This document shows positions 1 to 64,000 of a stretch of 64,000 nucleotides of DNA, one piece after another. A program made the translations under genes and the position numbers. The notes beneath the pieces were generated by a model that was not told the origin of the DNA, did no database searches, and worked only from the letters and a program-made list of their open reading frames with translations. Each line of letters opens with the position of its first letter. Within the stretch, counting starts at the first letter, position 1. Location of the stretch: the NCBI GenBank assembly GCA_045613315.1, contig JAZLAV010000018.1, positions 33,975 through 97,974 of the forward strand, written 5' to 3'. Source of the DNA: Candidatus Enterousia sp. GTDB taxonomy: Bacteria > Pseudomonadota > Alphaproteobacteria > Rs-D84.

Positions 1-300
1 ACATCACTTGTTACAGATGCGAAAATATTGTTCGGTGTGCCCAGTACTGCATTTGTTCCGCGACCAAAAGTCGAAAGCGCCGTTGTCCAAATTATTCCAA
101 ATGCGAAAAAAATAAATGCGATTGCTGGTGATTTAGAAAAAATTGAATGCGTTACTGCAAAACTTTTTGGACAAAGACGTAAAATGATACGCGGAATAAT
201 GCCCGGGGTTGATTGGGCGAAGTTTGGGTTGGCGGGTACCGAACGTGCCGAAGATTTGTCGCCGGAAATGTTTGTGCAAATTGCACGGTCTGTGTTATAA
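1..300 (+). CDS. rsmA: 16S rRNA dimethyltransferase RsmA/KsgA, C-terminal fragment (gene starts upstream of window)
   Basis: Frame 1 is open from base 1 to TAA at 298-300. The translation ...AFVPRPKVESAVVQIIP...FGQRRKMIRG... matches the conserved C-terminal block of KsgA (E. coli PPPKVDSAVV ... FNQRRKTIRN). Confidence 0.8.
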   Translation, partial: TSLVTDAKILFGVPSTAFVPRPKVESAVVQIIPNAKKINAIAGDLEKIECVTAKLFGQRRKMIRGIMPGVDWAKFGLAGTERAEDLSPEMFVQIARSVL

Positions 301-324
301 TAAAAATAAAAAACGGAGAGAGAA

Positions 325-2028
325 ATGCCATTATCGCTTTTAATATTTTTGGGAGTTTTGTTTGTATTGGTTGGTTTGTTGCGCACGTTGCGTATTGGTG
401 CGTTGGTTGCGTTTTTAGCGGCCGGTATAATATCTGGGCCATACGGGTTAAATCTTTTTGAAATGAACCAGACATGGCAGTTGTTGGGGGATGTGGGCAT
501 TTTGTTTTTATGGTTTAATATTGGTTTGGAAATCAATATGGGGCGTTTATGGGATATGCGCAAAACGATATTTGGCCTGGGCGCGTCCCAGGTGTTAACC
601 GTTGCCGTGATGTTATTCCCGATTTTATTTGGTATAACGGCGTGGTCTGTGATGGGGTGTATAATGGTTGCGCTGGTTTTGGCGATGTCCAGCACGTCCG
701 AAGATTTACAATTATTGGCCGACAGAAACGAATTAAATACAAATGTCGGACACCAGTCGTTTTCAATTTTGCTTTTTCAAGATTTATTGTCGATTCCGAT
801 TTTGGCGATGTTGCCTGTGTTTGCCGGGAAATCGTTTAATTTTGGTGCGGCCGCAATAGATATTGCCGTGTTGTCGATAATGTTAATCGTATCGGTTGTT
901 ATTGTTGGTCGTTGTATATTAAATCCGCTTTTAAAAGGAGTTGTAAAACTGAAATGTCGCGAAGCGTTGTTGTTAACAGTTATGCTTAATATTGCTGTGT
1001 GGGCGGCTGTGTTGGATATGATGGGGTTGCCGGTTGGATTGGGTGCGTTTTTGGCTGGTATGTTAATGTCAGAAACGATTTATCGTCACCAAATCAGTGC
1101 GGAAATAAGTCCATATTCAATGTTATTCTTGGCGTTTTTCTTTATTGCGTTGGGAATGGGACTTAATGTGTCATTGTTAATGGAAAAATGGAATTACATA
1201 TTGGTCGGTTTGGCCGGATTGGTGTTCATAAAATTTGCCGCGTTATTTATGGTGTCGCGTGTGCGTGGTGTTAATGTCCCAGATGCGGTGTTTTTGGCGT
1301 TAATGTTGTCCCAGGGCGGGGAATTTGGATTGCTTATGCTGCAAACGATGAAAAATGCCGGTATCAGTGCGATTCCGCTAACCAGTTCAGAGGTTTTGAC
1401 CGCAATAATAATTATGTCTATTATGACGACTCCAATTTTATTGGCAATGTATGATTTTATGCGTCGACGTGGTTGGATTTTCGCGTCATATCGTCCGCGC
1501 AGTTTGGACCGTTCGGGATTAGAGGTCGCGCCGTCTGTCGTTATTTTGGGGTTCGGCCGTGTCGGGCAAATTGTTGCAAAGTTAATGGAACAAAACAATA
1601 TTTCATATGTTGCGATTGATATGGATGTGAACGCAGTGGTGCGTGGTCGTGAAAACAACTATAACGTTGTGTTCGGTAATTGTAAAAATGCAGATGTATT
1701 GCGTAATTTTGGTTTGCACCCGCGCAAGACCCGTACGGTGATTGTTGCACTTGATAATGCCGAAACGTCCAAGGACGCGTTGCTTACCGTAAAATCGATT
1801 GCGCCACGGGTGCGGATTTTTGCGCGTGCGCGTAATTTGGATGAATGTCGTGTGTTGCGTAAACACGGCGCGTTCAGTGCGATGCCGGAAACAATTGAAT
1901 CGGCAGTTGTGTTGGGATGTCGCGCATTACAGAATATGGATATATCTGATGCGAAATTGAATGTAGCACTGAAAAAGTTGCGCGAAGATGACTATTCAGG
2001 ATTGGAAAATTCTGTGCATTTGGCGTAA
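325..2028 (+). CDS. CPA2-family monovalent cation/H+ antiporter with C-terminal RCK/TrkA-N domain (KefB/KefC-like K+ efflux)
   Basis: 567 aa with a polytopic N-terminal membrane domain and a C-terminal Rossmann-like GFGRVGQIVAKLMEQNNISYVAIDMD typical of KTN/RCK domains. RBS GGAGAG lies upstream of the ATG at 325. Confidence 0.7.
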   Translation: MPLSLLIFLGVLFVLVGLLRTLRIGALVAFLAAGIISGPYGLNLFEMNQTWQLLGDVGILFLWFNIGLEINMGRLWDMRKTIFGLGASQVLTVAVMLFPILFGITAWSVMGCIMVALVLAMSSTSEDLQLLADRNELNTNVGHQSFSILLFQDLLSIPILAMLPVFAGKSFNFGAAAIDIAVLSIMLIVSVVIVGRCILNPLLKGVVKLKCREALLLTVMLNIAVWAAVLDMMGLPVGLGAFLAGMLMSETIYRHQISAEISPYSMLFLAFFFIALGMGLNVSLLMEKWNYILVGLAGLVFIKFAALFMVSRVRGVNVPDAVFLALMLSQGGEFGLLMLQTMKNAGISAIPLTSSEVLTAIIIMSIMTTPILLAMYDFMRRRGWIFASYRPRSLDRSGLEVAPSVVILGFGRVGQIVAKLMEQNNISYVAIDMDVNAVVRGRENNYNVVFGNCKNADVLRNFGLHPRKTRTVIVALDNAETSKDALLTVKSIAPRVRIFARARNLDECRVLRKHGAFSAMPETIESAVVLGCRALQNMDISDAKLNVALKKLREDDYSGLENSVHLA

Positions 2029-2116
2029 TAACTATTGTCCCACATTTGTGGGACATTTTATTTGATTTTATGTACCAATGTTGCTATATTCATTTTCGCA
2101 ACGTAAGGGCGCATAA

Positions 2117-2647
2117 ATGAAAAAATTTTTAAAATATTTACTGATAATTCTGGCGATAATTTTGCTGGACCAAATATCCAAAGATATACTGATTGCGTTA
2201 ATAACAGGGCATGTGCCGTTGGTGGCGCCTGCGTGGGAACTGATACCGGTGCCGTATTTAATGGCGCATGTAAACGATTTGTTTAATGTTGTGTTTACGT
2301 GGAATCCGGGGACATCGTTTTCAATGTTCCGTGTTTTGGGGGAAACAGCACCGTTTGTAATAATTGTTGCAACCGCATTTGTGATTGGGTTTATATTATA
2401 CTATCTTTTTGTGCGGGCAATGAATTATGAACGGTTGTCGTTGGCCTTTATTGCGGGTGGGGCGTTGGGAAATTTAATAGACCGTGTGCGTTTTGGGGCG
2501 GTAATCGATTTTCTGGATTTTCATATTGGTGGGGCGCATTGGCCGGCATTTAATGTGGCGGATGCATTTATATGTATTGGGGTTGGGTTGTATATTTTAA
2601 ATTGGTTCATTGCGCGTCGTCGTTGTATTCGTGCAAACAAACAATAG
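2117..2647 (+). CDS. lspA: lipoprotein signal peptidase II
   Basis: 176 aa, four TM segments, with the SPase II motifs NPGTSFSMF and FNVADAFICIGVGLYI. Confidence 0.85.
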   Translation: MKKFLKYLLIILAIILLDQISKDILIALITGHVPLVAPAWELIPVPYLMAHVNDLFNVVFTWNPGTSFSMFRVLGETAPFVIIVATAFVIGFILYYLFVRAMNYERLSLAFIAGGALGNLIDRVRFGAVIDFLDFHIGGAHWPAFNVADAFICIGVGLYILNWFIARRRCIRANKQ

Positions 2648-2655
2648 GATGAAAA

Positions 2656-4212
2656 ATGGTTCAATATCTGGATAATAATAATTCTGGTTTTGCGATGTGG
2701 AACGCAAATAAATCGGCAACGCGCAAACGCAGTGGTTTGGGAATTTTGTGGTGGTTTCTTATATTTATGGTGTCGTGGTGGGCATTTGGTACAATTTTTG
2801 GCGATAAACCCAAGACGGATGTTTTGTCCGAAACGGACGTTATTGAACAAGATGTGTCGGCGGTACCCTTAAATAAAATCGCGTCTGATAAAATAAATGC
2901 CGATGTTCGCGGGCTGCGCGTGTCGAACATTGAATTGAACGAATTCCCAGATGGTGCGGAAAATGTAAAATTATTATCTGGGGAAAAAGATTTTATTGAA
3001 ATCGGTTTGAATGCAAACGGAACAATTGCGCCGGTTGCAGATACGGTGTGGAACAATGTGGGCGACAAATACACATGGCGTAATTCAGATGGTGTTGAAT
3101 TTAACCGCGTCGTTTCGGTTTCTGATTATGTAATAACAATCAACGATGAAATAAAAAATAATTCTGATCGTGATTTTTCTTTTTCGCCGTATGTGCGTAT
3201 TCGTCGAAATAATGATCATGTGACGTCTGCGGGTGTTTATACGGGGGCGGTTGCGTTGGTAAATGGCGATGTTGAACACAATGATTGGCGCGCAATCGCC
3301 AAAAAACCACGTGCATATACCACAACAAATGGATTTGCGGGATTTGCAGACCAGTATTGGGAAACGGTTGTTAAAATTGATACGCCGGATCAAACAATTC
3401 GTGCCCAGAAAAACGGCGATACATATGGTATTGAAACAACTGCGCGCCCGGTTATGGTTTCTGCGGGTGATGCCAAAAATGTAATAACACATATTTTTGC
3501 AGGGCCCCGTGACGGTCGCATTTTGCGCGATGTGGAACGGAATATTTCCGGTATCGAAAAAACGGTTGATTATGGGTGGTTCTGGTTCTTGGCAATGCCG
3601 ATGTTGTGGTTAATTAACACGATAAATGCGTTTGTTATGAATTATGGAATTGCCATTATTATTATGACGATTTTGCTGCGTTTGGCGATGTGGCCATTGA
3701 CGCGCAAATCATACACATCCATGGCGGCGATGCAGAAAATGCAGCCCGAAATGCAACGGATTCAGAAACTTTACGCAAATGACAAACAGCGTATGCAGTT
3801 GGAAATGATGAAACTGTATCAGACGCATAAAACATCGCCGATGTCGGGTTGTTTGCCGATGTTGATTCAGATTCCAATTTTCTTTGCGTTATATAAAGCG
3901 TTGCTGATTTCGGTGCAAATGCGTAATGCACATTTTCTGTGGATATCTGATTTGGCGGTGATGGATCCGTATTTCATTTTGCCGATACTGATGGGGCTGT
4001 CAATGTGGTTGCAACAGCGTTTGCAGTCGGGTGCAACCAAATCGTCCGATAAAAACGATGTTGCGGCACAAACACAACGTGCGATGCGTTGGATGCCGAT
4101 TATATTTACAGTAATGTTTGCGTGGATGCCGGCCGGGTTGGTGTTGTATTGGACTGTATCAAATCTGTTCGGAATCGTGCAGATGTATATAATAAAACGT
4201 AAAATGAAATAA
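2656..4212 (+). CDS. yidC: membrane protein insertase YidC
   Basis: 518 aa. The C-terminal 60-kDa IMP region MWPLTRKSYTSMAAMQKMQPEMQRIQKLY...MSGCLPMLIQIPIFFALYKAL is a clear YidC/Oxa1 core. Confidence 0.85.
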   Translation: MVQYLDNNNSGFAMWNANKSATRKRSGLGILWWFLIFMVSWWAFGTIFGDKPKTDVLSETDVIEQDVSAVPLNKIASDKINADVRGLRVSNIELNEFPDGAENVKLLSGEKDFIEIGLNANGTIAPVADTVWNNVGDKYTWRNSDGVEFNRVVSVSDYVITINDEIKNNSDRDFSFSPYVRIRRNNDHVTSAGVYTGAVALVNGDVEHNDWRAIAKKPRAYTTTNGFAGFADQYWETVVKIDTPDQTIRAQKNGDTYGIETTARPVMVSAGDAKNVITHIFAGPRDGRILRDVERNISGIEKTVDYGWFWFLAMPMLWLINTINAFVMNYGIAIIIMTILLRLAMWPLTRKSYTSMAAMQKMQPEMQRIQKLYANDKQRMQLEMMKLYQTHKTSPMSGCLPMLIQIPIFFALYKALLISVQMRNAHFLWISDLAVMDPYFILPILMGLSMWLQQRLQSGATKSSDKNDVAAQTQRAMRWMPIIFTVMFAWMPAGLVLYWTVSNLFGIVQMYIIKRKMK

Positions 4213-4213
4213 T

Positions 4214-4243
4214 AAAAATGCCCGTTCGGGCATTTTTATTATT
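4214..4243 (+). terminator. rho-independent terminator after yidC
   Basis: aaaaatgcccgttcgggcatttttatt: GC stem, 3-nt loop, T-run. Confidence 0.7.
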
Positions 4244-4577
4244 GTACCAGGTATCGATACAGTGCATATGGCGTCTGGATTGTGCGTGCGGTGACACCAA
4301 TTGCGCGTTTCGATAAATCGACACATGAATATGCGTGTGTTTGGGTAAATTCATGCGGGGCGTCAATCGGAACATATACAAATTGCCATCCGTGCATGCG
4401 CAAAATACGAATGTCGCGTGTGGTAAAATATATCTTTTCAATTTTGCCAGGCCGTACAAATTGATACATGACAAGTTTTTTGCCAAATTGAAATATCGGT
4501 GCACAATGCCGAAATTTTCGACACAGTAAACGTGGCAATACCTTGGACGTGTTATGTGAAAATGCGATGATAATCAT
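4239..4577 (-). CDS. hypothetical protein (112 aa), downstream of virB10
   Basis: Intact ORF with a GGGGG RBS 6-8 nt upstream of the ATG. No recognisable domain. Confidence 0.4.
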   Translation of the reverse strand: MIIIAFSHNTSKVLPRLLCRKFRHCAPIFQFGKKLVMYQFVRPGKIEKIYFTTRDIRILRMHGWQFVYVPIDAPHEFTQTHAYSCVDLSKRAIGVTARTIQTPYALYRYLVQ

Positions 4578-4596
4578 AATTATTCCCCCGGGTTGT

Positions 4597-4941
4597 TTAT
4601 TTGTTTATCCAACCGCGGATGATGGCGGCGTGCTCGATTGTTTCCATGGCATCGTGCCACAATGCCGCGGCACGATTTTCCGCCCAGATATATTGGTGCG
4701 GGGCACGACGACGATCGCCATATTTTTTCATGACCCCCAATTGTTCGTCGGTTAATTTCCCGCACAGATACAATTTTGTCACCAATGATTCAACATCCAT
4801 CAATTCGCACACGCGACGGGTCGGATTGCCATGTTGGCGTGTAAAACCATTTTGAACCGATTTGGAATACAAGAACCAAAACCATAATTGTTCGGCGCTT
4901 TGGAATTTTTCTGGTGTATATGCGATTTGTGTTTTTGTCAT
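4597..4941 (-). CDS. hypothetical protein (114 aa)
   Basis: Intact ORF with a GGGAG RBS upstream. No domain recognised. Confidence 0.4.
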   Translation of the reverse strand: MTKTQIAYTPEKFQSAEQLWFWFLYSKSVQNGFTRQHGNPTRRVCELMDVESLVTKLYLCGKLTDEQLGVMKKYGDRRRAPHQYIWAENRAAALWHDAMETIEHAAIIRGWINK

Positions 4942-5178
4942 TTGTTTTTCTCCCTTGGTAAATTAAATTTAATGTATTTATAGACACGAATTAGAACGAT
5001 ATTAAATATTACAACCGCCGGTTGAAGTGCGAATCGGTTTTCCGATTCGTGTATAGAATTTGGTTTTGTGTAATCGAATCGGCCGTTGCGGTTTGTTTTT
5101 AATAAAAACCGCGCATTTAATGCGCGGTTTTATTGCATATGGTACATTATGAAGAGTTCATTGTGCCCCCCCGTGGAT

Positions 5179-5212
5179 AAAAAATAACCCGCATCGTGCG
5201 GGTTATTTTTAT
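5179..5212 (-). terminator. terminator hairpin downstream of virB10
   Basis: aaaaaataacccgcatcgtgcgggttattttt: an inverted repeat flanked by A/T runs. On the minus strand it follows the virB10 stop at 5232. A second hairpin sits at 5104-5134 (aaaaaccgcgcatttaatgcgcggtttt). Confidence 0.6.
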
Positions 5213-5231
5213 GGTTAACTTATCTTTACCA

Positions 5232-7580
5232 TCACAAAATCGGTGGAAAACAATCGCCACCCGTTTGTGGACAGCAATTGAATCCTTGGTCACCCATATC
5301 GGTATAAATTTCGCCGGTACAGCAACCGTTTGCATCCGGTGCCAATCCGTCTTCACAGGTTATAATGTTTTCCGTCGGTGCCGTTTCAACGGGCAACTTT
5401 TCTGATTGGTACGGATTCTTTATCGAACCATCGTCATTATATTTCAATCCCAAAACCTGTTCGTTATAGGTTTTTGTATCGGTGGCTTTACTGGCGATAC
5501 TGTTGTTGTTGCTTGTGGATTGTTGATTTTGATAAACTGCTTCCTGGCGAGCATTATTTATTGCCTGGTAATTACTGGCCTGGCAATATGCAACCAGTGT
5601 ACTGTACGAATACCCCAATTTATTTAACGCATCCGCGATGACGGCATTATAATCCATTGCACGCAACGCACCGGTTTTGGAATCTGTAATACAATATTGC
5701 GACAGGTTAAACGAACGTGCCTGGCCAACCCACGAACCGTCGTCATAATCGGCCTTGGCGTCCCAATGGGGAACCGAACGAACAACGGTTGCCCTGTTCG
5801 CTGCGCCGTTCATATAGCATTTTTTACTGCCGTCTGTACAAGCAACCATCAAATCATACGGTGAATAAACTGTAATGCGTGTACCGGCCGGAATTGTGAA
5901 CGGTGGAACGGTATTGTCCATCATATCAACCAATAACTTTTGTGCCACCTGGTTCCAGGCGGTAATAATTTCATTTTTCGCCAGTTCAGATGAACGCATT
6001 GTTCCGCTTTGCACAACCGTGTTGTTGTCCAAATCAATTTGATTAACAAATTTATCGGCAACGGGTGCAATCATATTTACCGCCGCCGGTACAATGGCGG
6101 TTAACATCGGCATAACAAATTGTTCCAAGTAATCGGTACTGCCGCGACCGGGCACACCAACACGTCCCTGGGCATCGGCCGATGTTGGTTCGGTACCATT
6201 TTGGAAATTAAATTCAACGCCGTTTGGTAAAACAAATTGATACCATTTTATATTCATACGACCAATTGCCTTGTACGGGCCCGGAACATTTCCGGTGACA
6301 TAGCCCAACATAAGTGTTCCCGTGGGAATAATGATTGTTCGACCGTTATCTGAATATACGTTTCTATCAACTGTGGCACGCACAGGGAAATGCAGATTAT
6401 CGGCTTCCAGTGCAGCATCCGCCCGAACGTCGGAAACAATCGTTGCGGGAATCGGTTTGTATTGGCGCAATATAAATGTTCGGTCGTATGGTTGGGTTGC
6501 AACAATGGCATTTTGGTCCGTGGTGCCATAGGACACATCTGTATCCGGTTGCTTCGTTACCAGTTTTTTCATGCCCCCAGTCGGCGCGTCGGCAACAACG
6601 GCATCGGTTGCGCGCACGGATGTTTTACGTGCCCATGGCGCGTCATTCAATGTTGGCATATTGCCAGACGATACAACATTTCCAATATGTTCGGCATCGG
6701 TACCGATGCGTTTGCCATCACCGTTAATGTCGGTGATAATACCGCTGTCCGGGTTGTAAACACCGGTGGCGTTTTTGCATTCTGTATCTGAAAAAGGATG
6801 AAAATAGTATGCACCGTGTTCCGGTTTTATCCAACCAATTTGATTGCCCGATGCATCATATCCCGGGAACGCAAAATCAGAACAAGATTCCGACGCACGT
6901 GCGACCGGTTTTGGTTCTTCAATCGGTGTCGAAATTTCCTTTTTCCCGGCGAACGGGTCGGCGGGCGCAATCGTTTTTATTTCCGATTCAATTTCGTTGA
7001 CCGCGGGTTTCACAACGGGTTCCGGTTCCACGATTGGTTTTGCAACCGGTTTCGGTGTTTCTTTGATTTCAGGTGCGGTGGCGCCCAAAATAACAGTTAT
7101 TTTTTCCGCTGTTTTCATCGTGTCGGGTTCCGATGCCGCGCGCCAATCAACATACATTGTCACCGTTTCCGGTTTCATTGCGATATTTGGTGCGTATTCC
7201 AAAATCACACGGCACGGAATCGCAGCGGTTATTTCGCCGGCATCCGTACAGGTCGTTTTTACATTAAATCCATCGATTTCCTTGTTCCGGCGAACGGTTG
7301 CACGGGCGGGCGCATTGGTTTTTACGGTAATTGTTTCGGTTTTTTTTGTACCAACCATAACATTTGCCCAATCAACAGTGTCATTGGACAACGTGACCTT
7401 GACCTGGACATCATTTACCTTTTGAGTGTTTTTTTTCGCCCTGCCGCCGCCAATTAACAATGTTAACAGTATAACAACAACCAAAAATGCCGCCCCCAAC
7501 AGCAACCATTGAACGTATTTTGGTGTTGTATTGCGCAAATCTGAAAATTGCTGGCCAAGTTTATTCATGTTAATTCGCAC
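5232..7580 (-). CDS. virB10: type IV secretion system protein VirB10/TrbI family, with about 200-aa Cys-rich C-terminal extension
   Basis: N-terminal TM (WLLLGAAFLVVVILLTLLIGG), a Pro-rich linker (KETPKPVAKPIVEPEPVVKPAVNE), and the VirB10 C-terminal barrel region (NGRTIIIPTGTLMLGYVTG...ADAQGRVGVPGRGSTDYLEQF...FTIPAGTRITVYSPYDL). Possible starts are GTG at 7580 or ATG at 7568. Confidence 0.75.
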   Translation of the reverse strand: MRINMNKLGQQFSDLRNTTPKYVQWLLLGAAFLVVVILLTLLIGGGRAKKNTQKVNDVQVKVTLSNDTVDWANVMVGTKKTETITVKTNAPARATVRRNKEIDGFNVKTTCTDAGEITAAIPCRVILEYAPNIAMKPETVTMYVDWRAASEPDTMKTAEKITVILGATAPEIKETPKPVAKPIVEPEPVVKPAVNEIESEIKTIAPADPFAGKKEISTPIEEPKPVARASESCSDFAFPGYDASGNQIGWIKPEHGAYYFHPFSDTECKNATGVYNPDSGIITDINGDGKRIGTDAEHIGNVVSSGNMPTLNDAPWARKTSVRATDAVVADAPTGGMKKLVTKQPDTDVSYGTTDQNAIVATQPYDRTFILRQYKPIPATIVSDVRADAALEADNLHFPVRATVDRNVYSDNGRTIIIPTGTLMLGYVTGNVPGPYKAIGRMNIKWYQFVLPNGVEFNFQNGTEPTSADAQGRVGVPGRGSTDYLEQFVMPMLTAIVPAAVNMIAPVADKFVNQIDLDNNTVVQSGTMRSSELAKNEIITAWNQVAQKLLVDMMDNTVPPFTIPAGTRITVYSPYDLMVACTDGSKKCYMNGAANRATVVRSVPHWDAKADYDDGSWVGQARSFNLSQYCITDSKTGALRAMDYNAVIADALNKLGYSYSTLVAYCQASNYQAINNARQEAVYQNQQSTSNNNSIASKATDTKTYNEQVLGLKYNDDGSIKNPYQSEKLPVETAPTENIITCEDGLAPDANGCCTGEIYTDMGDQGFNCCPQTGGDCFPPIL

Positions 7581-7589
7581 CCGAAATAA

Positions 7590-9131
7590 TTATTGTATTC
7601 TTACCACGTTGCAACTGGCACCACTGAACTTTAACAATTGGTCGCACAGTTTTTGTGCCGTTTCAATGTCTGCCATTGGCCCGATGCGTAAACGATACAG
7701 ACGCGCGGTCGTTGAACCCGCACCCAATTCACCGACACCCTGTTCGTCGACAGCAAAGAACACCTTGTCCTTGTACGGGGTAAGCAACCCAGAACCATTT
7801 TCACCACTGAATTTTGCCAACAGGCCAACCCAATAATCATCCAATGCTTTGACCGAGGTGTCGGATTTCAATTCAACCGCGACGCCGGTTTGATTGCTGG
7901 AAATAATGGGAATGTTCGATTGCGGTAAATATGAACCCGCCGTCACACGTTCGGTTGGCATCATCGTAACCGCCCCAGACGATGTAGTGCCTGTGATTGT
8001 TGGTTGTGGATATACCTGGCCTGCGACAAAACCAGACGGCATATAATAACCCGCTGGATTTGTGTTTTGGACATTTCCAACCATAACTGGTGTGCCGGTG
8101 TAGTTTACCCCGGCCGCGTTAATCGCGTTCACATCATATCCATATGCCATCGTATTTAACGATTGACCGGACATCATGGATTGTGCAACGTTGGCCTCGG
8201 CCAATGCCATAACGGAATTGGTATCCGCAATAAGGAACGGTTTTTCGCGCTTTTTAATGCACACTATGCGTTGACCACTGCGCAGAACCATATCGCCAAC
8301 GGCTTCTACTATCAATAAACGTCCATCTTCACCGTCGGTGCGGAATCCAACCGGGGATTCGCCGCCTTCGACCAATAATGATACGACGGGACGCTGGGTC
8401 ATGGCAATAACCTTGTCCCCAAAGTCAATATATGTAAATATGCGATCGCGCCATACGCGTTCGGGCGCAATTACATAGTCGTCCGGGTTCGGAACAAATA
8501 TATCCAAATCGAAACGAAATTCAGATGGATCAATCTTCATAGATTTAATCCAACCATAATCTTCGCCGTCAACACCAATGGTGCCACCCGATGTCTTGGT
8601 TGTCTTTTTGAATATAGACGACATTCCGCCCGCGGCCGTGGTGGTTGTGCCCGCTATATTTGGCAATGCCGCGTTACCATCCATAACCACTTCCACCTGG
8701 GAATAGGTAATTTCAGACGAATTTGTTGGTTCCGCGCGAAGATAGAAAATATACTGATTGCCCGATTTGCCAGACACAATCATATTTGTGTCGCCACCCT
8801 GGGTATTGGCATTTGGGGTAATGTACATCACGTTTGCGCCCGGGGTTGTGTCGATTTGGAACATACCATCGTTTCCGATAGTCGCCTCGTCAATCTGTTC
8901 GCCGGTGGGCAACGATATCATTGTCACCATGCCACTGCGTAATCTTATTGGTAAAACGGTTCCCTTGGACCAAGATAGTTGTGCGTATCCGGGTTTCGTA
9001 CTGCCCGCGGCCATGTTGGCATTCGGATTGTTCCACGCGGTTTGCACCGCCATAGCATTCAATGGTGCCGTGCACACAATCGCCAAACACAGTAATGATA
9101 CATTTATTTTTAAGGTATTCAAAAAAGTCAT
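7590..9131 (-). CDS. virB9: type IV secretion system protein VirB9/TrbG family, fused to C-terminal SPOR-like domain
   Basis: Signal peptide, then a VirB9 N-domain (PIRLRSGMVTMISLPTGEQI...TNMIVSGKSGNQYIFYLRA) and C-domain (RIFTYIDFGDKVIAMTQRPVVSLLVEGG...LRSGQRIVCIKK). The roughly 95-aa C-terminal tail ...LYRLRIGPMADIETAQKLCDQLLKFSGASCNVVRI resembles SPOR peptidoglycan-binding domains. Confidence 0.75.
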   Translation of the reverse strand: MTFLNTLKINVSLLCLAIVCTAPLNAMAVQTAWNNPNANMAAGSTKPGYAQLSWSKGTVLPIRLRSGMVTMISLPTGEQIDEATIGNDGMFQIDTTPGANVMYITPNANTQGGDTNMIVSGKSGNQYIFYLRAEPTNSSEITYSQVEVVMDGNAALPNIAGTTTTAAGGMSSIFKKTTKTSGGTIGVDGEDYGWIKSMKIDPSEFRFDLDIFVPNPDDYVIAPERVWRDRIFTYIDFGDKVIAMTQRPVVSLLVEGGESPVGFRTDGEDGRLLIVEAVGDMVLRSGQRIVCIKKREKPFLIADTNSVMALAEANVAQSMMSGQSLNTMAYGYDVNAINAAGVNYTGTPVMVGNVQNTNPAGYYMPSGFVAGQVYPQPTITGTTSSGAVTMMPTERVTAGSYLPQSNIPIISSNQTGVAVELKSDTSVKALDDYWVGLLAKFSGENGSGLLTPYKDKVFFAVDEQGVGELGAGSTTARLYRLRIGPMADIETAQKLCDQLLKFSGASCNVVRIQ

Positions 9132-9159
9132 GCCGTTCTTTCCTTTCTTGTGTTCAGGG

Positions 9160-9894
9160 CTATTCGTTTCCGATAACGAATGCGTTCAACGGGTCGTCAT
9201 CGCCCGTTTCAACAGAATATCCTGTGACCCGCAACCCCAATGGATTTTCCATGTGGTCTGTCCATTTGGTGCTTTGGGTATTATCGGGTTCCACCTTTAC
9301 TTTTATTCTATAATCTTTTCGGTCGGTCTGTCCATAACTATTTGTGCAGAACCATTTAAAATCAACCGTATATGTTGTTCCGTCGGCTGTGTATTTCGTG
9401 ATACCACCCTGGGAAAATTCCACAGAACACGAAAACCCAAAATTGCCGTCAACACCATTGGCCGTGTTCAACAGATATTCTTGATACATCGCGGTATTGG
9501 CAAACCCGGCATAGACGTCGGACGATGACATTGTTCTGATACGGTTCCAATTGTTCGTCATAATGCGAATGTTTGGGTCGATTTCGTTTCTAGTTTTTAT
9601 ATATTCGGCAATAAATGCGCGTTTGTATTCGTCCAAACCGTCAACATCGGGCATAACCTTGGTTAATGTAATTTCGGTATTTGTTGGGTTCGCAGACCGC
9701 AGAAAGAACACCTCGGGCCGGTCCAGTGGGAACATTTTGTACAATGTCACCGCCATTGCGGCCAAAACAACCAACGTTGTCGCAAAGACAAGCATTAAAA
9801 CCCGAGATAGCAAAATTGGCGGTTCTATGCGGTTTTGCACGGTTTCTCCCCCTTGTGTATGTTGATTGTAGACAAAATCGCGGTGGTGGTGCAA
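9160..9894 (-). CDS. virB8: type IV secretion system protein VirB8/TrbF family
   Basis: Bitopic: a cytoplasmic N-terminus, one TM (VLMLVFATTLVVLAAMAVTLY), and a periplasmic NTF2-like domain with the VirB8 NPxG motif (ENPLGLRVTGYSV). Confidence 0.75.
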   Translation of the reverse strand: MHHHRDFVYNQHTQGGETVQNRIEPPILLSRVLMLVFATTLVVLAAMAVTLYKMFPLDRPEVFFLRSANPTNTEITLTKVMPDVDGLDEYKRAFIAEYIKTRNEIDPNIRIMTNNWNRIRTMSSSDVYAGFANTAMYQEYLLNTANGVDGNFGFSCSVEFSQGGITKYTADGTTYTVDFKWFCTNSYGQTDRKDYRIKVKVEPDNTQSTKWTDHMENPLGLRVTGYSVETGDDDPLNAFVIGNE

Positions 9895-9945
9895 GTAAAA
9901 ATTACAATATTTTTAGATTTTACAAAAGATAATGTTAATTTTTGC

Positions 9946-9974
9946 TTGCACAAAAATATTTAAAACAATATAAT
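9946..9974 (+). promoter_or_regulatory. sigma70-like promoter for tRNA-Trp-secE-nusG
   Basis: TTGCAC, 17-nt spacer, TATAAT; about 90 nt upstream of tRNA-Trp. The same region is divergent to the virB8 operon. Confidence 0.5.
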
Positions 9975-10066
9975 ATTTCCACTTGATTTTTTATAATGAC
10001 GTGGTATCTTAGCGCAGACTATTGGGGTATTGCGGCATAAATCGGGCGATATTGTATGGTTATCAC

Positions 10067-10140
10067 AGGGGCATAGTTCAACGGTAGAATATCGGTCTCC
10101 AAAACCGCGGATGAGGGTTCGATTCCTTCTGCCCCTGCCA
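10067..10140 (+). tRNA. trnW: tRNA-Trp (anticodon CCA)
   Basis: Cloverleaf by eye: acceptor AGGGGCA/TGCCCCT, anticodon loop CTCCAAA, T-loop GTTCGATTC, encoded CCA end. It lies in the canonical position before secE-nusG. Confidence 0.85.
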
Positions 10141-10191
10141 GAAATCTGGCGCAAAAACAATGGTCGCAAAAGAAAAAATTGGATGATTTTT

Positions 10192-10371
10192 ATGAAAAAA
10201 ATACTGGAATATATTAATTCTGTGCGTGGCGAATGGTTCAAGATTGTTTGGCCGTCGCGCGATGATGTTTTTCGTGCAACGATAATGATTCTGGTGTTTT
10301 CTGGATTGGCTGCATTGTTCTTTTTCTTGGTTGACAGTGCGCTTAATTCGATTGTTGGTTGGATTTTCTAA
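10192..10371 (+). CDS. secE: preprotein translocase subunit SecE
   Basis: MKKILEYINSVRGEWFKIVWPSRDDVFRATIMILVF... matches the SecE C-terminal TM region (E. coli ...KVTWPSRKEV...). The alternative ATG at 10183 is in frame. Confidence 0.8.
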   Translation: MKKILEYINSVRGEWFKIVWPSRDDVFRATIMILVFSGLAALFFFLVDSALNSIVGWIF

Positions 10372-10395
10372 GAACACAGGCCAAAGGAAGTATAA

Positions 10396-10929
10396 ATGGA
10401 AGAAAAAATGCAATGGTTTGTTGTAAATGTTCATACAGGTTGCGAAGACAAGGTCGCCCGTGGTTTGCGTGAACAAATTGATAAACGTCGCCTTAACGCA
10501 TTTTTTGGCGAGATTTTGGTCCCCACTCGTGAAGTCATAGAAATCAAGGCGGGTAAACGCGTTAAATCCGAAAAGAAGTTTTTTCCGGGTTATATCGTGG
10601 TCCAGATGATTATGAATAACGAAACGTTTTCGTTGGTAAAACTGATGCCCCAGGTGGTTATGTTCCTGGGTGCACGTCAAAAACCAATTCCAGTCAGCGA
10701 AGAAGAAGCGCGTCGTCTTATCAAACAGGTAGAAGAAGGCGTAGTTGCTGTTGATGATATTTCGTACGAAGTTGGCCAAGAAGTTCATGTTATCGACGGT
10801 CCGTTTGCGGGATTCAATGGTGTTATTTCCGAATCGGACAACCTGAAACAGAAAATGACGGTTACCATTTTGGTATTTGGCCGTGAAACAAGTGTTGAAT
10901 TAGATTTTACCCAGGTGGAAAAAATCTAG
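10396..10929 (+). CDS. nusG: transcription termination/antitermination factor NusG
   Basis: 177 aa. ...FFPGYIVVQMIMNNETFSLVKLMPQVVMFLG... and the C-terminal KOW IDGPFAGFNGVISE...VELDFTQVEKI are near-identical in pattern to E. coli NusG. Confidence 0.9.
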   Translation: MEEKMQWFVVNVHTGCEDKVARGLREQIDKRRLNAFFGEILVPTREVIEIKAGKRVKSEKKFFPGYIVVQMIMNNETFSLVKLMPQVVMFLGARQKPIPVSEEEARRLIKQVEEGVVAVDDISYEVGQEVHVIDGPFAGFNGVISESDNLKQKMTVTILVFGRETSVELDFTQVEKI

Positions 10930-11028
10930 GGCTGGCACAGTGAGTTTTCGCGATTTAGTAAAATCGCACAATCGTGGTAGATGCGCCACATCGCACCACA
11001 ACACAACAAACAAAAATGGAGTGAAATT

Positions 11029-11460
11029 ATGGCAAAAAAAGAAGTCAAGGGATTGGTCAAATTGGTCGTCCCGGCAAAACAAGCAAATCCAGCGCCACCG
11101 ATTGGGCCGGCATTGGGTGCGGCGGGTGTTAATATCGCCGAATTCTGTAAACAATTTAATGACAAAACCGCAGACAAAGAACCAGGTATGCCGATTCCGT
11201 GCATTATCACGGTTTATACCGACCGCAGTTTCGAATTCATTATGAAATTGCCACCGGTGTCTTACTATATTAAAAAGGCACTGAAATTGAAAATCGGTTC
11301 GCACAAGCCGGGTCGCGATTTTGTTGGTACAATCACAAAAGATCAAATCAAGCAAATTGCCGAGGCTAAAATGCCGGATCTTAATTGCTCTACCGTTGAA
11401 TCGGCCATGAATATTGTCGCCGGTCAATGTCGTTCTATGGGTGTAAAGGTGGAGGAATAA
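11029..11460 (+). CDS. rplK: 50S ribosomal protein L11
   Basis: [44 protein letters not shown]... The ORF-track start at 10981 is an upstream in-frame extension; the true start is the MAKK ATG. Confidence 0.9.
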
Positions 11461-11463
11461 GAT

Positions 11464-12138
11464 ATGAAAGCTACTAAAAGACAACAGACTTGGACAGCAT
11501 TAGACAAAGAAAAAGTCTATTCCATTGCGGATGCAATTGAAGCGTTGCGTCCGTTTGCATCCAAGAAGTTTGATGAAAGTTTGGAAATCGCAATCCGTTT
11601 GGGTATTGATGTGACCAAGGCCGACCAGAACATTCGTGGAATGTTGTCGTTGCCAAATGGTACCGGTAAAAAGGTCCGTGTTGCGGTCTTTACCGTTAAT
11701 TCCCAGGACGATGCCAAAAAGGCTGGCGCCGATGTTGTTGGTGGCGAAGAATTAATCGAAGCCGTGGCAAATGGCCAAATTAATTTCGACCGTGTTATCG
11801 CAACACCGGATATGATGCCAAAAATGTCCAAGGTCGCACGTGTTTTGGGCCCCAAGGGTTTGATGCCGAATCCAAAATTGGGTACGGTCACAAACAATGT
11901 TGCCGAAGCAGTCAAAATTGCCAAGGCGGGCCAAATTGAATATCGTGCCGAAAAGAAGGGCATTATTCACGCCGGTATTGGTAAAATGTCGTTCACGACG
12001 GAACAATTGGTTGAAAATGCAAATGCGTTGATTGATCAATTGAAAAAGGTTAAACCATCATCGACCAAGGGCCAGTATATATTGGGTGCGGCGGTTGCCA
12101 CAACCCAGGGACCGGGTCTGAAAGTTGATGTAAAATAA
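11464..12138 (+). CDS. rplA: 50S ribosomal protein L1
   Basis: 224 aa L1 signature sequence, immediately after rplK. Confidence 0.9.
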   Translation: MKATKRQQTWTALDKEKVYSIADAIEALRPFASKKFDESLEIAIRLGIDVTKADQNIRGMLSLPNGTGKKVRVAVFTVNSQDDAKKAGADVVGGEELIEAVANGQINFDRVIATPDMMPKMSKVARVLGPKGLMPNPKLGTVTNNVAEAVKIAKAGQIEYRAEKKGIIHAGIGKMSFTTEQLVENANALIDQLKKVKPSSTKGQYILGAAVATTQGPGLKVDVK

Positions 12139-12324
12139 TAATTCGGTTCGGACAAATGTCTGAACCGAAAACGAGATTTCTGTCCAAGACTGATGGTGTC
12201 GTGGAAATCACGGCTTAATTGCCATCATAGACAAAGAAACAATTCTTTGGGGCAGGAACCAAGAGCCCCATCTGGATGAAAGTCCGGTGGAAAGTTGAAC
12301 AAAACGAAGAAGTAAGGGTATAAG
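12139..12324 (+). promoter_or_regulatory. rplA terminator/attenuator hairpin plus rplJ (L10) leader
   Basis: Hairpin ttcggttcggacaaatgtctgaaccgaa just after the rplA stop, followed by about 150 nt of untranslated leader before rplJ. This is the position of the L10(L12)4 autoregulatory leader in other bacteria (established knowledge; the structure was not modelled here). Confidence 0.4.
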
Positions 12325-12804
12325 ATGAGACGCGAAGAAAAATCAGATTTGATTTCAGCGTTGCAGTCGTCGCTTCAGGGTGCAAACGGTGTTTTCGTCG
12401 TCGAAAACAATGGTTTGACAGTTAAAGAATTCGAAGCCCTGCGTAATGAATTACGTCCATTGGTTTCGATTTTCAAAGTTGTCAAAAACCGTTTGATGAA
12501 ATTGGCATTGAAAGATACCGATTTCGAAGCTGTATCCGATATGATGAAACGTCCGACCGCGGTTGCCGTTGCAACCGATGCGCTGGCCGTGACCAAGGTT
12601 TTGGCCAAGTTTGCAGAAGATCACGCAAACCTGAACATTATCGGTGGTAAAATGGATGCAGACGTCTTGGACAAAGACGGCATTGTGCAATTATCCAAGC
12701 TTCCGTCGCTGTTGGAAATTCGTGGTACAATCGCGCGTATATTGGTCGAACCAGCATCGCGCCTGGCACGTGTTTCAGCAGAGTATGGAAAAAAGAATCA
12801 ATAA
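12325..12804 (+). CDS. rplJ: 50S ribosomal protein L10
   Basis: 159 aa; position and sequence (…VVKNRLMKLALKDT…) typical of L10. Confidence 0.85.
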   Translation: MRREEKSDLISALQSSLQGANGVFVVENNGLTVKEFEALRNELRPLVSIFKVVKNRLMKLALKDTDFEAVSDMMKRPTAVAVATDALAVTKVLAKFAEDHANLNIIGGKMDADVLDKDGIVQLSKLPSLLEIRGTIARILVEPASRLARVSAEYGKKNQ

Positions 12805-12827
12805 AAACCTGAATAAGGAGTATTAAA

Positions 12828-13193
12828 ATGGCAGACATTCAGAAATTAGTTGAAGAATTGTCAAAATTGAGTGTTTTGGAAGCGGTTGAACTGTCCAAAG
12901 CATTGGAAGAAACATGGGGTGTTAGTGCCGCCGCCGCAGTTGCAGTTGCAGCCGGTCCAGCAACAGCCGCCGCCGAAGAAAAGACAGAATTTGATGTAGT
13001 TTTGTCGGATGTTGGCGCAAACAAATTGGCTGTTATCAAAGCGGTTAAAGACATCACTGGTTTGGGATTGGGCGAAGCCAAGGCTTTGGTCGAATCTGCA
13101 CCAAAGGCAATCAAAGAAGCCGTTGCCAAAGATGAAGCCGATAAAATGAAGGCGACATTAGAAGCAGCCGGTGCAAAAGTTGATTTGAAATAA
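12828..13193 (+). CDS. rplL: 50S ribosomal protein L7/L12
   Basis: 121 aa. N-terminal dimerisation helix, Ala-rich hinge ([19 protein letters not shown]), and the C-terminal domain ...[32 protein letters not shown]... Confidence 0.9.
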
Positions 13194-13196
13194 TCA

Positions 13197-13253
13197 AAAC
13201 CCGCGAACACGCGGTTCGTGTTCAAAGAAAATCCCAAACCAAATGGTTTGGGT
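13197..13253 (+). terminator. rplL-rpoB intergenic attenuator (two hairpins)
   Basis: ccgcgaacacgcgg and cccaaaccaaatggtttggg hairpins between the rplL stop and rpoB, without a long T-run. This is consistent with the known partial terminator at this position. Confidence 0.4.
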
Positions 13254-13358
13254 CACTCAAGTGCCCACCAAGGATAAAATCCACGGTGGGCAAATGGGCG
13301 TAAAAAACAAAACAAAAATTTTGTTTGCAAAACGCAAAAATATAAAGGATAGAAACCC

Positions 13359-16300
13359 ATGGCCGTTATCCAGAAATTTAGAAAATCGTTTGGTAAAAGT
13401 TTTTTGCAAACTCCGCTTCCCGATTTAGTCGAAATTCAATATAATTCCTATAAAGACTTTTTACAGGCGGATGTCGAACCGCAAAATCGCAAGAATATGG
13501 GATTGCAGAACGTGTTTTCGTCCATGTTCCCAATCAAAGATTATGCGGGGATTGCAGACCTGGAATTCGTTGAATATACATTGGATAAACCTGTGTATAA
13601 CGTCAAGGAATGCATGCTGCGTAATATGACATATTCCAGCAAATTGAAATTGAAATTAAGATTGATTCTTTGGGATATCGCCGAAGATGGTAAAAAAACA
13701 CTGCGCGATATCAAAGAACAAGAGATATTTATGGGCGAAGTGCCGTTAATGACCGAACGCGGCAGTTTCATTGCATCCGGTGTTGAACGTGTTATCGTTT
13801 CACAAATGCATCGTGCCCAGGGTGTTGTTTTCGCAACCACCAAGGAAGCCAAGGTTGCAGGCAATCCAGTGACATATACGGCGCGTATCATCCCGGAACA
13901 TGGTTCTTGGATCGATTTCGAAGAAGCCAAGGGTGTCATTTATGTTCGTATTGATCGTCGTCGCAAGATTCCGGCGACGGTGTTGTTGCGTTGTCTGCCG
14001 GCGGCCGAAGACGAAAAGAAATGGGCGGCGGATCCACGCAAACAAAATATTCGTGGAATGTCCGATTCAGAAATACTGTCTGCGTTCTATAACCGTATCG
14101 CGTTAAAGTTCGATGGCAAAATGTGGATTGGCGACACAAATGCATTTGAAGGTTTGGATAAATACCGTTTGAATTATGATTTGATTAACCCACGGGATAA
14201 AAAAACATTGGCATCCAAGGGTGATCGTTTAACCGCAAAACGTTTGTCCAAAATCGTTTCTGCATCTAAAACATTTGGTATTTTGCCGGAATCGTTGGTT
14301 GGTGAATACCTGTTTGACCCGATTATGAATGGTGATGAAGTTCTGTATTCAGCGGGTACGGAAATTACCGAAGAAATCTTGTCTGATTTGGATAAATTGG
14401 GTGTCAAAGAAATATCGTTGATTTCCATCGATAATGCGACAATTACTGCACATATGCGCAATACATTGTTCGCAGACAAAACAACAAATCGTGAAGAAGC
14501 GTTGATTGAAATTTATAATATTATCCGTCCGGGAGAACGCCCAACGGTCGAAGCGGCAATCAACCTTTTCCAACGCCAGGGATTTGACCCCGCATACTAT
14601 GATTTGTCGGCGGTTGGTCGTTTCAAGATGAACAAACGTCTTAAAATAGATTCCGGGAAACGCCCAGAAGATGATCGTTTGTTGACCAAGGCGGATTTCT
14701 TGGCTGTGTTAAAGACATTAACAAATATCATTGACCACAAAGACACAATAGACGATATTGACAACCTGTCGAATCGTCGTGTTCGCGCGGTTGGTGAATT
14801 GCTGGAACAAAATTTCCGCACGGGTATGTTGCGGATTGAACGTTTGGTCCGCGAAGCATTAAGCAGCCCGAATATCGCGACAATGCAACCCCAAGATGTT
14901 ATTAACGTTAAACCGTTGATGAGTTTGGTTTCCGAATTCTTGGGAACTTCACAGTTGTCGCAATTTATGGACGCATATAATCCGTTGTCTGAATTGGAAC
15001 ACAAGCGTTTGATTTCGGCATTGGGGCCGGGTGGGTTAAATCGTGAACGTGCCGGCATCGATGTCCGCGACGTTCATCCGACACACTATGGTCGTTTGTG
15101 CCCGATTCATACACCCGAAGGTGCGAACATTGGTCTGATTTCGCACATGGCAACCTATGCACGCGTGAATCCGTATGGATTTATTGAAACGCCGTACTAT
15201 GTTGTCGAAAACAGTCGCGTCACAGACAAAATTGTATATTTGACGGCCGATGAAGAATTGGGGCACAAAATTGCCCAGGGTAATACCCCGACATCCGACA
15301 AGGGGATTTTGGCCGACGATATGGTGACGGCGCGTGTTGATGGCGAATTTACCATGGTACCAAAAGAAGAAATCGACCTTATTGACGTTGCCCCACGCCA
15401 GGTGGTGTCCATCGCAACCGGTTTAATCCCGTTCGTTGAAAACGATGACGCGAACCGTGCGTTGATGGGGTCGAACATGCAACGCCAGGGTGTACCACTT
15501 ATGCGGGTCCAGGCCCCATTGGTTGGAACCGGCATTGAACGCGAGGTTGCGCGCGATTCCCGCACGGGTGTTGTTGCCAAACATGCCGGCGTCGTTGAAT
15601 CAGTTGATGCAAATCGTATCGTTGTTAAATGTATGAACAGCCGTAATGTTGTGACGGGTGTTGATATTTACAACCTGGAAAAATTCGAACGCAGCAACAG
15701 TGAAACATTGATTCACCAAAAACCGTTGGTCAAGGTTGGCGATCGTATTGGCGCCGGCGACATTATCGCGGACGGTTCGTCAATGAATTATGGTGAATTG
15801 GCGTTGGGTCGCAATGTGTTGGTTGCATTTTTGCCGTGGCGCGGATACAACTATGAAGACGCTATTGTGATTAGTGAACGTATTTCACGTGATGACGCGT
15901 TTACATCAATCAAGATTGTTGAAAAAGAATTCAAGGTTCGTGATACGCAATTGGGCCCAGAAAGTTTCACACGCGACATTCCAAATGTCGGCGAAGAGGC
16001 ATTAAAGAATCTGGACGAATCTGGTATTATCTATGTCGGTGCACGTGTAAAACAGGGCGATATTTTGGTCGGTCGTGTTTCGCCAAAATCCGAAACATTG
16101 TTAACCCCAGAAGAAGCGTTGTTGCGCAACATCTTTGGTGAAAAGGCTTTGAATGTTAAGGATACATCACTGCGCGTTGGTCCAAACGAAGAAGGTACCG
16201 TTATCGGTGTGAACGTATTGACCCGCCATGGTGTCAAAAAAGACGAACGCACCCAGATGATTGAATTACAGAAAATCGAAAAGATTAACAAAGACCGCGA

Positions 16301-17495
16301 TGAAGAAACATCTATTATCGAAAAGGGCTTTGCGGATCAGATTTTCCAAATTGCAGAAAACGACATCATCGATGGTGGTACAGGGTCTTTGAAACCGTTC
16401 GTTGGTAAAAAATTGACCGCCGAAGTGTTCGAAGGTATCAAGGCCGCCGATGTTAAAAAATTGGTCGTCAAGAACAAAGAACATCAGGCTAAAATCGATG
16501 AATTGCGCGAACAACACGTCATTAAATTAAAAGAATTGAATGATCGTGCCGATGCGGAAATTGCCAAGGCAACCGAAAGCAATTCGTTGAATGCCGGGGT
16601 GTTGAAAGAAGTCAAGGTCTATATTGCACACAAAATGAAGTTGCAACCGGGTGATAAAATGGCCGGTCGTCACGGAAACAAGGGTATCGTTTCCACCGTC
16701 GTTCCAATCGAAAATATGCCATATATGGAAGATGGGACCCCGGTCGATATCGTATTGAACCCGTTGGGTGTGCCAAGTCGTATGAACATTGGCCAGATTT
16801 TGGAAACGCACCTTGGGATGGCGGCGCGTACCCTGGGCCAACAAATAGGCAAGGTTTTAGACGAAGTCAAGGCCAAACGTGCAGTCACAGATGATTTGCG
16901 TTCGATTATGGGAAAAATCTATGGCAAAGAGACGGCTGAAAAATTGGAAAAAATGACCGACACAGATGTTCGAGCAGAAGCGGCTTTGTTGCGTGACGGT
17001 GTTCCAATGGCAACGCCAACATTTGACGGTGCAACATCTGACGATATTCACAATATGCTGAAATTGGCGGGATTGCCAGAAACGGGTCAGTTCAACCTGT
17101 ACGATGGTATGACCGGTGAAAAGTTTGCACGTCCGGTGACCGTTGGTGTTATGTATATGATGAAATTGCACCACTTTGTTGATGAAAAGATTCACGCACG
17201 TTCCATCGGTAACTATTCGTTGGTGACGCAACAGCCGTTGTCTGGTAAAGCACACATGGGTGGCCAGCGTTTGGGCGAAATGGAGGTGTGGGCATTAGAA
17301 GCACACGGTGCGGCGCATCTGTTGCGAGAAATGCTGACCGTGAAATCTGACGATATTGCTGGACGTAACAAGATGTACGAATCCATCATATCGGGTTCAA
17401 CCGACATCCAAACCGGAACCCCAGAAGCGTTCAATGTGTTTGTTCGCGAACTGCGTGGGTTGGGATTGGCGATGACACCGAAAAAAATTGATTAG
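13359..17495 (+). CDS. rpoB: DNA-directed RNA polymerase subunit beta
   Basis: 1378 aa with conserved blocks throughout (…ARIIPEHGSWIDFE…, …GKVTPKGE-like GRVSPKSETLLTPEE…, …MAGRHGNKGIVS…). Confidence 0.95.
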   Translation: MAVIQKFRKSFGKSFLQTPLPDLVEIQYNSYKDFLQADVEPQNRKNMGLQNVFSSMFPIKDYAGIADLEFVEYTLDKPVYNVKECMLRNMTYSSKLKLKLRLILWDIAEDGKKTLRDIKEQEIFMGEVPLMTERGSFIASGVERVIVSQMHRAQGVVFATTKEAKVAGNPVTYTARIIPEHGSWIDFEEAKGVIYVRIDRRRKIPATVLLRCLPAAEDEKKWAADPRKQNIRGMSDSEILSAFYNRIALKFDGKMWIGDTNAFEGLDKYRLNYDLINPRDKKTLASKGDRLTAKRLSKIVSASKTFGILPESLVGEYLFDPIMNGDEVLYSAGTEITEEILSDLDKLGVKEISLISIDNATITAHMRNTLFADKTTNREEALIEIYNIIRPGERPTVEAAINLFQRQGFDPAYYDLSAVGRFKMNKRLKIDSGKRPEDDRLLTKADFLAVLKTLTNIIDHKDTIDDIDNLSNRRVRAVGELLEQNFRTGMLRIERLVREALSSPNIATMQPQDVINVKPLMSLVSEFLGTSQLSQFMDAYNPLSELEHKRLISALGPGGLNRERAGIDVRDVHPTHYGRLCPIHTPEGANIGLISHMATYARVNPYGFIETPYYVVENSRVTDKIVYLTADEELGHKIAQGNTPTSDKGILADDMVTARVDGEFTMVPKEEIDLIDVAPRQVVSIATGLIPFVENDDANRALMGSNMQRQGVPLMRVQAPLVGTGIEREVARDSRTGVVAKHAGVVESVDANRIVVKCMNSRNVVTGVDIYNLEKFERSNSETLIHQKPLVKVGDRIGAGDIIADGSSMNYGELALGRNVLVAFLPWRGYNYEDAIVISERISRDDAFTSIKIVEKEFKVRDTQLGPESFTRDIPNVGEEALKNLDESGIIYVGARVKQGDILVGRVSPKSETLLTPEEALLRNIFGEKALNVKDTSLRVGPNEEGTVIGVNVLTRHGVKKDERTQMIELQKIEKINKDRDEETSIIEKGFADQIFQIAENDIIDGGTGSLKPFVGKKLTAEVFEGIKAADVKKLVVKNKEHQAKIDELREQHVIKLKELNDRADAEIAKATESNSLNAGVLKEVKVYIAHKMKLQPGDKMAGRHGNKGIVSTVVPIENMPYMEDGTPVDIVLNPLGVPSRMNIGQILETHLGMAARTLGQQIGKVLDEVKAKRAVTDDLRSIMGKIYGKETAEKLEKMTDTDVRAEAALLRDGVPMATPTFDGATSDDIHNMLKLAGLPETGQFNLYDGMTGEKFARPVTVGVMYMMKLHHFVDEKIHARSIGNYSLVTQQPLSGKAHMGGQRLGEMEVWALEAHGAAHLLREMLTVKSDDIAGRNKMYESIISGSTDIQTGTPEAFNVFVRELRGLGLAMTPKKID

Positions 17496-17511
17496 TGGGC
17501 GGTATTAGTTT

Positions 17512-17531
17512 GTCGGCGTTTTTTCGCCGAC
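17512..17531 (+). terminator. hairpin after rpoB
   Basis: gtcggcgttttttcgccgac; weak or partial, because rpoC follows and is presumably co-transcribed. Confidence 0.3.
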
Positions 17532-17565
17532 ACTAACTACTAACACTAACCACTAACAACTAAAA
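17532..17565 (+). repeat. CA-rich ctaac-type low-complexity motif
   Basis: actaactactaacactaaccactaacaactaa. The 15-mer ctaacactaaccact recurs at about 50188-50204. Confidence 0.5.
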
Positions 17566-17594
17566 ATAAAAGCGACGAAAAGGAGCTAGTAAAT

Positions 17595-20500
17595 ATGACA
17601 AATATGTTGCAGAAGATATTTGGACAAATTGAAACCAAGGAACAGTTTGATGCATTGCGTATCACAATTGCATCACCCGAAGAAATTCTGTCGTGGTCAC
17701 ATGGCGAAGTAAAAAAACCGGAAACGATAAACTATCATTCTTTGAAACCAGAATCCGAAGGACTGTTCTGCCAGCAAATTTTTGGACCGGTCAAAGATTA
17801 TGAATGTGCGTGCGGTAAATATAAAAGAATCAAGTTCCGCGGTGTTGTCTGCGAACGTTGCGGGGTCGAAGTTGGGCCATCATCCGTTCGTCGTGAACGC
17901 ATGGGGCATATCAAATTGGCTATGCCGGTGGCGCACACGTGGTTTTTACGCGAAGGTAAAATCGCGACATTGTTAAACAATCTGCCCCAGAAAAAATTGG
18001 AACAGGTTATTTCATACGATGCATATATTGTTATCGAACCGGGGTTAACAAACCTTAAACAATACGATGTTATAAGCGAAGATGAATACCAGGCCGCCGT
18101 TGAAGAATTTGGCGTTGACGCGTTCCAGGTTGGTATCGGTGCCGAAGGGGTTCGTTCCATTATCGCGGGTTTGGATATGGGCGATGAACGCACACGTTTG
18201 CGTGCGGAATTGGCGGAAACAAAATCCGAAGCAAAACGTAAATCTATTGTTAAACAATTAAAGTTGGTCGAGGCATTTTTGGATTCTAAAACAGATCCTG
18301 CGTGGATGTTGCCGGATATTATCCCGGTTATTCCACCAGATATGCGCCCGTTGGTCACATTGGACGCGGGGCATGTTGCGGCATCCGACCTGAACGATTT
18401 GTATCGTCGTGTTATTATTCGTAATAACCGATTAAAGCGGTTCAAGGAAATGAATGCACCTGAAATCATTATCCGTAACGAAAAACGTATGTTACAGGAA
18501 GCGGTTGATTCACTGTTTGATAACGGGCACAAGGCTCGTCCAATGGTTTCACAAAACCGCCGTCCGTTGAAATCGTTGTCTGATTCATTACGCGGTAAAT
18601 CGGGTCGTTTCCGTATGAATATGTTGGGTAAACGTGTGGACTATTCCGGTCGTTCGGTTATTGTGTCGGGGCCATCATTAAAGTTGCACCAGGTTGGTTT
18701 GCCCAAGGCAATGGCATTGGAATTATTCAAACCGTTCGTGTTTGCGCGACTTTTGGCGGGCGATTATGCAAATACATTAAAAACCGCACGCAAAATGGTT
18801 GAAAACGGTGAAGATATTGTATGGGAAATTTTGGAAAAGGTTATTTATCAACATCCTGTATTGTTGAACCGTGCACCAACATTACACAGATTGTCGTTGT
18901 TGGCATTTGAACCGGTTTTGATTGAGGGCAAGGCCATTCGTCTGCACCCATTGGTGTGTAAAGGCTTTAACGCAGACTTTGACGGTGACCAGATGTCTGT
19001 GCACGTTCCAATTTCATTGGAAGCGCAATTGGAAGCACGCACGTTGATGCTATCGTCGAATAACGTTCTGTCGCCGGCAAACGGCGAACCAATGATTGTG
19101 CCATCACAAGACATGGTTTTGGGTGTGTATTACATTTCGTTGATGAACGGAACGGTTGATGAAAAATCGCCGCGTTTCGCCAATATGGACGAAGTTAAAA
19201 TGGCATTGGAAAACCGGTCCATTACACTGCACACACCAATCGTTGCGCGTATTAATGGCAAACGTTACGAAACAACGGCCGGTCGTATGATTTTGGGCGA
19301 ATTGTTGCCAAAGTCCGATAAAATGCCGTTCGATTTGGTGAACAAGGTTATGCCATCGGGCGAAATCAAGAAATTGTTGGCAACAACATATGAACGTTGT
19401 GGCGACAAGGCAATGATTATGTTGGCCGATGCGTTAAAGAACACCGGGTTCGAACAGGCGGCACGTTCTGGTATTTCCATTGGGTTTGACGATATTGTTA
19501 TTCCAAAAGAAAAGACAGAAATGATTGCGGCTGCAAATAAAGCGGCGGCTGAAATTGAAAAACAATACCAAAACGGTTTGTTGTCGGGTGGCGAACGTCA
19601 TAACAAGTTGATTGACTTGTGGCAGAAAACGACCGATGAATTGGGTGATAAAGCATACGAAGCGTTGGGTAAAACCGAAGGCGATAAATGGAACAGTATT
19701 TATATGATGGCTGTATCCAAGGCGCGTGGTTCCAAGGGCCAGATTCAGCAGGTCGCAGGTATGCGTGGTATGATGCAGAAACCAGACGGTTCCATTATTG
19801 AAGTTCCGATTATTTCAAACTTTAAAGAAGGTTTGACAATGGCGGAATACTTTACATCAACCCACGGTGCGCGTAAAGGTATGTCCGACACCGCATTGAA
19901 AACGGCCGAAGCCGGATACCTGACCCGTCGTTTGGTTGAATTGGCGCAAAATACCGTTATTACCGAACACGATTGCGGAACAACAGATTTCATTACTGCA
20001 AAACCAGTTTACCAGGGTTCTACACTGTCGGTGCCATTGGGGGATGTTGTTTTGGGTCGTACCGCGGCGCACGATATTGTGCATCCGATATCCAAGGAAA
20101 TTATTGTTCCGGCCGGCGAATTGATTACAAAATCGGCAGCGCGTATGATTAACGAATCCGGGTTGCCATCGGTTGATGTGCGTTCGGTTTTGACATGTCA
20201 CAGTGATGGTTTGTGCGCGAAATGTTATGGTATGGATTTGTCGCGTAATGCGCTGGTTCATGTTGGTGAAGCGGTCGGTGTTATTGCCGGTCAATCCATC
20301 GGTGAACCGGGGACCCAGTTGACGTTGCGTACGTTCCACATTGGTGGTATTGCATCCGGTGGTGCCGAAAGTCACTTTATTGAAATGCCGGTTGCGGGTA
20401 AACTGAAATTGATTGGCGTGAACACGATTACCAATTCAAATGGTCGCGTCGTGGTATTAAGCCGTAATGGTGAAATCGCGGTTGTTGATAACAAGGGCGA

Positions 20501-21704
20501 AGTTTTGTTCAGTTGCGCGTTGCCATATGCGTCGATGTTAATCAAAAACGATGGCGATACGGTTGACAAGGGTGAAAAAGTCGCAGAATGGGATCCATAT
20601 TCCAACACGATTATCGCTGAAAAAGATGGTGTTGCCCAGTTCAAAGATTTGATTGAAAACGTATCGTTCCAGGAAGAAGTTGATTCCATGACTGGTATCG
20701 TTTCGCGCAAGGTTATTAACTGGAAAACCAATACCAAGAAAGCATTAAGCCCGGCAATCACGTTGGTTGATGAAAAGGGTAATGTGATTTCGTTGGGTGG
20801 TAAAAAGATTGCCGAATATATGTTGCCAACATATTCTGTATTGAATGTGTCGAACGGTGACAAGGTCGCAGCAGGTGATGTTTTGGCGCGTATTCCGGTA
20901 CAAACCAAAAGAACCAGCGATATTACGGGCGGTCTGCCACGCGTTGAAGAATTATTGGAAGTTCGTCGTCCATCCAACCCGGCATTGTTGGCGGAAATCG
21001 ACGGGACAATTGATTTAGAAGATTCTAAATCTAAAATCATTATTCGTATTGAACCGGATGATGGTTCTGCCCCGGTTGAATACGCTGTGCCAAAGGGTAC
21101 AAATCTGTTGGTGCGCAGTGGTGACACCGTGCGCAAAGCCGACAAATTGGTCGATGGTGACCCGGTACCCCAGGATATTTTACGTATCTTGGGCCAGAAA
21201 GAATTGGCGCAATTTATGGTCGAACAGGTTCAACAGGTTTATCGTCTGCAGGGCGTGTCAATTAACGACAAACATATTGAAATTTTGATTCGTGAAATGA
21301 CCCGTCGTGTTGAAATTACAAATCCGGGCGATACAGGGTTCCTTATGGGCCAGGTTGTTGACTGTGTTGATTTCGAAGAAGAAAACGCACGTGTCGCACG
21401 TGATGGGGGCAAATTGGCCGAAGCATCCCAGGTCTTGGTTGGTTTGACCCGTGCATCGTTGACATCGCGTTCGTTTATTTCCAACGCGTCGTTCCAACAG
21501 ACAACAAAAGTGTTGGTGGATGCCGCAATTTCGGGTTCAACCGATAAATTGGTCGGTATTAACGAAAACCTTATTGTGGGTCGTTTGATTCCAATTGGCA
21601 CTGGGGCATATGTCCGTCGCGTTCGCGAAATTGCCAAAGAGGAAGAAAAAGCCGAAAAGTTGGCCCGCGAAGGTGGCGAACAACAACAATTGTTGGATAT
21701 TTAA
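17595..21704 (+). CDS. rpoC: DNA-directed RNA polymerase subunit beta'
   Basis: 1369 aa. Zn-binding CxxC...CxxC N-terminus and the NADFDGD active-site motif are present. Confidence 0.95.
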   Translation: MTNMLQKIFGQIETKEQFDALRITIASPEEILSWSHGEVKKPETINYHSLKPESEGLFCQQIFGPVKDYECACGKYKRIKFRGVVCERCGVEVGPSSVRRERMGHIKLAMPVAHTWFLREGKIATLLNNLPQKKLEQVISYDAYIVIEPGLTNLKQYDVISEDEYQAAVEEFGVDAFQVGIGAEGVRSIIAGLDMGDERTRLRAELAETKSEAKRKSIVKQLKLVEAFLDSKTDPAWMLPDIIPVIPPDMRPLVTLDAGHVAASDLNDLYRRVIIRNNRLKRFKEMNAPEIIIRNEKRMLQEAVDSLFDNGHKARPMVSQNRRPLKSLSDSLRGKSGRFRMNMLGKRVDYSGRSVIVSGPSLKLHQVGLPKAMALELFKPFVFARLLAGDYANTLKTARKMVENGEDIVWEILEKVIYQHPVLLNRAPTLHRLSLLAFEPVLIEGKAIRLHPLVCKGFNADFDGDQMSVHVPISLEAQLEARTLMLSSNNVLSPANGEPMIVPSQDMVLGVYYISLMNGTVDEKSPRFANMDEVKMALENRSITLHTPIVARINGKRYETTAGRMILGELLPKSDKMPFDLVNKVMPSGEIKKLLATTYERCGDKAMIMLADALKNTGFEQAARSGISIGFDDIVIPKEKTEMIAAANKAAAEIEKQYQNGLLSGGERHNKLIDLWQKTTDELGDKAYEALGKTEGDKWNSIYMMAVSKARGSKGQIQQVAGMRGMMQKPDGSIIEVPIISNFKEGLTMAEYFTSTHGARKGMSDTALKTAEAGYLTRRLVELAQNTVITEHDCGTTDFITAKPVYQGSTLSVPLGDVVLGRTAAHDIVHPISKEIIVPAGELITKSAARMINESGLPSVDVRSVLTCHSDGLCAKCYGMDLSRNALVHVGEAVGVIAGQSIGEPGTQLTLRTFHIGGIASGGAESHFIEMPVAGKLKLIGVNTITNSNGRVVVLSRNGEIAVVDNKGEVLFSCALPYASMLIKNDGDTVDKGEKVAEWDPYSNTIIAEKDGVAQFKDLIENVSFQEEVDSMTGIVSRKVINWKTNTKKALSPAITLVDEKGNVISLGGKKIAEYMLPTYSVLNVSNGDKVAAGDVLARIPVQTKRTSDITGGLPRVEELLEVRRPSNPALLAEIDGTIDLEDSKSKIIIRIEPDDGSAPVEYAVPKGTNLLVRSGDTVRKADKLVDGDPVPQDILRILGQKELAQFMVEQVQQVYRLQGVSINDKHIEILIREMTRRVEITNPGDTGFLMGQVVDCVDFEEENARVARDGGKLAEASQVLVGLTRASLTSRSFISNASFQQTTKVLVDAAISGSTDKLVGINENLIVGRLIPIGTGAYVRRVREIAKEEEKAEKLAREGGEQQQLLDI

Positions 21705-21785
21705 TGGGTTGCAGGTTGTAAGTCGTAGGTTATTGGTATATCCACATACCTACAACCAGCAACCAACAACCTACAACAAACAACC
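21705..21785 (+). repeat. imperfect long inverted repeat plus CA-rich tract after rpoC
   Basis: ggttgcaggttgtaagtcgtaggt...acctacaaccagcaacc can pair, and is followed by caaccaacaacctacaacaaacaacc. It shares the 11-mer ggttgcaggtt with 50006-50016. Confidence 0.45.
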
Positions 21786-22184
21786 ATGAAAGAAATACCT
21801 GCGATTTTTTGTGATATTGATGGTGTGGTTGCGCATAAATGGGCAATCGCAGATTATGACCGTTTTGGCGAACCTAATATGAATATGGTTCGTGTTTTGG
21901 AAACACTGGGTCGTGATTTTACAATCATTTTTATCACGGGACGTTGGGCGATGGGACAACATAATGTAGAAGCGTTTATAGACGGTCTTTTGCCGAACAT
22001 AAAAAAACGTGTGTTTTGTAAACCCCATGATTACCCGGGTACCAGCGCAGAATTTAAATTAGAAACAGTAAAAGAATTGGAAAAGGACGGATACAAATTT
22101 TATATGGGATTTGACGATTTTACCCCGGTTGTTGGTTTGTTGCACAACCACGGTATGTTTGTTGCCCAGGTTGTATCGAATTAA
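21786..22184 (+). CDS. HAD-superfamily (subfamily IIIA-like) phosphatase, 132 aa
   Basis: Motif I FCDIDGVV (hhhDxDGV) and a later ...CKPHDYPG... resembling the KP(H) motif of GmhB/PNK-type HAD-IIIA phosphatases. Confidence 0.5.
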   Translation: MKEIPAIFCDIDGVVAHKWAIADYDRFGEPNMNMVRVLETLGRDFTIIFITGRWAMGQHNVEAFIDGLLPNIKKRVFCKPHDYPGTSAEFKLETVKELEKDGYKFYMGFDDFTPVVGLLHNHGMFVAQVVSN

Positions 22185-22247
22185 ACTTTTCCTTGCAAAA
22201 CAAGAATATTCTTATAAAATATCAATCGTTAAACAAAGGATAGAAAA

Positions 22248-22397
22248 ATGGCAACGCCAAAAAGTAAAACAAGTAAAGCCCGCAGCGCACAACGTCGCAG
22301 CCACGATGCATTATCCGTAATGCCATGTGGTGTTTGCAAAAAATGTGGTGAAAAGAAACGTCCACATCATATTTGCCCTGCATGCGGTGCGAAATAA
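22248..22397 (+). CDS. rpmF: 50S ribosomal protein L32
   Basis: Not in the ORF track (49 aa). MATPKSKTSKARSAQRRSHDALSVMPCGVCKKCGEKKRPHHICPACGAK carries the L32 N-terminus and a CxxC...CxxC zinc ribbon. RBS AAAGGA lies upstream, and the canonical rpmF-plsX pairing is present. Confidence 0.85.
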   Translation: MATPKSKTSKARSAQRRSHDALSVMPCGVCKKCGEKKRPHHICPACGAK

Positions 22398-22468
22398 AAA
22401 TCAAACGTATTTAACGGCAGAATGGGCGCAGGTGTGTGCCGTTCTGCCATTTTTTCATTGATACAATT

Positions 22469-23533
22469 ATGCAAGAAAAAAAGATAATAGCAATTGACGC
22501 AATGAGTGGTGACAAAGGCCCCCGTGCGGTTTTTGGTGGAATGAACCAATACCTGTATCAAAACGGCGAAGAACACATTTTCTTTCGTGTGTTTGGTGAC
22601 GAACGTGTGTTGCGTAAATTGTTGTCTAAATATCCGCGCGTGGCACGCAATTGCGAAATAATTCATGCGCCAAACATTATTCGCGGAACCGACAAAATTC
22701 GCGATGTCCTGCGTCATGCCCAGGACACGTCCATGTATATGGCAATCCGGGATGTTCGCGAAGGTAAAAGCGCGGCAATTATTAGTGCCGGTAATACGGG
22801 CGTGTTAATGTCTTTGTCAAAATTGGCATTAAAAACAATCGAGGGTATTTCGCGTCCGGCAATTACAACAATGTTGCCAAGTGGTGCGGGTGACGATCGT
22901 GTTGTTATGTTGGATTTGGGCGCAAATGTCCAGTGTACGGCGGAAAATCTGTTTGATTTCGCTATTTTGGGCAGTGTGTATGCCGAACAAATTGGCAAAA
23001 TGCCAAAGCCAAAGTTGGGTGTCCTTAATATCGGCGAAGAAGAAACCAAGGGCAACGAAACATTACAACGAATTAACCACGTTTTGATGGAACACAAGGA
23101 TGTGTTGCCGTATGAATACCTGGGGTTTGTTGAACCAAATGATATTTCCGCCGGTGTTGTCCAGGTTGTCGTGACCGATGGTTTTACGGGTAATGTTGTG
23201 TTAAAAACCGTTGAAGGAACGGCAAAGTTAATCAAACGTGTTATTGTTGAAAACTTTAAGAAGTCTGTGCTGGCGATTTTAGGTGCGTTTTTCCTGGTTC
23301 ATGTTTTCAAACGGTTAAAACATAAAATCGATCCGCGGTCCTATGCTGGTGCAACATTTTTGGGGTTAAATGGTTTTTCGTTCAAAACACACGGCAACAG
23401 TGATGCATTGGCGTTCGCAAATGCAATTAAATACGCGGCCGATTTGACACATGCAAATCTTAACGGGTTGATTGCGGCACGTGCGTCCGCGGTTGCGCCT
23501 GTGCGGGCGTTATTACAGGAAACCGTTGAATAA
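22469..23533 (+). CDS. plsX: phosphate acyltransferase PlsX
   Basis: MQEKKIIAIDAMSGDKGPRAVFGGMNQ... is a typical PlsX N-terminus, with the C-terminal FKTHGNSD region. The ORF-track start at 22436 is probably an upstream extension. Confidence 0.85.
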   Translation: MQEKKIIAIDAMSGDKGPRAVFGGMNQYLYQNGEEHIFFRVFGDERVLRKLLSKYPRVARNCEIIHAPNIIRGTDKIRDVLRHAQDTSMYMAIRDVREGKSAAIISAGNTGVLMSLSKLALKTIEGISRPAITTMLPSGAGDDRVVMLDLGANVQCTAENLFDFAILGSVYAEQIGKMPKPKLGVLNIGEEETKGNETLQRINHVLMEHKDVLPYEYLGFVEPNDISAGVVQVVVTDGFTGNVVLKTVEGTAKLIKRVIVENFKKSVLAILGAFFLVHVFKRLKHKIDPRSYAGATFLGLNGFSFKTHGNSDALAFANAIKYAADLTHANLNGLIAARASAVAPVRALLQETVE

Positions 23534-23552
23534 TCATCTGTAAAAAACGAAA

Positions 23553-23585
23553 TAAAAATACCGGCAAATGCCGGTGTTTTTTTAG
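23553..23585. terminator. bidirectional terminator between plsX and ihfA
   Basis: aaaaataccggcaaatgccggtgttttttt: a perfect stem with A-run and T-run on either side, serving convergent genes. Confidence 0.7.
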
Positions 23586-23872
23586 TTCCCGTTTGCAACC
23601 CGTTTACGGAATTCGGTGCTGGGGCGAAATGTCGCGACGCGTCGCGCAGAAATCACCGCCGGTGCGCCCGTCTTTGGGTTGCGGCCCATACGCGCAGATT
23701 TCGTTAATATCTTGAATGTTCCAAATCCAGCAAATTTGACGTCTTCGCCGTTAATAAGTGCTTCGCGGATTTCATCAAAAACCACATCGACCAATTTGGC
23801 GGCGTCCGCCGTGGTAAGTCCAAAGCGTTCCCGCAATCTGTTTGCAAAATCAATTCTTGTAATTGTTGCCAT
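23582..23872 (-). CDS. ihfA: integration host factor subunit alpha (HU/IHF family)
   Basis: MATITRIDFANRL...FGTFKILTKSARMGRNPKTGAPAVISARRVATFRP... matches the IHF-alpha arm (E. coli ...[25 protein letters not shown]). The upstream in-frame extension in the ORF track was rejected. Confidence 0.75.
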   Translation of the reverse strand: MATITRIDFANRLRERFGLTTADAAKLVDVVFDEIREALINGEDVKFAGFGTFKILTKSARMGRNPKTGAPAVISARRVATFRPSTEFRKRVANGN

Positions 23873-23967
23873 TTTTTCCGTCCTTTTAAAAATATTTTGT
23901 GCCGTTATTATAACCCGCACGATTATAACTTGCAATATTAAAATCGGCGAATAAAATATAAAGGCCT

Positions 23968-24043
23968 GTCCCCATAGTTCAACTGGATAGAACAGGGGTT
24001 TCCTAAACCCCTGATGTGGGTTCGATTCCCGCTGGGGATACCA
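23968..24043 (+). tRNA. tRNA-Arg (anticodon CCU)
   Basis: Acceptor GTCCCCA/TGGGGAT (one G-U pair), anticodon stem GGGGT/ACCCC with loop TTCCTAA, T-loop TTCGATT, encoded CCA. Confidence 0.65.
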
Positions 24044-24067
24044 TCATAGAAATACAAGGGAAAACCT

Positions 24068-24400
24068 ATGACGTCAAAGAAAGCTGTTCGTATTGGAATT
24101 ATTGCATCATTATTGCCACATTTGTTTTGTTGTGTGTTGCCGATTGTGTTGTCGGTGGTGGGGCTTTTTGCACCGGAATTTGCACACGCACATATTATGC
24201 CTGCATGGGTGGAACCGTGGCTGTTTGTGTTTTCGGCCGGTATGTTGGGATTGTCGTGGGTAATGGTGGTGCGTGAATGTGCGTGTGAGTGCGATCATTG
24301 TCACGGCGAACACAGTCATAATGTTTCCAAAATTATTTTGACGTGTGTCACGTTATTATTTATCGCCAGTGTTATCTTGCATGTGATTGCACATCATTAA
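24068..24400 (+). CDS. MerT-like small membrane protein with CC motif and Cys/His-rich loop (putative metal-ion transporter)
   Basis: 110 aa with three predicted TMs. The first TM carries LFCCVLPIVL (compare the MerT CC pair in TM1), and the loop ECACECDHCHGEHSH is Cys/His-rich. There are no merR/merA/merP neighbours. Confidence 0.4.
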   Translation: MTSKKAVRIGIIASLLPHLFCCVLPIVLSVVGLFAPEFAHAHIMPAWVEPWLFVFSAGMLGLSWVMVVRECACECDHCHGEHSHNVSKIILTCVTLLFIASVILHVIAHH

Positions 24401-26049
24401 ACAAATTTTTCGGGCATTAATTTACAAATGTTTTTCCATATCCGACGGAACAGCGATGTGTCGGGGCTGTGCGAGTACGTGTGTGGTTTTGTGTCAAATT
24501 GACGCATGCCCGTCCATTGAACATTACCGTTTGGCGACAAAGATAAACGCCATGATGTTTTGGTGTCTTCCATAATCATATCGCGTAATTTACGTGCGAA
24601 ATCGGCGCTTTCAAAAATGGCAACGTTTTCGGTGTTAAAATACGCGCTGCGTGGGTCCAGATTAAAACTGCCAATCCACGAAATGCGGTCGTCAAAAACA
24701 ATAGATTTACTGTGCAGGACCGAAAACACGGGTGCCACGCGTGCACGACCGTATTTTTTTGCCCGCAAATTTTCCGCAGACAGCATAAATTCATAAACAT
24801 CTGCACCCGATTCCAACAATTTTTTACGATATTTTTCCCATTTTGCATAAACCGATGCCGCGTTCGTAGATGATAACGAATTTGTGACAATTGTGACATG
24901 GGCACCGGATTGTTCTTCGTTTAACATATATTCCAATCCGCGCGCGCCCGGAACGAAATATGCCGCCGAAACAAATACCGATTCGCGAGTTTGTGCCAAA
25001 AGATCCTGTAATTTTTTTATAATTTCGCCACGATATTCTTCTTTTTCGCGCATTGACATTTCCACCTTGGACGGTGGGTCGGCCAAAAATGTGCCCCGGC
25101 CCCAACTGAAATCGATAGTTTTTTGTTTGAATGCCCGTTGGGTTATTAAAATTGCGGTGTTATAAAGGCGGGCTTCTTCGACGCTTTTGTTTTCGATTTC
25201 GGCGAATTTTTGTTCCAGTTTCTTGATTGCGTGTTTTGATTTCGCCTTGGGGAAAACCGATGCAGGAATCGACAATTTGTGATTCCAGTATTCGTCAAAC
25301 GATTTCGTTGCGGATTTGGTCATGGGGCCAATAAATAAAACATCGGTGTCTGAAAAGTTCGCGGATGTTTCCGGCATAAAATAGTTGCTGCCTATGTTCC
25401 GGCCCCCGGTAATGTACGCAATATTGTCAACAATGAACAGTTTGTTGTGCATACGGGAATTCAGACGATTAAAATCCATAAACAATTGTGGCATAAACAG
25501 CAATTTTGAACGACGCCGGACGGTGTTAAACACCTTGACCTCTATATTCGGGTGTTGGTTTAACAACATAACGTCCGCCACATCCGATTTTGTGCCATAA
25601 TCGTCCAGCAAAATACGCACCTTGACCCCGCGGTCCGCAGCGTTTTTTAGTTCGCCAATAAGAACCTTGGATGTTAAATCGTTGCTGTAAATATATGTTT
25701 GCAGGTCAATTGTTTTTGTTGCCATACGGGCAAACGCCGCCCGCGCTACAAATGCGGATGTCCCGTCGTCAATAAGTGTTGCGCCACTGACGTTTTCGCC
25801 CTGCGCCAGTTCGGCTGCATAGCATTGTGCAATCGGGGTTGTCATTGGGTCATAGTCAAAATCAGCGGGTGTGATTTTTGGTGCGTACCCATTAAGTCGA
25901 TTGTCGTTAACGGTTGTTGGAACGGTTGCGCACCCGACCAGTGGTAACGCCAGCAAACACCAACAAAGTTTCGATGACAACAACAAATAGTCTCCTTTTT
26001 TGCGCGTTGGATTATAAACGTCTTTTATAAATAATACAAGATTTTTCAT
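24397..26049 (-). CDS. phospholipase D / cardiolipin-synthase family lipoprotein (two HKD motifs)
   Basis: Two HKD motifs: MHNKLFIVDNIAYITGGRNIGSNYF and HSKSIVFDDRISWIGSFNLDPRS. There is a lipobox LALPLVGC. A likely alternative start is TTG at about 25986, 5 nt after an AAGGAG RBS, which would put the lipoprotein signal peptide at the N-terminus. Confidence 0.75.
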   Translation of the reverse strand: MKNLVLFIKDVYNPTRKKGDYLLLSSKLCWCLLALPLVGCATVPTTVNDNRLNGYAPKITPADFDYDPMTTPIAQCYAAELAQGENVSGATLIDDGTSAFVARAAFARMATKTIDLQTYIYSNDLTSKVLIGELKNAADRGVKVRILLDDYGTKSDVADVMLLNQHPNIEVKVFNTVRRRSKLLFMPQLFMDFNRLNSRMHNKLFIVDNIAYITGGRNIGSNYFMPETSANFSDTDVLFIGPMTKSATKSFDEYWNHKLSIPASVFPKAKSKHAIKKLEQKFAEIENKSVEEARLYNTAILITQRAFKQKTIDFSWGRGTFLADPPSKVEMSMREKEEYRGEIIKKLQDLLAQTRESVFVSAAYFVPGARGLEYMLNEEQSGAHVTIVTNSLSSTNAASVYAKWEKYRKKLLESGADVYEFMLSAENLRAKKYGRARVAPVFSVLHSKSIVFDDRISWIGSFNLDPRSAYFNTENVAIFESADFARKLRDMIMEDTKTSWRLSLSPNGNVQWTGMRQFDTKPHTYSHSPDTSLFRRIWKNICKLMPEKFV

Positions 26050-26168
26050 TAACTGTTTTAACGAATTATGAAAACTTTCACAGTTTGTGTAAAATAAAAA
26101 TGTTTTTTTGCTTGTTTATGGGGTGTATGTATGATAAAATGATACGTAATAGAAGGGAAGGATTTACA

Positions 26169-28454
26169 ATGAAAAGACTTGTCGTTGTGTTAAGTGGTTT
26201 GCTGGTGTTGCCCGCATTTGCTGAGGTTGCGCCATTTTTCTATGATGATGCACTGGAATATTCCGATGCGGAATATGTTGACGATGGTGTGTTGGTGGAC
26301 GACGGTGTCGTCGTTGCCGACGAAGATGTCGCGCCGGTTGCACCCGTTATTAACACAAATCCACGTGTCGCGGCATCATCTCGTAATGGGTTGCGTTCGG
26401 CACCAACGGCAAATGTTGCGTCAAATCGCACAACGGGGGTAAATTCTCGCGTCACTGCGGCGCGCACAACAACGTCGCGTACGGCCGTGCCGTCACGTGT
26501 GACAACAACTCGTGGGACCGTTTCCCGGGTGGCAACAAATAATACAACGACTGGCGGTGTGTCGGCGCGTCGTGCAACGACAACCGGGGGTGCAAATACC
26601 GCGCGTGCCGGAACGACCACGACAACCGCCACAACAACAATGACAACGTCAACGGGTCAAACAACCGGAGTTTACGAGAATAATAACCTTTATACCGGTC
26701 GAGTGGGGGTTCGTTCGTCGGCGTCTGCGCGTGTGCCGGCGATTCGTGTTGCGTCCGCGACAATGACAACGTCGGCATCCGATGTGTCAGCCGCGGCCAA
26801 AGAAACGGCCAGCACGATGGATGCAATAAAAGAATTGTCCGATTATTGCAAGGCGCAATATACCGCATGTATGGATAATTTCTGCAATGTTTTGGATGAT
26901 AATCAGGGTCGTTGTTCGTGCAGCAAAAATGTCAAGAACTATGAAAAAACCGAAACTGCATTAAAGGCTGCGACCGAAGAATTACAGGAAGTTGCGCAAA
27001 AAATTCAATATATCGGTTTAAGCAAGGATGAAATCACAACCCTGTTTAGCGAGACCGAGGCCGAATCCGCAATGCGTGGCCAGTCGGACAGCAGCCAGAT
27101 TAAGGCAAGTTTGGATAAAATTAAAAATATGATTGTCGATGTCAAAACCGGCACGGCGTCGTCTGTGACGGCTGATTCCGGGATGTCGTTTGATTTATCG
27201 AACCTGTTGGACTTTACGATTTCCAGTAGTGGTTTTGACCTGTCTGCGTTGTTTGGGACCACAACATCAAACAACACATCGTCGATTGGCAATCAACGTG
27301 GAGAAACGCTGTATAAAACCGCGGCTGCCCGGTGCAAGGCAGCGGTGTTGACGGACTGTATATCAAATGGTGTTGATGCGGCCGTTATAACCAATTCGTA
27401 TGATATGGAAATCGATAAACAGTGTATCGCATATGAACGCAGTTTGTCGGATGCAAACGACGAAATGTCGGCGACCGTGCGTAACGCAAAAACCGTTTTG
27501 CAAAAGGCGCGTTTGATGGTTGCGCAACAAAAGAACAGTTATGACCTGCGCGGGTGCATAAGTGCATTGGATTCCTGTATGCAGGACGACTATGTATGCG
27601 GTGCGGATTACGAATACTGTCTGGACCCGTCGGGCAAGTATATTGTCGACGGGGCAATTGTTGTCGGTTCATTGCCGGGCAAGGTGTTGACGCAAGCGGC
27701 GAAAGAATCTGGTATTCTTAACGAAGGATTGTATCAAACGTGGACATATACTCTTTCGGGTAGCAATGCTATATCGCCGTGGGATGGAAGGGATGATCAA
27801 AGTGGTAATTTGGCATCATATATTACCGCAACTTTAACATCTGATACTGTGGAAAATGTAGATTCAAATATGTCCAAATTCCTGCAGTACAAGATTGGAT
27901 ATAATGCCGGTGGTAAAAATTACGGTATGTGTATGTCCGTCCTTAATAAGTGCCAGGATTATACATACAGTAGTGGTACGTACGTGAATAATAACAGAAT
28001 TATCGAAGAGTTTCTGTATCGTACATTGCCACGAATCAAGGCAGGCCAGGATGCGTTGTTGTCAAGTTATGCCGAAACATGCATATCGGATGTGACGTCG
28101 TGTTTAAGCTCTAATAATTACAGAACAGATGGTGGTGCGTCTGCGAATAATATTGCACTTAATGCGTGCAGAAATATCATCCAGACGTGTATGTCGGTCA
28201 ACGGCAATGTTTTGTCGGCCCCAACCCCCGGCGAAATAAGTACTTGGGCGAAATATGTGTATAGTGCTGAAGAAGGTTCGGACGCCAACAGTGTGCAGAT
28301 ACAAAATTATACTTACTGCATAACCAATATCGAGCAAGACGGAACAGGGGTTGCTACAGAATGGGACGAAACAGCAAAATCGTGTACATGTAACACGGGT
28401 TATAGTTGGACAGGTTCGGCCACGGCCTTGGGGTCGTGCGAGGCAGATTCCTGA
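26169..28454 (+). CDS. large secreted protein of unknown function (signal peptide; Thr/Arg/Val-rich low-complexity region; Cys-rich C-terminal region with EGF-like pattern)
   Basis: AGGA RBS 7 nt before the ATG at 26169. Signal peptide MKRLVVVLSGLLVLPAFA. Repetitive stretch ...TTSRTAVPSRVTTTRGTVSRVATNNTTTGG.... Many paired Cys. The C-terminal stretch CTCNTGYSWTGSATALGSCE fits a C-x-C-x2-G-Y-x-x-G...C EGF-like pattern. Confidence 0.6.
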   Translation: MKRLVVVLSGLLVLPAFAEVAPFFYDDALEYSDAEYVDDGVLVDDGVVVADEDVAPVAPVINTNPRVAASSRNGLRSAPTANVASNRTTGVNSRVTAARTTTSRTAVPSRVTTTRGTVSRVATNNTTTGGVSARRATTTGGANTARAGTTTTTATTTMTTSTGQTTGVYENNNLYTGRVGVRSSASARVPAIRVASATMTTSASDVSAAAKETASTMDAIKELSDYCKAQYTACMDNFCNVLDDNQGRCSCSKNVKNYEKTETALKAATEELQEVAQKIQYIGLSKDEITTLFSETEAESAMRGQSDSSQIKASLDKIKNMIVDVKTGTASSVTADSGMSFDLSNLLDFTISSSGFDLSALFGTTTSNNTSSIGNQRGETLYKTAAARCKAAVLTDCISNGVDAAVITNSYDMEIDKQCIAYERSLSDANDEMSATVRNAKTVLQKARLMVAQQKNSYDLRGCISALDSCMQDDYVCGADYEYCLDPSGKYIVDGAIVVGSLPGKVLTQAAKESGILNEGLYQTWTYTLSGSNAISPWDGRDDQSGNLASYITATLTSDTVENVDSNMSKFLQYKIGYNAGGKNYGMCMSVLNKCQDYTYSSGTYVNNNRIIEEFLYRTLPRIKAGQDALLSSYAETCISDVTSCLSSNNYRTDGGASANNIALNACRNIIQTCMSVNGNVLSAPTPGEISTWAKYVYSAEEGSDANSVQIQNYTYCITNIEQDGTGVATEWDETAKSCTCNTGYSWTGSATALGSCEADS

Positions 28455-28502
28455 TCGTCTGGTGGCACAGGTTCCACATGTGGAAATCTATAATATGCTT
28501 GT

Positions 28503-28529
28503 AAAAACCGCCCGTTTGGGCGGTTTTTT
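28503..28529 (+). terminator. rho-independent terminator
   Basis: aaaaaccgcccgtttgggcggtttttt. Confidence 0.7.
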
Positions 28530-28635
28530 GTTTCGCATTGTTTGTCGGAATTCGATTCCAGATAACAAAATCTCCTTTGTGTGGTAAAGGGGATTTTTGC
28601 CCCCTGGAATAACTACTGGATTCTGGCCATCAACA

Positions 28636-28664
28636 AAAATGCGCCGAACGGCGCGTTTTTACCG
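28636..28664 (-). terminator. terminator downstream of mraZ
   Basis: On the minus strand: taaaaacgcgccgttcggcgcattttt. Confidence 0.65.
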
Positions 28665-28688
28665 ATTGGTCACAATCACAATTCACGA

Positions 28689-29138
28689 CTAATCGCCAAC
28701 CACCAAATCCGGGTGATTGTTGCGCAGGCGCACCATTGCGGCGTTTTGCATTTTCTGGAACGCGTCCGGGTTCCAAATCTGGAAACTGTTCCCACGACCA
28801 ACAAAGACCGCGCGATCGGTAATGCCCGCGTGTGCCAATAAATCGGCCGGAATTACAATGCGACCCGTCACGTCAAATGCCAATTGCCGTGCATCCGCAA
28901 ATAACATCGCCGTTAAATCGTCCAATTTGTCATCAAAAACCCCGATTTTGTCGGTGGCCGCCGCCAATGCGTCCATGCGCGACATGGATAATCCTTCGAT
29001 GCAATTGTTGGTAAAAGAACGGTACAAAACCACCCCGGCAAATTTTTCAGATGAAACGGCGGCCCGAAATGTCGCCGGCACAGAAATACGTCCCTTGGTA
29101 TCCAAACGATTTTCATAAGATGAGAGAAACAATGACAT
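28689..29138 (-). CDS. mraZ: transcriptional regulator MraZ
   Basis: MSLFLSSYENRLDTKGRISVPATFR...GRIVIPADLLAHAGITDRAVFVGRGNSFQIWNPDAF shows the two MraZ half-domains. The ORF-track start at 29195 is an upstream extension. Confidence 0.85.
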   Translation of the reverse strand: MSLFLSSYENRLDTKGRISVPATFRAAVSSEKFAGVVLYRSFTNNCIEGLSMSRMDALAAATDKIGVFDDKLDDLTAMLFADARQLAFDVTGRIVIPADLLAHAGITDRAVFVGRGNSFQIWNPDAFQKMQNAAMVRLRNNHPDLVVGD

Positions 29139-29305
29139 TGCTATCCTTGGTTTCTTTGCTGCCGGTTTTATCGGACCGTGTATGAAACATAGCACGTGAT
29201 ATTCTGGTTGTCAATGACAAACCATAATTATTTTATGGGATTTTATGGTCAGATAAGTAAAAAACAAATATTTTAAAATAAAATGAAAATAATTTAATTT
29301 TATGC

Positions 29306-29335
29306 TTGACGACCGATTCGTTTTTGTTCTATGAT
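29306..29335 (+). promoter_or_regulatory. sigma70-like promoter for the 29515 ORF
   Basis: TTGACG, 18-nt spacer, TATGAT, inside an AT-rich 370-bp divergent region shared with mraZ. Confidence 0.45.
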
Positions 29336-29514
29336 AGTTGTATAGACAAGGAAGGAATCTATAAAAAGCCCAGAAAACCGAATAAAACCCGGATTTCTGC
29401 AAAAAACAAAAAGACAGGGAAAGATTGAGGCCGATTTTTGTAAATACATCGTGTAAATACAAAATCTAATCAATTTTACTTTAACAACGCAAACAAACCA
29501 GGGGGGACACGCGC

Positions 29515-29850
29515 ATGTCAAAAAATATAAAAGATATTATGATCGCATTGAACAAGGTTTTAACAACAACTGTTTGGGTCAATGCCGACCGCCAAATTGT
29601 ATCATTGGCCGATGAATTGCAAATTGGTAAAAATAACTCGCCACGTTCAATCGAAGATTTGTCCCGTCCGTCATTGGTCGGTGCATATGTTTCATTACAA
29701 ATTCGTACCGACGATTTCGAAGTTGCAGCGGAAAGCCTGGAAACACGTGATTTGGCATTGCGTGTAAAATCTATGGTCTTTGCCGAAGCAAAAAAGATTT
29801 TGGATGTCGCCGATACATCCGTCAAATCGGGTGTCGCAATGGCCGCATAA
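29515..29850 (+). CDS. hypothetical protein (111 aa)
   Basis: GGGGGG RBS, then an ATG. No motif recognised. Two terminator hairpins follow at 29855-29880 and 29922-29956. Confidence 0.45.
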   Translation: MSKNIKDIMIALNKVLTTTVWVNADRQIVSLADELQIGKNNSPRSIEDLSRPSLVGAYVSLQIRTDDFEVAAESLETRDLALRVKSMVFAEAKKILDVADTSVKSGVAMAA

Positions 29851-30041
29851 TTTGCCCGCGACACGCACGTGTCGGTTTTGTGGGCATTTGAACAGTTTTC
29901 CGGTTACGGAAAGGAAGGGAGTCCCGCCGACAAGTAATTGTCGGCGGTCCATTTTTACGAAAGTTAAAAGTGCAGGGGGCAAATACTTGTTTTCTGGAAT
30001 CAGATTTCAAGGTCCCGTCATACCGATGGATGCCGGCTTTT

Positions 30042-32030
30042 TTACCAAATTTTGACTCGTTTGTCCGGTGCAATGTACATTTTATCTGTTTCCGTAATGC
30101 CATACGCGTCGTACCATGCGTCAATTTGTGGTAAAATGCCGTTCACACGATTCCGCCCCAGGGAATGTTCATCGACCTTGGTCAGACGCAATTTTTCGTC
30201 GTCGCGTATGTTGCCCGCCCATGCACCTGCGTACGCAATAAAAAACCGCATATCCGCCGAAAGTCCCATCACGTCATTTGATGGTGCCCCAAAATTTTTA
30301 TATGCCGTGTATGACACCGTCACCCCGCCATAGTCCGCCAGGTTTTCCCCCAATGTAAATGTGCCGTTTGCATGAATGCCCGGTGCAATTTCAATTTTAT
30401 CAAAGAAATCACGCAACACGTTTGCATGGTTAACAAATTTTTCGGCGTCACTTGCCGTCCACCAATCGCGCAGGTTGCCGTTCGCGTCAAAATGACGACC
30501 GGAATCGTCGAACCCGTGTGTCATTTCGTGACCAATGACGGCACCTATTGCGCCATAATTAAACGCGTCATCCGCCGCCATATCAAAAAACGGGTACTGT
30601 AAAATTCCCGCAGGAAAACAGATTTCGTTTGTTGACGGGTCATAATATGCGTTAACCTCGTGCGCGTTCATGTACCAAATTGTTGGGTCTTTTTCGTGTC
30701 CAATTTTGTTCAACCAAAACGCGTCTTCGAATTTCGCAACATTTACCATATTTTCCCATAATGTTGCGTTTTTATCGATGTGCAATTTGGAATAGTCGCG
30801 CCATTTTTCCGGATATCCGATTTTTGCGTGAAATGTGGACAGTTTTTCCAGCGCGCGTTCCTTGGTTTCCGGGCCCATCCATTCCTGGTTGCGTATGCGT
30901 ATGCCCAATGCGCGTTGCAGATTTTGTACCAATTTTTCCATACGCGATTTTGCCGATGCCGGAAAGAACTTTTTTACATATAAATGTCCAATTTCTTCGC
31001 CAAGTGTTCCGTCCAACATCGCAACCGCGCGTTTCCAACGTGGCTTTGGTTCCTTTTGCCCCGCCATAAAACGGTTATAAAAATCGAACGAAATGTTATA
31101 CGATGTATCGTCCAATAACGCGTCTGCGCCACTTACAATGCGGTATTTCAAATATGTTTTTATCAGTTCAAAATCTGTGTCGTGCATTATCGCAACGGAT
31201 TCAGCAATTGCTTCGGGTTGATTCACGTTAATTTCGTTGGCCGCCGTCGCCCCGCGTGCAGATAAATATGCGTCCCAATCGAATCCAGAAAATTTTTCGC
31301 GTACCGCATCTAATGTCATTTTGTGATAGTTTGCGCGTGGATCGCGTAATTTTTCCTTGGGGTAGAAAGATTTTGCCATGCGTTCTTCCAATGCATAGAT
31401 TTTGTCTGGGTCGGCCGCAATACCAAAATTTTTCATTTGTTTCGCAATAAATTTTTTATATTCTGCGCGGGTTTTGACCGATTTTTCATCCGTGTCAAAA
31501 AAGTAATCACGTGACAGACCCAAACCGCCCTGGCCAATGTTATAGATGTAATGATTGCTGTCCATTTCGTCCAGACCAACACCGTCGCCCCAAAACGCCG
31601 ATGAAAATGTGTGCATTTTACCCAGGTATGTCGGTAATTCGTCAATCGATTCCATTGCGTCAATTTCGGCAATGTATGGTGCAACAGGGGATGTTTTGTC
31701 CGCGTTTAATTTTTCTGCATTCATCGCAATATGGTACAGCGTGCCGATTTTTCCCGTGTCCGATTCTGCAATTTCGCGAACGCGTTCCAAATTGGTGTTG
31801 TGCAAAACATCAAACGCGCCGTAACGCGTATAGTCGTCTGGAATCGGATTCTTGGTCGCCCACCCACGTGTGGCATAGTCGTAAAAATCGTCGCCCGGCC
31901 GAACGGTTAAATCCATATTTTCAATCTTGATACCTGCGTCCATATTTTTCCCCTTTGATGTATAAATCGCAATTGTCGTGGTCGCAATAACGGCCACAGC
32001 ACTAATTATATTCAGAAACTTGTGTTCCAT
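30042..32030 (-). CDS. pepO: M13-family zinc metallopeptidase (neprilysin/PepO-like), membrane-anchored
   Basis: HExxH in IGAVIGHEMTHGFDD, the M13 ENLADYGG motif, ...NAYY..., and an N-terminal signal anchor. Confidence 0.8.
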   Translation of the reverse strand: MEHKFLNIISAVAVIATTTIAIYTSKGKNMDAGIKIENMDLTVRPGDDFYDYATRGWATKNPIPDDYTRYGAFDVLHNTNLERVREIAESDTGKIGTLYHIAMNAEKLNADKTSPVAPYIAEIDAMESIDELPTYLGKMHTFSSAFWGDGVGLDEMDSNHYIYNIGQGGLGLSRDYFFDTDEKSVKTRAEYKKFIAKQMKNFGIAADPDKIYALEERMAKSFYPKEKLRDPRANYHKMTLDAVREKFSGFDWDAYLSARGATAANEINVNQPEAIAESVAIMHDTDFELIKTYLKYRIVSGADALLDDTSYNISFDFYNRFMAGQKEPKPRWKRAVAMLDGTLGEEIGHLYVKKFFPASAKSRMEKLVQNLQRALGIRIRNQEWMGPETKERALEKLSTFHAKIGYPEKWRDYSKLHIDKNATLWENMVNVAKFEDAFWLNKIGHEKDPTIWYMNAHEVNAYYDPSTNEICFPAGILQYPFFDMAADDAFNYGAIGAVIGHEMTHGFDDSGRHFDANGNLRDWWTASDAEKFVNHANVLRDFFDKIEIAPGIHANGTFTLGENLADYGGVTVSYTAYKNFGAPSNDVMGLSADMRFFIAYAGAWAGNIRDDEKLRLTKVDEHSLGRNRVNGILPQIDAWYDAYGITETDKMYIAPDKRVKIW

Positions 32031-32038
32031 TTTATTTC

Positions 32039-33094
32039 CTATTTGACCAAGTTTAACACCATTTCATCCAAAATCAACATCCCGCGTTTTGTCGCGCAAA
32101 CACGATTGTTCGCGATTGTAATAAGTCCTGGGTTTTTATTTATGTATTCCATATTCAAAACATTTTTTACGTCGTCGCCAATCAACAAACCGCGCGTTGT
32201 CCGCAGACCAGTTATTATTTTTTCAACCGCACGTGCATCGGTGGACATAGGTGTAAATTGCGCGCCCGCGCCCAACTGTTCGTACCAAACGCCGTTCATA
32301 AAAACACGCCCCGCGGCACCGGTGCCGATGCCAATGTATGCGTCACCGTCCCAAATGTTTTGGTTGTGCCGGCATTCAAAACCGGGGGCGGCATAGTTAG
32401 ATACCTCGTACCGTGGCAAAGCAAGCGTTGCGTCAATCGTGTTATACATGTCGGCCATGTCCTTGTTTGACGGCATGTTCAGGTGCATTTTGCCAAATGG
32501 TGTATCGGGTTCGATGGTTAATTCATACATTGAACAATGTGTCAGCCCGATTTTGTTTATATCGTAGCATAATTTTTCAACCGTCGTGGCCGTGTGTCCC
32601 GGTAACCCATAAATAAAGTCCGCAGAAACCCGGATGCTTTTAGACATTGCGGCGTCGATAATTCTGTGAATGTCCGCGACACTGTGCCGTCGCCCCAGGA
32701 AACGCAATTCGTCGTCGTTTAACGATTGTGCCCCGACCGATAACCGATTGACCCCCGCACCGATAAATTCGCCCATGCGCACTGCGTCCAATGTCCCCGG
32801 ATTTGATTCAATTGTGATTTCTGCGTTTGGTGCGACATTAAACCGATTGCGAATTTTATTGATAATTTCGGTGAAATTGCCAGTCGGCATTAACGATGGT
32901 GTGCCACCACCAAAAAATATCGTTGGAACATCGATTTTGCCCAATTTGTCCGCCCAAAATTCAATTTCTGATAAAATCCCGTTCGTGTATGTACGCCAAT
33001 CGGGGGTTGGACATGCGTGGCTGAAAAACGCGCAATAATTGCATTTAGACATACAAAATGGAACGTGAATATATATGTTGTGTGCGCCGGTCAT
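32039..33094 (-). CDS. hemW: radical SAM heme chaperone HemW (HemN-like, oxygen-independent coproporphyrinogen oxidase family)
   Basis: IHVPFCMSKCNYCAF contains CxxxCxxC and the HemN/HemW GGGTPS glycine-rich motif. It is 8 nt upstream of pepO on the same strand. Confidence 0.75.
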   Translation of the reverse strand: MTGAHNIYIHVPFCMSKCNYCAFFSHACPTPDWRTYTNGILSEIEFWADKLGKIDVPTIFFGGGTPSLMPTGNFTEIINKIRNRFNVAPNAEITIESNPGTLDAVRMGEFIGAGVNRLSVGAQSLNDDELRFLGRRHSVADIHRIIDAAMSKSIRVSADFIYGLPGHTATTVEKLCYDINKIGLTHCSMYELTIEPDTPFGKMHLNMPSNKDMADMYNTIDATLALPRYEVSNYAAPGFECRHNQNIWDGDAYIGIGTGAAGRVFMNGVWYEQLGAGAQFTPMSTDARAVEKIITGLRTTRGLLIGDDVKNVLNMEYINKNPGLITIANNRVCATKRGMLILDEMVLNLVK

Positions 33095-33194
33095 GATTGT
33101 GTATTGTAATGCCGTGCGGCATAATCGCAAGTTATAAATGAAAACTCTTTCATACGATTTGTTTTTGTGGTATAATAGGGTAAAAGTTGTTCTA

Positions 33195-34721
33195 ATGCGT
33201 TCAGGTAAAATCGCTTTTTTAATGACATTTTTGTTGCCTTTTGCGGCATTTGCAGCAAACGAGGGCGTGCCATCGTATTACCAGGCGGAATCGGAAACGA
33301 CCGCAAATCGCGTCGCGTATGGTAAATATGCAAACAATGGATATACAAAATATGTCGGGCAATCTGGCCAAAAACAAGTTGTTGGTACGAACACATACAC
33401 GTACCAGGTTCCACGCCAAAAAATTGTGAACCCAACTAATTCCAGTGCGGTATTTACCGATGGAACATATGTTGGCGCAGCAAACGGAACATTTACGGCA
33501 AATGGAATCGCAATGCCGATTGAATCCGAAGCAAAAACCAGTATATATGCCGGGTATTCGCGTCGTTTTGCGGATTTTCAGTTCAAAACGGGTGTAAATT
33601 CTGTTTTGGAATGGGACGATATGATTTTTAACGAAATCAACGTCGGCGCACGTCATAATTTTTCGCTGCGTAATTTCGATTTATTTGCGTATGCTGATTA
33701 TACATTTGGTGATATGACATCGGGTGGTTTGTCGATGGATTATGATTTGGAACCGTATGATTGGGCGGATCCGGATTACGGTATTTTCACAATATCTATG
33801 GGGGACCAATCGGGGCGCACGAATCGTTTCAAGGTTGGTATTGGTGCACATCATATTTGGGATATTGCCGGGTGGAAATTGTCGCCATCGATTGGGTACG
33901 AAGTGTTTAAGCATAATCTTAAAATGTCGGATCACCTGTATCCGAATCCGGGGATTTATTTACCCATGATGTCGGACAAGGGCGACTATGTCTATGGCGA
34001 CGAAGAAGGGTATTATTACACGTTGCCCGTCGGGACAGAAGCCCCGTCTGATTGGTACCAGGTTTGTTTAAGTCCCGAAGACATCGCATTGGCATCGGCA
34101 CCGACGGCCGGATTTTCTCAGTTGGGGACGTCAATTTCAACGACGCCATATACCGAATCGATGGGATATGTACCGTGGGGTGTTGGACCAAATGAATGTA
34201 TTATTATTGGTGGTGATGGTCCGATACGTATTAACGGCACGACGCATATTTATAACACGACATGGTCTGGGTTCTATTTGGGGTTGGAAATTGAAAAGCA
34301 GATGACATTGTCGGACAAACTGCGTTTTTATTTCCAGGTTGGTTTGCCAAAATATTCATCCGAAGGTATTTGGCCAAATCGTGACGATTGGCAACAAAAC
34401 CCAAGTTTCCTGGATGAGGGGTCCAAAGGTGCGTACACATACACCGCGGAAATGGAATATGATTTGCGCCTGTCCAATCGGTTGCAACTGGTTATCAAGG
34501 CGGACACAAACTATTTCCACGTTGGTAAAATAGGTGGCGAATTATACGTTGCGTCATACAGTGCATTTTGGATTGATGAAAACGGTCAATATATTTTGGA
34601 CGATAACGGGTTGCCGATTATTGAAACGACGCCGGCGCATACCGAAAAAATATCGGAATCATTGAAAGAGGCCGTATGGCAATCGTTCGGTCTGCATATC
34701 GGGTTTAAATACGCATTTTAA
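33195..34721 (+). CDS. outer-membrane beta-barrel protein of unknown function
   Basis: Signal peptide FLMTFLLPFAAFA. The beta-strand-like alternating pattern ends ...GLHIGFKYAF (C-terminal aromatic residue). The start was moved to the internal ATG. Confidence 0.55.
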   Translation: MRSGKIAFLMTFLLPFAAFAANEGVPSYYQAESETTANRVAYGKYANNGYTKYVGQSGQKQVVGTNTYTYQVPRQKIVNPTNSSAVFTDGTYVGAANGTFTANGIAMPIESEAKTSIYAGYSRRFADFQFKTGVNSVLEWDDMIFNEINVGARHNFSLRNFDLFAYADYTFGDMTSGGLSMDYDLEPYDWADPDYGIFTISMGDQSGRTNRFKVGIGAHHIWDIAGWKLSPSIGYEVFKHNLKMSDHLYPNPGIYLPMMSDKGDYVYGDEEGYYYTLPVGTEAPSDWYQVCLSPEDIALASAPTAGFSQLGTSISTTPYTESMGYVPWGVGPNECIIIGGDGPIRINGTTHIYNTTWSGFYLGLEIEKQMTLSDKLRFYFQVGLPKYSSEGIWPNRDDWQQNPSFLDEGSKGAYTYTAEMEYDLRLSNRLQLVIKADTNYFHVGKIGGELYVASYSAFWIDENGQYILDDNGLPIIETTPAHTEKISESLKEAVWQSFGLHIGFKYAF

Positions 34722-34735
34722 TATGGGGGTGTCCC

Positions 34736-35782
34736 ATGGGGTACAAGACGTTTTTTTCCGCTTTTTGTGCGCTGGTATTATTTGTGCCGTGTGTTGTACG
34801 TGCAGACGAAGGTGCGTTTGATATGGCGCGTTGGGAATCTGTGTTGAACGGTGTGCGGTCGCGGGCGGCGGCGGAAAACGTTTCGCAAAAAGTGATTGAC
34901 GACACATTGCGTGCGCCGGTGTTTGTTCCGTCAGTTGTTAAAAGCGATAAGAATCAATCAGAATTCAAATTGTCTTTGTCGGAATATCTTAATCGCACGG
35001 TAAGTCAAACGCGCATTGTGGACGGTAAAAAAATGCGTTTACGGTACCCGACAATGTTGGGGCGGGTTGAAAAGGCATATGGTGTTCCGTCACATGTTAT
35101 GTTGGCATTTTGGGGTATGGAATCGAATTATGGTGCGGTGAAATCGCGTCATAAATTAACGAACGCGTTTTTGTCGTTAATGTACGACGGCCGTCGGGAA
35201 GAGTTTTTTACCAACCAGTTAATTGCGCTTATGAAGATTGCCGATAAAAACGGTCTGGATGTAAACGATATACGGGGCAGTTGGGCCGGCGCCATGGGGC
35301 ATTTTCAGTTTATTCCGACAACACTTAGCCAATATGGGGTCGATGGCAACGGCGACAACCGTGTTGATATTATAAACAGTGTAGGGGACGCAATGTTTTC
35401 TGCGGGTAATTACCTGAACAAATTGGGGTGGAATCCGAACGAACGCATTGCGCGCCGTGTGGTTTTGCCGGCGGATTTTGATACATCGTTGTTGCGGGGT
35501 GATGTCAAGAAACCTTTATCAGATTGGGCAGCAATGGGTGTTTTGAATGACGATGGGACATCGATTCCAACAAATGATATGACGGCGGGTTTGGTTGCAG
35601 ATGTCGCGGCAATTGAAACCGCGCGCACCGTGGCGGAATCAGAAAATCCAGACGTTGACGTTGCACCGATGCCAGTGATAACGGCATATTTGACATATCC
35701 GAATTTCTATCGCATTAAAAAGTGGAACAATTCGAATTGGTATGCAATAGCAATCGCGGAATTGTCAGACGCATTGAAATAG
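34736..35782 (+). CDS. mltB: lytic murein transglycosylase (MltB/Slt35 family)
   Basis: Signal peptide, plus ...AFWGMESNYG... and GAMGHFQFIPTT, characteristic of the MltB family. Confidence 0.8.
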   Translation: MGYKTFFSAFCALVLFVPCVVRADEGAFDMARWESVLNGVRSRAAAENVSQKVIDDTLRAPVFVPSVVKSDKNQSEFKLSLSEYLNRTVSQTRIVDGKKMRLRYPTMLGRVEKAYGVPSHVMLAFWGMESNYGAVKSRHKLTNAFLSLMYDGRREEFFTNQLIALMKIADKNGLDVNDIRGSWAGAMGHFQFIPTTLSQYGVDGNGDNRVDIINSVGDAMFSAGNYLNKLGWNPNERIARRVVLPADFDTSLLRGDVKKPLSDWAAMGVLNDDGTSIPTNDMTAGLVADVAAIETARTVAESENPDVDVAPMPVITAYLTYPNFYRIKKWNNSNWYAIAIAELSDALK

Positions 35783-35783
35783 G

Positions 35784-35850
35784 TTGATTTTTTGTGTATT
35801 TTATGATATAATATACAACGCAATTCGGGGGTTGGTGCCCCGTTTTTTTA
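35784..35850 (+). promoter_or_regulatory. promoter-like TTGATT-17-TATAAT immediately followed by GC hairpin with T7 run
   Basis: TTGATT (35784-89), 17-nt spacer, TATAAT (35807-12); then cgggggttggtgccccg-ttttttt (35826-50). The ordering is ambiguous: this is either the mltB terminator with a fortuitous promoter, or a leader-terminator element. Confidence 0.35.
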
Positions 35851-35888
35851 TTCCAAAATTTACTTCAAACTAAATCAAAGGATAATAT

Positions 35889-36377
35889 ATGTCAAAACAA
35901 ATACAAATTCGGCGCGGTACCGCAGCCGAGCATAGCAGTTTTACCGGTGCAATCGGTGAACTTACAATGGATACAACCAACAAAACAATCCGGGTCCACG
36001 ATGGCACAACCGCGGGTGGCACAGTTTTGGCGAAACAAAGCGAAATACCCGATTTAACAAATGTTGATTATGTAATTGAAACACAATTACCCACGGCGGA
36101 AAATAATTACACATGGTACAGAAAATACAAAAGTGGCTGGGTCGAACAGGGGGGAATACTAAATGCGGGAGGCACATCTGCAGTAACGGTTTCATTACCA
36201 ATCACAATGAACAATTCAGAATATAATATTCACGCAACTTGTATAAATTCTGTCGAATATTGGTGTGGGTCATCCGCACACACAACAAACACATGTACAT
36301 TTCGTACAACAAACCGTAACGGCGAAGGTTATATGCAACGGGTTAGTTGGTGTGTTTCTGGTATAATAGCAAACTAA
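35889..36377 (+). CDS. phage tail-fibre-like protein (N-terminal IQIRRGTAAE...GEL...DGTTAGG motif)
   Basis: MSKQIQIRRGTAAEHSSFTGAIGELTMDTTNKTIRVHDGTTAGG matches the conserved N-terminus shared by phage tail fibres and the major tropism determinant (IQLRRGTAAEW...GELG.ETDTGK.KIGDG). RBS AAAGGA. Confidence 0.55.
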   Translation: MSKQIQIRRGTAAEHSSFTGAIGELTMDTTNKTIRVHDGTTAGGTVLAKQSEIPDLTNVDYVIETQLPTAENNYTWYRKYKSGWVEQGGILNAGGTSAVTVSLPITMNNSEYNIHATCINSVEYWCGSSAHTTNTCTFRTTNRNGEGYMQRVSWCVSGIIAN

Positions 36378-37552
36378 AATTTTAAACACGTACTTATAAT
36401 ATCAGACAAATTATGCTTATAATTTTGATAAGTATAATTTTGTCTGGTTTCGTCTTTGACCTTTTTTGATAAATTTCTTAAATCAGATTCCGACATTTCC
36501 AGCATTTTATTTATGCGTTTTTCTATTTCGGTTATGGATATCTTGTTAAACTCAAATCCGTATTTACTGATGTTTAATCCCGTACTTTGTGAACAAATTG
36601 GTATTAAACCGCCGTTTGCCATACACATTAAAGTCGCAACCGCGCCACCTTCGGATACAGACGGTGTAATTACGGCGACATTATTATCCATAATACGTTT
36701 AAAATCATCGGACTCAACATCAACAAATTCGTAATATGTTATATTTTTGTGTTTGCCGGTAAACACATCTTTATAATAATCATACAATATTTGTTCGCCC
36801 CTGCTAAAACCACATATTGTTAAATTCAATTCGGGGTGTTTTTTAAATAATTCGATTACTAAATCCAATCCTTTGTGCAAACCACCGGACGAACCAAAAA
36901 ACAGGAAGTTTGTTTTTATGTTTGTAAAATCTTTACTGTCAATATTAATATCATATGTGTCATAATAAAATGCATTTAAATTAAAAATACGATTTTTTAC
37001 GTTATGTGTGTTTTTAACAAAATCATTACCCAATACGATAATATTTTTAGCAAAATTATTTATTACTGAATTATCTTGGTCACAATAACGCGCAGAATCA
37101 GGACACCATTTGCCGGTCGCGTTGTAAAAATCTATAACTTTCTGTATGGTTACAATATTTGAAAAATCGATTGAGCAACCCGGACTGTAAAAAATAGTAT
37201 TTATTTTTGGGTTTGAACACGCTATACGAAAATTATGCCCAAAACCATAAATAACATCATAATTTTCTATTTCATCATGTGATAATAATGTGTCCCAATT
37301 TGCAACATCAACGGTATAACCCATTTCATTAAATATTTGCGCAGCAGTAAAACATTCCATAAAATTTGTATGTGCCCTTGAAAGTCCTTTTGTGAATGGT
37401 GTGGTTATATATGATACAAGAACCCGTTTTTTTCGGTGTTTTGCATTAAATACGTTATATAAAATATTTCGTCCGGCTTCGTGGTGTCGTATTGCCACGC
37501 GCCAACCATGGAAAGGAATTATTTTTAATAATAATTTTTTGTATAATTTCAT
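36374..37552 (-). CDS. glycosyltransferase family 1 (GT-B, GT4-like)
   Basis: 392 aa. The C-terminal ...NVAVITPSVSEGGAVATLMCMANGGLIPICS is an EX7E-type GT1 motif region. Very AT-rich. Confidence 0.6.
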   Translation of the reverse strand: MKLYKKLLLKIIPFHGWRVAIRHHEAGRNILYNVFNAKHRKKRVLVSYITTPFTKGLSRAHTNFMECFTAAQIFNEMGYTVDVANWDTLLSHDEIENYDVIYGFGHNFRIACSNPKINTIFYSPGCSIDFSNIVTIQKVIDFYNATGKWCPDSARYCDQDNSVINNFAKNIIVLGNDFVKNTHNVKNRIFNLNAFYYDTYDINIDSKDFTNIKTNFLFFGSSGGLHKGLDLVIELFKKHPELNLTICGFSRGEQILYDYYKDVFTGKHKNITYYEFVDVESDDFKRIMDNNVAVITPSVSEGGAVATLMCMANGGLIPICSQSTGLNISKYGFEFNKISITEIEKRINKMLEMSESDLRNLSKKVKDETRQNYTYQNYKHNLSDIISTCLKF

Positions 37553-38343
37553 TGTTTTTTACCTTGCTTGTTAAACAATATATGAAATCCGAAAATTGTG
37601 ATTACCTTTTTGTCAAAAAACATAAAATTGTTTATTGAAAATATTTTTTGTATCAAAGACAATTGGCTGTTAAAAGCATGATGAATTTGTTGTTTCGTAA
37701 ACATTTGACTTACAATGTATGATTTTTCTTTTTGCCAGCGATTTTCCCCGGATGCACCATTTACATCAAAATAACACGCCCTGAACGGTATATGTTTATA
37801 CGAACATTTGTGTATATGAATAAATTCAACCCATTTTTTCCAATCGCTTACTATTTTTAAATTTTCATCATACATACCGTATTTTTCAAATAAATCACGC
37901 TTTATCAGCGTTCCTTGATGTGGTAAAGTATCCAGAATCAAAAAATTTGTATCTATTGTATCCGGAACAGTACACTCTTTATCGTATTCTTTTATGTATC
38001 TGTGACCATAAATAATATCTGCATCCAATCCGGCAGATACAAATTTTTTTAACACGTTTTTATCATACAATGAATCACCGGCATTCATAAACAAAAGGTA
38101 ATCGCCACTGGCGCGTTTGATACCTTTGTTCATCGCGTTATAAATGCCGTTATCTTTTTCAGATACAAAATAGTCCATATGCGATTTATATTTTTCAAAT
38201 ATGTCCAATGTTTCTTGGTTTGAACCGCCATCGATAACAATCCATTCAAAATCTTGAAATGTTTGATTTATAATGCTTCGGCATGTTTGTTCTGTGTTTG
38301 GGGCATTATAACATATTGTTATGATGCTTATTTTTTTACTCAT
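37549..38343 (-). CDS. glycosyltransferase family 2 (GT-A)
   Basis: ISIITICYNAPNTEQTCRSIINQTFQDFEWIVIDGGS...FMNAGD (DxD). Overlaps the downstream GT by 4 nt. Confidence 0.7.
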   Translation of the reverse strand: MSKKISIITICYNAPNTEQTCRSIINQTFQDFEWIVIDGGSNQETLDIFEKYKSHMDYFVSEKDNGIYNAMNKGIKRASGDYLLFMNAGDSLYDKNVLKKFVSAGLDADIIYGHRYIKEYDKECTVPDTIDTNFLILDTLPHQGTLIKRDLFEKYGMYDENLKIVSDWKKWVEFIHIHKCSYKHIPFRACYFDVNGASGENRWQKEKSYIVSQMFTKQQIHHAFNSQLSLIQKIFSINNFMFFDKKVITIFGFHILFNKQGKKQ

Positions 38344-39211
38344 AATTTACGGCCCTTTTTAATTTGAAATATTTTATTGGGTGATGAAAAAGCATGTGTT
38401 TTGATAAAAACATCGGATTAAAAAATCGGGATTTGCGCACCACTTGCAGTAATTTTTTTCGCAAAACAGGATTGTCCGACAGAAAATTCAACATATATAA
38501 TTTGATTTTGGCTGTGCTTTCTTGTTGGATTTGTTTTTGCCGGATACTTACATTTTCGCCGTGCCAACGATATTTCAATAATATATCTGGTAAATTATGT
38601 ATTTGTGTAATTTGTATCATGCGGGCCCACAAATCATAATCTTCGGCATTGGTGTATTCCGCACGATACCGTAAATCGTGTTTGATAAATATTTCCCTGC
38701 GTATCATAGCACTTGGGTTTGCAATATTACACATATTCAACATATCGATATATGAAATATTTTGTTTCATATGTACATCTGTGTCAGAACATCCAAATTG
38801 ATGATACGATGTTCCCAAAACCCCACATTCGGGATGGGTGTTCATATAGGCGACCTGGGTGGCAAAACGTTTTGGTAATGAAACATCGTCACTGTCCATA
38901 AGCGCGATATATTCGCCAGAACATAAAGAAAGTCCCTGGTTAAGAACCACAATACGTCCATTGTTCGTGGGGTTGTTTATAAATTTGATTCTTTTATCTT
39001 GTTTTGCATATTGGGCAATAATGTTGGCGGTGTTGTCTGTGGAACCGTCATTTATGATGAAAAATTCAAAATCAGTAAATGTTTGTGATAAAATACTTTC
39101 AATCGCCTCGGCAATATATTTTTCAGAGTTATATGCGGTCATTAACACCGATACTCGCGGGGTGTGCGATGGCGTGGCCGTGGTGCGACCCGCGTTTTCT
39201 AATGATTTCAT
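38336..39211 (-). CDS. glycosyltransferase family 2 (GT-A)
   Basis: VSVLMTAYNSEKYIAEAIESILSQTFTDFEFFIINDGSTD...LMDSDD. Confidence 0.7.
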   Translation of the reverse strand: MKSLENAGRTTATPSHTPRVSVLMTAYNSEKYIAEAIESILSQTFTDFEFFIINDGSTDNTANIIAQYAKQDKRIKFINNPTNNGRIVVLNQGLSLCSGEYIALMDSDDVSLPKRFATQVAYMNTHPECGVLGTSYHQFGCSDTDVHMKQNISYIDMLNMCNIANPSAMIRREIFIKHDLRYRAEYTNAEDYDLWARMIQITQIHNLPDILLKYRWHGENVSIRQKQIQQESTAKIKLYMLNFLSDNPVLRKKLLQVVRKSRFFNPMFLSKHMLFHHPIKYFKLKRAVNYE

Positions 39212-39310
39212 TATTGTTTCCCTTTGCGTTTGAAGACAAAGACCACGGGATGTCCCACGGCAATGAAAACTATAACCAATATGCGCGGTAATGTCAAAGA
39301 ATAAAAATAA

Positions 39311-39339
39311 TTGAAAGTTGACACGGTTTTTGCTAACCT
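39311..39339 (+). promoter_or_regulatory. candidate promoter for olsB
   Basis: TTGAAA, 17-nt spacer, TAACCT. Confidence 0.3.
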
Positions 39340-39372
39340 GTGTCTGGTAAAACGAAAAAATAAGGATTTTTT

Positions 39373-40341
39373 ATGGCCATCAAGGTGCGCGATTTCGAAG
39401 TGCGTTTAACCCGAAATAAAGAAGAACGGCGAATGGTGCGCGCGTTGCGATATGATGTTTTCGTCGAAGAAGAGGGCGCGTCCGCAACCGAAGAACAACG
39501 CGCGTTGCGCGAAGAATATGATGCATTCGACCGGTTCGCAGATTATATGGCGGTGTTCCATAATGGTAAAATCGTCGGAACATACCGCATTATTGACCGC
39601 GATGCCGCGGAAAAAATGGGCGGTTTTTATACGGAATCTGAATATAACATTTCCAAAATTAAAAAGGTCGCCGGTAATATCGCCGAAATGTCGCGCGCGT
39701 GCGTCGATGTGAATTATCGCGAAAACGCACTGGTGATGCGAATGTTGTGGGCGGGGTTGGCGGAATATGTGATGCGACGGAAAATTGCGGTGCTGTTTGG
39801 GGTCGCGTCGTTCGTCGGAACCAAATCTGCAAAATCGGCCCAGGCGATTTCGTATCTTTATTACAATCATTTGACGCCACCACACCTGAGGGCGACAATC
39901 GCACTGGAAAAATTGGCGGACGATATTGACCCACGATTGACGCGGATGAATATTTTGCCGGCGGTATTTGTTGACCCTGACGAGGCACGTCGTCAAATGA
40001 CCCCGCTTATCAAGGGGTATTTAAGTTTGGGGGCCACGTTCGGCAAGGGCGTATTCATCGATCCTGTGTTTAATTCGTATGATGTTTTTGTGACTTTACA
40101 GACCAAGGACATAAATGCCGCGTATCAAAAACATTTCTTGGGGCGGGCCGACGCATTGGCTGATATGGATGTTGATGTGCGCGACGGCGCGATAAAAACA
40201 CTGGGGAAAATTGTATTAAGCCCGGTGACCGTGCCAATTAAATTGGTGCGAACATTCTTTGATTTTATGTTGCGCGAAGATGCCGCCGATGCTGAATTCG
40301 TCGAAGATGCAGAAAAAGAAAACGATGGGGACGCTGAATAA
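39373..40341 (+). CDS. olsB: ornithine-lipid N-acyltransferase OlsB (GNAT-related, 'putative hemolysin' family)
   Basis: 322 aa. An Acetyltransf_5-like N-terminal region (…LRYDVFVEE…GKIVGTYRII…) immediately followed by a PlsC-type acyltransferase gives the olsBA arrangement. Confidence 0.6.
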   Translation: MAIKVRDFEVRLTRNKEERRMVRALRYDVFVEEEGASATEEQRALREEYDAFDRFADYMAVFHNGKIVGTYRIIDRDAAEKMGGFYTESEYNISKIKKVAGNIAEMSRACVDVNYRENALVMRMLWAGLAEYVMRRKIAVLFGVASFVGTKSAKSAQAISYLYYNHLTPPHLRATIALEKLADDIDPRLTRMNILPAVFVDPDEARRQMTPLIKGYLSLGATFGKGVFIDPVFNSYDVFVTLQTKDINAAYQKHFLGRADALADMDVDVRDGAIKTLGKIVLSPVTVPIKLVRTFFDFMLREDAADAEFVEDAEKENDGDAE

Positions 40342-40343
40342 AA

Positions 40344-41171
40344 ATGGCAATGAAAAATCCTAACTTTTTTAGCAAGGTGTTGGCCGTTATTCGTATGGTA
40401 TTATTCTGGGGCGGTATTTTTATCCAGGTGCCAATCATATTTTTGCTGCCACGTGGACCGCGTTCGGTTGCGTATATGCGCGTGTATATGTGGTGGTTAA
40501 AGGTGACAACGGGGTTGCGCGTGCGGGTGCACGGAAATTTAACAACTGCGCGACCGTTGTTGGTCGTATCAAACCATATATCGTTTTTTGAAATCGCTAT
40601 GTTGTCATATGTATTCGGGGGCAGTTTTGTTGGTAAACGCGAGGTGGCGCGGTGGCCCATTGTTGGCCCAATCGCAAAAAAATTTGGTGTGGTATTTATC
40701 GACCGTAACCCCGCCACCGCAAACCAGGCATTACACGCGGTCAACGAACAATTATCAAAATTGACATACCCACTGTTCATTTTTGCCGAGGGTACAACCA
40801 CAAACGGTGCGTATGTAAAACCGTTCAAAAGCGCGATGTTCAGTATCGTTGAAAATTCGAACATAACGGTTCAACCCGTTGTGGTAAATTACCGCACTCG
40901 TCGGGGCGATGCGATAAGAGATGAAGATATTGCAAATCATTTGGCATATTTTTCAAATGCTAAAATGGATATGGGGCCGTTGGCCATGCGTGAACGCAGC
41001 GCGTTTGCACAACTTTTTCACGTGATGGCAATGGGTGGTTTTATGGTCGAAATTACAGTTTTGCCGGCACCAAACATTGCCGGTATGAATCGGAAACAAA
41101 TTGCGGAAGCACTGTATACAATGGTTTCAGATAAATATATGGAAATCAAAGATAAACCTGCAACAAAGTAA
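40344..41171 (+). CDS. olsA: lyso-ornithine lipid O-acyltransferase OlsA / 1-acyl-glycerol-3-phosphate acyltransferase family (PlsC-like)
   Basis: Acyltransferase motifs NHISFFE (NHxxxxD/E block) and FAEGTTTNG (FPEGTR block); N-terminal TM. Confidence 0.6.
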   Translation: MAMKNPNFFSKVLAVIRMVLFWGGIFIQVPIIFLLPRGPRSVAYMRVYMWWLKVTTGLRVRVHGNLTTARPLLVVSNHISFFEIAMLSYVFGGSFVGKREVARWPIVGPIAKKFGVVFIDRNPATANQALHAVNEQLSKLTYPLFIFAEGTTTNGAYVKPFKSAMFSIVENSNITVQPVVVNYRTRRGDAIRDEDIANHLAYFSNAKMDMGPLAMRERSAFAQLFHVMAMGGFMVEITVLPAPNIAGMNRKQIAEALYTMVSDKYMEIKDKPATK

Positions 41172-41182
41172 GAGAAAGTAAA

Positions 41183-42619
41183 ATGAAAACAGCAATTACA
41201 CCAACACGTGCCGAAGATTTTAGCGGATGGTATCAAAATTTAATCGTTGCCGCCGATTTGGCGGAAAATTCGCCTGTGCGCGGCTGTATGACGATAAAAC
41301 CATATGGTTGGGCAATATGGGAACTGATGCGCGACCAGATGGATAAACGGATTAAGGCAAATGGGGTGCAAAACGCGAATTTCCCGTTGTTGATACCGAT
41401 GGACTATTTTAACCGCGAAGCGGAACATGTCGCCGGATTCGCCAAAGAAGCCGCGGTCGTCACACATTATCGGTTGAAAAAAATAGACGGCAAATTACAG
41501 CCCGACTCCGAAGCCGAATTGACCGAACCATATGTGATTCGTCCAACGTCTGAAACCATTATCGGCGAAGCGATGTCTCGTTGGGTGCAATCGTATCGTG
41601 ATTTGCCAATGAAATTGAACCAGTGGGTAAATGTTATGCGGTGGGAAATGCGGCCACGCATGTTTTTGCGTACATCTGAATTTAATTGGCAAGAAGGCCA
41701 CAATGTCTTTGCTACACACGATGAAGCAAACGCCGACGCGCGTAAAATGCATGCGATGTATCGCGAATTTATGGAAAATGTTTTGGCAATACCGGTTATT
41801 ATGGGCGAAAAAACACCCGAAGAACGCTTCGCCGGTGCCGATCATACATATACAACCGAACAAATTATGCAGGATGGCAAGGCGCTTCAGGCTGGAACGT
41901 CGCATGACCTGGGACAGCATTTTGCCAAATCGTTCGGAATCCAATTCTTGGGAACCGATGGTAAATTACAATATGCGTGGACAAATTCGTGGGGAACATC
42001 GACGCGTATGATGGGTGGTTTATTTATGGTGCATTCCGATGACGATGGTTTGGTTTTACCACCGGCCGTTGCCCCGTACCAGGTTGTTGTTATTCCGATT
42101 ACGCGTGACGAAACCGCGGACGCATTAAATGCGTATGCGCATTCATTGGCGGACAAATTGCGTGGTGCCGGCGTTCGTGTTTGGGTTGACGATTCAGATA
42201 TGCGTGCCCCAGACAAAATGTGGAAATGGATTAAACGTGGTGTGCCATTGCGTGTCGAAATCGGTGGACGCGAAATGGAATCTGATTCCGTGACTGTGAC
42301 CCGTCGCGATATCGGCAAAGATTCCAAGAAAACTGTATCCTCGGCGGAAATGATTGCCGGTGTTAACGATATGTTGGCACAAATCCAATCTGATATGTTG
42401 GTGGCTGCACAAAAACGCAACGAAACAATGATTCATAATGTTGCTGATTTGGCGGAATTGGAATCTGCGCTGGAATCTGGGAAAATTGGTTTCTTTCGTA
42501 TCAAATATGATTTAACAACAAATGATAAATTTGAAGAAATGGTTGAAAAATACAAGATTTCCCGGCGTTGTCTTGATGACAACGACCCGACATATGTGTT
42601 CGTTGCAAAATCATATTAA
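41183..42619 (+). CDS. proS: prolyl-tRNA synthetase (archaeal/eukaryote-like short type)
   Basis: ...DFSGWYQNLIVAADLAENSPVRGCMTIKPYGWAIWE... together with class II motifs; 478 aa without the bacterial INS domain. Confidence 0.8.
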   Translation: MKTAITPTRAEDFSGWYQNLIVAADLAENSPVRGCMTIKPYGWAIWELMRDQMDKRIKANGVQNANFPLLIPMDYFNREAEHVAGFAKEAAVVTHYRLKKIDGKLQPDSEAELTEPYVIRPTSETIIGEAMSRWVQSYRDLPMKLNQWVNVMRWEMRPRMFLRTSEFNWQEGHNVFATHDEANADARKMHAMYREFMENVLAIPVIMGEKTPEERFAGADHTYTTEQIMQDGKALQAGTSHDLGQHFAKSFGIQFLGTDGKLQYAWTNSWGTSTRMMGGLFMVHSDDDGLVLPPAVAPYQVVVIPITRDETADALNAYAHSLADKLRGAGVRVWVDDSDMRAPDKMWKWIKRGVPLRVEIGGREMESDSVTVTRRDIGKDSKKTVSSAEMIAGVNDMLAQIQSDMLVAAQKRNETMIHNVADLAELESALESGKIGFFRIKYDLTTNDKFEEMVEKYKISRRCLDDNDPTYVFVAKSY

Positions 42620-42645
42620 AAAAATGGGGCGGATGCCCCTTTTTT

Positions 42646-42945
42646 TTATCGCGTGCGCAGCATTCGTACGTCGTCAAATTCGGGATACATTCCAAACATT
42701 GTGCGTGCCGTTGGACACAGTGGTAAAACATGCCGATGTTGTTCGCGGGCAATATCACATACGCACCGCACCAGGTTTAATTCCACATCACCACCGCGGT
42801 ATGCATCGTCGACTTCGGTATGGTCGATAATTACAGTGTTTGGCCCGGTGCGAACAAATGTTATTTTGCCGATAACATGTCCGCCGATGTATGCGAAAAA
42901 TCCGTTGCCGTTCGGAAAAGGTATATATTTGATTTCGTTTGCCAT
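42646..42945 (-). CDS. small GNAT-like N-acetyltransferase (about 100 aa, Acetyltransf_CG-like)
   Basis: MANEIKYIPFPNGNGFFAYIGGHVIGKITFVRTGPNTVIIDHTEVDDAYRGGDVELNLVRCV... The start was moved to the internal ATG. Confidence 0.4.
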   Translation of the reverse strand: MANEIKYIPFPNGNGFFAYIGGHVIGKITFVRTGPNTVIIDHTEVDDAYRGGDVELNLVRCVCDIAREQHRHVLPLCPTARTMFGMYPEFDDVRMLRTR

Positions 42946-43037
42946 AATCCCCCCCCATTTACGGCAAATCATAGCACTCGTTTTTCATAATATAAATATG
43001 ATTGTATGCAAATAAAACGGGGCGTTTGCCCCGTTGA

Positions 43038-43973
43038 TTATTTTCTAATTTTGTCGTAGTTTTTGCGAATGATATTGCCACTGTGACGCAGTGCGGCGGA
43101 TTCGGGCGCGGCCAATTTCGGCATAAGTGTTTTTGTCACCCCCATTACGCCCACCACACCTGGTAACGACATGGCGACGCGTTTTGCGCCGATGCCTGAA
43201 ACGGTGCTGACCGTCAAGATTCTGTTTTCGTCGTTTGCAATACAGCGAATCAAATCTGCAACCGCCCCAGCAATACCGTCCCATGTTGCGCCACGTCCGC
43301 GAATAATTTCATATGCGGCCGTGTGGACACGATGTTCGATTGTTGCGCGTGCATTGTTTGTCAATGGTGTTTTTGTCTGTTTGCAAAAATCGTTTAATTC
43401 AATTGCACCGATTGTTGCCGGTGTCCATGCAACAACAGAACTGTCGCCGTGTTCACCCAAAACATATGCATTTACCGATTGTGGTGATACCGCCAGTGCG
43501 CGCGACAATATCACACGCAGACGTGCCGAATCCAGCATTGTCCCCGTTCCAATCACGCGGGCAGGGGGCAATTTAGACAATTTTTGTGCCAACATAACCA
43601 TTACATCCAACGGGTTTGTGACGACGACCAATTTTACATTTTTGTTGTCCACATTTGCCATCACGCGTGGCACGATGTCGGAAATAACATCGGCGTTTTT
43701 CTGTAATAAATCCATACGTGTTTCGCCGGGTTTCTGATTTGCACCAGCGGCAATAATCACGATTTCAGAACCGCGTATTGCGCGATAGTTGTTTGCTGCG
43801 GTAATTTTAACATCGAATGAAAATGCGGCGGCGTGCCCCAAATCTTCGGCGGCGGCGCGTGCACGGACGGCATCGCGGTCATATAAAACTATTTCGTGTG
43901 CCAGACCCGTATTTTTAACCGCGGTGGCGACGGCCGATCCGACCGACCCAATACCAATAATTGCTATTTTCAT
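43038..43973 (-). CDS. ldh: L-lactate dehydrogenase (LDH/MDH superfamily; Gln at the substrate-specificity position)
   Basis: MKIAIIGIGSVGSA (Rossmann), AGANQKPGETRMDLL (Gln rather than Arg, favouring lactate), VIGTGTMLDSARLR, GEHGDS. The start was set at MKIAIIG, with coordinate uncertainty of plus or minus 1. Confidence 0.7.
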   Translation of the reverse strand: MKIAIIGIGSVGSAVATAVKNTGLAHEIVLYDRDAVRARAAAEDLGHAAAFSFDVKITAANNYRAIRGSEIVIIAAGANQKPGETRMDLLQKNADVISDIVPRVMANVDNKNVKLVVVTNPLDVMVMLAQKLSKLPPARVIGTGTMLDSARLRVILSRALAVSPQSVNAYVLGEHGDSSVVAWTPATIGAIELNDFCKQTKTPLTNNARATIEHRVHTAAYEIIRGRGATWDGIAGAVADLIRCIANDENRILTVSTVSGIGAKRVAMSLPGVVGVMGVTKTLMPKLAAPESAALRHSGNIIRKNYDKIRK

Positions 43974-44104
43974 TTTTAATTTCCCCCTGTTAAATAACAT
44001 TATATCACAAACGCAAAAAAAAGTTCGCATAATTTGTAAAAAGCACTTGCGACGAATAAAATATATTTTCTATAATCCAATTACAAAGCAAAGGAGAAAC
44101 ACAC

Positions 44105-44584
44105 ATGAAAACATTATCAACACTTTTTGCGGCATGCGGGATTGCATTTGCGGGTGCTGCGTCGGCTGCGAACATCACAATTTATTATTCCCCGACATGT
44201 CCACATTGTCATCACGCGCGTGAATTTATTTCCAGCACACTGATTTATGAATATCCAAATTTGACGGTCAGTGAAGTTAACGTTTTCGATGAATCGAACA
44301 ACAAAATGTTTTCGGATGCGTTAAAGAAATGTGAATATGAATCTGGTGGCGTGCCGGTGTTGGTTGTCGGCGAAAAATGTTTCCAGGGCTATGCCGATTT
44401 TATGCAGGGCGAATTACGCGAAGCGGTCGAGGCTGACTTAAGCGATGCAGATAAAGCAACCGCCGCCGAAAACAAAAAGGCATTAGAAGAAAACGCAGAA
44501 AAATTTAAATCAGAACACGCAGACAGGGCAAATGCCATTTCTGAATACAAGTCAGCATCAGACGATGCGGCAAAAAAAAAATAA
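44105..44584 (+). CDS. periplasmic thioredoxin-fold protein with CPHC active site (DsbA/glutaredoxin-like)
   Basis: Signal peptide MKTLSTLFAACGIAFAGAASA, then ...YYSPTCPHCHHAREF..., then an acidic low-complexity tail. The gene ends in GCA AAA AAA AAA TAA (an A10 tract). Confidence 0.6.
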   Translation: MKTLSTLFAACGIAFAGAASAANITIYYSPTCPHCHHAREFISSTLIYEYPNLTVSEVNVFDESNNKMFSDALKKCEYESGGVPVLVVGEKCFQGYADFMQGELREAVEADLSDADKATAAENKKALEENAEKFKSEHADRANAISEYKSASDDAAKKK

Positions 44585-44693
44585 CGGTGGTTCGACCATT
44601 TGGTTCTATGGATTACTGGTTGTTTTGGTCGCGGGACTTGGGTTCGTCTTGTTAAAAAAAGACAATAAAAAATAATGTTGGGTAAAACAAACA

Positions 44694-45467
44694 ATGTTTG
44701 ATTTAACGACACTGGATTATATATACATCATCGTGGTTTTGGTTTCGACCATTTGGGCGACAATGCGCGGTGGTGTATATGAAACCATTGCAACATTGTC
44801 ATGGGTGATTGCGGCGGTGACTGCACGGTTTGCGTCGCCCATTTTGGACGGTTGGTTACAGGATTGGTTCAAATTGTCTGAATCAACGGTTGGGACATTG
44901 GTTGCGTCGTATTTTGTTGTATTTTTTGTGATATTGATAACTGTCGGGTTCTTTAACCAAAAATTGCGCGACAAAATCCAGGACAGCATTATGAACCTTA
45001 CCGATAAAACACTGGGGGTGATTTTTGGTATTGTTCGTGGTGTTGTTGTAATGGGGGTCGTGTATTGGGGTGCGTTGTGGTATTATTCCGATGCACCACG
45101 TTTGCCGCGGTGGTTGGATATGTCGCGTATGCGTCCCGTTATGCACACGACGGCGGAATTGTTGGACAAATGGTTTATCCCGGGGACCGAAAACAGGTTG
45201 TTGGCACGCGATCGTGTCGGAATGGAAGAAAAGATGAAGATTTATAATAATCTTATCAACCCGGCCGTATCTGACCGTCCCGCAAACACCGCGTCGGGCG
45301 AACGTTCGGGTGCGGACGCACCAAAGAAGCCGGCCGAAGAACCGGCGGAAACTGGATATAAAACATCGGAACGCACTGCATTGGAAAATCAGTTAATGCA
45401 AATTGAATCCGCAGCCAAGGCGGCAGAGGCACGCGAGTCCGCCAATCAGGGCGACCAAAACGATTAG
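44694..45467 (+). CDS. cvpA: CvpA-family membrane protein (colicin V production protein homologue)
   Basis: DYIYIIVVLVSTIWATMRGGVYETIATLSWVIAAVTARFASP... matches the CvpA N-terminus; 4 TMs; and a C-terminal low-complexity extension. Confidence 0.7.
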   Translation: MFDLTTLDYIYIIVVLVSTIWATMRGGVYETIATLSWVIAAVTARFASPILDGWLQDWFKLSESTVGTLVASYFVVFFVILITVGFFNQKLRDKIQDSIMNLTDKTLGVIFGIVRGVVVMGVVYWGALWYYSDAPRLPRWLDMSRMRPVMHTTAELLDKWFIPGTENRLLARDRVGMEEKMKIYNNLINPAVSDRPANTASGERSGADAPKKPAEEPAETGYKTSERTALENQLMQIESAAKAAEARESANQGDQND

Positions 45468-45649
45468 TCGTTGGTTGCAAAGATAAATAAAAACCACCGT
45501 CCGTATGGGCGGTGATTTTTGTTGGGTATTGCGGAATGTGTATTATGATAAAAATATGCAAAACAATCGTTAGAAAAATTTTTGTAAAAAATCACGCAAG
45601 TGGGGCACAATCATTGCCGAGTTTTTGATGTGGTTTTTAATATTCAACA

Positions 45650-46290
45650 AATTATTTGACGGCGACAATCACAAACGCGGGTAATCCCCATCCAAAATTT
45701 TGTATTTCCCGCCCGCGGCGGAGTGTCACGAAGTGACGGGGTGGGTATTCGGTGTCGTTTGTTCCGATGAACGGTTGGAACCCTCCCCGCCCTGCGAGCC
45801 ATCCCCTCCGATGGAGGGGAATTATTCTCTGGGCCCAGTTTCCAGAAAAACGCAATGCGTTTCCCAGGCCCCCGTTTCATTTTGTCATTGCGAGCAAAGG
45901 GTACCCACAAAATGCAACGCATTTTGCGGGGGCCGCCGGCGAAGCAATCCAGTCAATAGTGTATGGGCGTTCCGCTCACGGCTTTATTACACCCTGGATT
46001 GCCGCGGTCGCTACGCTCCCTCGCAATGACAAAGCCGCCACCCACCCACCAAACAAAATTATTCCCTTTTGGGTTTTCTGTGTTATAATGAGTATTGAAT
46101 CCAATGGGAATTGGGTTCGGGCTGTGGTAAGCCTACAAAAATCCGGTGCAAAAGCATCGTAATCTGATGTTTTTCGGTGCCTTTTGCACCGTTATACATC
46201 CCCGATTGTTTGGTCGGGGAACAGACTTGATTTTTGGTCTTTACCACTCCCCGACCGCTTTTCCTTTGGCGGTCTTTTTCTTTATAACCA
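45650..46290. repeat. GC-rich, palindrome-dense non-coding island
   Basis: About 640 bp that is markedly GC-richer than its flanks, with no coherent ORF. There are at least 10 short perfect or near-perfect hairpins: gtcacgaagtgac, cccctccgatggagggg, aaaacgcaatgcgtttt, cgccggcg, ggtgcaaaag..cttttgcacc, ccccgattgtttggtcgggg, gaccgcttttcctttggcggtc. Also a distant inverted pair tgtcattgcgag (about 45888) and ctcgcaatgaca (about 46021). Confidence 0.55.
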
Positions 46291-46301
46291 ATGGAACAAA
46301 C

Positions 46302-47348
46302 ATGGCAAATGTACATTTTGATAACGCAAAACGTAATAAAAACGATGAGTTTTATACTTGTTATGAGGATATCGAAAAAGAATTAAATCACTATGCCAAG
46401 TATTTCAAGAACAAGGTGATTTATTGCAATTGCGATGACCACGCGGGAATTGGGCTGGGAACACCAAAATCAAACTTCCTTAAATACTTTGCCGATAATT
46501 TTGAGGCATTTGGCATTAAAAAAGTAATCGCCACCCATTATGAACGCGATGGCGCATCCACAATGTATGTGTTGGACCACGATAACACCGGCGATGGTAT
46601 TATTTGCAGCGAGGATATAGAAGAAATACCATTAAAGAGTAATGGCGATTTTCGTTCGCCCGAGTGTATTGAATTGTTAAAAACCGCGGACATCGTAATT
46701 ACAAACCCGCCATTTTCGTTGTTTGGTGAGTATGTTGCGCAACTAATGGAATATAAAAAGAAATTCATAATTATTGGTAATGATAATTGCCGAACCTATA
46801 AAGATATATTCCAATTGATAAAAGGTAACAGATTCTGGAGTGGATATAATCATGTAAAAAAATTTGTAAAACCAGATGGGGAAATACAGCAGTTCGGTAA
46901 TGTTTCTTGGTACACAAATATACCAACAATACGACGTAATGAAAAGATAGAAACCGGTAAAAAATATTACGGATACGAAAGCATGTATTCCCAATACGAA
47001 AATTACGATGCAATAAATGTCAATAAGACGGACGATATCCCAATGGACTATGACGGCGTAATGGGCGTACCTATTACTTTTATTGATAGGTACAATCCAG
47101 AACAATTTGAAATTGTTGCCTTGGGTATAGTTGGTAGTTGTAATTTTACTAGTAATAAAAAAATGGAAATTTTGGACAAACAAGGCAACAGGACGGGTAA
47201 ATTTACATTTAATGCAAAGGGAACGTTGTACAGGAAATACAACCCAAACAATCCGAAAGATAACCCCGCCTTTGTAGATGTTGAAACAGGACAATTGTAT
47301 TCCAGCATTTATGCGCGAATTTTAATCAAAAAGAAAAAGGGGAACTAA
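46302..47348 (+). CDS. N6-adenine DNA methyltransferase, EcoRI-methylase-like family
   Basis: MANVHFDNAKRNKNDEFYTCYEDIEKELNHYAKYFKNKVIYCNCDD... and motif IV NPPF (ITNPPFSLF). The ORF-track ATG at 46146 lies inside the GC-rich island; the start was reset to the ATG at 46302. Confidence 0.7.
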   Translation: MANVHFDNAKRNKNDEFYTCYEDIEKELNHYAKYFKNKVIYCNCDDHAGIGLGTPKSNFLKYFADNFEAFGIKKVIATHYERDGASTMYVLDHDNTGDGIICSEDIEEIPLKSNGDFRSPECIELLKTADIVITNPPFSLFGEYVAQLMEYKKKFIIIGNDNCRTYKDIFQLIKGNRFWSGYNHVKKFVKPDGEIQQFGNVSWYTNIPTIRRNEKIETGKKYYGYESMYSQYENYDAINVNKTDDIPMDYDGVMGVPITFIDRYNPEQFEIVALGIVGSCNFTSNKKMEILDKQGNRTGKFTFNAKGTLYRKYNPNNPKDNPAFVDVETGQLYSSIYARILIKKKKGN

Positions 47349-47349
47349 T

Positions 47350-48549
47350 ATGGTGATGAAGGCAAAGTTGTTTGATACATTAACCGTTCGGCAATTGGTC
47401 GATGGTTACCGCGATTCCGGCGACAACGGTGTTGTTGCGTTTGGTGGAAAACTTAATGTGCGACCCGCATTCCAACGCGAATTTATTTATACGCCACGTG
47501 ATAGAGACATGGTTATGAAATCGGTTTATGATAATTTACCGTTAAATGTTATGTATTGGGCACGCAACCCCGATGGCACATTTGAAATTATTGATGGACA
47601 ACAGCGCACAATTTCCATATGCCAATTTATCACGAACGATGATGGTTATGGCAATCCAATCGCAATTAACTTTGATGGTCGCCGAACGCAAACATTTAAT
47701 CAAATGTCACCGGAAAAACAGCGCGAAATATTGGACGAATATAAATTAATGGTCTATGTTTGCGATGGCACCGAAGACGAAAAATTGGAATGGTTCCATA
47801 CCATAAACATTGCCGGCAAAGTGATGGAGGAACAAGAATTACTAAATGCCGACTATACGGGAACATGGCTGACATCGGCCAAGGCGTTCTTTTCCAAAAA
47901 AGACAACAATCCCGCATTGAATTATCGGTATTATGACAACGACCGAAAACACAGTTTAATTGCACTTAACGCCGATGATGCCAATCGCCAGGCGTTACTG
48001 CATTTGGTGTTGGGGTGGATTGTGGACGGCAACCCCAAATTATATCCGGAAATAAAAAACTATATGTCGATTCACCGCGCAGACGAAAATGCAGATGAAT
48101 TGATAAATTACTATAAATCGGTTGTTGATTGGGTGCACGATGTGTTCGGTGAAAAATACTATAACGAAATGCGCGGGTTGCCGTGGGGATTAATCTTTAA
48201 TAAATATCGATATGGTAAATATGACCAATCGGTTATGGCACGCGCGGTCTCGGGACTGATGGCAGACGAAGAAATACAAAACAAACGTGGCATTTTCGAG
48301 TTTCTGTTTGATATGAACCAAAAACACCTGAACCTGCGGCAATTTGATAACGCAACCAAACGCACAATTTATCAAAAGCAGGCCGGCATTTGTCCGTACT
48401 GTGCCAACACGGAAAACGCAAACAAAGTGTGGAAATTCGAGGAAATGGAGGGCGACCATATTATGCCGTGGTCCCAGGGTGGCAAAACCATTCCAGAAAA
48501 TTGCCAAATGTTATGCAAACATCATAACAGGGCAAAAAGCGACAATTAA
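47350..48549 (+). CDS. DUF262 (ParB-like, DGQQR) domain fused to C-terminal HNH endonuclease
   Basis: EIIDGQQRTISICQF is the DUF262/GmrS-type motif. The C-terminal CPYCANTEN...EGDHIMPWSQGGKTIPENCQMLCKHHNRAKSDN is a classic HNH. The ATG is 2 nt after the MTase stop, so the two are translationally coupled. Confidence 0.7.
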   Translation: MVMKAKLFDTLTVRQLVDGYRDSGDNGVVAFGGKLNVRPAFQREFIYTPRDRDMVMKSVYDNLPLNVMYWARNPDGTFEIIDGQQRTISICQFITNDDGYGNPIAINFDGRRTQTFNQMSPEKQREILDEYKLMVYVCDGTEDEKLEWFHTINIAGKVMEEQELLNADYTGTWLTSAKAFFSKKDNNPALNYRYYDNDRKHSLIALNADDANRQALLHLVLGWIVDGNPKLYPEIKNYMSIHRADENADELINYYKSVVDWVHDVFGEKYYNEMRGLPWGLIFNKYRYGKYDQSVMARAVSGLMADEEIQNKRGIFEFLFDMNQKHLNLRQFDNATKRTIYQKQAGICPYCANTENANKVWKFEEMEGDHIMPWSQGGKTIPENCQMLCKHHNRAKSDN

Positions 48550-48580
48550 AAAACACCGCCCGAATGGGCGGTGCTTATTT
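48550..48580 (+). terminator. rho-independent terminator
   Basis: caccgcccgaatgggcggtg + cttattt. Confidence 0.65.
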
Positions 48581-48583
48581 CCT

Positions 48584-48658
48584 GGTGCCAGTTGTCGGAC
48601 TTGAACCAACGACCCTCTGATTACAAATCAGATGCTCTACCAGCTGAGCTAAACTGGC
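48584..48658 (-). tRNA. tRNA-Thr (anticodon UGU)
   Basis: The reverse complement is GCCAGTTTAGCTCAGCTGGTAGAGCATCTGATTTGTAATCAGAGGGTCGTTGGTTCAAGTCCGACAACTGGCACCA. The anticodon loop TTTGTAA gives UGU, and CCA is encoded. Confidence 0.8.
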
Positions 48659-48759
48659 GTTTAATGCAACGCATATATTACATTGTTGTTTTCTAAATAT
48701 CAAGTGTAAAAATTCATAAATTACTTGCAAATATAAAATAACGGTTAAAAATACATATT

Positions 48760-50001
48760 ATGAAAAAATTACCTGAATTATTGGCGCCGGGGGGAACACT
48801 GGACGCGTTTAAAACCGCAATTTTATACGGTGCAGATGCAATTTATGCCGGTCTGCCGGGGTTTTCAATGCGCGCACGGGCGAAAATCACCACCGATGAA
48901 GTGAAAACTGGTATCGATTTGGCCCACGCGGCGGGGAAACGCGTGTATTTGGCATTTAACCTTTTTGCGCACGATGCGGAATACGCCAATATGCCACGGG
49001 TTGGTGAAACGATACGCTATTTAAAACCCGATGCGTTGATTGTGGCGGATCCGGGGGTGTTGACCTGGGTGCGGGAAAATTTCCCCGATATGCCGATTCA
49101 TATTTCAACCCAGGCGAACATCTGTTCCGCCCAATCGGTCAAATTTTGGCAACGTGCGGGGGCGTCGTTGTGCGTGTTGGCGCGCGAAGTGTCGCACAAC
49201 GATTTCAAAACTATTCGTGCCGCGTGCCCGGATGTAAAACTGGAAATATTTGTTCACGGGGCAATGTGTATGGCTTATTCTGGGCGGTGTTTGCTGTCAA
49301 ACTTTATAACGGGTCGGCCGTCAAATCGTGGGGCGTGTGCGCAGTTGTGTCGGTGGAAATATGATGTGATTTTGCGCGAAACGGAAACCGGTATCGAAAT
49401 GCCAATCGAAGAAGACGACCGGGGCGTATATATTTTGAATAGTAAAGATTTATGCCTTATGCCACGATTGGCGGATGTGTTGGAATCCCACCCGGATTCA
49501 TTAAAGATAGAGGGGCGCAATCGTTCCGAATACTATGTTGCATCGGTCGTGCACGCGTATCGTGCGGCGATGGATGCATGGGCGGCGAATCCCGAACACT
49601 TTGGTTCCGCGCCGTTTATGGACGATTTGAATAAATTAGAAACGCGTGGTTATACAACGGCGTTCTTTGATGGGCCTGTAACGCCGGATGCGCATAATTA
49701 TGAATCTGCGCGGTCGGTGTCTGATTTTCATGCGGCGGGCGTTGTCGTGGCGCGGGACGCGGAAAAAATTACATTTGAATTGCGTAATGAAACACGCATC
49801 GGTGATGAAATAACGTTTTTGATTCCGGGCGGGGCGGAAAAGGCAACTGTGAAATTGCCGGAAATCATAAATGCAAAAAACGGCGAACGCCAACCCAAAA
49901 TGTCTGCAGGCCAGGGGAACAGCATTTTAATCCCACGCACGTGGGTCGCGACGAATTACGATAAATTGGTGCCGTTGACGGTGGCATATAAACGGAAATA
50001 G
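48760..50001 (+). CDS. peptidase U32 family protein (YegQ/TrhP-like)
   Basis: …HISTQANICS…VLAREVS…EIFVHGAMCMAYSGRCLLS…GACAQLCRW… matches the conserved U32 core. Confidence 0.75.
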   Translation: MKKLPELLAPGGTLDAFKTAILYGADAIYAGLPGFSMRARAKITTDEVKTGIDLAHAAGKRVYLAFNLFAHDAEYANMPRVGETIRYLKPDALIVADPGVLTWVRENFPDMPIHISTQANICSAQSVKFWQRAGASLCVLAREVSHNDFKTIRAACPDVKLEIFVHGAMCMAYSGRCLLSNFITGRPSNRGACAQLCRWKYDVILRETETGIEMPIEEDDRGVYILNSKDLCLMPRLADVLESHPDSLKIEGRNRSEYYVASVVHAYRAAMDAWAANPEHFGSAPFMDDLNKLETRGYTTAFFDGPVTPDAHNYESARSVSDFHAAGVVVARDAEKITFELRNETRIGDEITFLIPGGAEKATVKLPEIINAKNGERQPKMSAGQGNSILIPRTWVATNYDKLVPLTVAYKRK

Positions 50002-50002
50002 G

Positions 50003-50135
50003 TTGCAGGTTCGTCATTCCCGCGCAGGCGGGAATCCAATGCCACGCAGTGATTATATTATGTTCGTTGCCGTGGGCAACAGATTGCCTGCGGCGCAGTA
50101 GATCCCGGCCTTCGCCGGGATGACGGCTTTCTGGA
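50003..50135. repeat. MITE-like palindromic element with imperfect ~24-nt terminal inverted repeats
   Basis: gtcattcccgcgcaggcgggaatc ... (internal hairpin gttgccgtgggcaac) ... gatcccggccttcgccgggatgac. Each end is itself an ATTCCC-N8-GGGAAT-type palindrome. It starts with ggttgcaggtt, which is also found after rpoC. Confidence 0.5.
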
Positions 50136-50159
50136 ATTTGGTTATAAATAAAAAACCGC

Positions 50160-50186
50160 CTAAATGGCGGTTTTGCTAATCACCAA
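50160..50186 (+). terminator. rho-independent terminator after U32 gene
   Basis: aaaaaccgcctaaatggcggttttgc. Confidence 0.65.
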
Positions 50187-50204
50187 CCACTAACACTAAC
50201 CACT

Positions 50205-50771
50205 CTATGCGGCGCGTTGTTGTTGATGCCGGCGCAGCCATAATTGCAAAACCATCTTTTGTTTTTTTGCAACCGGTTGTTTGTTTTCAACGCGAACCGT
50301 GGCCGCAACCATTTGTGGCGCACGTGTGGCCGGTGCCATCGCAACCGTTTTCGGTTTATACATTGCAGACATTGTGTTTAATGTCTTGTTCGCTTCGTTA
50401 AACCGTTTTGCAATATACGTGGTCAGTTTTTTCCGGTCGTCTGGACGAATCGTTGCACGCGAATCACGATGCTTGTTCGTCATAATAAGTTTTGTAATCT
50501 TCTTGGAATGATATTTATGAATCCGTTTAAGTAATTTTGTGACCGGATTATTCTTGTCCATTGTGGCAATTTTTGCCTTTAATAATTGCAGTGCGTTATG
50601 TGATGACGCGCCCAATGTTTTATTCGCCATTAAATTTTGTAACAAAAATGCATTGTAAAGCGCAATGTATGCGCGCAGAATTTTATTCGCATTTTCTTTG
50701 CTTATTGGTGATTTTTTCTTTTTTCGCGTTTGGGTTTTGGCAAATTTGGCCATGGTTTTATTCTGTGTCAT
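50205..50771 (-). CDS. highly basic Lys-rich protein (histone H1-like composition), unknown function
   Basis: 188 aa, about 25% K+R, no TM (…KKKKSPISKENANKILRAY…KTLNTMSAMYKPKTVAMAPATRAPQ…). Confidence 0.45.
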   Translation of the reverse strand: MTQNKTMAKFAKTQTRKKKKSPISKENANKILRAYIALYNAFLLQNLMANKTLGASSHNALQLLKAKIATMDKNNPVTKLLKRIHKYHSKKITKLIMTNKHRDSRATIRPDDRKKLTTYIAKRFNEANKTLNTMSAMYKPKTVAMAPATRAPQMVAATVRVENKQPVAKKQKMVLQLWLRRHQQQRAA

Positions 50772-51013
50772 GGCATCCCCCTTTGTTTTTTTTGTTCTTG
50801 TATTCCTTGATGAATATTATAGCGCGTGTCGTAATAATATTCAAGAGTTATGTCAAGATAAAGTTTGTTTTGACTTTATTCACACAATATAGCAAAATTG
50901 TCGCGATCGTGTCGCAAAAAATTTGCCACCGGTGGGTGTCGGCGTTGATACGATTCCCAATCTTGCCAAAAATGGGGGTTGGTGTATTCATCAAAAAACA
51001 AGGAGTTTAACAG

Positions 51014-52057
51014 ATGAAAAAAACTGTGAAAATCGCAATGGCTGCAACTTTATTAACTGTGCCGGCATTTGCGGACACACCGTATACTGCGGGGACGTTG
51101 CGTAATATTGAAAATCCGTTGTATTTACCGGCCGCCGGTGAAGCATTCAGCAAAATCGGATTCGGTATCATGTACAAAATCACCGATAGTAATGATGCAC
51201 AAAAAAAATTGTTCCACGATGGTGCCGAGGAATTTCCAATTTGGCGCCCGTCATTGGATTTGGGGTATGGTATAACTGATCGTTGGGCGGTTCATGGTCA
51301 AATCGGTTATACACACAACCGCGACATCAGCCGTTATGGTTTCCATTTGGGCCGTATCGGAACAACATACCGCGTGATTAACAGCAGTGATGGTTGGGTA
51401 TGGGACCTGTATGGCGATTTCCACATGGGTGGTATGGAAAAGATGAAGGGGTCGTTGAAAATGACTTCGATGGGAACCGCGTTTGATTATGATAACTATT
51501 CCAACGGCCGTTGGGGTTATCATGTCGGAACCAAGGTGGGCAAGGTTTGGGATCGTTGGACAACCAGTGCGTTTGTTGAATTGTTGCGTACATGGGGTAA
51601 CCACAACAACGAAATTGATGTGTCCAAGGTGACACCTGCATTGTCTGCGGCATTGGGTGGGTTGCCATTGGGTATTCCAGACAAAATATCGGTTGATTTG
51701 AAATCAACAACCGAATTTGATTTAGGTGCAAATGCGTTTTATCAGGTCAACGACAGATGGTCGTTTGGTTTGGGATTGAAATATATTTATCACGCACAAA
51801 ATGGATTGAAAAAGATTCATACGAAAATCGACAACCCATACGGTGTTGCGGCAACAAATGCACTTGTTGCCCAATACAAAGAAATGCACGACAGATTCAG
51901 CGAATTTGCCCAGTCGTTCGTTGTTGCGTACCAGGCAACTGATTATATGCAGGTTGCGGCATATTTCGAAAACACATTGGATAATGGTCAACATTTGAAC
52001 GCAAATACCACCGATTTCAAGGTAGAAACAGGTGTTCGTTTGAATGTAAAGTTCTAA
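51014..52057 (+). CDS. outer-membrane beta-barrel protein (porin-like)
   Basis: Signal peptide MKKTVKIAMAATLLTVPAFA. Alternating amphipathic strands, with a C-terminus ...VRLNVKF. Confidence 0.55.
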   Translation: MKKTVKIAMAATLLTVPAFADTPYTAGTLRNIENPLYLPAAGEAFSKIGFGIMYKITDSNDAQKKLFHDGAEEFPIWRPSLDLGYGITDRWAVHGQIGYTHNRDISRYGFHLGRIGTTYRVINSSDGWVWDLYGDFHMGGMEKMKGSLKMTSMGTAFDYDNYSNGRWGYHVGTKVGKVWDRWTTSAFVELLRTWGNHNNEIDVSKVTPALSAALGGLPLGIPDKISVDLKSTTEFDLGANAFYQVNDRWSFGLGLKYIYHAQNGLKKIHTKIDNPYGVAATNALVAQYKEMHDRFSEFAQSFVVAYQATDYMQVAAYFENTLDNGQHLNANTTDFKVETGVRLNVKF

Positions 52058-52171
52058 CAATAGACTTGAAAATTATGCCCCGCATTCGTGCGGGGTATTT
52101 TTATTCGTACAAAACGCTTTTTTATACCCGCGTTTTATGATATAATACATCATAAGAAAATAGAGGCCAGA

Positions 52172-53299
52172 GTGAGAAAGTTTAACTTTTCTGCCATGTT
52201 GATGGGTATTGTGTTCGGCGCGCCACTTTGCGCGGGCGCAGCGTATCCCGTTTATCAAAATACGGGTACAAATAATCAGATTGTTGCCAATGGTCGTGTT
52301 GTGACATACCCGGGTGGAACCCAGGTGGTTATGCCAAATACAAATGGTACGGTTGCCACGACCCAGGGTCAGGTGATTGTCGCAAATTCAGCGGTGGCCG
52401 CGAACCCAAGTCGTATAACCGGCATGTTGCCCAAGGTTGGTTCAAACGCAACCGCCGCGGGGCGTCAATATTACCAACCGGCGGACTATGACCGTTTGGC
52501 GGACAGTGGGTTGTATGTTGGACTGTCGGCCGGATACAGCGCGTCGGTTATGGGGGCGATGGGGGCCGATTACACTGGTGAAAACAAGGCGTTTGCCGTT
52601 CCGGGGGCATTCAAAGATGCCGATTTCCGGTCCGACAGTGTGATTCCGTTGCAAATATCGGTTGGTGCCGCCATAAATAACGATGTTCGTGTTGATTTTT
52701 CGTTTTTGCGTTACAGCGGGATAAGTTATGCCGAACATGTCGAAACGGCCGATGGTGCGGGCGGTTATGCAAATGCATCGGTCAGTGGTGGCGCGGTTAC
52801 AGCAAACACAACGATGTTAAATGTGTATTACAACATTGATTCATATACCGGATATGTTGCCGGTGGCGCGTTGCGTCCATATGTTGGGGTTGGTGTTGGG
52901 TTGTCGTTAAACACAATTGCGGACTATGTGGTTTTGGATAACACATTTTATTCTGAAATGGATCCAATAAACGCCGGTGTTGGCGATTTAACCGGTGTGT
53001 CCGACATTTATGCATACCACAATGGTGGCACCACGGAACAGTTGGCGTTTATGTTGGAAGGAGGGGTCACAACCGAACTGTCGGGTGGGCTGAAATTGGA
53101 TTTCTTTGTTCGTTATGCGAATCTGGGCAAGGTTAAAACATCGGGCAGTATTGTTATGTCTCAAACGGAATGGTTGGGCGATGGTGCTGGTGGCGAATAC
53201 GAAGCCCCATACGACAGTGTCTATCACTATACCGATTGGTATGAAAGCGGGCGTTTGGCAATGGTTGATGTTGGCGTTCGTCTAAGATTACAGTTCTAG
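52172..53299 (+). CDS. outer-membrane beta-barrel protein (second copy of the same style)
   Basis: A probable GTG start lies after an AGAGG RBS (an ATG alternative is at 52196). Signal peptide ...MLMGIVFGAPLCAGAA. C-terminus ...VRLRLQF. Confidence 0.5.
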   Translation: MRKFNFSAMLMGIVFGAPLCAGAAYPVYQNTGTNNQIVANGRVVTYPGGTQVVMPNTNGTVATTQGQVIVANSAVAANPSRITGMLPKVGSNATAAGRQYYQPADYDRLADSGLYVGLSAGYSASVMGAMGADYTGENKAFAVPGAFKDADFRSDSVIPLQISVGAAINNDVRVDFSFLRYSGISYAEHVETADGAGGYANASVSGGAVTANTTMLNVYYNIDSYTGYVAGGALRPYVGVGVGLSLNTIADYVVLDNTFYSEMDPINAGVGDLTGVSDIYAYHNGGTTEQLAFMLEGGVTTELSGGLKLDFFVRYANLGKVKTSGSIVMSQTEWLGDGAGGEYEAPYDSVYHYTDWYESGRLAMVDVGVRLRLQF

Positions 53300-53334
53300 A
53301 CGTGGGTGCGCATTGCACAATGGTTAAACAGAAT

Positions 53335-55005
53335 ATGAAACACGAAAACAAGATTTTGCAGATATCTTTGTTTGTGGGCATCGTTGCGATGTTGGTCGAT
53401 GGTGGTGCCAATGCCGCGGTACGTATCGGAAATAAAACAAAAAACGATGTGTACCGCCAATATATGGTGGCGAATGTTGTGTCCAATAATGCCACGTCGT
53501 CCGCTACGGCGACTGAATTGCCGGTGCGTGTCGCAGACGAAAATTTGGCAAAACAGATTGCAAATGGTAATGCCAGTATAAGTGCAACCCAGTTGGAAAG
53601 GTGCAATCGTATATATCCAAATGGCGAATTCGCGTGGGATAAACCGACCGTTGGCGTTGGCGCCGGTGGTGCAAATGCGTGTGTGGCAATTGTTGAATTG
53701 CGTGGTTATCAAATGGGGGCGGGCGGATCTGATGTGGTTTTGGCCCGTGCCAATGTGGCGGCCGGCGATGGCTTTAAATGTAATATATCTGAATTCCCAG
53801 AATTTTCATACACCATAGATGCACAAAATGTGGTTTTTCCGGCCGATTCCGAACCGACAACAGATGATGTGATAAGCGTTTTGAACGCCGAACAGAAACA
53901 AAACGCAGGACTTAAGATTGCGGCGGCAACATTGGTCGGGGCAATTGGCGGAAATATCGCGGGTAAAAATGATGTCGGCAAAAGTGGACTGGTTGGTACA
54001 GACAAAGGTAAAGTCCAAGGAACCGTGATTGGTGCATTGTCCGGGGCGGCAATTGGTGCCGGTGGCGCATACGCAGGCAAGGTCGGTGGTGATATGATTA
54101 TGTCGACCGGAATAAATGCGGCGGCCGGTGGTGTTGTGGGCAATATTATGGCGTCGGGTGATGATGTTTTGCGTATCGAAGATTGCCGCGATACCAACGG
54201 TAATTCGTCAAAATGCCTGTGGGGGTATCTGGTCGAAGGAACGCGTATGACTGCGGGCGACGGTGGTAAATTGTGCGAAAAAGAGAATAATTGTTTTTAT
54301 GCGTATTATGATTTGGATACCGATATTGTGACAACCTGTGATGAAAATAATAAAAATTGTAAAACGGATAATTTGGTATCGGTAATGGTTAATAACGCCA
54401 CAGCAAAAGATGGCGCACAACAACGGGGCACCGCACAATCGCTAAATACGGCGGAAAGAAACGCCATCCGGAACAGCGGGTACAACTTGTTCCAAATGAA
54501 CAAAGATACGAAAGAAATGTCGGCGTCGCAATCGGGTCCATATGTTCGTATTGTGTCGGCCATGCGTCCAACAACCAGAAAACCGGCAATGATTTGGGGC
54601 TTTAATGATAAATTCTTTGGCGTTAAACGTTCCGATTGGTACGCGTGGAAAAAATCCAACCCAACCACAATAATTCATTACCGTGATGCCCAGGGTAATT
54701 CGGCCGGCCAAGAATCAAACGCATCGGTGGATGATTTTGACCCAATGTATGTAAGGGCGTCTGACGGTGGCATTATCGATTTGGATAACAAGGCGCGCTT
54801 AAAGGGCACAATGATTGGTGCCGGTGCCGGCGGTGCATTGGGGGCGTTTACCGCATATCAGGGCGCCCAAAGCGATATTGACGAACGTTGGGTTTCCGCG
54901 GTGCGTGAATACAAAGATTCTTTACAGAAATTTTACTGTATGACGGGGACACGGTTTTTATCGTATTATAACGATATGGTTGTGATACCGAATGTCGACG
55001 AATAA
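53335..55005 (+). CDS. secreted glycine-zipper / Cys-containing protein of unknown function
   Basis: Signal peptide MKHENKILQISLFVGIVAMLVDGGANA. Long GxxxG-rich stretch (GAIGGNIAGKNDVGKSGLVGTDKGKVQGTVIGALSGAAIGAGGAYAGKVGG). Several Cys pairs. Confidence 0.5.
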   Translation: MKHENKILQISLFVGIVAMLVDGGANAAVRIGNKTKNDVYRQYMVANVVSNNATSSATATELPVRVADENLAKQIANGNASISATQLERCNRIYPNGEFAWDKPTVGVGAGGANACVAIVELRGYQMGAGGSDVVLARANVAAGDGFKCNISEFPEFSYTIDAQNVVFPADSEPTTDDVISVLNAEQKQNAGLKIAAATLVGAIGGNIAGKNDVGKSGLVGTDKGKVQGTVIGALSGAAIGAGGAYAGKVGGDMIMSTGINAAAGGVVGNIMASGDDVLRIEDCRDTNGNSSKCLWGYLVEGTRMTAGDGGKLCEKENNCFYAYYDLDTDIVTTCDENNKNCKTDNLVSVMVNNATAKDGAQQRGTAQSLNTAERNAIRNSGYNLFQMNKDTKEMSASQSGPYVRIVSAMRPTTRKPAMIWGFNDKFFGVKRSDWYAWKKSNPTTIIHYRDAQGNSAGQESNASVDDFDPMYVRASDGGIIDLDNKARLKGTMIGAGAGGALGAFTAYQGAQSDIDERWVSAVREYKDSLQKFYCMTGTRFLSYYNDMVVIPNVDE

Positions 55006-55028
55006 AAAACGCGCCGTTGGCGCGTTTT

Positions 55029-56390
55029 TTATTGTTTTACGATTTCCAATACACGTGACGGAACATCCGAAATTGGAACACGAATTTGTTCCATTGTGTC
55101 ACGATAACGCAATGTGACGGTGCTGTCTTCGATTGTTTGGTGGTCAACGGTTATACATACCGGTGTGCCGATTTCGTCGTGACGGCGATAATTTTTACCA
55201 ATGTTGCCACTGTTTTCCAATTCAATGCGCCCGATTCCCAATTTGCGTAAAGCGTTTTCGATGTTGGTTGATATTTCCAACAATTCGGGTACATTGCGCG
55301 CCAATGGAATAACCGCAGCCTTGACCGGACTTAACCACGGTTTCAATTTCAAAACAACGCGCGATTTGCCATCGGACAGTGCTTCTTCGGTGTATGCTTC
55401 TATCATAACCGCCAACATGGCGCGATTTACACCCATAGCCGTTTCAATGACGTATGGGATAAAGTTTTCGCCGGTTTGCGGATCGGAATAAGACAATTTG
55501 ACCGTACTGTCCGTGTTTTTAAGGACGTTCGCGTTGATTTTATATTCGTCCTGGGATTTCGTATGTGACCCCAGGTCGAAATCCTGGCGATTGTGGACAC
55601 CTTCGACTTCGTCAAAGCCATCTGGAAACGCGTATTCGATATCAACTGCGGCCTTGGCATAATGGGCCAATTTTTCGTGTGGCAAGAAGCGTAATTTTTC
55701 CGCCGGAATACCCAATGTGTCAATCCACCACGCCATACGGGTTTGTTTCCACATTTCAAAATACTGTTCGTCGGTTGAAGGGTTTACAAAATATTGCATT
55801 TCCGCCTGTTCAAATTCGCGCATACGGAACACAAAGCCACGCGGGGAAATTTCGTTACGAAAAGCCTTGCCAATCTGGGCGATACCGAACGGCAATTTGT
55901 GTGGTTTGGAATCCAGTACATTTTTGAAATTCACATATGTGGTTGTTGCCGTTTCCGGGCGCAGATACGCATTAATCGCACCGTCCGCCATTGCACCAAT
56001 GGAAAGACCCATCATCAACTGGTACGCGCGTGGCTCGGTAATGTCGGTCGAACCACAGTTATCACATTTGCTGGGGTCGCGCATTTTATCCTGGCGCATG
56101 CGGGTACCACATTTTTTGCACTCAACCAGTGGATCGGAAAACGAAGCCTCGTGCCCCGAATATTTCCACATTAAACGATTGGAAATTAATGCCGCATCAA
56201 GTCCCTCGATATCATTACGAGAATAAACCATGGCGTTCCACCACGCGTTGCGAATATTCTTCATCAGTTCCACACCATATGGGCCGTAATCATACGCACC
56301 ACCCAGGCCACCATAAATCTCGGACCCGGTGAAAATAAACCCGCGCCGCTTGCATAATGCGACAATATCATTAACTGTTTTTGCTGGCAT
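55029..56390 (-). CDS. glyQS: glycine--tRNA ligase (dimeric alpha2 type)
   Basis: MPAKTVNDIVALCKRRGFIFTGSEIYGGLGGAYDYGPYGVELMKNIRNAWW... is a textbook GlyRS2 N-terminus. Confidence 0.85.
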   Translation of the reverse strand: MPAKTVNDIVALCKRRGFIFTGSEIYGGLGGAYDYGPYGVELMKNIRNAWWNAMVYSRNDIEGLDAALISNRLMWKYSGHEASFSDPLVECKKCGTRMRQDKMRDPSKCDNCGSTDITEPRAYQLMMGLSIGAMADGAINAYLRPETATTTYVNFKNVLDSKPHKLPFGIAQIGKAFRNEISPRGFVFRMREFEQAEMQYFVNPSTDEQYFEMWKQTRMAWWIDTLGIPAEKLRFLPHEKLAHYAKAAVDIEYAFPDGFDEVEGVHNRQDFDLGSHTKSQDEYKINANVLKNTDSTVKLSYSDPQTGENFIPYVIETAMGVNRAMLAVMIEAYTEEALSDGKSRVVLKLKPWLSPVKAAVIPLARNVPELLEISTNIENALRKLGIGRIELENSGNIGKNYRRHDEIGTPVCITVDHQTIEDSTVTLRYRDTMEQIRVPISDVPSRVLEIVKQ

Positions 56391-56460
56391 AATCGTATCA
56401 CTCCAATTTATTTACGGTCATATTCTATAACTTAATAGACATTTTGCAAGGGGCAAATGC

Positions 56461-56488
56461 AAATAAAAAACGGGGCAATTGGCCCCGT
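56461..56488 (-). terminator. terminator after ferredoxin gene
   Basis: cggggcaattggccccg flanked by A-run and T-run. Confidence 0.6.
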
Positions 56489-56503
56489 GTCGTGATGCGT
56501 TTT

Positions 56504-56680
56504 TTATTCCGCGCTTATCGCGTTAACCGGACACATTGCGGCGCACGTTCCGCACGATACACACTTTGATGGGTCAATTTCGCATTTGTCGTTACCATTT
56601 GTTTTTATTGCGCCCATCGGACAAACACCCGCGCACGTGTGACAACCAACGCACTGTGATTGATTTATTTTGTATGCCAT
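56504..56680 (-). CDS. fdxA: 2x[4Fe-4S] ferredoxin (58 aa)
   Basis: Not in the ORF track. MAYKINQSQCVGCHTCAGVCPMGAIKTNGNDKCEIDPSKCVSCGTCAAMCPVNAISAE contains two CxxCxxCxxxCP clusters. Confidence 0.8.
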   Translation of the reverse strand: MAYKINQSQCVGCHTCAGVCPMGAIKTNGNDKCEIDPSKCVSCGTCAAMCPVNAISAE

Positions 56681-56695
56681 TTTGCTTTCCTTTTT

Positions 56696-57406
56696 TTAAT
56701 TGCGGTTAAATAAACTTAATACATATTGGAACATTGCGATGAAAGAGATATAAAGGTGCAATGCGCCCAATACGGCCAACTGATTCTTGCTTGTTTCGTC
56801 GCCGACATAGTTATATGCGGATTTTAATGTCTGCATGTCGTACGCGGTGAAAAGCGCAAATACCAATACACCAATTAAGCATACGATTGTGCCAAACGTG
56901 CCACCAATCAACGCCGGCCAAATGAACGACGCCAGACCAACCAAAATCAACCCAATCATTCCCATAAACAAAAATATGCGCAAGAACGATAAATCGCGGA
57001 CTGTTTTATAACCAAACATCGCCATACAGCCAAACATCACCGCAGAAATTCCAAACGCAAACAATATTGTCCACGGATTTCGTATAACGGCAAAAAGCAA
57101 CATCGGACTTATTACTATGCCCATAATAATGGCGTACAGCGCCAATAACAATGCCGCCGTGGCTGGTTTGATATGAAATGCGCGAACCTGGGCCCAGATG
57201 GACAATGCCAACCCGCCAAACAACAAAATGTAATAAATTGCGGACATACCGCCCGTGCCGTTTATCAAAAATAATCCCAACCGGGTATACATGGTTAAAT
57301 ATGATGCAATTGCGGTAATTCCAACCGCGCCAAACATTAACGCAAACACGCGTTTAAGATACAAAGACATACCGTCTGTGTGACCTGATCTTGTAATTTT
57401 TGCCAT
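56696..57406 (-). CDS. Bax inhibitor-1/YccA (TMBIM) family membrane protein
   Basis: 236 aa, 7 TMs, and a BI-1-like N-terminus (…LKRVFALMFGAVGITAIASYL…). Confidence 0.65.
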   Translation of the reverse strand: MAKITRSGHTDGMSLYLKRVFALMFGAVGITAIASYLTMYTRLGLFLINGTGGMSAIYYILLFGGLALSIWAQVRAFHIKPATAALLLALYAIIMGIVISPMLLFAVIRNPWTILFAFGISAVMFGCMAMFGYKTVRDLSFLRIFLFMGMIGLILVGLASFIWPALIGGTFGTIVCLIGVLVFALFTAYDMQTLKSAYNYVGDETSKNQLAVLGALHLYISFIAMFQYVLSLFNRN

Positions 57407-57481
57407 AATTTTCTCCTTGTTATTTGGTATTTATATAATACAATATCCGTGCAAATTCAAGGTTAAAACGGAAAAACAATT

Positions 57482-58279
57482 ATGGCAATAACAATCAATC
57501 CAATTTCCCCTGTCGCAATAAGTTTTTTTGGGATGGATGTGCGGTGGTATGCGTTGGCGTATATCGCAGGGTTTGTTTTGGGATACATGGTGCTGAAAAA
57601 AATGCTGGCGTCGCCGAAATCACCAATTGTGCTGGATAAAAAGCAATTGGAAGATTTGATGACCGCCGTAATATTGGGCGTAATATTGGGTGGCCGGTTG
57701 GGATATGTGTTAATATATAATCCGTTGTTCTTTGTTGCGCACCCGTTGGAAATTTTGGCGGTGTGGCACGGCGGGATGAGCTTTCATGGCGGACTGGTCG
57801 GAGTTTTGTTGGCGACATTGTTGTTTGCGCGTAAAAACAAGATTCGTTTTTGGTCATTGCTGGACATGATGGCGGTCGTTGCGCCGATTGGCCTTTTCTT
57901 TGGTCGTATTGCTAATTTCATAAATATGGAGGTAATGGGGCGTCCCACCGATGTTCCATGGGCGGTTGTGTTCCGTGACCAAACCACAATTCCGCGTCAC
58001 CCAAGCCCGATTTATGAAGCATTTGGCGAAGGCATCATATTGTTGGCAATAATGGCGTGTTTGTATCGTTGGGCGGGGTTGCGTCGATATCCGGGGGTGT
58101 TGGCGGGTATTTGGGGCATGGGATATGCCGTGGCGCGAATTATATGCGAACAATTCCGCGCACCCGATGTCCAGATTGGTTTTCTGACATCGTGGGGATT
58201 AACAATGGGAACACTGTTATCGACGATTATGTTTGTCGCCGGCGCAATAATTTTTGCGGTTGCATTGCGAAAAAAATAA
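57482..58279 (+). CDS. lgt: prolipoprotein diacylglyceryl transferase
   Basis: …GMDVRWYALAYIAGFVLGY…GGRLGYVL…HGGLVGV…GRIANFIN… are Lgt signature blocks. Confidence 0.85.
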   Translation: MAITINPISPVAISFFGMDVRWYALAYIAGFVLGYMVLKKMLASPKSPIVLDKKQLEDLMTAVILGVILGGRLGYVLIYNPLFFVAHPLEILAVWHGGMSFHGGLVGVLLATLLFARKNKIRFWSLLDMMAVVAPIGLFFGRIANFINMEVMGRPTDVPWAVVFRDQTTIPRHPSPIYEAFGEGIILLAIMACLYRWAGLRRYPGVLAGIWGMGYAVARIICEQFRAPDVQIGFLTSWGLTMGTLLSTIMFVAGAIIFAVALRKK

Positions 58280-58291
58280 AGGAGGCAAAAT

Positions 58292-58603
58292 ATGGCTATG
58301 ATTTATTGCCGTGAATGTGGTCGTCATTATTCAGACAGAGCGGTTGCATGTCCAAAGTGCGGTTATCGTGAGTACGACTATACAAAATCTGTTGCGATTT
58401 ATTTGGTTTTCTGTTGGGTGTTTGGTGTGATAGGTGTACACCGTTTTTATGCTGGCAAAACGGGGTCTGGGCTGTGTATGTTAATTTTGACATGTACAAT
58501 TTTTGGGATTTTTATAACAACAATATGGGCTTTAATAGACTTTATTGTTGGTGTATGCAATATATCAAAGCCAGAAAATATATTTGCGTTTAAGAAAAAA
58601 TAA
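58292..58603 (+). CDS. TM2-domain protein with N-terminal zinc ribbon
   Basis: CRECGRHYSDRAVACPKCG, then the TM2 core GVHRFYAGKTGSGLCMLIL. Confidence 0.6.
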   Translation: MAMIYCRECGRHYSDRAVACPKCGYREYDYTKSVAIYLVFCWVFGVIGVHRFYAGKTGSGLCMLILTCTIFGIFITTIWALIDFIVGVCNISKPENIFAFKKK

Positions 58604-58662
58604 ATATAGAATAGGTCAGCGAACAAAACCGCAGGTTGAAAGACCGGCGGCGAAAAAGTTTA

Positions 58663-58752
58663 GGATGGGTGGCAGAGCGGTCGAATGCGACGGTCTTGAA
58701 AACCGTTGAAGTCGCAAGGCTTCCGGGGGTTCGAATCCCTCCCCATCCGCCA
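58663..58752 (+). tRNA. tRNA-Ser (anticodon UGA), long variable arm
   Basis: Acceptor GGATGGG/CCCATCC; anticodon stem ACGGT/ACCGT with loop CTTGAAA; long extra arm; T-loop TTCGAAT; encoded CCA. Confidence 0.75.
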
Positions 58753-58762
58753 GTAATATTGG

Positions 58763-58798
58763 ACATCCCGTGGTAATCCCACGGGATGTTCTTTTTCG
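58763..58798 (+). terminator. terminator after tRNA-Ser
   Basis: acatcccgtggtaatcccacgggatgt + tctttttc. Confidence 0.6.
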
Positions 58799-58911
58799 CC
58801 CCATTTCTGGCGATTTTTACCCACGATATTTCCAATGTATATCGCCAAATTTATCAAACCAGCCCAAATAGCAAGCATTGATATACTTTGGCTATTTTCG
58901 TTGAGGCACTT

Positions 58912-59229
58912 TTAATGATTTTTACCTTTAAAACTATAATCTTTGCCATAATTTTGGGCGTCCTGTTTATGAGCCGCCCAATGTGCTTGTTGGTCATGGA
59001 ACACATACAAATTTGATGGACGATTGTCTTGTTTGTTTCGGTTTATATGATGCACAACTTCACCAGATTGTAAAGGTCTACCAAGTTTTATTTCTGCCAT
59101 ATGACGATGAACTAGCTGCCCTGAATCTTTGTACACTCTATATCCATTGGCATTAGTATATGTTTTTGACGTACTGCGAGAATAAGATGCAAATTTATTC
59201 CTCATTTTCATCACCTCCTTTAGCATCAA
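58912..59229 (-). CDS. HNH endonuclease (phage-type)
   Basis: …GEVVHHINRNKQDNRPSNLYVFHDQQAHWAAH… is an HNH motif with the conserved Asn and His. Confidence 0.65.
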   Translation of the reverse strand: MMLKEVMKMRNKFASYSRSTSKTYTNANGYRVYKDSGQLVHRHMAEIKLGRPLQSGEVVHHINRNKQDNRPSNLYVFHDQQAHWAAHKQDAQNYGKDYSFKGKNH

Positions 59230-59875
59230 GCATTTCCACCGGTATTAAATCTAGTAAATTACCATTACATTCTGGATAGTGTTTGCATACAATTTCTTTA
59301 AAGTCATCTTCTTTGCCATTGTTGTACTCGGACTTCAATCGTCTAACCTTTACTTCCTTAAATGGAAACCGGTTTCCACAATGTAAGCATTCAACAATTT
59401 CATCTGGTTCAAACCCCATACTGTTTTGACGGCATTCATCTATACCATCTTGCCAATCCTGTCCGGACAATTCTTCATGATAAGGCACATCACTATCCAA
59501 TGGTTCGTGTGAATATTCTGTTATTTCACGACCATCAGGTGTAAAATTATGCGATATAAAACTTGTACATCCGTATTCATTATGAACACTTTCTTCCAGA
59601 AGTTTTCGAGCTTTTGACTGTTCTGCCTCTGTCGATGTTATTAAATCTTTCCAACCATTAAAACCGGCCATTTGTGCGATCAGATGTTGCGCATTGCCTA
59701 GTTTGAATTCAAAATTTTTATCATCGTCCATTATATCATATTCAAGGAATATGCCAACGATATCAAAAAACTTTGGTTCGTATTCATAAATATCACCATC
59801 TTCAGAAAGGTAGCGGGTTTGGTAGTCTTTAAGCAGATTTTTTGCTTGTAATTTAAAGTAGTCTATATTTTTCAT
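59195..59875 (-). CDS. acidic hypothetical protein with Cys/His cluster
   Basis: 226 aa. ...ECLHCGNRF...CKHYPECNG... is a possible zinc site. Overlaps the HNH gene by 35 nt. Confidence 0.4.
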   Translation of the reverse strand: MKNIDYFKLQAKNLLKDYQTRYLSEDGDIYEYEPKFFDIVGIFLEYDIMDDDKNFEFKLGNAQHLIAQMAGFNGWKDLITSTEAEQSKARKLLEESVHNEYGCTSFISHNFTPDGREITEYSHEPLDSDVPYHEELSGQDWQDGIDECRQNSMGFEPDEIVECLHCGNRFPFKEVKVRRLKSEYNNGKEDDFKEIVCKHYPECNGNLLDLIPVEMLDAKGGDENEE

Positions 59876-60080
59876 AATATAAATCCTTTACCGCGTTTGC
59901 GGAGTTGCCCAAGTTCATTATCTAATATTGATTTTGCGTTCGTAGTCTCTTGGCTTAGATAATAAGCTCGGAGGTTTATATTATTTTATTTGTTGGATGA
60001 TGAAATCTTTACACGAACGGGCTAGCCTTCCAACAGGCATACGCACAATATAACATAAAACAGATAAAAAATCAATATGT

Positions 60081-61700
60081 TTATAGATTAAACAGTTTGA
60101 CTTGATACTCAAAGTCATCACTTCTTGATGCTTTATCCAAAATATCTCTAACTACCATATTAATTTTGCCACTTAATAGTTTATTCACGATTGACGGACT
60201 CAGATACGAGAGAGATAAATATTTATAAAATAATCTTGGTGAAGTACGAGCATTATGTATAACATTATCTACATTGCCATTTTGTTCGTATAGTTCCCTA
60301 TATTTCCATGCGGTGGCAAAGGCTTTTAGAATCAGATGGTTGTTGTCAGTGACATTTAGCACACCATTTTTACCACGGTCATATACTGTATTCACATATT
60401 TACGAAGGAATACTTTCTCTGTGATTGTTATGCTGTTATCACCAATTATGTATTCCATTTTGTCTGTGTTTGGATTCATATAATTTTCCTTGATAAAAGG
60501 CTGTAATTTTTGTGCATCGGTCGTAATTGCATAAATCAGCTGCTCTTGTGAATATACAACTTTCTCAACCAGTGATTGAATTAGGTTGCGTTTTTCTACG
60601 AAATTCATGTTTGTAACATCAATTCGTTTTAATATAGTTGCCAGATTTATGGGCAAATTCGACATATCGCTGTTCAGAAAATCTGTTATCGTTTTTATAA
60701 CAATTTCATCCACACGGCCAGCGGTTAGATAGAACCCCTTAGTCGCGTAATAATACGCGGTCTTTTTGCCTTTAGCACTGGTACGCTGGTTTATAAATTT
60801 TACACCATTGTGATTAAATAATTTTCCAGTCAATATATTGGGGGCATGTGTGCTTTGGGATTTATTATTCGCATTATTAGCCAGCGCAATTTGGACACGA
60901 TTAAATAGTTCTGTAGAAATAATTGGCTCGTGTTCGCCTTTGGCAAAAGTGCCTTCTTTTTTATTTTCGATTTGCCCGATGTAAATCTTATCGCGCAATA
61001 TACGGTGCATACTCATTTTAGCAATAGGATTGCCACCACGTATTTTTCGTTTATTGGTTTCCCAGCGTTTACCATATATACCATTTTGTTTTGCGTATTC
61101 GGTTAAATCATTCACAGATTGCAGTTCTAGATATTTTTCAAACAGGTGTCGCACTTGTTCTGCTTCGGTTGGGTTTACTACCAACTTTTTGTTAATCAGG
61201 TCATAACCCAAACGTGGTGCACCACCCATCCACAGTCCTTTGGCTTTTGATGCACGGATTTTATCGCGTACACGTTCGCTTGAAACTTCACGTTCAAATT
61301 GGGCGAACGACAGCAACATATTCAATGTTAATTTACCCATAGATGTACTGGTATCAAATGATTGGGTAATGGACACGAAGTTTGCACCATATTTCTCAAA
61401 GTATTTCATCATATTGTGGAAATCCAATATGGAACGTGATAATCGGTCAACCTTGTAAACAACCACAGTATTAACCAAACCGTGCGCCATATCGTCCAGC
61501 ATTTGTTTTAATGCGGGGCGTTCCATGGTTCCGCCAGATATCGCCGCATCACTGTAAGTTTTATAATATTGCCAACCATTAAACGATTGTGATGCTATAT
61601 ATGCCTTGCACGATTCTTCTTGGTTCTGCAAAGAATTAAATTCCTGTTCAAGTCCATGTTCAGTTGATTTGCGTGTATAAATCGCACACTTAATTGTCAT
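60081..61700 (-). CDS. large serine recombinase (resolvase/invertase catalytic domain + recombinase domain)
   Basis: N-terminal CAIYTRKSTEHGLEQ (catalytic Ser) ... VVVYKVDRLSRS, then a recombinase/zinc-ribbon region; 539 aa. Confidence 0.8.
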   Translation of the reverse strand: MTIKCAIYTRKSTEHGLEQEFNSLQNQEESCKAYIASQSFNGWQYYKTYSDAAISGGTMERPALKQMLDDMAHGLVNTVVVYKVDRLSRSILDFHNMMKYFEKYGANFVSITQSFDTSTSMGKLTLNMLLSFAQFEREVSSERVRDKIRASKAKGLWMGGAPRLGYDLINKKLVVNPTEAEQVRHLFEKYLELQSVNDLTEYAKQNGIYGKRWETNKRKIRGGNPIAKMSMHRILRDKIYIGQIENKKEGTFAKGEHEPIISTELFNRVQIALANNANNKSQSTHAPNILTGKLFNHNGVKFINQRTSAKGKKTAYYYATKGFYLTAGRVDEIVIKTITDFLNSDMSNLPINLATILKRIDVTNMNFVEKRNLIQSLVEKVVYSQEQLIYAITTDAQKLQPFIKENYMNPNTDKMEYIIGDNSITITEKVFLRKYVNTVYDRGKNGVLNVTDNNHLILKAFATAWKYRELYEQNGNVDNVIHNARTSPRLFYKYLSLSYLSPSIVNKLLSGKINMVVRDILDKASRSDDFEYQVKLFNL

Positions 61701-62130
61701 GTTTTATCCTTTTGTTTATTCCAAAGAAGAAATTACCAGACATTTTCATACCTGCGATTTTGGTTGCAACTGCTGACAATGAGGAATATTTGTCGCCATT
61801 ATATGAAAAACTGCCATCGTCATTGACTAACACTAGGTGTTTTATCCCCTTGAAATATCTTGTTAAAATTATACCTGGGACAAAGTTATATTTATTTGGG
61901 CACGCATGGTCTAAACATTGTTCTGGATTATCCTTGTATTTTCGAATTTTTACCAAATATTTATGTTCAATTCGAAGATTTAACCTGTCACATTGAATAT
62001 AATACCAAAGCGATCGCATTTGCCGTTTGAACGGATATTGTGAATATTTTGCCCACAATCGCGCCCGTTCATCAAATGACAGGGCTTTTAACTCCTCCAT
62101 CGTCTTGGGCATGTTATCTTTATATGACAT
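61690..62130 (-). CDS. small protein paired with serine recombinase (DUF2924-like)
   Basis: 146 aa. ...EELKALSFDERARLWAKYSQYPFKRQMRSLWYYIQ... pattern. It overlaps the recombinase start by 11 nt, the usual arrangement for DUF2924 partner proteins. Confidence 0.4.
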   Translation of the reverse strand: MSYKDNMPKTMEELKALSFDERARLWAKYSQYPFKRQMRSLWYYIQCDRLNLRIEHKYLVKIRKYKDNPEQCLDHACPNKYNFVPGIILTRYFKGIKHLVLVNDDGSFSYNGDKYSSLSAVATKIAGMKMSGNFFFGINKRIKHDN

Positions 62131-62409
62131 ATCGGCTCCTTTATAACGTCACGCAATTACCGCTCTGAAAGCCCCAGAAGTCAAGTTAATAAAACAAAAA
62201 TGTTTAATAGTTGTGATATGCGACAAGTTTGAAGCACAATGGCAAAACATATATCAATGGGTTTTATTGATAATTTACAATATAAACGGCGATTATCCAT
62301 AATTGTCATCAAATAACAATATAAAACAGTGGATTTTTTAGCCCTTTTATCCTATTGTATAAATTGTAAGTAGATATACAAGTTAGCTTAATTAACCCAT
62401 GGAAGCAAA

Positions 62410-64000: not shown

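Follow-up and report, generated by a model that had tools for sequence, protein, structure and literature searches.

The virB8-virB9-virB10 operon and its neighbors

Within the window, i.e., the whole analyzed stretch of 64,000 nucleotides, open reading frame (ORF) calls place virB8, virB9, and virB10 next to each other on the minus strand, and Pfam matches agree with the gene identities proposed by an earlier sequence-only reading. Its description of the flanks also holds: yidC (2656-4212, plus strand) borders the trio on the virB10 side, while tRNA-Trp (10067-10140, plus strand), with secE and then nusG beyond, borders it on the virB8 side. The AT-rich divergent region between virB8 and tRNA-Trp (9841..10066) presumably harbors the operon promoter, judging from its sequence; sigma-70-like matches therein are only weak (e.g., 9938..9909). 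The sole strong terminator-like structure downstream of virB8 is an intrinsic-terminator-like hairpin with a 16-bp stem and a T-run (4208..4243, minus strand). The GC content of the trio resembles that of its surroundings, and neither an integrase nor repeats were found at the locus.

The host is an Enterousia-related member of the order Rs-D84, comprising Alphaproteobacteria of gut and rumen with genomes <1 Mb (PMC12306168). Related MAGs are classed by GTDB as Candidatus Enterousia, order Rs-D84, and many of the 266 species representatives with the extended VirB10 described below bear this name. The NCBI records of some relatives carry the label "uncultured Rickettsiales bacterium". The published Rs-D84 genome description does not mention a secretion system (PMC12306168).

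Two co-oriented ORFs of roughly 113 aa, previously noted downstream of the trio, proved to be real conserved genes. The first, orf114 (4597..4941, minus strand), lies directly 3' of virB10, encodes a cytoplasmic protein of 114 aa and is kept in 77 of 81 related loci with a median identity of 68% (YidC: 62%). The second, orf112 (4239..4577, minus strand; 112 aa), is the final gene ahead of the terminator, is kept in 75 of the 81 loci and shows Cys19, His24, Cys85, and a QTP motif as invariant features of the alignment. Neither orf114 (Pfam, NCBIfam, PDB) nor orf112 (Pfam, PDB) matched any entry in the databases given, and the outgroup operons examined contain no homologue of either. Both are clade-specific and candidate members of the machine.

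Pfam and NCBIfam searches of all large ORFs revealed no other type IV secretion system (T4SS) gene in the window, and tblastn with VirB2, VirB3, VirB4, VirB6, and VirD4 references remained blank there while the positive controls worked. Likewise, none of virB2, virB3, virB4, virB6, virB11, or virD4 was found within 10 kb on either side of the trio in the 81 related loci. The initial impression that these genes are not nearby is thus correct on both scales.

Domain architecture of the three proteins

VirB8 (226 aa; 9160..9840, minus strand) is a predicted bitopic inner-membrane assembly factor. Its most likely start is the GTG at 9840, preceded by a GGGGGAG Shine-Dalgarno sequence, the longest ORF reaching 9894. 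The protein matches the Pfam VirB8 family (PF04335; E=9e-17, 62 bits vs. a cut-off of 23.2) and shows an N-terminal transmembrane (TM) helix followed by a periplasmic NTF2-like domain; the NPxG motif recognized in the sequence-only reading is present as an invariant NPLG. As a single sequence it found nothing in the PDB. The family profile matched 11 solved VirB8/TrwG/TraE sequences over residues 36-207, among them TrwG (1e-7), Brucella VirB8, and pKM101 TraE, with Rickettsia RvhB8 as the weakest match (5e-3).

VirB9 (513 aa; 7590..9131, minus strand) consists of a signal peptide, an N-domain (residues ~48-150), a low-complexity linker, a C-domain with helices (~186-340), a second linker, and a C-terminal SPOR domain. 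The signal peptide and the two beta-domains, the latter anticipated by the earlier reading, are those of the VirB9/TrbG/CagX family, and Pfam CagX/VirB9 (PF03524) matches residues 51-294 (E=5e-22, 79 bits vs. a cut-off of 34.2). The score against the NCBIfam VirB9 equivalog (9e-14, 51.7 bits) lies below its cut-off of 217.7, thus marking the protein as a divergent family member. As a single sequence it found nothing in the PDB. Among the 120 best homologues its identity is 72-100%, and the C-domain (residues ~186-327) is invariant in 20 species.

The SPOR domain (7593..7934, minus strand; residues 400-513) exceeds the gathering cut-off of 21 of PF05036 both in isolation (25.5 bits) and within the whole protein (22.4 bits). 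All 10 VirB9 C-termini tested, outgroups included, gave a SPOR match (best E 2e-8), and the modeled region follows the beta-alpha-beta-beta-alpha-beta pattern that the family requires; a profile search of the region against the PDB found nothing. In general, SPOR domains bind to peptide-free glycan strands, chiefly where cells divide. FtsN, DamX, DedD, and RlpA likewise carry a C-terminal SPOR domain, but these are division or lytic proteins, whereas here the domain, predicted to bind peptidoglycan, is fused to a secretion-system ring protein.

For VirB10 (778 aa; 5232..7568, minus strand), alignment points to the ATG at 7568 as the most likely start, the longest ORF reaching 7580. The protein comprises a conserved cytoplasmic tail, a TM helix, a beta-sandwich, a Pro-rich linker, a small beta-domain, a TrbI barrel with antenna helices, a helical extension, and a Cys-module. 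The TM helix, Pro-rich linker, and C-terminal barrel had been read from the sequence before and are confirmed by the Pfam TrbI/VirB10 match (PF03743; E=4e-18, 66.5 bits vs. a cut-off of 35, residues 372-572) and by an AlphaFold2 model (mean pLDDT 68), in which the barrel bears the two-helix antenna typical of VirB10/TrbI proteins. A Foldseek search with this model retrieved CagY, TrwE, X. citri VirB10, TraF, and ComB10 at E-values from 4e-9 to 1e-5. The barrel (5865..6467, minus strand), presumably the outer-membrane channel, is almost invariant across the clade, and its antenna helices span residues 478-514 and 526-553.

Four further modules extend VirB10. Inserted after the TM helix is an Ig-like beta-sandwich of the ASH/PapD/MSP type (7077..7397, minus strand), predicted to be periplasmic and modeled at pLDDT 83-90; Foldseek related it to ASH/PapD-like domains (E ~1e-5, target TM 0.55-0.66), in addition to weak matches to Pfam ASH and NCBIfam choice-of-anchor-D. 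The small beta-domain (6681..6884, minus strand; pLDDT ~80) forms a near-invariant alignment block, CSDFAFPGY...GTDAEHIG, with two invariant cysteines. Beyond the barrel follows a helical C-terminal extension (5454..5711, minus strand; helices 642-704, pLDDT 64-75), which is conserved in the clade and not part of canonical VirB10, the Pfam TrbI domain stopping at residue 572. The C-terminus is formed by a six-cysteine module of ~40 aa (5241..5357, minus strand; C..PD.NGCC.GE.YTDMG..GFNCCP..GGDCFPP), invariant in the family alignment; as part of VirB10 it occurs only in the full-length family and is absent from outgroups. Tandem copies of the same module were also observed in small secreted proteins, and a bitopic 746-aa protein (P0388) ends with it. 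Both VirB9 and VirB10 are therefore domain-extended as claimed in the earlier reading, by SPOR in the former and by the Ig-like, small beta, helical, and Cys-modules in the latter. Neither the SPOR-VirB9 fusion nor the VirB10 extensions were found described in the literature searched.

Conservation of the locus

The trio occupies the same slot between nusG/secE/tRNA-Trp and yidC in 81 of 81 related loci, each time with a single virB8 and a single virB9, and the full order nusG, virB8-virB9-virB10-orf114-orf112, yidC is retained in 61 of them. The extended VirB10 is encoded by at least 266 species representatives. The dN/dS values of the trio range from 0.06 to 0.14 (virB8 0.09-0.14, virB9 0.06-0.10) compared with 0.10-0.14 for yidC and lspA, showing that purifying selection on the trio is as strong as on its essential neighbors.

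These data bear on whether the three genes could be left over from a decayed T4SS or an integrated conjugative element and no longer function. The strongly reduced genome and the failure to find other T4SS genes in the window would fit such decay. However, intact ORFs in an unchanged position, full-length VirB10 in that many species, the low dN/dS, the unremarkable GC content without integrase or repeats, and the housekeeping flanks leave this explanation exceedingly improbable; conservation and selection rule the remnant out. The sequence-only reading had tied this outcome to a genome without any VirB4, VirB11, or VirD4 ATPase, which does not apply to VirB11, as it is present in close relatives.

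A separate virB11 islet and related lineages

In a congener whose VirB10 and VirB9 are 70% and 88% identical to those of the window, virB11 and the trio lie on one contig of 222,966 bp (Ga0310690_10000073, locus L124; VirB11 P0543, VirB10 P0013, VirB9 P0127 in the JGI/ENA records). The two islets are >10 kb apart, each among housekeeping genes, and virB11 forms a single-gene islet away from the trio in close relatives. No virD4, virB6, virB2, or virB3 was found within 10 kb on either side of virB11. From these relatives, the window's own genome is likewise expected to encode virB11.

The clade ATPase, 82-96% identical within the clade, is a genuine VirB11 by sequence, scoring 7e-44 against NCBIfam VirB11 (TIGR02788) vs. 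6e-21 against the TadA family. It is 41.5% identical to VirB11 of the complete virB cluster of Microvirga, compared with at most 29% for the remaining plasmid VirB11s in the spread sample listed. About 18 JGI loci carry a VirB11 52-54% identical to the one following virB10 in the related lineage L084. The NCBI name of the clade ATPase is "TadA"; a prepilin-peptidase-like gene is present in a genome probably of this clade.

Divergent from virB11, 16 loci carry a lipoprotein gene, the product of which is 44-52% identical (1e-59) to that of the last gene of a virB8-virB9-virB10 operon in the deeper lineage L086. In the related lineage L084/L085, the gene order is B8-B7-B8-B9-B10-B11, B7 being a small lipoprotein. 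A duplicated B8 was seen only there, and L086 may have additional bitopic proteins resembling B8. The trio stands alone also in four outgroup lineages, and a sister gut lineage encodes giant VirB10s of 2,000-2,400 aa. No small lipoprotein ORF that could represent VirB7 was found at the trio locus, nor an SPCAC-type motif in the window or the 81 clade loci, whereas L084/L085, L086/L087, and Microvirga all possess this motif. The Enterousia-clade sequence covered, i.e., the window, the flanks of the trio and of virB11, and L093-L096, yielded no VirB4, VirD4, VirB6, VirB3, or VirB2; as it roughly corresponds to well under one-fifth of a genome, this is weak evidence for their absence.

The congener's VirB11 on the trio's contig, the lipoprotein link to L086, and the B8-B7-B8-B9-B10-B11 islet of L084/L085 argue against the trio being a self-contained scaffold. 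The earlier proposal of a stand-alone unit of VirB8, VirB9, and VirB10 thus stands as far as the locus is concerned, where the three genes are alone, but not in the sense of a free-standing device.

Comparison with known systems

The gene order of L084/L085 matches that of an islet of R. typhi rvh, the genes of which are scattered over several chromosomal islets (PMC4676284). Hallmarks of rvh are duplicated RvhB8, RvhB9, and RvhB4, multicopy RvhB6, and a missing VirB5 (PMC11077975). The Enterousia-clade system shares with rvh a chromosomal, vertically inherited location in scattered islets among housekeeping genes (here those of the trio and virB11), a reduced alphaproteobacterial genome, and the B8-B9-B10 order of the large islet rvhB7-rvhB8-rvhB9-rvhB10-rvhB11(-rvhD4). 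It differs in placing virB11 in an islet of its own with virD4 adjoining neither, in a trio locus without B7 and without a second B8 or B9, and in its host order, which is not Rickettsiales. Nor is the VirB8 sequence particularly close to Rickettsia RvhB8. The modeled VirB10 antenna of ~76 residues exceeds the proteobacterial average of ~57, a further similarity to rvh, but falls short of the ~127 reported for Rickettsiales. The SPOR domain, Ig-like domain, helical extension, and Cys-module were not found described for rvh in the literature searched. Hence, the clade system resembles rvh without being filed as such. The alternative raised before, that these are ordinary rvh genes with a relocated virB11, comes close with respect to the rvh-type organization and the virB11 islet, but "ordinary" overstates the case, as VirB9 is fused to SPOR and VirB10 is extended.

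The closest complete annotated relative found is the virB cluster on plasmid pMVF16-3 of Microvirga sp. VF16 (NZ_CP069357.1, ~671-686 kb). In addition to the VirB11 identity given above, its VirB9 and VirB10 barrel share ~35% and up to 41% identity, respectively, with those of the related lineages, and it has the VirB7-like lipoprotein motif DPIGIG...KSPCAC common to L084 and L086. In contrast to the Enterousia clade, it is a single uninterrupted plasmid cluster that also encodes VirB2, VirB3, VirB4, and VirD4, presumably conjugative because it adjoins a MobA/MobL relaxase; its VirB9 is also long (550 aa) but gives no SPOR match, and none of the Enterousia extensions is present in its VirB10 (590 aa). 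With the canonical VirB7/VirB9/VirB10 core (pKM101 TraN/O/F, R388 TrwH/F/E, X. citri), the trio shares the VirB10 barrel and antenna fold (Foldseek E ~1e-9, target TM ~0.53-0.55) and, by Pfam CagX, both the N- and the C-domain of VirB9. At the sequence level, however, similarity is very low, the trio locus has no VirB7 gene, and the extra domains approximately double the size of VirB9 and VirB10.

The best solved sequence matches of VirB10 are CagY and ComB10 (E ~5e-5) of the epsilonproteobacterial H. pylori Cag/ComB systems (CagX/CagY; comB8-comB9-comB10), and CagY illustrates that a VirB10 can bear very large extensions. We know of no SPOR domain on CagX or ComB9. H. pylori ComB genes are split into a comB8-comB9-comB10 unit and a separate comB2-4 unit. 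This raises the question of ComB-like DNA uptake, in which the T4SS would import environmental DNA over the outer membrane and pass it to ComEC, supplying nucleotides to a bacterium unable to make them. Besides the VirB10 relatives, comEC near the locus in relatives and the reported lack of complete amino-acid, nucleotide, and fatty-acid pathways in UBA9783, with Rs-D84 even more limited, favor this option (PMC12306168). The NCBIfam scores of VirB10 for ComB10 (1e-13, 51 bits, far below the cut-off of 300) and VirB10 (3e-16) do not discriminate between the two. ComB systems, to our knowledge, lack VirB11 and VirD4, whereas the Enterousia clade conserves VirB11. Moreover, comEC is widespread and located ~10 kb off among unrelated genes, and the relatives resemble rvh or conjugative-type clusters, the Microvirga plasmid encoding VirD4. 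We consider DNA uptake unlikely.

A probable dispersed secretion system and its possible role

With a probability of about three in four, the trio represents the core islet of a dispersed rvh-like P-type (VirB/VirD4-like) T4SS that is chromosomal and inherited vertically. As in Rickettsiales rvh, its genes would be distributed in small islets among housekeeping genes, with VirB4, VirD4, and VirB6 probably encoded elsewhere in the genome. VirB8 would act as inner-membrane assembly factor, and VirB9 and VirB10 would form the outer-membrane core complex, VirB10 spanning from the inner membrane with its cytoplasmic tail and TM helix to the outer membrane, where the two antenna helices would form the pore. 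The SPOR domain of VirB9 is predicted to pin the core ring to peptidoglycan and may stand in for VirB1 and the VirB7 lipoprotein, both of which are missing. The Ig-like sandwich, helical extension, and Cys-module of VirB10 could represent clade-specific additions for spacing or docking. Points against this reading are the T4SS components not found in the clade sequence covered, the trio locus without a VirB7-like lipoprotein, the silence of the published Rs-D84 description on secretion, the NCBI name "TadA" together with the prepilin-peptidase-like gene, and the low affinity of VirB8 to RvhB8.

A competing explanation, close to the specialized scaffold or co-opted core originally suspected, holds that VirB4 and VirD4 were lost and that VirB8, VirB9, and VirB10, perhaps with VirB11 and the lipoprotein, constitute a scaffold or channel that is anchored to peptidoglycan, spans the envelope, and plays a non-classical role, e.g., tethering the envelope, mediating attachment, or exchanging metabolites with a partner cell. 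It draws on the isolation of the trio in 81 loci and four outgroup lineages, the failure to find VirB4 and VirD4 in the clade sequence examined, the extreme conservation of VirB9 (above YidC), and the SPOR and clade-specific extracytoplasmic modules. The VirB4-family ATPase, however, is the only component that every T4SS has; we know of no T4SS-derived machine without it, and VirB11 is known to us only from complete T4SSs, yet is kept in the clade at the high identity given above. Scattered T4SS islets are the documented norm in Rickettsiales (PMC4676284), and the sequence searched is a minority of any genome. The virB11 islet, the lipoprotein link, and the rvh-type islet of the relatives likewise speak against co-option, making it improbable. 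In its favor, the genomes are reported to be devoid of standard transporters and possibly dependent on connections between cells (PMC12306168). It is similarly doubtful that a Rickettsia-like T4SS pared to its peptidoglycan-pinned core (SPOR-VirB9, extended VirB10 with its cysteine-knot-like module, VirB8, VirB11, and the lipoprotein, without VirB4 and VirD4) serves as the main contact or feeding conduit to a partner cell; if true, this would explain the metabolite supply of a gut bacterium reported to have no standard sugar, amino-acid, and peptide transporters.

The trio is a real, strongly conserved, and unusually decorated core. Under the preferred reading of a dispersed T4SS, it is one piece of a scattered machine, which may serve contact-dependent transfer between this metabolically dependent bacterium and a partner cell that it relies on, in either direction.

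Identity and genomic setting of the trio

The assignment of three consecutive minus-strand genes to VirB8, VirB9 and VirB10, originally made in a sequence-only reading, was confirmed by Pfam, NCBIfam, a VirB8 family profile and a structure model of VirB10. Pfam matches to VirB8 (ORF 9894..9160; VirB8 family, 9e-17), VirB9 (9131..7590; CagX/VirB9 family over residues 51-294, 5e-22) and VirB10 (ORF 7580..5232; TrbI/VirB10 family over residues 372-572, 4e-18) all scored well above the gathering scores. NCBIfam made the same three assignments, yet with scores far below the equivalog cut-offs, so that the trio represents divergent family members. Judged from the sequence, translation of virB8 likely begins at a GTG at 9840, preceded by a GGGGGAG Shine-Dalgarno motif, and that of virB10 at an ATG at 7568. 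The VirB8 family profile retrieved solved VirB8/TrwG/TraE structures across the entire periplasmic domain, and the proposed NPxG motif of VirB8 is present as an invariant NPLG. Single-sequence searches of VirB8 and VirB9 against the PDB gave nothing significant, and the structure model of VirB9 (pLDDT 45) is usable for its N-domain only. The AlphaFold2 model of VirB10 (mean pLDDT 68), showing a barrel with a two-helix antenna, matched CagY, TrwE, X. citri VirB10, pKM101 TraF, ComB10 and F TraB with E values of 4e-9 to 4e-5.

The trio is bordered by kefB-lspA-yidC on one side and by tRNA-Trp (10067-10140), secE, nusG, rplKAJL and rpoBC on the other, as had been described. Its reported isolation from other T4SS genes extends to the whole 64-kb window: domain searches of all large ORFs revealed no further T4SS gene, and tblastn with reference proteins found no VirB2, VirB3, VirB4, VirB6 or VirD4, while the same queries detected these genes in control loci. 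Three window ORFs without a Pfam match were evaluated as hidden ATPases. One of 789 aa proved to encode a secreted, Cys-rich protein, and the product of another, of 403 aa, resembles an outer-membrane beta-barrel; the third, of 567 aa, has no NCBIfam match and no tblastn match to reference VirB4 or VirD4.

Beyond the trio, the window contains several further features. A tRNA-Ser(tga) followed by a low-GC stretch (0.30-0.39) with a large serine recombinase (61700..60081, minus strand) occupies 58663-64000 and is probably an element integrated at the tRNA-Ser gene. An EcoRI-type adenine methyltransferase and a GmrSD_N/HNH nuclease form a small restriction or defence islet at 46146-48658, within a lower-GC block (0.39) adjoining tRNA-Thr. 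Upstream of three glycosyltransferase genes in a block of GC 0.32 (35889-39211), a 162-aa ORF combines an Mtd_N domain with a gp53-like tail-fibre C-terminus, a protein of the phage-receptor-binding type set in chromosomal surroundings. At 33138-34721 (plus strand), a 527-aa protein gives a match (2e-12) to the Pom family (Protochlamydia outer-membrane protein), a porin type unexpected in an alphaproteobacterium.

Additional domains of VirB9 and VirB10

That VirB9 and VirB10 are domain-extended was likewise substantiated. VirB9 (513 aa) carries a C-terminal SPOR domain; Pfam SPOR matched all ten VirB9 C-termini tested from six lineages (best E value 2e-8), the window protein scoring 25.5 bits at a cut-off of 21. 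A profile search of the SPOR region against the PDB gave nothing significant, and VirB9 and a SPOR domain are not mentioned together in any paper of the literature searched.

VirB10 (778 aa) is a multi-domain protein, in which the transmembrane segment, Pro-rich linker and C-terminal barrel recognized from the sequence were all recovered. Along the residues of the model, a conserved cytoplasmic tail and TM helix (1-39) are followed by an Ig-like ASH/PapD-type sandwich (58-164), the disordered Pro-rich linker (170-225), a small conserved beta-domain with two invariant cysteines (234-291), the TrbI barrel (355-610) enclosing antenna helices of ~76 residues (478-553), a helical extension (620-705) and an invariant six-cysteine module (740-778). 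Small secreted proteins contain this module of ~40 aa (window 5241-5357, minus strand; C..PD.NGCC.GE.YTDMG..GFNCCP..GGDCFPP) in tandem, and a bitopic 746-aa protein bears it at its C-terminus (carriers are the related proteins P0304, P0329, P0330, P0349 and P0388 and the loci L086:10622-10957 and L093:10001-12241). On VirB10 it is confined to the full-length family (down to ~40% identity) and absent in outgroups. The module seems to be an extracytoplasmic domain that is new to the literature and limited to the clade. The neighbourhood of the Cys-module protein P0407 contains housekeeping genes and a Peptidase_A24 operon, and no T4SS gene. In L093, an operon beside the module protein gene (5165-9789, minus strand) encodes a short Peptidase_A24 (prepilin peptidase-like, 155 aa) and further unannotated ORFs of 120, 536, 570 and 105 aa; it may be a pilus-like system, and its host genome is probably a clade member.

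Conservation within the clade

About 900 homologues of VirB10 are detectable; each of the best 120 is full-length (770-825 aa) and belongs to a MAG labelled "Alphaproteobacteria bacterium", in some cases on a contig as long as 0.6-0.89 Mb. When a single genome per species was scanned, at least 266 species had a relative; many carry the name Candidatus Enterousia, and their sources include the rumen, human and chicken guts and guts of other hosts. All of 81 loci, each taken from a different species, contain the trio, and the order nusG / virB8-virB9-virB10-orf114-orf112 / yidC-lspA was kept in 61; three loci with rearranged flanks (L035, L048 and L058) carry no T4SS genes in these flanks. Median identity to the window proteins over the 81 loci amounts to 44% for VirB8, 72% for VirB9, 53% for VirB10, 68% for the product of orf114 and 62% for YidC, and the VirB9 C-domain (~residues 186-327) is unchanged among 20 species. 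The dN/dS of the trio is 0.06-0.14 versus 0.10-0.14 for yidC and lspA, approximate values as dS is near saturation. The genes of the trio are passed on vertically and kept under strong constraint; they are not a mobile element and not a remnant. The idea that these isolated genes are a non-functional leftover is effectively excluded by this inheritance, the occurrence in all 81 loci and the low dN/dS.

Directly downstream of virB10, orf114 and orf112 (4239-4941, minus strand) occur in the Enterousia-related clade only. The sole strong terminator lies after orf112, and we therefore infer that both are co-transcribed by position, encoding cytoplasmic, clade-specific proteins. The orf114 product surpasses YidC in conservation, with EQLWFWFLY...TKLYL...RRAP.Q.IW.EN as an invariant signature; in orf112, Cys19, His24, Cys85 and a QTP motif are all invariant, a pattern that may point to a small thiol enzyme. 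No Pfam, NCBIfam or PDB match was obtained for either protein, profile searches of the PDB included. A conserved five-gene T4SS unit of trio, orf114 and orf112 was rejected, the two small outgroup ORFs 3' of virB10 being unrelated secreted proteins.

A separate virB11 islet

The sequence-only reading had proposed a search for T4SS ATPases elsewhere in the genome, and such an ATPase, VirB11, was found in clade relatives. A homology search with the VirB11 of locus L084 was saturated by its own lineage; scanning JGI metagenome contigs with a VirB11 alignment revealed a distinct tier of ~18 loci with 52-54% identity. Contig Ga0310690_10000073 (222,966 bp) carries one member of this tier, L124. Its ATPase (P0543), a VirB10 (P0013, 70% identical to the window protein) and a VirB9 (P0127, 88%) belong to JGI/ENA records sharing 222,966 bp as longest contig, which places virB11 and the trio of this relative on one contig in separate islets. 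The L124 ATPase (319 aa) matches NCBIfam TIGR02788 over its full length with 7e-44 versus 6e-21 for the TadA family, and is 41.5% identical to the VirB11 of a Microvirga plasmid, where it sits inside a complete cluster (B2-B3-B4-...-B7-like-B8-B9-B10-B11-...-D4). By these matches it is a genuine VirB11. The NCBI name of the clade protein, "Flp pilus assembly complex ATPase component TadA" (L124:10001-10978; L115-L132), is on the same grounds a probable misannotation hiding a T4SS.

In six long loci virB11 forms a single-gene islet in the order lipoprotein (minus), virB11 (plus), a variable ORF, priA-miaA (minus) and gap (plus). The lipoprotein is 44-52% identical (1e-59) to that encoded by the 182-aa gene ending the trio operon of outgroup locus L086, and this homology ties both islets together. 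A 729-aa ORF after virB11, evaluated as VirD4, is a secreted Cys-rich repeat protein. Large secreted Cys-rich repetitive proteins without family match recur in the clade, often adjoining T4SS islets (window 26085-28454, plus strand; L089:4305-6740; L124:427-5436 and 11484-13673), and may be surface proteins or substrates.

VirB4, VirD4, VirB6, VirB3 and VirB2 were absent from the clade sequence examined, by rough estimate well below one fifth of a genome, and a VirB4-alignment scan of viral contigs gave one generic match only. A core that was co-opted and operates without VirB4 would fit this absence, and we consider it improbable given the conserved VirB11; the free-standing scaffold of the sequence-only reading is not sustained for the same reason, while trio identity, isolation at the locus and domain extensions all held. 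A ComB-like role in DNA uptake, too, has little likelihood. The conservation of VirB11, the strength of selection and the documented scattering of related systems in islets together favour the trio being part of a complete, dispersed T4SS, to which we assign a probability of roughly three in four.

Outgroup lineages and relation to known systems

The trio recurs in outgroup lineages in differing surroundings. A first outgroup ("Rickettsiales bacterium"-type, L082/L083) has lipoprotein-B8-B9(SPOR)-B10 and two secreted ORFs between mutS and thrS. L086 combines an HTH gene, a VirB7-like lipoprotein, two bitopic ORFs, B8-B9(SPOR)-B10, a Cys-module protein, a secreted ORF and the 182-aa lipoprotein. 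L089 and L090 carry a LysM-M23 peptidase, a repeat protein and B8-B9(SPOR)-B10, and L088 has B9(SPOR)-B10 between rplM and grpE. In L084/L085, B8, a 59-aa lipoprotein, a second B8, B9(SPOR), a 2,266-aa B10 and VirB11 follow each other. VirB9 of these lineages is 40-55% identical to the window protein; from this identity across SPOR-bearing lineages, we infer that the SPOR-VirB9 fusion is ancestral to a group of reduced-genome, mostly gut-associated alphaproteobacterial lineages with habitually scattered T4SS genes.

L089 and L090 have large ORFs upstream of virB8 that were considered as diverged VirB4 and rejected, one being a Cys-rich repeat protein and the other an LRR-type repeat protein. 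In a sister gut lineage (L084:10001-16801, L085, L092, L097-L114), a giant VirB10 (2,000-2,400 aa), comparable in size to CagY, lies in an islet with rvh gene order; six ORFs for secreted, coiled-coil-like proteins precede this islet, and neither VirB4 nor VirD4 lies within 10 kb. Peptidoglycan enzymes (LysM-M23 peptidase, PBP1A and an S11 carboxypeptidase with a weak SPOR match) are repeatedly encoded close to the SPOR-VirB9 trio in several lineages (L089:2766-4028, L090:3913-5169, L090:12570-14432, L086:17780-19660, L001:18745-19842), which may be a coincidence of small genomes or a functional tie to cell-wall remodelling.

In R. typhi, the large rvh islet has the order B8-B7-B8-B9-B10-B11, with the remaining rvh genes in separate islets (PMC4676284); L084/L085 show this order. 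Hallmarks of rvh are duplication of B4, B8 and B9 and multicopy B6 (PMC11077975). The B8 and B9 duplications are not seen at the trio locus and the host is outside the Rickettsiales; the clade system thus resembles rvh in organisation and is not classed as rvh.

Proposed function and implications

In the proposed mechanism, VirB8 would nucleate assembly at the inner membrane, VirB9 would form the periplasmic ring, and VirB10 would span the envelope from its conserved cytoplasmic tail, a plausible ATPase contact point, to an outer-membrane antenna pore. The SPOR domain would fix the ring to peptidoglycan, possibly offsetting absent VirB7 and VirB1, and the Ig-like domain, helical extension and Cys-module of VirB10 may act as clade-specific spacers or docking surfaces.

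Rs-D84/Enterousia bacteria are common in human, livestock and poultry guts, with genomes below 1 Mb that lack the TCA cycle, respiration and standard nutrient transporters, and a probably partner-dependent lifestyle; their description mentions no secretion systems or interaction machinery (PMC12306168). The literature searched contained nothing on a T4SS in Rs-D84/Enterousia. The locus encodes a dispersed, rvh-like T4SS core with SPOR-fused VirB9 and multi-domain VirB10, in a lineage without previously described secretion machinery. Dispersal as single-gene islets means that such a T4SS is overlooked by cluster-based detectors. The six-cysteine module common to VirB10 and several secreted proteins constitutes an uncharacterised extracytoplasmic domain, and SPOR-VirB9 in several reduced-genome lineages suggests an alternative cell-wall fixing of the T4SS core without VirB7 and VirB1. 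Together, the trio and the virB11 islet indicate that the clade retains, under strong constraint, a type IV secretion apparatus like that of Rickettsia, whereby the partner-dependence hypothesis becomes testable, in terms of what this T4SS contacts and what passes through it.

Follow-up and report, generated by a model that had tools for sequence, protein, structure and literature searches.

At the core of type IV secretion systems (T4SS), VirB10 proteins span the envelope and sense energy, and their C-terminal end is normally the β-barrel. The VirB10 homologue encoded in the window analysed here (the whole stretch of 64,000 nucleotides) continues for 203 residues beyond that barrel, which raises the question of what this cysteine-rich tail is, on which side of the outer membrane it lies and what it might do there. 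The host group, the Rs-D84 / Candidatus Enterousia gut Alphaproteobacteria, is uncultured and has about 900 genes. Rs-D84 genomes are smaller than 1 Mb and lack most biosynthesis (PMC12306168), which suggests a dependence on other cells.

The gene belongs to a three-gene operon on the minus strand, which is closed by a hairpin resembling an intrinsic terminator:

9160-9894, minus strand: VirB8 homologue, gene 1 of the operon (Pfam VirB8, E 9.2e-17, 62 bits against a cutoff of 23.2)
7590-9131, minus strand: VirB9/CagX homologue of 513 aa with a C-terminal SPOR domain (Pfam CagX, E 5.1e-22)
5232-7580, minus strand: VirB10/TrbI-family gene, 782 aa from a GTG start, stop codon at 5232-5234
5180-5210, minus strand: intrinsic-terminator-like hairpin (14-bp stem, 3-nt loop, U-run)

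An alternative ATG start of the VirB10 gene, at 7568, yields the 778-aa NCBI version (P0001). The virB8 and virB9 genes lie directly upstream of virB10 on the same strand, in an order that is retained at 64-78 of 83 related loci, the VirB8 homologue itself being kept at 64 of them. The SPOR domain of VirB9 spans residues 475-511 (Pfam, 22.4 bits against a cutoff of 21). The hairpin, found just past the virB10 stop, has a minimum free energy of -21.7 kcal/mol (z -4.08), and none of 200 shuffled sequences was equally stable. With regard to the remaining T4SS components, no small ORF that could encode a VirB7-like lipoprotein was found between tRNA-Trp, virB8, virB9, virB10 and the terminator, and neither VirB4, VirB11/VirD4, VirB6 nor VirB2/B3/B5 was detected among 20 large ORFs of the 64-kb window. 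Likewise, in 83 related genomes no other T4SS genes lay within approximately 10 kb of virB10. The enlarged VirB10 occupies a fixed core-genome position, adjoining secE-nusG, across the Rs-D84 order.

The protein is a member of the TrbI/VirB10 family, matching PF03743 over residues 372-572 with 66.5 bits (cutoff 35, E 3.6e-18), and is the equivalog of neither VirB10 nor ComB10, since its scores against the corresponding NCBIfam models are below threshold (59.6 bits against a cutoff of 220 for NF038091, the canonical VirB/D4 VirB10 equivalog, and 51.1 against 300 for ComB10). The AF2 model contains the architecture typical of the family, with a transmembrane helix, a Pro-rich region and a barrel that holds an internal two-helix antenna, to which two extra N-terminal domains are added:

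7452-7520, minus strand: N-terminal transmembrane helix, residues 21-43 (AF2 helix, pLDDT 83-87)
7071-7403, minus strand: extra PapD/ASH-like Ig sandwich, residues 60-170 (pLDDT about 88)
6681-6884, minus strand: small conserved β domain, residues 233-300 (pLDDT 73-84; conservation 0.73-0.78)
5844-6503, minus strand: VirB10 β-barrel domain, residues 360-579 (Pfam TrbI 372-572, NCBIfam, AF2, Foldseek)
5910-6137, minus strand: antenna helix-loop-helix, residues 482-557, inside the barrel domain (AF2 helices 482-517 and 531-557)

The Ig sandwich has Foldseek matches to the PapD-like domains of HYDIN and CEP192 and carries C111 and C123, which are invariant in alignments of 30 and 91 homologues. 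It is followed by a Pro-rich linker modelled with low confidence (residues 173-230) and by the small β domain with its invariant C233 and C268. The barrel matches 6x6k (CagY), 6gyb (VirB10 of X. citri), 7o3j (TrwE), 3jqo (TraF) and 2bhv (ComB10) in Foldseek, with E-values from 2e-8 to 1e-5, and is covered by the NCBIfam VirB10 and ComB10 models at residues 399-577 and 374-579, respectively. Identity among homologues reaches 0.92-0.96 in the antenna, whose loop between the helices has low pLDDT and is about 96% conserved. Of the three further barrel strands predicted after the antenna (561-579), the last comprises residues 577-579, and the tail begins thereafter. The ends of the Pfam and NCBIfam matches (572, 577 and 579) and the position of this last strand place the end of the canonical VirB10 domain at ...YSPYDLMV, in agreement with the preliminary description.

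The tail itself was divided into the following parts:

5235-5843, minus strand: C-terminal extension, residues 580-782, 203 aa with 10 Cys, following the last barrel strand
5817-5840, minus strand: first Cys pair, C581...C588, a short loop right after the last barrel strand (invariant in alignments)
5511-5783, minus strand: VirB10-specific α/β subdomain, approximately residues 600-690 (pLDDT 68-87)
5433-5468, minus strand: conserved YNEQVLGLKYND motif, residues 705-716, within an N/Q-rich flexible linker (alignment)
5235-5357, minus strand: terminal six-Cys module, residues 742-782 (about 42 aa), C-x10-CC-x14-CC-x6-C-FPPIL (alignment, AF2)

The preliminary description had proposed a tail of about 200 residues at 5235-5840, rich in cysteines and containing paired CC motifs. 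Its length and its two CC pairs (753/754 and 769/770) were recovered, as was the cysteine enrichment; the 14 cysteines that it counted in the tail are those of the whole protein. The ten tail cysteines are at positions 581, 588, 630, 666, 742, 753, 754, 769, 770 and 777. Given a background frequency of 0.91% in 31 other genes of the window, finding 10 or more Cys in 203 residues has a probability of about 2e-5, and finding 6 or more in the final 36 residues one of about 9e-7. The α/β subdomain comprises a W617-G-Q-x-R-S-F motif, C630, C666 and a helix at 659-687. In the linker, which extends for about 50 residues ahead of the six-Cys module, Y705, N706, L710, G711 and Y714 of the YNEQVLGLKYN motif are invariant, and the motif persists in those VirB10 homologues that diverge most. 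Few segments of the protein are better conserved than the module, which has an identity of 0.85-0.92 against a protein mean of 0.53 and is predicted to form a hairpin (757-761 / 767-771) between the CC pairs; it is probably a β-hairpin held by three disulfides.

Conservation among relatives, which the preliminary description had left to be examined, is high, the tail being conserved in all of them. The 120 homologues listed align over 98-99% of the query, with the exception of one fragment, and tblastn recovered the tail at 221 species-representative genome loci. Across 91 aligned homologues (identity 56-79%), 13 of the 14 Cys never vary, the exception being C742, which at least 90% of the sequences have; in an alignment of 30, all 14 are invariant. 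The tail-bearing relatives come from rumen, human, chicken, horse and mouse, and the module is nearly invariant across these hosts. No relatives of the tail were found in Pfam, NCBIfam or PDB: matches to all PDB chains (phmmer, hmmsearch) were confined to residues 365-514, with none on 580-782, and the best Foldseek match of the tail model, which has moderate AF2 confidence (mean pLDDT 63.7), to a solved structure had an E-value of 2.7. Moreover, no published description of a Cys-rich VirB10 tail, or of a T4SS in Rs-D84 / Enterousia, was found. The tail is a genuine lineage-specific C-terminal appendage of a VirB10 core-complex protein.

With regard to its location, surface exposure had been proposed on the grounds that the VirB10 C-terminus forms the antenna. 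The structure prediction does not bear this out: the modelled antenna is internal, barrel strands precede the tail, and the tail starts only after the chain has re-entered the barrel. In the F-type protein TraB, the chain beyond the antenna lines the barrel and extends into the central periplasmic chamber (PMC10939261). This return of the chain to the barrel, together with the occurrence of the six-Cys module on inner-membrane-anchored and Sec-exported proteins (described below), makes the periplasmic face of the outer-membrane core complex the most likely site of the tail, where it may occupy the chamber, the space below it or the surroundings of the ring.

Our best, though tentative, reading is that the tail is a periplasmic, disulfide-stabilised docking appendage. 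It would begin with the short disulfide loop C581-C588 and an α/β subdomain clamped by C630-C666, after which the flexible N/Q-rich linker would tether the terminal six-Cys mini-domain, the cysteines being oxidised by the periplasmic disulfide machinery. The tail could then act as a tethered protein-docking unit for a conserved envelope partner common to the other module-bearing proteins, and binding of this partner might stabilise, anchor or connect the VirB8-9-10 complex, whose operon is devoid of a VirB7-like lipoprotein gene. Two considerations speak against a periplasmic location. By our estimate, fourteen tails of 22 kDa would nearly fill the chamber of a canonical core complex, and a prepilin-like carrier of the module (P0435) could display it on an extracellular fibre.

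Alternatively, the tail, or at least its tethered six-Cys module, could reach the cell surface and bind a partner or host cell. Such a role would suit the dependence on partners that is presumed for these bacteria with their small genomes (PMC12306168), and the VirB10-homologous C-terminal part of CagY is reported to bind β1 integrin (PMC2779590). The module is also found on a prepilin-like protein, and in VirB10 a flexible linker of about 50 residues lies ahead of it. However, in the model the chain is back in the barrel before the tail starts, the C-terminus of F-type TraB enters the periplasmic chamber, and fourteen tails passing through a pore of approximately 35-45 Å would be expected to block the channel. 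Furthermore, the inner-membrane-anchored carriers of the module cannot reach the surface. The near invariance of the module across hosts is a weak objection, host-specific receptor binding being expected to vary: of the VirB10 chain, only the antenna loop is known to reach the surface in other systems, and as it is equally conserved here, high conservation does not separate periplasmic from surface readings. Surface exposure of the tail therefore appears unlikely, and so does the narrower proposal of an adhesin or receptor-binding tip, which no observation made here favours over other readings.

The module is not restricted to VirB10. A HMMER scan of 1.84 billion representatives returned 211 matches, and the module pattern was present in 135 of 150 representatives, in several architectures; the suggested search for the Cys pattern in other proteins placed it on at least four unrelated architectures. 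These include bitopic carriers of about 700 aa, in which a large N-terminal part, devoid of a signal peptide, precedes one transmembrane helix, an acidic Pro-rich linker and the module; small proteins with a Sec signal that end in one to three copies of it; mini-proteins of 84-102 aa that consist of a transmembrane segment plus the module; and the prepilin-like P0435 (TIGR02532, 18.7 bits against a cutoff of 16.3). The module invariably lies 4-10 residues from the stop codon and has a conserved CFPP[ILM]x ending, and the tandem internal copies found in some proteins (two to three per protein) have further sequence after them. VirB10 (L010) and a two-module protein (P0147, L086) are encoded in one MAG, JAIDWS01. 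No further module-bearing gene was found within approximately 10 kb of virB10 at 83 loci or elsewhere in the window. The module profile had no match to PDB chains at E 10 or better, and neither module nor tail matched any family of Pfam or NCBIfam, the curated sorting and anchoring domains included. As a portable unit, the terminal module ends otherwise unrelated envelope proteins, and it constitutes an undescribed domain family.

A bolder and rather unlikely extension of the docking proposal is that the module serves as a portable docking tag, which would wire a stand-alone VirB8-9-10 complex, the bitopic inner-membrane proteins, the pilin-like proteins and adaptors with two to three modules into one apparatus, either via a shared partner or via module-module contacts. 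If so, the partner-dependent Rs-D84 might use this apparatus, part of which could be surface-displayed, for cell attachment or material exchange. A conserved core subunit varies here order-wide: VirB10 carries two extra N-terminal domains and a disulfide-rich tail of 203 residues, and the VirB9 with which it pairs has a peptidoglycan-binding SPOR domain fused to it. The retention of this VirB apparatus in so small a genome suggests that it is important to the presumed cell-dependent lifestyle. The partner of the six-Cys module, once found, would link several envelope proteins of uncultured organisms to which no function is assigned. More generally, C-terminal additions to VirB10 are not to be presumed surface-exposed.

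We also considered that the module is a C-terminal sorting or processing tag, comparable to T9SS CTD, PEP-CTERM or GlyGly-CTERM; a dedicated machine would recognise it and determine where various envelope proteins, among them VirB10, are localised or attached. The near-terminal position of the module, its CFPP[ILM]x ending, its presence on at least four unrelated architectures and the small carriers encoded last in the lolCE-lolD operon of three genomes are consistent with such a tag. Nevertheless, the tandem internal copies that precede more sequence indicate that the module need not be terminal, and the known sorting tags are short and hydrophobic or charged, unlike a folded six-Cys disulfide domain. 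The curated sorting-domain models remain unmatched, and export of VirB10 requires only Sec and membrane insertion. The permease encoded beside the small module proteins resembles MacB in Pfam, and a dedicated MacB-type export pump linked to them was considered; this idea was dropped because the permease is an ordinary LolCE equivalog in NCBIfam (409 bits against a cutoff of 362). A sorting function is therefore quite unlikely.

The cysteines of the tail were predicted to be disulfide-bonded in the preliminary description, and the sequence comparisons are in line with this. C630 and C666 are missing together in the divergent VirB10 proteins P0140, P0143 and P0205, all of which retain C581, C588 and the six-Cys module, and the additional cysteines of P0128 and P0129 come as pairs. 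Moreover, cysteines are even in number in each of the protein's extracytoplasmic domains. The pairwise gain and loss agrees better with disulfides formed under oxidising conditions in a compartment than with a metal cluster, and the tail cysteines are very probably disulfide-bonded. The opposite view, that the cluster binds Zn, Cu or Fe-S and forms no disulfides, which would make the tail a structural or sensing element dependent on metal, could draw on the six invariant cysteines, with their two CC pairs, within 36 residues, and on the nature of these organisms as anaerobic gut bacteria, whose lack of respiratory chains suggests that periplasmic oxidation may be limited. Besides the pairing and the even counts, it is opposed by the absence of a conserved His/Asp/Glu ligand pattern, with the exception of E757, and by the weak fold neighbours, which are disulfide mini-proteins (defensin, psalmotoxin and granulin), all non-significant. 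Metal binding is accordingly very unlikely. A pseudo-extension caused by a frameshift, read-through or fusion with a separate downstream gene has a negligible probability and was rejected, with nothing found in its favour. The tail is part of one continuous ORF, for which hundreds of independent assemblies contain full-length homologues; it shows strong purifying constraint and is followed by the terminator hairpin directly 3' of the stop codon.

Among the closest known systems, a positional analogue is the CTD of F-type TraB (residues 372-455, in pED208 and F), which is likewise a stretch of the VirB10 chain after the antenna projection and affects pilus production (PMC10939261). The TraB CTD, for which no Cys richness is described, has about 80 residues, whereas the tail reported here has 203 residues, five probable disulfides and a portable module; no sequence or structural match between them was found by PDB-wide phmmer/hmmsearch or Foldseek, and the analogy holds for position. 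The C-terminal extensions of VirB7 and VirB8 in the X-T4SS of Xanthomonas are also lineage-specific additions to core subunits that decorate the periplasmic part (PMC6536674). However, they belong to other subunits, differ in fold and composition and are not Cys-rich, that of VirB8 having a high content of Ala, Gln, Gly and Pro (PMC6536674), and VirB10 has no such extension there. CagY, the VirB10 homologue of H. pylori and the best Foldseek match of the barrel, is also greatly enlarged with extra domains, but what has been added to it are N-terminal repeats, and no C-terminal Cys module follows the VirB10 domain, with which the chain terminates.

With respect to the module, dockerins, T9SS CTD and PEP-CTERM are also conserved units which, within a lineage, form the very C-terminus of exported proteins that are otherwise unrelated, although they bear no sequence relation to the module, which in addition occurs as tandem internal copies. 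Granulin, knottin and defensin mini-domains are likewise short, with six Cys that include CC pairs and, as predicted for the module, a β-hairpin between the CC pairs. A granulin-like fold, considered for the CC...CCP spacing, was rejected: hhalign against granulin A gave a probability of 6%, the Pfam Granulin model matched 1 of 32 members at E 0.75, and granulin (PF00396) is a 12-Cys ladder, whereas the module has six cysteines only. The first Cys pair of the tail, C581 and C588, is retained even by the divergent VirB10 proteins that lack C630 and C666.

The VirB10 homologue is encoded on the minus strand (window 5232..7580) by an open reading frame of 782 aa with a GTG start, an in-frame ATG at 7568 giving the 778-aa form of the NCBI version (P0001). 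The Pfam TrbI/VirB10 profile matches residues 372-572 with 66.5 bits against a cutoff of 35, the NCBIfam models end at residues 577 (VirB10) and 579 (ComB10), and the last barrel strand of a full-length AlphaFold2 model (91 input sequences, mean pLDDT 65.6) lies at 577-579, all of which agrees with the end of the canonical domain as placed in the preliminary description. The parts of the modelled protein are:

Residues 21-43: transmembrane helix
Residues 60-170: PapD/ASH-like Ig sandwich, well predicted (pLDDT ~88), with one invariant Cys pair
Residues 173-230: Pro-rich linker
Residues 233-300: small beta domain with one invariant Cys pair
Residues 360-579: barrel, with antenna helices 482-517 and 531-557
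Residues 580-782 (window 5235..5843, minus strand): tail of 203 aa
Start of the tail: short loop C581...C588
Residues ~600-690: alpha/beta subdomain (pLDDT 68-87) with the invariant W617-G-Q-x-R-S-F motif, C630 and C666
Between this subdomain and the C-terminal six-Cys module: N/Q-rich linker of low confidence, carrying an invariant YNEQVLGLKYN motif
Residues 742-782: hairpin 757-761 / 767-771 between flanking CC pairs

The barrel matches CagY, X. citri VirB10, TrwE, TraF and ComB10 (Foldseek, E 2e-8 to 1e-5), and the Foldseek matches of the N-terminal sandwich are PapD-like domains. The sandwich and the small beta domain are two additional folded periplasmic domains in front of the barrel (residues 60-300; window 6681..7403, minus strand). 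Profile, architecture, fold and neighbours agree that the protein belongs to the TrbI/VirB10 family; its NCBIfam scores lie far under the equivalog cutoffs for canonical VirB10 and for ComB10, so it is an equivalog of neither.

The virB8, virB9 and virB10 genes form a stand-alone trio at a fixed site (window 4239..10140; related genome loci L001-L083), with a conserved order of secE-nusG / tRNA-Trp, virB8-virB9-virB10, two genes of ~114 aa and yidC-lspA-kefB. A 14-bp hairpin with a U-run stands directly 3' of the virB10 stop codon (MFE -21.7 kcal/mol, z -4.08), and virB10 is therefore the final gene of the operon. Past this terminator lie two adjoining genes of ~112-114 aa (window 4239..4941, minus strand) without Pfam or NCBIfam matches, and genes of the same size occupy the same position in the relatives examined (L001-L003). 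Genes for VirB4, VirB6, VirB11 and VirD4 were found neither among the 20 large window ORFs, nor inside the operon, nor beside the trio in 83 relatives. With regard to VirB7, the operon has no space for a gene encoding such a lipoprotein, and none is present nearby in the window or in the 83 related genomes. The VirB9/CagX homologue (window 7590..9131, minus strand; 513 aa) is long and has at its C-terminus a peptidoglycan-binding SPOR domain (residues 475-511; score 22.4 bits, cutoff 21), a fusion that is unusual for a T4SS core subunit. Among the titles of the related loci are Candidatus Enterousia sp., 'uncultured Rickettsiales bacterium UMGS...' and 'Alphaproteobacteria bacterium' for MAGs from rumen or faeces, and one of the loci is on a chromosome assembly of 958,618 bp. 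The NCBI taxonomy places the genus Candidatus Enterousia in Alphaproteobacteria incertae sedis, and in GTDB it falls in the order Rs-D84, whose members have genomes of ~0.75-1.0 Mb, are missing most pathways of biosynthesis and respiration, and are thought to be dependent on other cells (PMC12306168).

The tail contains 10 Cys; the 14 ascribed to it in the preliminary description are those of the whole protein, while the two CC pairs are present as described. Against the Cys background of 0.91% in 31 other window genes, 10 Cys per 203 residues corresponds to P ~2e-5 and 6 Cys in the last 36 residues to P ~9e-7, an enrichment far above chance. Searched by word index, 5.8 billion proteins gave 896 matches, and among the 120 of these that were listed the query coverage is 98-99% and the identity 54-100%, one fragment excepted. 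Two ways in which the extension could have been spurious, a sequencing frameshift and absence or divergence in relatives, had been raised beforehand. The former is ruled out by the continuous open reading frame in the listed full-length homologues, which derive from many independent assemblies. As for the latter, none of the 14 Cys varies when 30 homologues are aligned, 13 of the 14 are invariant among 91 with C742 kept in at least 90%, and species-representative genomes, when scanned, encode the tail at 221 loci. In the 91-sequence alignment the column identity averages 53%, and identity to the window protein varies by region across it:

Residues 581-600: ~0.3
Residues 661-720: 0.6-0.75
Last 42 residues: 0.85-0.92
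Antenna: 0.92-0.96

An exhaustive HMMER search with the tail alone against 1.84 billion cluster representatives gave 211 matches. VirB10 proteins of ~750-850 aa, or their fragments, make up the matches that span most of the tail, and many other matches are limited to the last ~45 residues, each time at the C-terminus of the protein. The pattern C-x(7-12)-CC-x(10-16)-CC-x(4-9)-C fits 135 of the 150 best representatives, in which the dominant spacing is 10/14/6 and the last Cys is followed by 4-10 residues. The proteins that carry this six-Cys module are of four kinds:

A bitopic family of ~700 aa (the family of P0154), with 775 homologues and without a Pfam domain
Small proteins with a Sec signal and 1-3 modules
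Mini-proteins of 84-102 aa, consisting of a TM helix or signal sequence and the module
One prepilin-like protein (TIGR02532 above cutoff)

In the bitopic family, a large N-terminal region that lacks a signal peptide is followed by a coiled coil and a single TM helix, after which come a linker rich in acidic residues and Pro, a KPAYNVSQNEKMF motif and finally the module. One member of this family is encoded beside gcrA (genome locus L084, 10001..12067). The small Sec-signal proteins are encoded by the last one or two genes of an operon adjoining ftsQ-ftsA in three genomes (L085 3055..8663; L086 3650..8555; L087 859..7309), which encodes successively a 108-aa protein, a ~450-aa lipoprotein, a permease that is a LolCE equivalog (409 bits against a cutoff of 362), a ~230-250-aa protein, an ABC ATPase, a ~190-300-aa TM protein and the module protein or proteins. 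One MAG encodes both VirB10 and a two-module protein. In sequence and in fold alike, Pfam, NCBIfam and the PDB contain no relative of the module or of the whole tail; a likeness of the module to granulin was rejected (hhalign probability 6%). A literature search brought up no account of a Cys-rich tail on VirB10, of the six-Cys module or of a T4SS in Rs-D84, and the module is apparently an undescribed small domain family.

The tail had been predicted to be surface-exposed on the ground that the VirB10 C-terminus forms the antenna. This reasoning fails, as the antenna lies within the sequence of the barrel domain, as a helix-loop-helix from which the chain returns to the barrel. In characterised systems, only the antenna loop is surface-exposed. 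In F-type TraB, the segment past the antenna lines the barrel and extends into the central, periplasmic chamber (PMC10939261). The modelled order here is likewise antenna, three strands, tail, and because of this post-antenna order and the presence of the module on inner-membrane-anchored and Sec-exported proteins, the periplasm would be the most economical location for the tail. We tentatively favour, at somewhat less than an even chance, a tail that acts as a disulfide-stabilised appendage of the core complex, the flexibly tethered six-Cys module of which would dock onto a conserved envelope partner common to the other module carriers. Such docking could stabilise or connect a complex with a SPOR-fused VirB9 and without a VirB7 gene in its operon. 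By our own estimate, fourteen 22-kDa tails would almost fill a canonical chamber, which counts against this reading. The finding would gain in interest if the module turned out to be the organiser of a cell-contact apparatus of these partner-dependent bacteria.

A role at the cell surface appears unlikely, even with a prepilin-like protein among the module carriers and the precedent of CagY, whose VirB10-like part binds beta1 integrin (PMC2779590). The high conservation of the tail does not tell these readings apart, since the antenna loop is equally conserved. That the module serves as a sorting tag seems decidedly doubtful, given that it is folded and Cys-rich and that it also occurs in tandem internal copies. 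With regard to the Cys themselves, C630 and C666 are jointly absent in three divergent VirB10 homologues (P0140, P0143 and P0205) that keep C581, C588 and the six-Cys module, and extra Cys arise as a pair in two other VirB10 homologues. Judging from the aligned sequences, this pairwise gain and loss is the behaviour expected of disulfide partners, which argues for an oxidising, extracytoplasmic location and weakens the case for a metal-cluster role, which seems very improbable.

For the tail as a core-complex appendage, the nearest functional analogue is the C-terminal domain of F-type TraB, with a likeness in position only and no detectable homology. Lineage-specific extensions are also borne by VirB7 and VirB8 of Xanthomonas (PMC6536674), whereas the core subunit extended here is VirB10.

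Elsewhere in the window, a 789-aa protein (26085..28454, plus strand) with 25 Cys has an N-terminus resembling a signal peptide and a region rich in Thr and Ala, with no Pfam match and no six-Cys module. The GC content falls to 0.31-0.36, against ~0.45 elsewhere, in 36000..39211, which contains three glycosyltransferase genes, and in 60000..64000, which may be a mobile element because it contains a serine recombinase gene (60081..61700). At 46146..48549 (plus strand), a gene for an EcoRI-type adenine methyltransferase stands immediately before one for a GmrSD-N/HNH endonuclease, probably as a restriction or defence pair. A 527-aa protein (33138..34721, plus strand) has a match at E 2e-12 to Pom, the family of Protochlamydia outer membrane proteins, and its gene is adjoined by one for an SLT_2 lytic transglycosylase.

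Follow-up and report, generated by a model that had tools for sequence, protein, structure and literature searches.

Little is understood of how type IVA secretion systems (type IVA T4SS) find their place in the cell envelope and become attached to the cell wall, and the cases that are known involve separate accessory proteins (DotK, type IVB) or other machines (the AMIN domains of PilQ). The locus described here lies in a 64-kb window (the whole stretch of DNA analysed) from a Candidatus Enterousia-group gut alphaproteobacterium, and it raises the question of what a VirB9 homologue, i.e. a ring subunit of a secretion machine, gains from being ~210 residues longer at its C-terminus than canonical VirB9. 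The original prediction held that the additional residues form a SPOR-like domain; the SPOR-family domain does not figure in the present annotation, "TrbG/VirB9 family P-type conjugative transfer protein", and in the literature we found no description of a fusion of VirB9 with SPOR or with a peptidoglycan-binding domain. Here the wall-binding-type domain belongs to the core ring subunit, and no fewer than two large clades of uncultured Alphaproteobacteria conserve it. A domain of ~100 residues, three of them invariant and at the surface, would be a simple handle on how a T4SS is tethered to peptidoglycan, and the same handle bears on T4SS assembly at division sites and on the effect of a Gln to Glu replacement on SPOR ligand specificity.

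Gene organization

The virB9 gene is located on the minus strand (7590..9131 including the stop codon), its last codon ending at base 7593 and being followed by the TAA stop at 7590-7592, and it encodes a VirB9/CagX homologue of 513 aa between virB8 and virB10. The first gene of the operon is a virB8 homologue of 244 aa (9160..9894, minus strand; Pfam VirB8 PF04335, E 9e-17, residues 22-228). The last is a virB10 homologue of 782 aa (5232..7580, minus strand; Pfam TrbI on residues 372-572, E 4e-18), whose product also matches NCBIfam VirB10, carries long N- and C-terminal extensions and ends in a C-terminal six-cysteine motif that is kept in 73/73 genomes. The three genes share one strand and are separated by 28 bp (virB8/virB9) and 9 bp (virB9/virB10), and the order virB8-virB9-virB10 recurs in two distant fusion loci, L081 and L082. 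Upstream of virB8 there is a sigma-70-like promoter match (9909..9938, minus strand; TTAACA-18-AAAAAT, 9/12 consensus positions), which we consider weak because promoter-like sites were not clearly enriched over shuffled sequences.

Other T4SS genes were sought in 20 more large ORFs of the window, and none turned up; no virB7-like small lipoprotein gene was seen in the virB8-virB10 operon, nor anything convincing of this kind in the intergenic regions searched. The window does encode an MltB-like transglycosylase, and RodA, MreB and MrdA have been reported for the order (PMC12306168), from which it follows that the organism has peptidoglycan machinery.

The VirB9 core and its predicted signal peptide

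The N-terminus of the protein reads as a Sec signal peptide (residues 1-27; 9051..9131, minus strand), with a basic n-region ahead of its hydrophobic core and an A-x-A-like motif predicted by eye to be cleaved between MTFLNTLKINVSLLCLAIVCTAPLNAMA and VQ, which would place the mature protein in the periplasm. The VirB9 core, made up of N- and C-terminal β-sandwich domains, follows at residues 51-294 (8250..8981, minus strand). Pfam CagX/VirB9 (PF03524) matched these residues with 79.1 bits (gathering score 34.2; E 5e-22) and over profile positions 5-197 of 198, confirming a 513-aa VirB9 homologue with a C-terminal extension. The usual VirB9 length of about 250-300 aa, with which the original prediction had compared it, agrees with the 255-aa solved chain 6gyb_b and with the 248-position TIGR02781 model. 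The equivalog cut-off of that VirB9 model was not reached (51.7 vs 217.7 bits), and the protein is therefore taken as a divergent family member and not as an equivalog of the P-type conjugative VirB9.

NCBI data contain an entry 100% identical to the protein (P0001), and the search for homologues gave more than 1500. The sole match of the whole protein in a PDB sequence search was a VirB9 N-terminal domain (E 0.015). The N-terminal domain was modelled at pLDDT 80-87 and matches the solved VirB9 chain 6gyb_b. A full-length AF2 model built from 33 close homologues (pLDDT 46, pTM 0.30) was unusable for geometry, since the VirB9 C-terminal domain and the linker came out unmodelled. The C-terminal domain (residues 191-300) has a dN/dS of 0-0.013, and its Cys291 is found in 80/80 genes of the window's clade.

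The protein resembles canonical VirB9/TraO/TrbG (A. tumefaciens VirB9, pKM101 TraO, Xanthomonas VirB9 6GYB) in its CagX core and in its virB8 and virB10 flanks, and differs from canonical VirB9, apart from its length, in having no adjoining virB7 and no other T4SS genes adjacent to it. In A. tumefaciens VirB9, C262 forms a disulfide with VirB7 (PMC2653234); C291 is located near the end of the C-terminal domain as C262 is, a likeness by position.

The segment between the core and the terminal domain

The original prediction described the region after the core as a Gly/Thr-rich linker, which is roughly right as to composition (13 A, 12 T, 11 V, 11 G and 9 N in residues 300-400) but fails for its first 35 residues, which are conserved and predicted to be helical. 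This conserved segment (residues 301-335; 8127..8231, minus strand) shows a column identity of 0.97 at residues 301-320 and 0.79 at residues 321-340, with a dN/dS of 0.05-0.09, and a low-confidence model places helices at 305-321 and 325-339. The linker proper is the variable, low-complexity stretch of residues 336-400 (7932..8126, minus strand), in which indels are found and which is the least conserved part of the protein, save for a comparably variable inter-domain block at residues 161-180. It has the protein's highest pN/pS (0.52), a dN/dS of 0.08-0.13 and a pLDDT below 50.

The C-terminal domain as a SPOR-family member

Residues 401-513 (7593..7931, minus strand) are assigned to the SPOR family, as a divergent subfamily, on the combined results of Pfam, hhalign, AF2 and Foldseek. 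The folded core runs from G416 to Q513 (7593-7886), and the span originally predicted (7593-7890, residues T415-Q513) coincides with it, β1 starting at G416; both strings quoted at that time, LRSGQRIVCIKK and TARLYRLRIGPMADIETAQKLCDQLLKFSGASCNVVRIQ, are present in the protein. In Pfam analysis, where PF05036 has a gathering score of 21, the whole protein reached 22.4 bits (E 1.6e-4) and its last 103 aa, taken alone, 25.8 bits, with an alignment limited to profile positions 40-76, i.e. the second half of the profile. The same profile matched 10 of 12 diverse family members (best E 5e-8), and for some relatives the PF05036 assignment is already precomputed.

The first half of the domain was recovered in profile-profile comparison. 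In hhalign the family aligned with nine bona fide SPOR domains of Alphaproteobacteria (PF05036 scores of 80-117 bits) at 98.6% and E 5e-16 over columns 4-84 of 85, and the first half alone aligned in register with the same set (P 2e-4). Compared directly with four SPOR domains of E. coli, the family gave a weak hhalign match that covered no more than the second half (46%), whereas the bona fide alphaproteobacterial set, run as a control, aligned with E. coli FtsN, DamX, DedD and RlpA at 96.6% and E 6e-10.

The AF2 model of the domain, a predicted structure from a 12-sequence alignment (pLDDT 77, pTM 0.71), has a β-α-β-β-α-β order, with β1 at residues 416-424, α1 at 427-442, β2 at 457-463, β3 at 477-486, α2 at 489-503 and β4 at 508-512. 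When the model was searched against the PDB with Foldseek, the top three matches (6i09, 6i05 and 6ztg) were the SPOR domains of RlpA and DedD at a probability of 0.99-1.0, one of the RlpA structures having denuded glycan bound; the E-value was modest (1.8e-3), and the probability dropped below 0.6 after these three. A PDB sequence search with the domain profile returned the CwlC SPOR domain at E 0.78 among chance matches, a search that is a weak probe for SPOR, CwlC being all that the bona fide SPOR profile itself finds by it. When residues 400-513 were searched with phmmer against 1.84 billion representative proteins, the matches were VirB9 fusions, VirB9-type fragments and multi-SPOR proteins, the last being the source of the bona fide SPOR domains used in hhalign. 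Four further matches (P0131, P0133, P0140 and P0142) are repeat proteins whose similarity is to the low-complexity loop GVGELGAGSTT, and these were dropped as chance or compositional matches.

The fold is the β-α-β-β-α-β RNP-like fold common to known SPOR domains (E. coli FtsN, DamX, DedD and RlpA; P. aeruginosa RlpA, 6I05 and 6I09; B. subtilis CwlC, 1X60), and the fused domain shares with them a size of ~75-100 residues, a YRxxxGP motif in β3, an arginine patch on the sheet and a periplasmic location, the last being predicted for the fused domain. It differs in its longer α1-β2 and β2-β3 loops and in its fusion partner, a secretion-system ring protein in place of the division protein, amidase or lytic transglycosylase of known SPOR carriers.

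Conservation and distribution

The domain occurs in every one of the 79 related genomes fetched, and thus in 80/80 genes of the window's clade, a clade that is common in animal guts. Its dN/dS of 0.016-0.026 shows that it is under strong purifying selection. A second large clade, with more than 100 protein clusters, has fused VirB9 proteins of 510-617 aa. The distant fusions are located in virB8-virB9-virB10(-virB11) clusters, and one of them, L081, has a duplicated virB8 followed by virB9-virB10-virB11 and a VirB10 of 2274 aa.

These data bear on whether the extension is a domain at all, or a low-complexity tail with a chance Pfam match, or a product of an assembly or frameshift error. The marginal PF05036 score, confined to part of the profile, and the low-complexity linker could be read in that manner, but the same architecture is encoded as a single ORF in 80 independent genomes and again in the second clade, the dN/dS is about 0.02, the AF2 fold is confident and the hhalign E-value is far from marginal, so that we consider this reading extremely improbable. 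The joining of virB9 to a separate downstream gene by an assembly or frameshift error was rejected on the conservation of the ORF across the 80 genomes. The SPOR pattern noticed in the original prediction goes beyond chance, as judged by Pfam, by profile-profile comparison, by the predicted fold and by the best PDB matches; a profile search does return SPOR, and the extension is folded in the model and conserved instead of being unstructured and low in complexity.

Residues at the predicted ligand face

In SPOR domains a glutamine in β1 (RlpA Q270, FtsN Q251, DamX Q351) is the most conserved glycan-contacting residue, and in RlpA its amide donates hydrogen bonds to the MurNAc lactyl carboxylate and the GlcNAc acetyl group (PMC6895207). 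This glutamine was found in 12 of the 13 bona fide full SPOR domains examined and in both half-repeats of CwlC, and the Gln of the bona fide set aligns with the Gln of E. coli FtsN, DamX, DedD and RlpA. Opposite to it hhalign places Glu420 of the fused domain (codon 7872..7874, minus strand). The position is Glu in 80/80 genes of the window's clade and in 120/120 proteins of the second clade; among 12 diverse fused domains it is Glu in 11 and Asp in one, a distant sequence. Among the matches in the 1.84 billion representative proteins, those with the Glu form are all VirB9-linked. A carboxylate at this position could not make the hydrogen bonds of the Gln amide in the same way. The aromatic residue that follows β1, which in RlpA (F274) stacks on MurNAc, is lost as well: the position is Asp424 in 80/80 genes, and in the second clade it holds His, Asn, Gly, Ser or Asp.

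Other parts of the ligand face are retained. The β3 motif YRLRIGP, with the codons of Arg480-Leu481-Arg482 at 7686..7694 (minus strand), aligns with YRLRAGP of the bona fide SPOR domains and with the R285 region of FtsN (by alignment only), and both R480 and R482, which line up with the YRV/YRL motif, are invariant in 200/200 sequences (80/80 and 120/120). They form a candidate basic patch, comparable to R302/R309/R311 of RlpA, which bind the MurNAc lactyl carboxylate (PMC6895207). Cys496 in α2 and Cys507 at the start of β4 (7611..7646, minus strand) likewise occur without exception (80/80 and 120/120 sequences), and the bona fide alphaproteobacterial SPOR domains have this pair as an invariant feature too; we infer a periplasmic disulfide between them, which would join α2 to β4, whereas the cysteine pair of FtsN joins β1 to β4.

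The Gln to Glu change, the loss of the aromatic residue and the weak match to E. coli SPOR domains led us to regard the fused domains as a divergent SPOR subfamily, whose ligand may, to judge from these alignments, differ from denuded septal glycan. The binding of septal peptidoglycan by which, in the original prediction, the channel would be anchored or targeted is weakened to that degree by the change at β1.

It is possible, though we think it unlikely, that the domain is SPOR-derived with a changed specificity and recognizes some cell-wall feature other than denuded septal glycan, e.g. anhydro-MurNAc ends, strands that bear peptides, or N-deacetylated sugars, the free amine of which might pair with Glu420. 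The T4SS would then be positioned by peptidoglycan editing and not by septal amidase activity. Simulations tie the Gln to N-acetyl recognition and predict that deacetylated peptidoglycan is not bound by RlpA (PMC6895207), which together with the invariance of Glu420 and its confinement to VirB9-linked sequences speaks for such a change; in Legionella, too, the acetylation state of peptidoglycan controls DotK binding and Dot/Icm placement. The equivalence of Glu420 and the SPOR Gln, however, comes from profile alignments and not from a superposed structure, and Glu and Asp are common ligands of sugar hydroxyls, compatible with ordinary glycan binding. A bolder form of the idea, which we hold to be quite doubtful, is that the Glu-type SPOR on VirB9 represents a new SPOR specificity class that reads edited (e.g. 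de-N-acetylated) strands. If so, the chemical state of the cell's own wall would govern both the placing and the licensing of a minimal type IVA T4SS, and a sensor of that state would sit within the outer-membrane ring of reduced-genome gut Alphaproteobacteria.

Proposed function and comparison with other machines

The explanation that we favour, and consider fairly probable as a whole, is that the protein is the VirB9 of an rvh-type T4SS with a fused glycan-binding, SPOR-like tether. The virB9 gene would encode a subunit of a chromosomal Rickettsiales-like (rvh-type) system, whose C-terminus would carry a periplasmic module composed of the conserved helix, a flexible linker of ~65 residues and the divergent SPOR-family domain. 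VirB9 forms a multi-copy ring of the outer-membrane core complex, with 14 copies in canonical systems, so that the machine would bear a crown of SPOR-like domains. The tethers would be long enough for these domains to get to the peptidoglycan layer beneath the outer membrane, where their most likely function would be to bind glycan strands via the exposed β-sheet face (Glu420, Arg480 and Arg482). Such binding would hold the core complex fast to the wall, and it might also recruit or retain the complex where glycan is exposed, at the division septum, at new poles or where the wall is locally remodelled. On this reading the fused domain probably tethers or targets the core complex to the cell wall.

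Small α/β domains form rings in other envelope machines, and the SPOR fold might have been co-opted here as a protein-protein module that builds an extra periplasmic ring, or docks to the enlarged VirB10 or to a VirB7-like lipoprotein, with no binding to the wall. The large extra regions of VirB10, both in the 782-aa protein with its six-cysteine tail and in the much larger one of L081, would be in keeping with such a role, as would the operon, in which no virB7 gene was seen, and the loss of the canonical glycan-contacting Gln and aromatic residue. A linker that is poorly conserved and rich in indels is nevertheless more readily understood as the tether of a wall-binding module than as part of a fixed ring; the invariant Glu and two Arg are located on β1 and β3, in the sheet that bears the SPOR ligand site, and the characterized members of the SPOR family all bind peptidoglycan. 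We therefore regard a purely protein-binding role as very unlikely.

A glycan-binding tether on VirB9 would have counterparts in other systems. DotK, a peptidoglycan-binding protein in the Dot/Icm core complex, keeps that machine polar after its assembly at mid-cell (PMC10266036). Like the proposed VirB9 module, DotK is a peptidoglycan-binding part of a T4SS outer-membrane core complex, but it is a separate lipoprotein of a type IVB system, with an OmpA-like fold that recognizes peptide (mDAP), whereas the SPOR-fold module is covalently fused to the VirB9 of a type IVA-like system. The AMIN domains of PilQ bind septal and polar peptidoglycan and recruit their machine to nascent poles (PMC10653833, PMC5285504). 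PilQ is similar in having wall-binding-type domains fused to an outer-membrane channel subunit, and differs in machine (a secretin), in fold (AMIN) and in the position of the domains (N-terminal). As to the rvh T4SS, no SPOR-type extension of RvhB9 is described in PMC2653234, unlike the VirB9 studied here; the two have in common chromosomal, scattered sets of T4SS genes in reduced alphaproteobacterial genomes, and the arrangement at L081, with virB8 duplicated ahead of virB9-virB10-virB11, is also that of rvh (PMC2653234).

The virB9 gene and its locus

The protein is encoded by a minus-strand ORF of 513 aa (7590..9131), in which PF03524 (CagX/VirB9) spans residues 51-294 with 79.1 bits against a Pfam gathering score of 34.2. 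The gene is flanked by a VirB8 homologue (9160..9894, -; gap of 28 bp) and a VirB10/TrbI homologue (5232..7580, -; gap of 9 bp). The P-type VirB9 model TIGR02781 gave 51.7 bits against a cut-off of 217.7; the protein is a VirB9-family member by Pfam match and gene context but not an equivalog of P-type VirB9. Since the solved Xanthomonas VirB9 has 255 aa and TIGR02781 has 248 positions, the protein carries approximately 210 extra C-terminal residues, in agreement with the unusual length noted in the original prediction; the strings quoted there are present in the protein, and its C-terminus lies at base 7593.

The virB8-virB9-virB10 operon lies between yidC/lspA on one side and tRNA-Trp followed by secE-nusG-rplKAJL-rpoBC on the other (genes named by eye from ORF translations, with no family search). 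No other T4SS genes were found in the 64-kb window. An antisense ORF (7531..7836) was rejected as a real gene and regarded as incidental, since the dN/dS values mark the minus-strand frame as coding. The VirB10 homologue has 782 aa, with a weak Ig-like (ASH / choice-of-anchor D) match and then a Pro-rich region past its transmembrane segment. Its last ~200 aa are a C-terminal extension, the final ~45 codons of which (about 5235-5370) encode a six-cysteine motif, C-x8-9-CC-x-GE-x-YTDMG-x-QGFNCCP-x3-GDCFPPIL, with no Pfam match and with all six cysteines kept in 73/73 related genomes. Downstream of virB10 are a weak terminator-like site (5012-5024) and a 114-aa ORF (4597-4941, -) with a sub-threshold DUF6906 match and no signal peptide.

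Organization of the C-terminal extension

Alignment of 120 homologues divided the extension into three parts. The first, residues 301-335 (8127-8231, -; IADTNSVMALAEANVAQSMMSGQSLN...), adjoins the VirB9 C-terminal domain. It is strongly conserved (column identity 0.97 over 301-320, 0.79 over 321-340), and a low-confidence model predicts it to be helical; no counterpart of this segment was identified, and it might be a stand-in for VirB7 contacts or the stalk of the SPOR domain. The second, residues ~336-400, is variable, with many indels and a high content of A, T, V, G and N. The third, residues 401-513, is a block of high column identity (0.86-0.93) that contains the span first proposed as SPOR-like (7593-7890, residues T415-Q513). 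Cys291 (8259-8261, -, in RIVCIKK), close to where the VirB9 C-terminal domain ends, is invariant in 80/80 genes and recalls A. tumefaciens VirB9 C262, the disulfide partner of the VirB7 lipoprotein (PMC2653234).

Residues 401-513 belong to the SPOR superfamily

In the whole protein, PF05036 matched residues 475-511 with 22.4 bits (gathering score 21, E 1.6e-4), rising to 25.8 bits with only the 103 C-terminal residues as query; the match covers profile positions 40-76 only, i.e. the second beta-alpha-beta half. An exhaustive phmmer search of residues 400-513 against 1.84 billion representative proteins returned only 28 matches, among them more distant proteins with the same domain after a CagX/VirB9 domain (P0129, P0134, P0135, P0147) and genuine multi-SPOR proteins (P0136, P0139, P0143, P0146) scoring 80-117 bits on PF05036; a few repeat proteins that hit a low-complexity loop were discarded. 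Two sets were then compared: A2, 12 diverse VirB9-linked copies of the domain (32-66% identity, 10/12 matching PF05036, best E 5e-8), and A3, nine SPOR domains excised from genuine SPOR proteins. By hhalign, A2 matched A3 with 98.6% probability (E 5e-16) over 80 columns, the whole SPOR domain; by halves, the second gave E 1.5e-13 and the first P 2.3e-4 in the correct register. The experimentally characterised E. coli SPOR domains of FtsN, DamX, DedD and RlpA (from NC_000913.3) served as an independent probe. Matched directly with these four, A2 gave a weak result (46%, E 2e-4, second half only) and the A3 control a strong, full-length one (96.6%, E 6e-10), so homology to the classical SPOR domains is transitive.

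An AlphaFold2 model of residues 400-513 built from the A2 alignment (pLDDT 77, pTM 0.71) is folded, with the topology beta-alpha-beta-beta-alpha-beta. Its top Foldseek match in the PDB was 6i09, in which the SPOR domain of P. aeruginosa RlpA binds denuded glycan (probability 1.00, target TM 0.72), followed by 6i05 (apo RlpA SPOR) and 6ztg (DedD SPOR), and then by generic ferredoxin-like folds at probability <=0.6. When 585 ORFs of the window were scanned with an HMM built from the genuine SPOR domains, the VirB9 homologue alone matched (E 1.5e-9). By profile and predicted fold we assign the block with high confidence to the SPOR superfamily; the SPOR-like domain of the original prediction is thus borne out, and the proposed profile search and structure model gave a PF05036 match and a conserved, folded domain rather than low-complexity sequence.

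Departures from canonical SPOR domains

The residues with which SPOR domains contact glycan have been defined by a crystal structure of RlpA bound to glycan and, before it, by mutagenesis (PMC6895207). The first is a glutamine in beta1 that is highly conserved (RlpA Q270, FtsN Q251, DamX Q351); through its amide it bonds to the lactyl carboxylate of MurNAc and to the acetyl group of GlcNAc. The second is an aromatic residue shortly past beta1 (RlpA F274), which stacks on MurNAc, and the third feature is a basic patch (RlpA R302, R309 and R311; FtsN R285). In the VirB9 domain, Glu420 appears to occupy the glutamine position and Asp424 the aromatic one, the positions being equated by alignment and not by superposed coordinates. 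Glutamate is found at the former in 80/80 genes of the Enterousia clade, in 120/120 listed proteins of a second clade and in 11/12 of the diverse VirB9-linked domains (Asp in 1/12), and glutamine in 12/13 genuine full SPOR domains examined and both CwlC half-repeats. By alignment, two of the three glycan-contact features of the canonical FtsN/RlpA domains are thus absent, so the VirB9 domain may not work as those do. Both arginines of the basic pair, Arg480 and Arg482 (in YRLRIGP), are kept in 200/200 sequences (80 plus 120 listed), and Trp434, Gly484, Pro485, Cys496, Cys507 and Arg511 are likewise invariant. The Cys496/Cys507 pair, shared with the alphaproteobacterial A3 set, may form a periplasmic disulfide. 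Judged by these residues, the domain is a distinct "Glu-type" SPOR subfamily, seen on VirB9 only within the limits of the search (28 matches among 1.84 billion representative proteins). It is conceivable but unlikely that the Glu-type site reads some other feature of the cell wall.

Selection and distribution

In codon alignments with the three closest species, dN/dS was 0-0.013 for the VirB9 C-terminal domain, 0.016-0.026 for the SPOR-like domain, 0.04-0.12 for the VirB9 N-terminal domain and 0.08-0.13 for the linker. The notion that the extension arose by chance or artefact is refuted by conservation, selection and fold, and we give it almost no weight. A genome-collection scan confirmed ~200 matching stretches, of which the 80 best were retained, one per species-level genome; the intact gene (499-534 aa) was recovered from 79 of these 80, which are rumen/gut MAGs labelled Alphaproteobacteria or Candidatus Enterousia. 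This group (order Rs-D84) has genomes of ~0.75-1.0 Mb, lacks the TCA cycle and respiration, and has RodA, MreB and MrdA (PMC12306168). The second clade, related to P0147, has the same architecture in 510-617 aa (1108 matches, 120 listed); many members carry precomputed PF05036 and PF03524 matches, yet their annotation reads no more than "TrbG/VirB9 family P-type conjugative transfer protein". Two distant fusion loci, L081 (virB8, a 58-aa gene, virB8, virB9-SPOR, a 2274-aa virB10, virB11; adjoining rplS, trmD, rimM) and L082 (virB8, virB9-SPOR, a 283-aa gene, virB10), have chromosomal neighbourhoods similar in layout to Rickettsiales rvh (PMC2653234). The 58-aa gene of L081 (1395-1571) could encode a VirB7; the 283-aa gene of L082 (8241-9092) has no Pfam match.

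Proposed role in anchoring the core complex

In canonical VirB9, the C-terminal domains make up the outer layer of a multi-copy core complex under the outer membrane. This complex is reported to be a 14-mer (PMC3093366). A Sec signal peptide is plausible on the VirB9 homologue as read from its sequence, and its SPOR-like domains, each on a poorly conserved C-terminal tether of ~65 residues, would together form a crown suspended in the periplasm, within reach of the wall. Glycan binding would then anchor the core complex to peptidoglycan, and the domains would possibly recruit or retain it at septa and new poles. The model places the invariant Glu420, Arg480 and Arg482 on beta1/beta3, strands of the sheet that forms the SPOR glycan site, and residue alternation suggests that their side chains face the ligand side. 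No virB7-like gene was found in the operon or its intergenic regions, and the SPOR fold could instead have been repurposed to contact other proteins, namely the enlarged VirB10 or the missing VirB7; we regard this as improbable and favour a glycan-binding anchor, because the tethered crown could reach the wall and the three charged residues are predicted on the glycan-site strands. The domain thus probably tethers the core complex to peptidoglycan; that its ligand is specifically septal denuded glycan is a tentative and rather doubtful proposal. By analogy, precedents exist for both anchoring and recruitment/retention; GspB/OutB is reported to link the T2SS secretin to peptidoglycan (PMC9239104). 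No description of a VirB9 with a SPOR domain or peptidoglycan-binding extension was found in the literature searched. Envelope machines that carry peptidoglycan-binding modules are already known, so the fusion is no surprise in principle; it is readily testable and of interest to T4SS and cell-wall specialists.

Other features of the window

Four large ORFs (789, 347, 403 and 567 aa) at 26085-28454 (+) and 51014-55005 (+) had no Pfam match at E <= 1e-5; the latter three are contiguous on the same strand. The stretch 33138-35782 (+) encodes a 527-aa protein that matches the Pom (Protochlamydia outer membrane protein) porin family and, after it, an MltB-like lytic transglycosylase (SLT_2, E 1e-86). 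Three clustered glycosyltransferase genes (GT1, two GT2) at 36374-39211 (-), of low GC (0.32), probably represent a surface-polysaccharide locus gained by horizontal transfer. At 46146-48549 (+), where GC is lower (0.39), an EcoRI-type adenine methyltransferase gene and, directly after it, a GmrSD_N + HNH endonuclease gene probably make up a pair for restriction-modification or modification-dependent restriction. Over 58663-64000 (window end) the GC content falls to 0.31-0.39, and a large serine recombinase gene (Resolvase + Recombinase domains, 60081-61700) lies downstream of tRNA-Ser (58663-58752); this region is probably an integrated mobile element.
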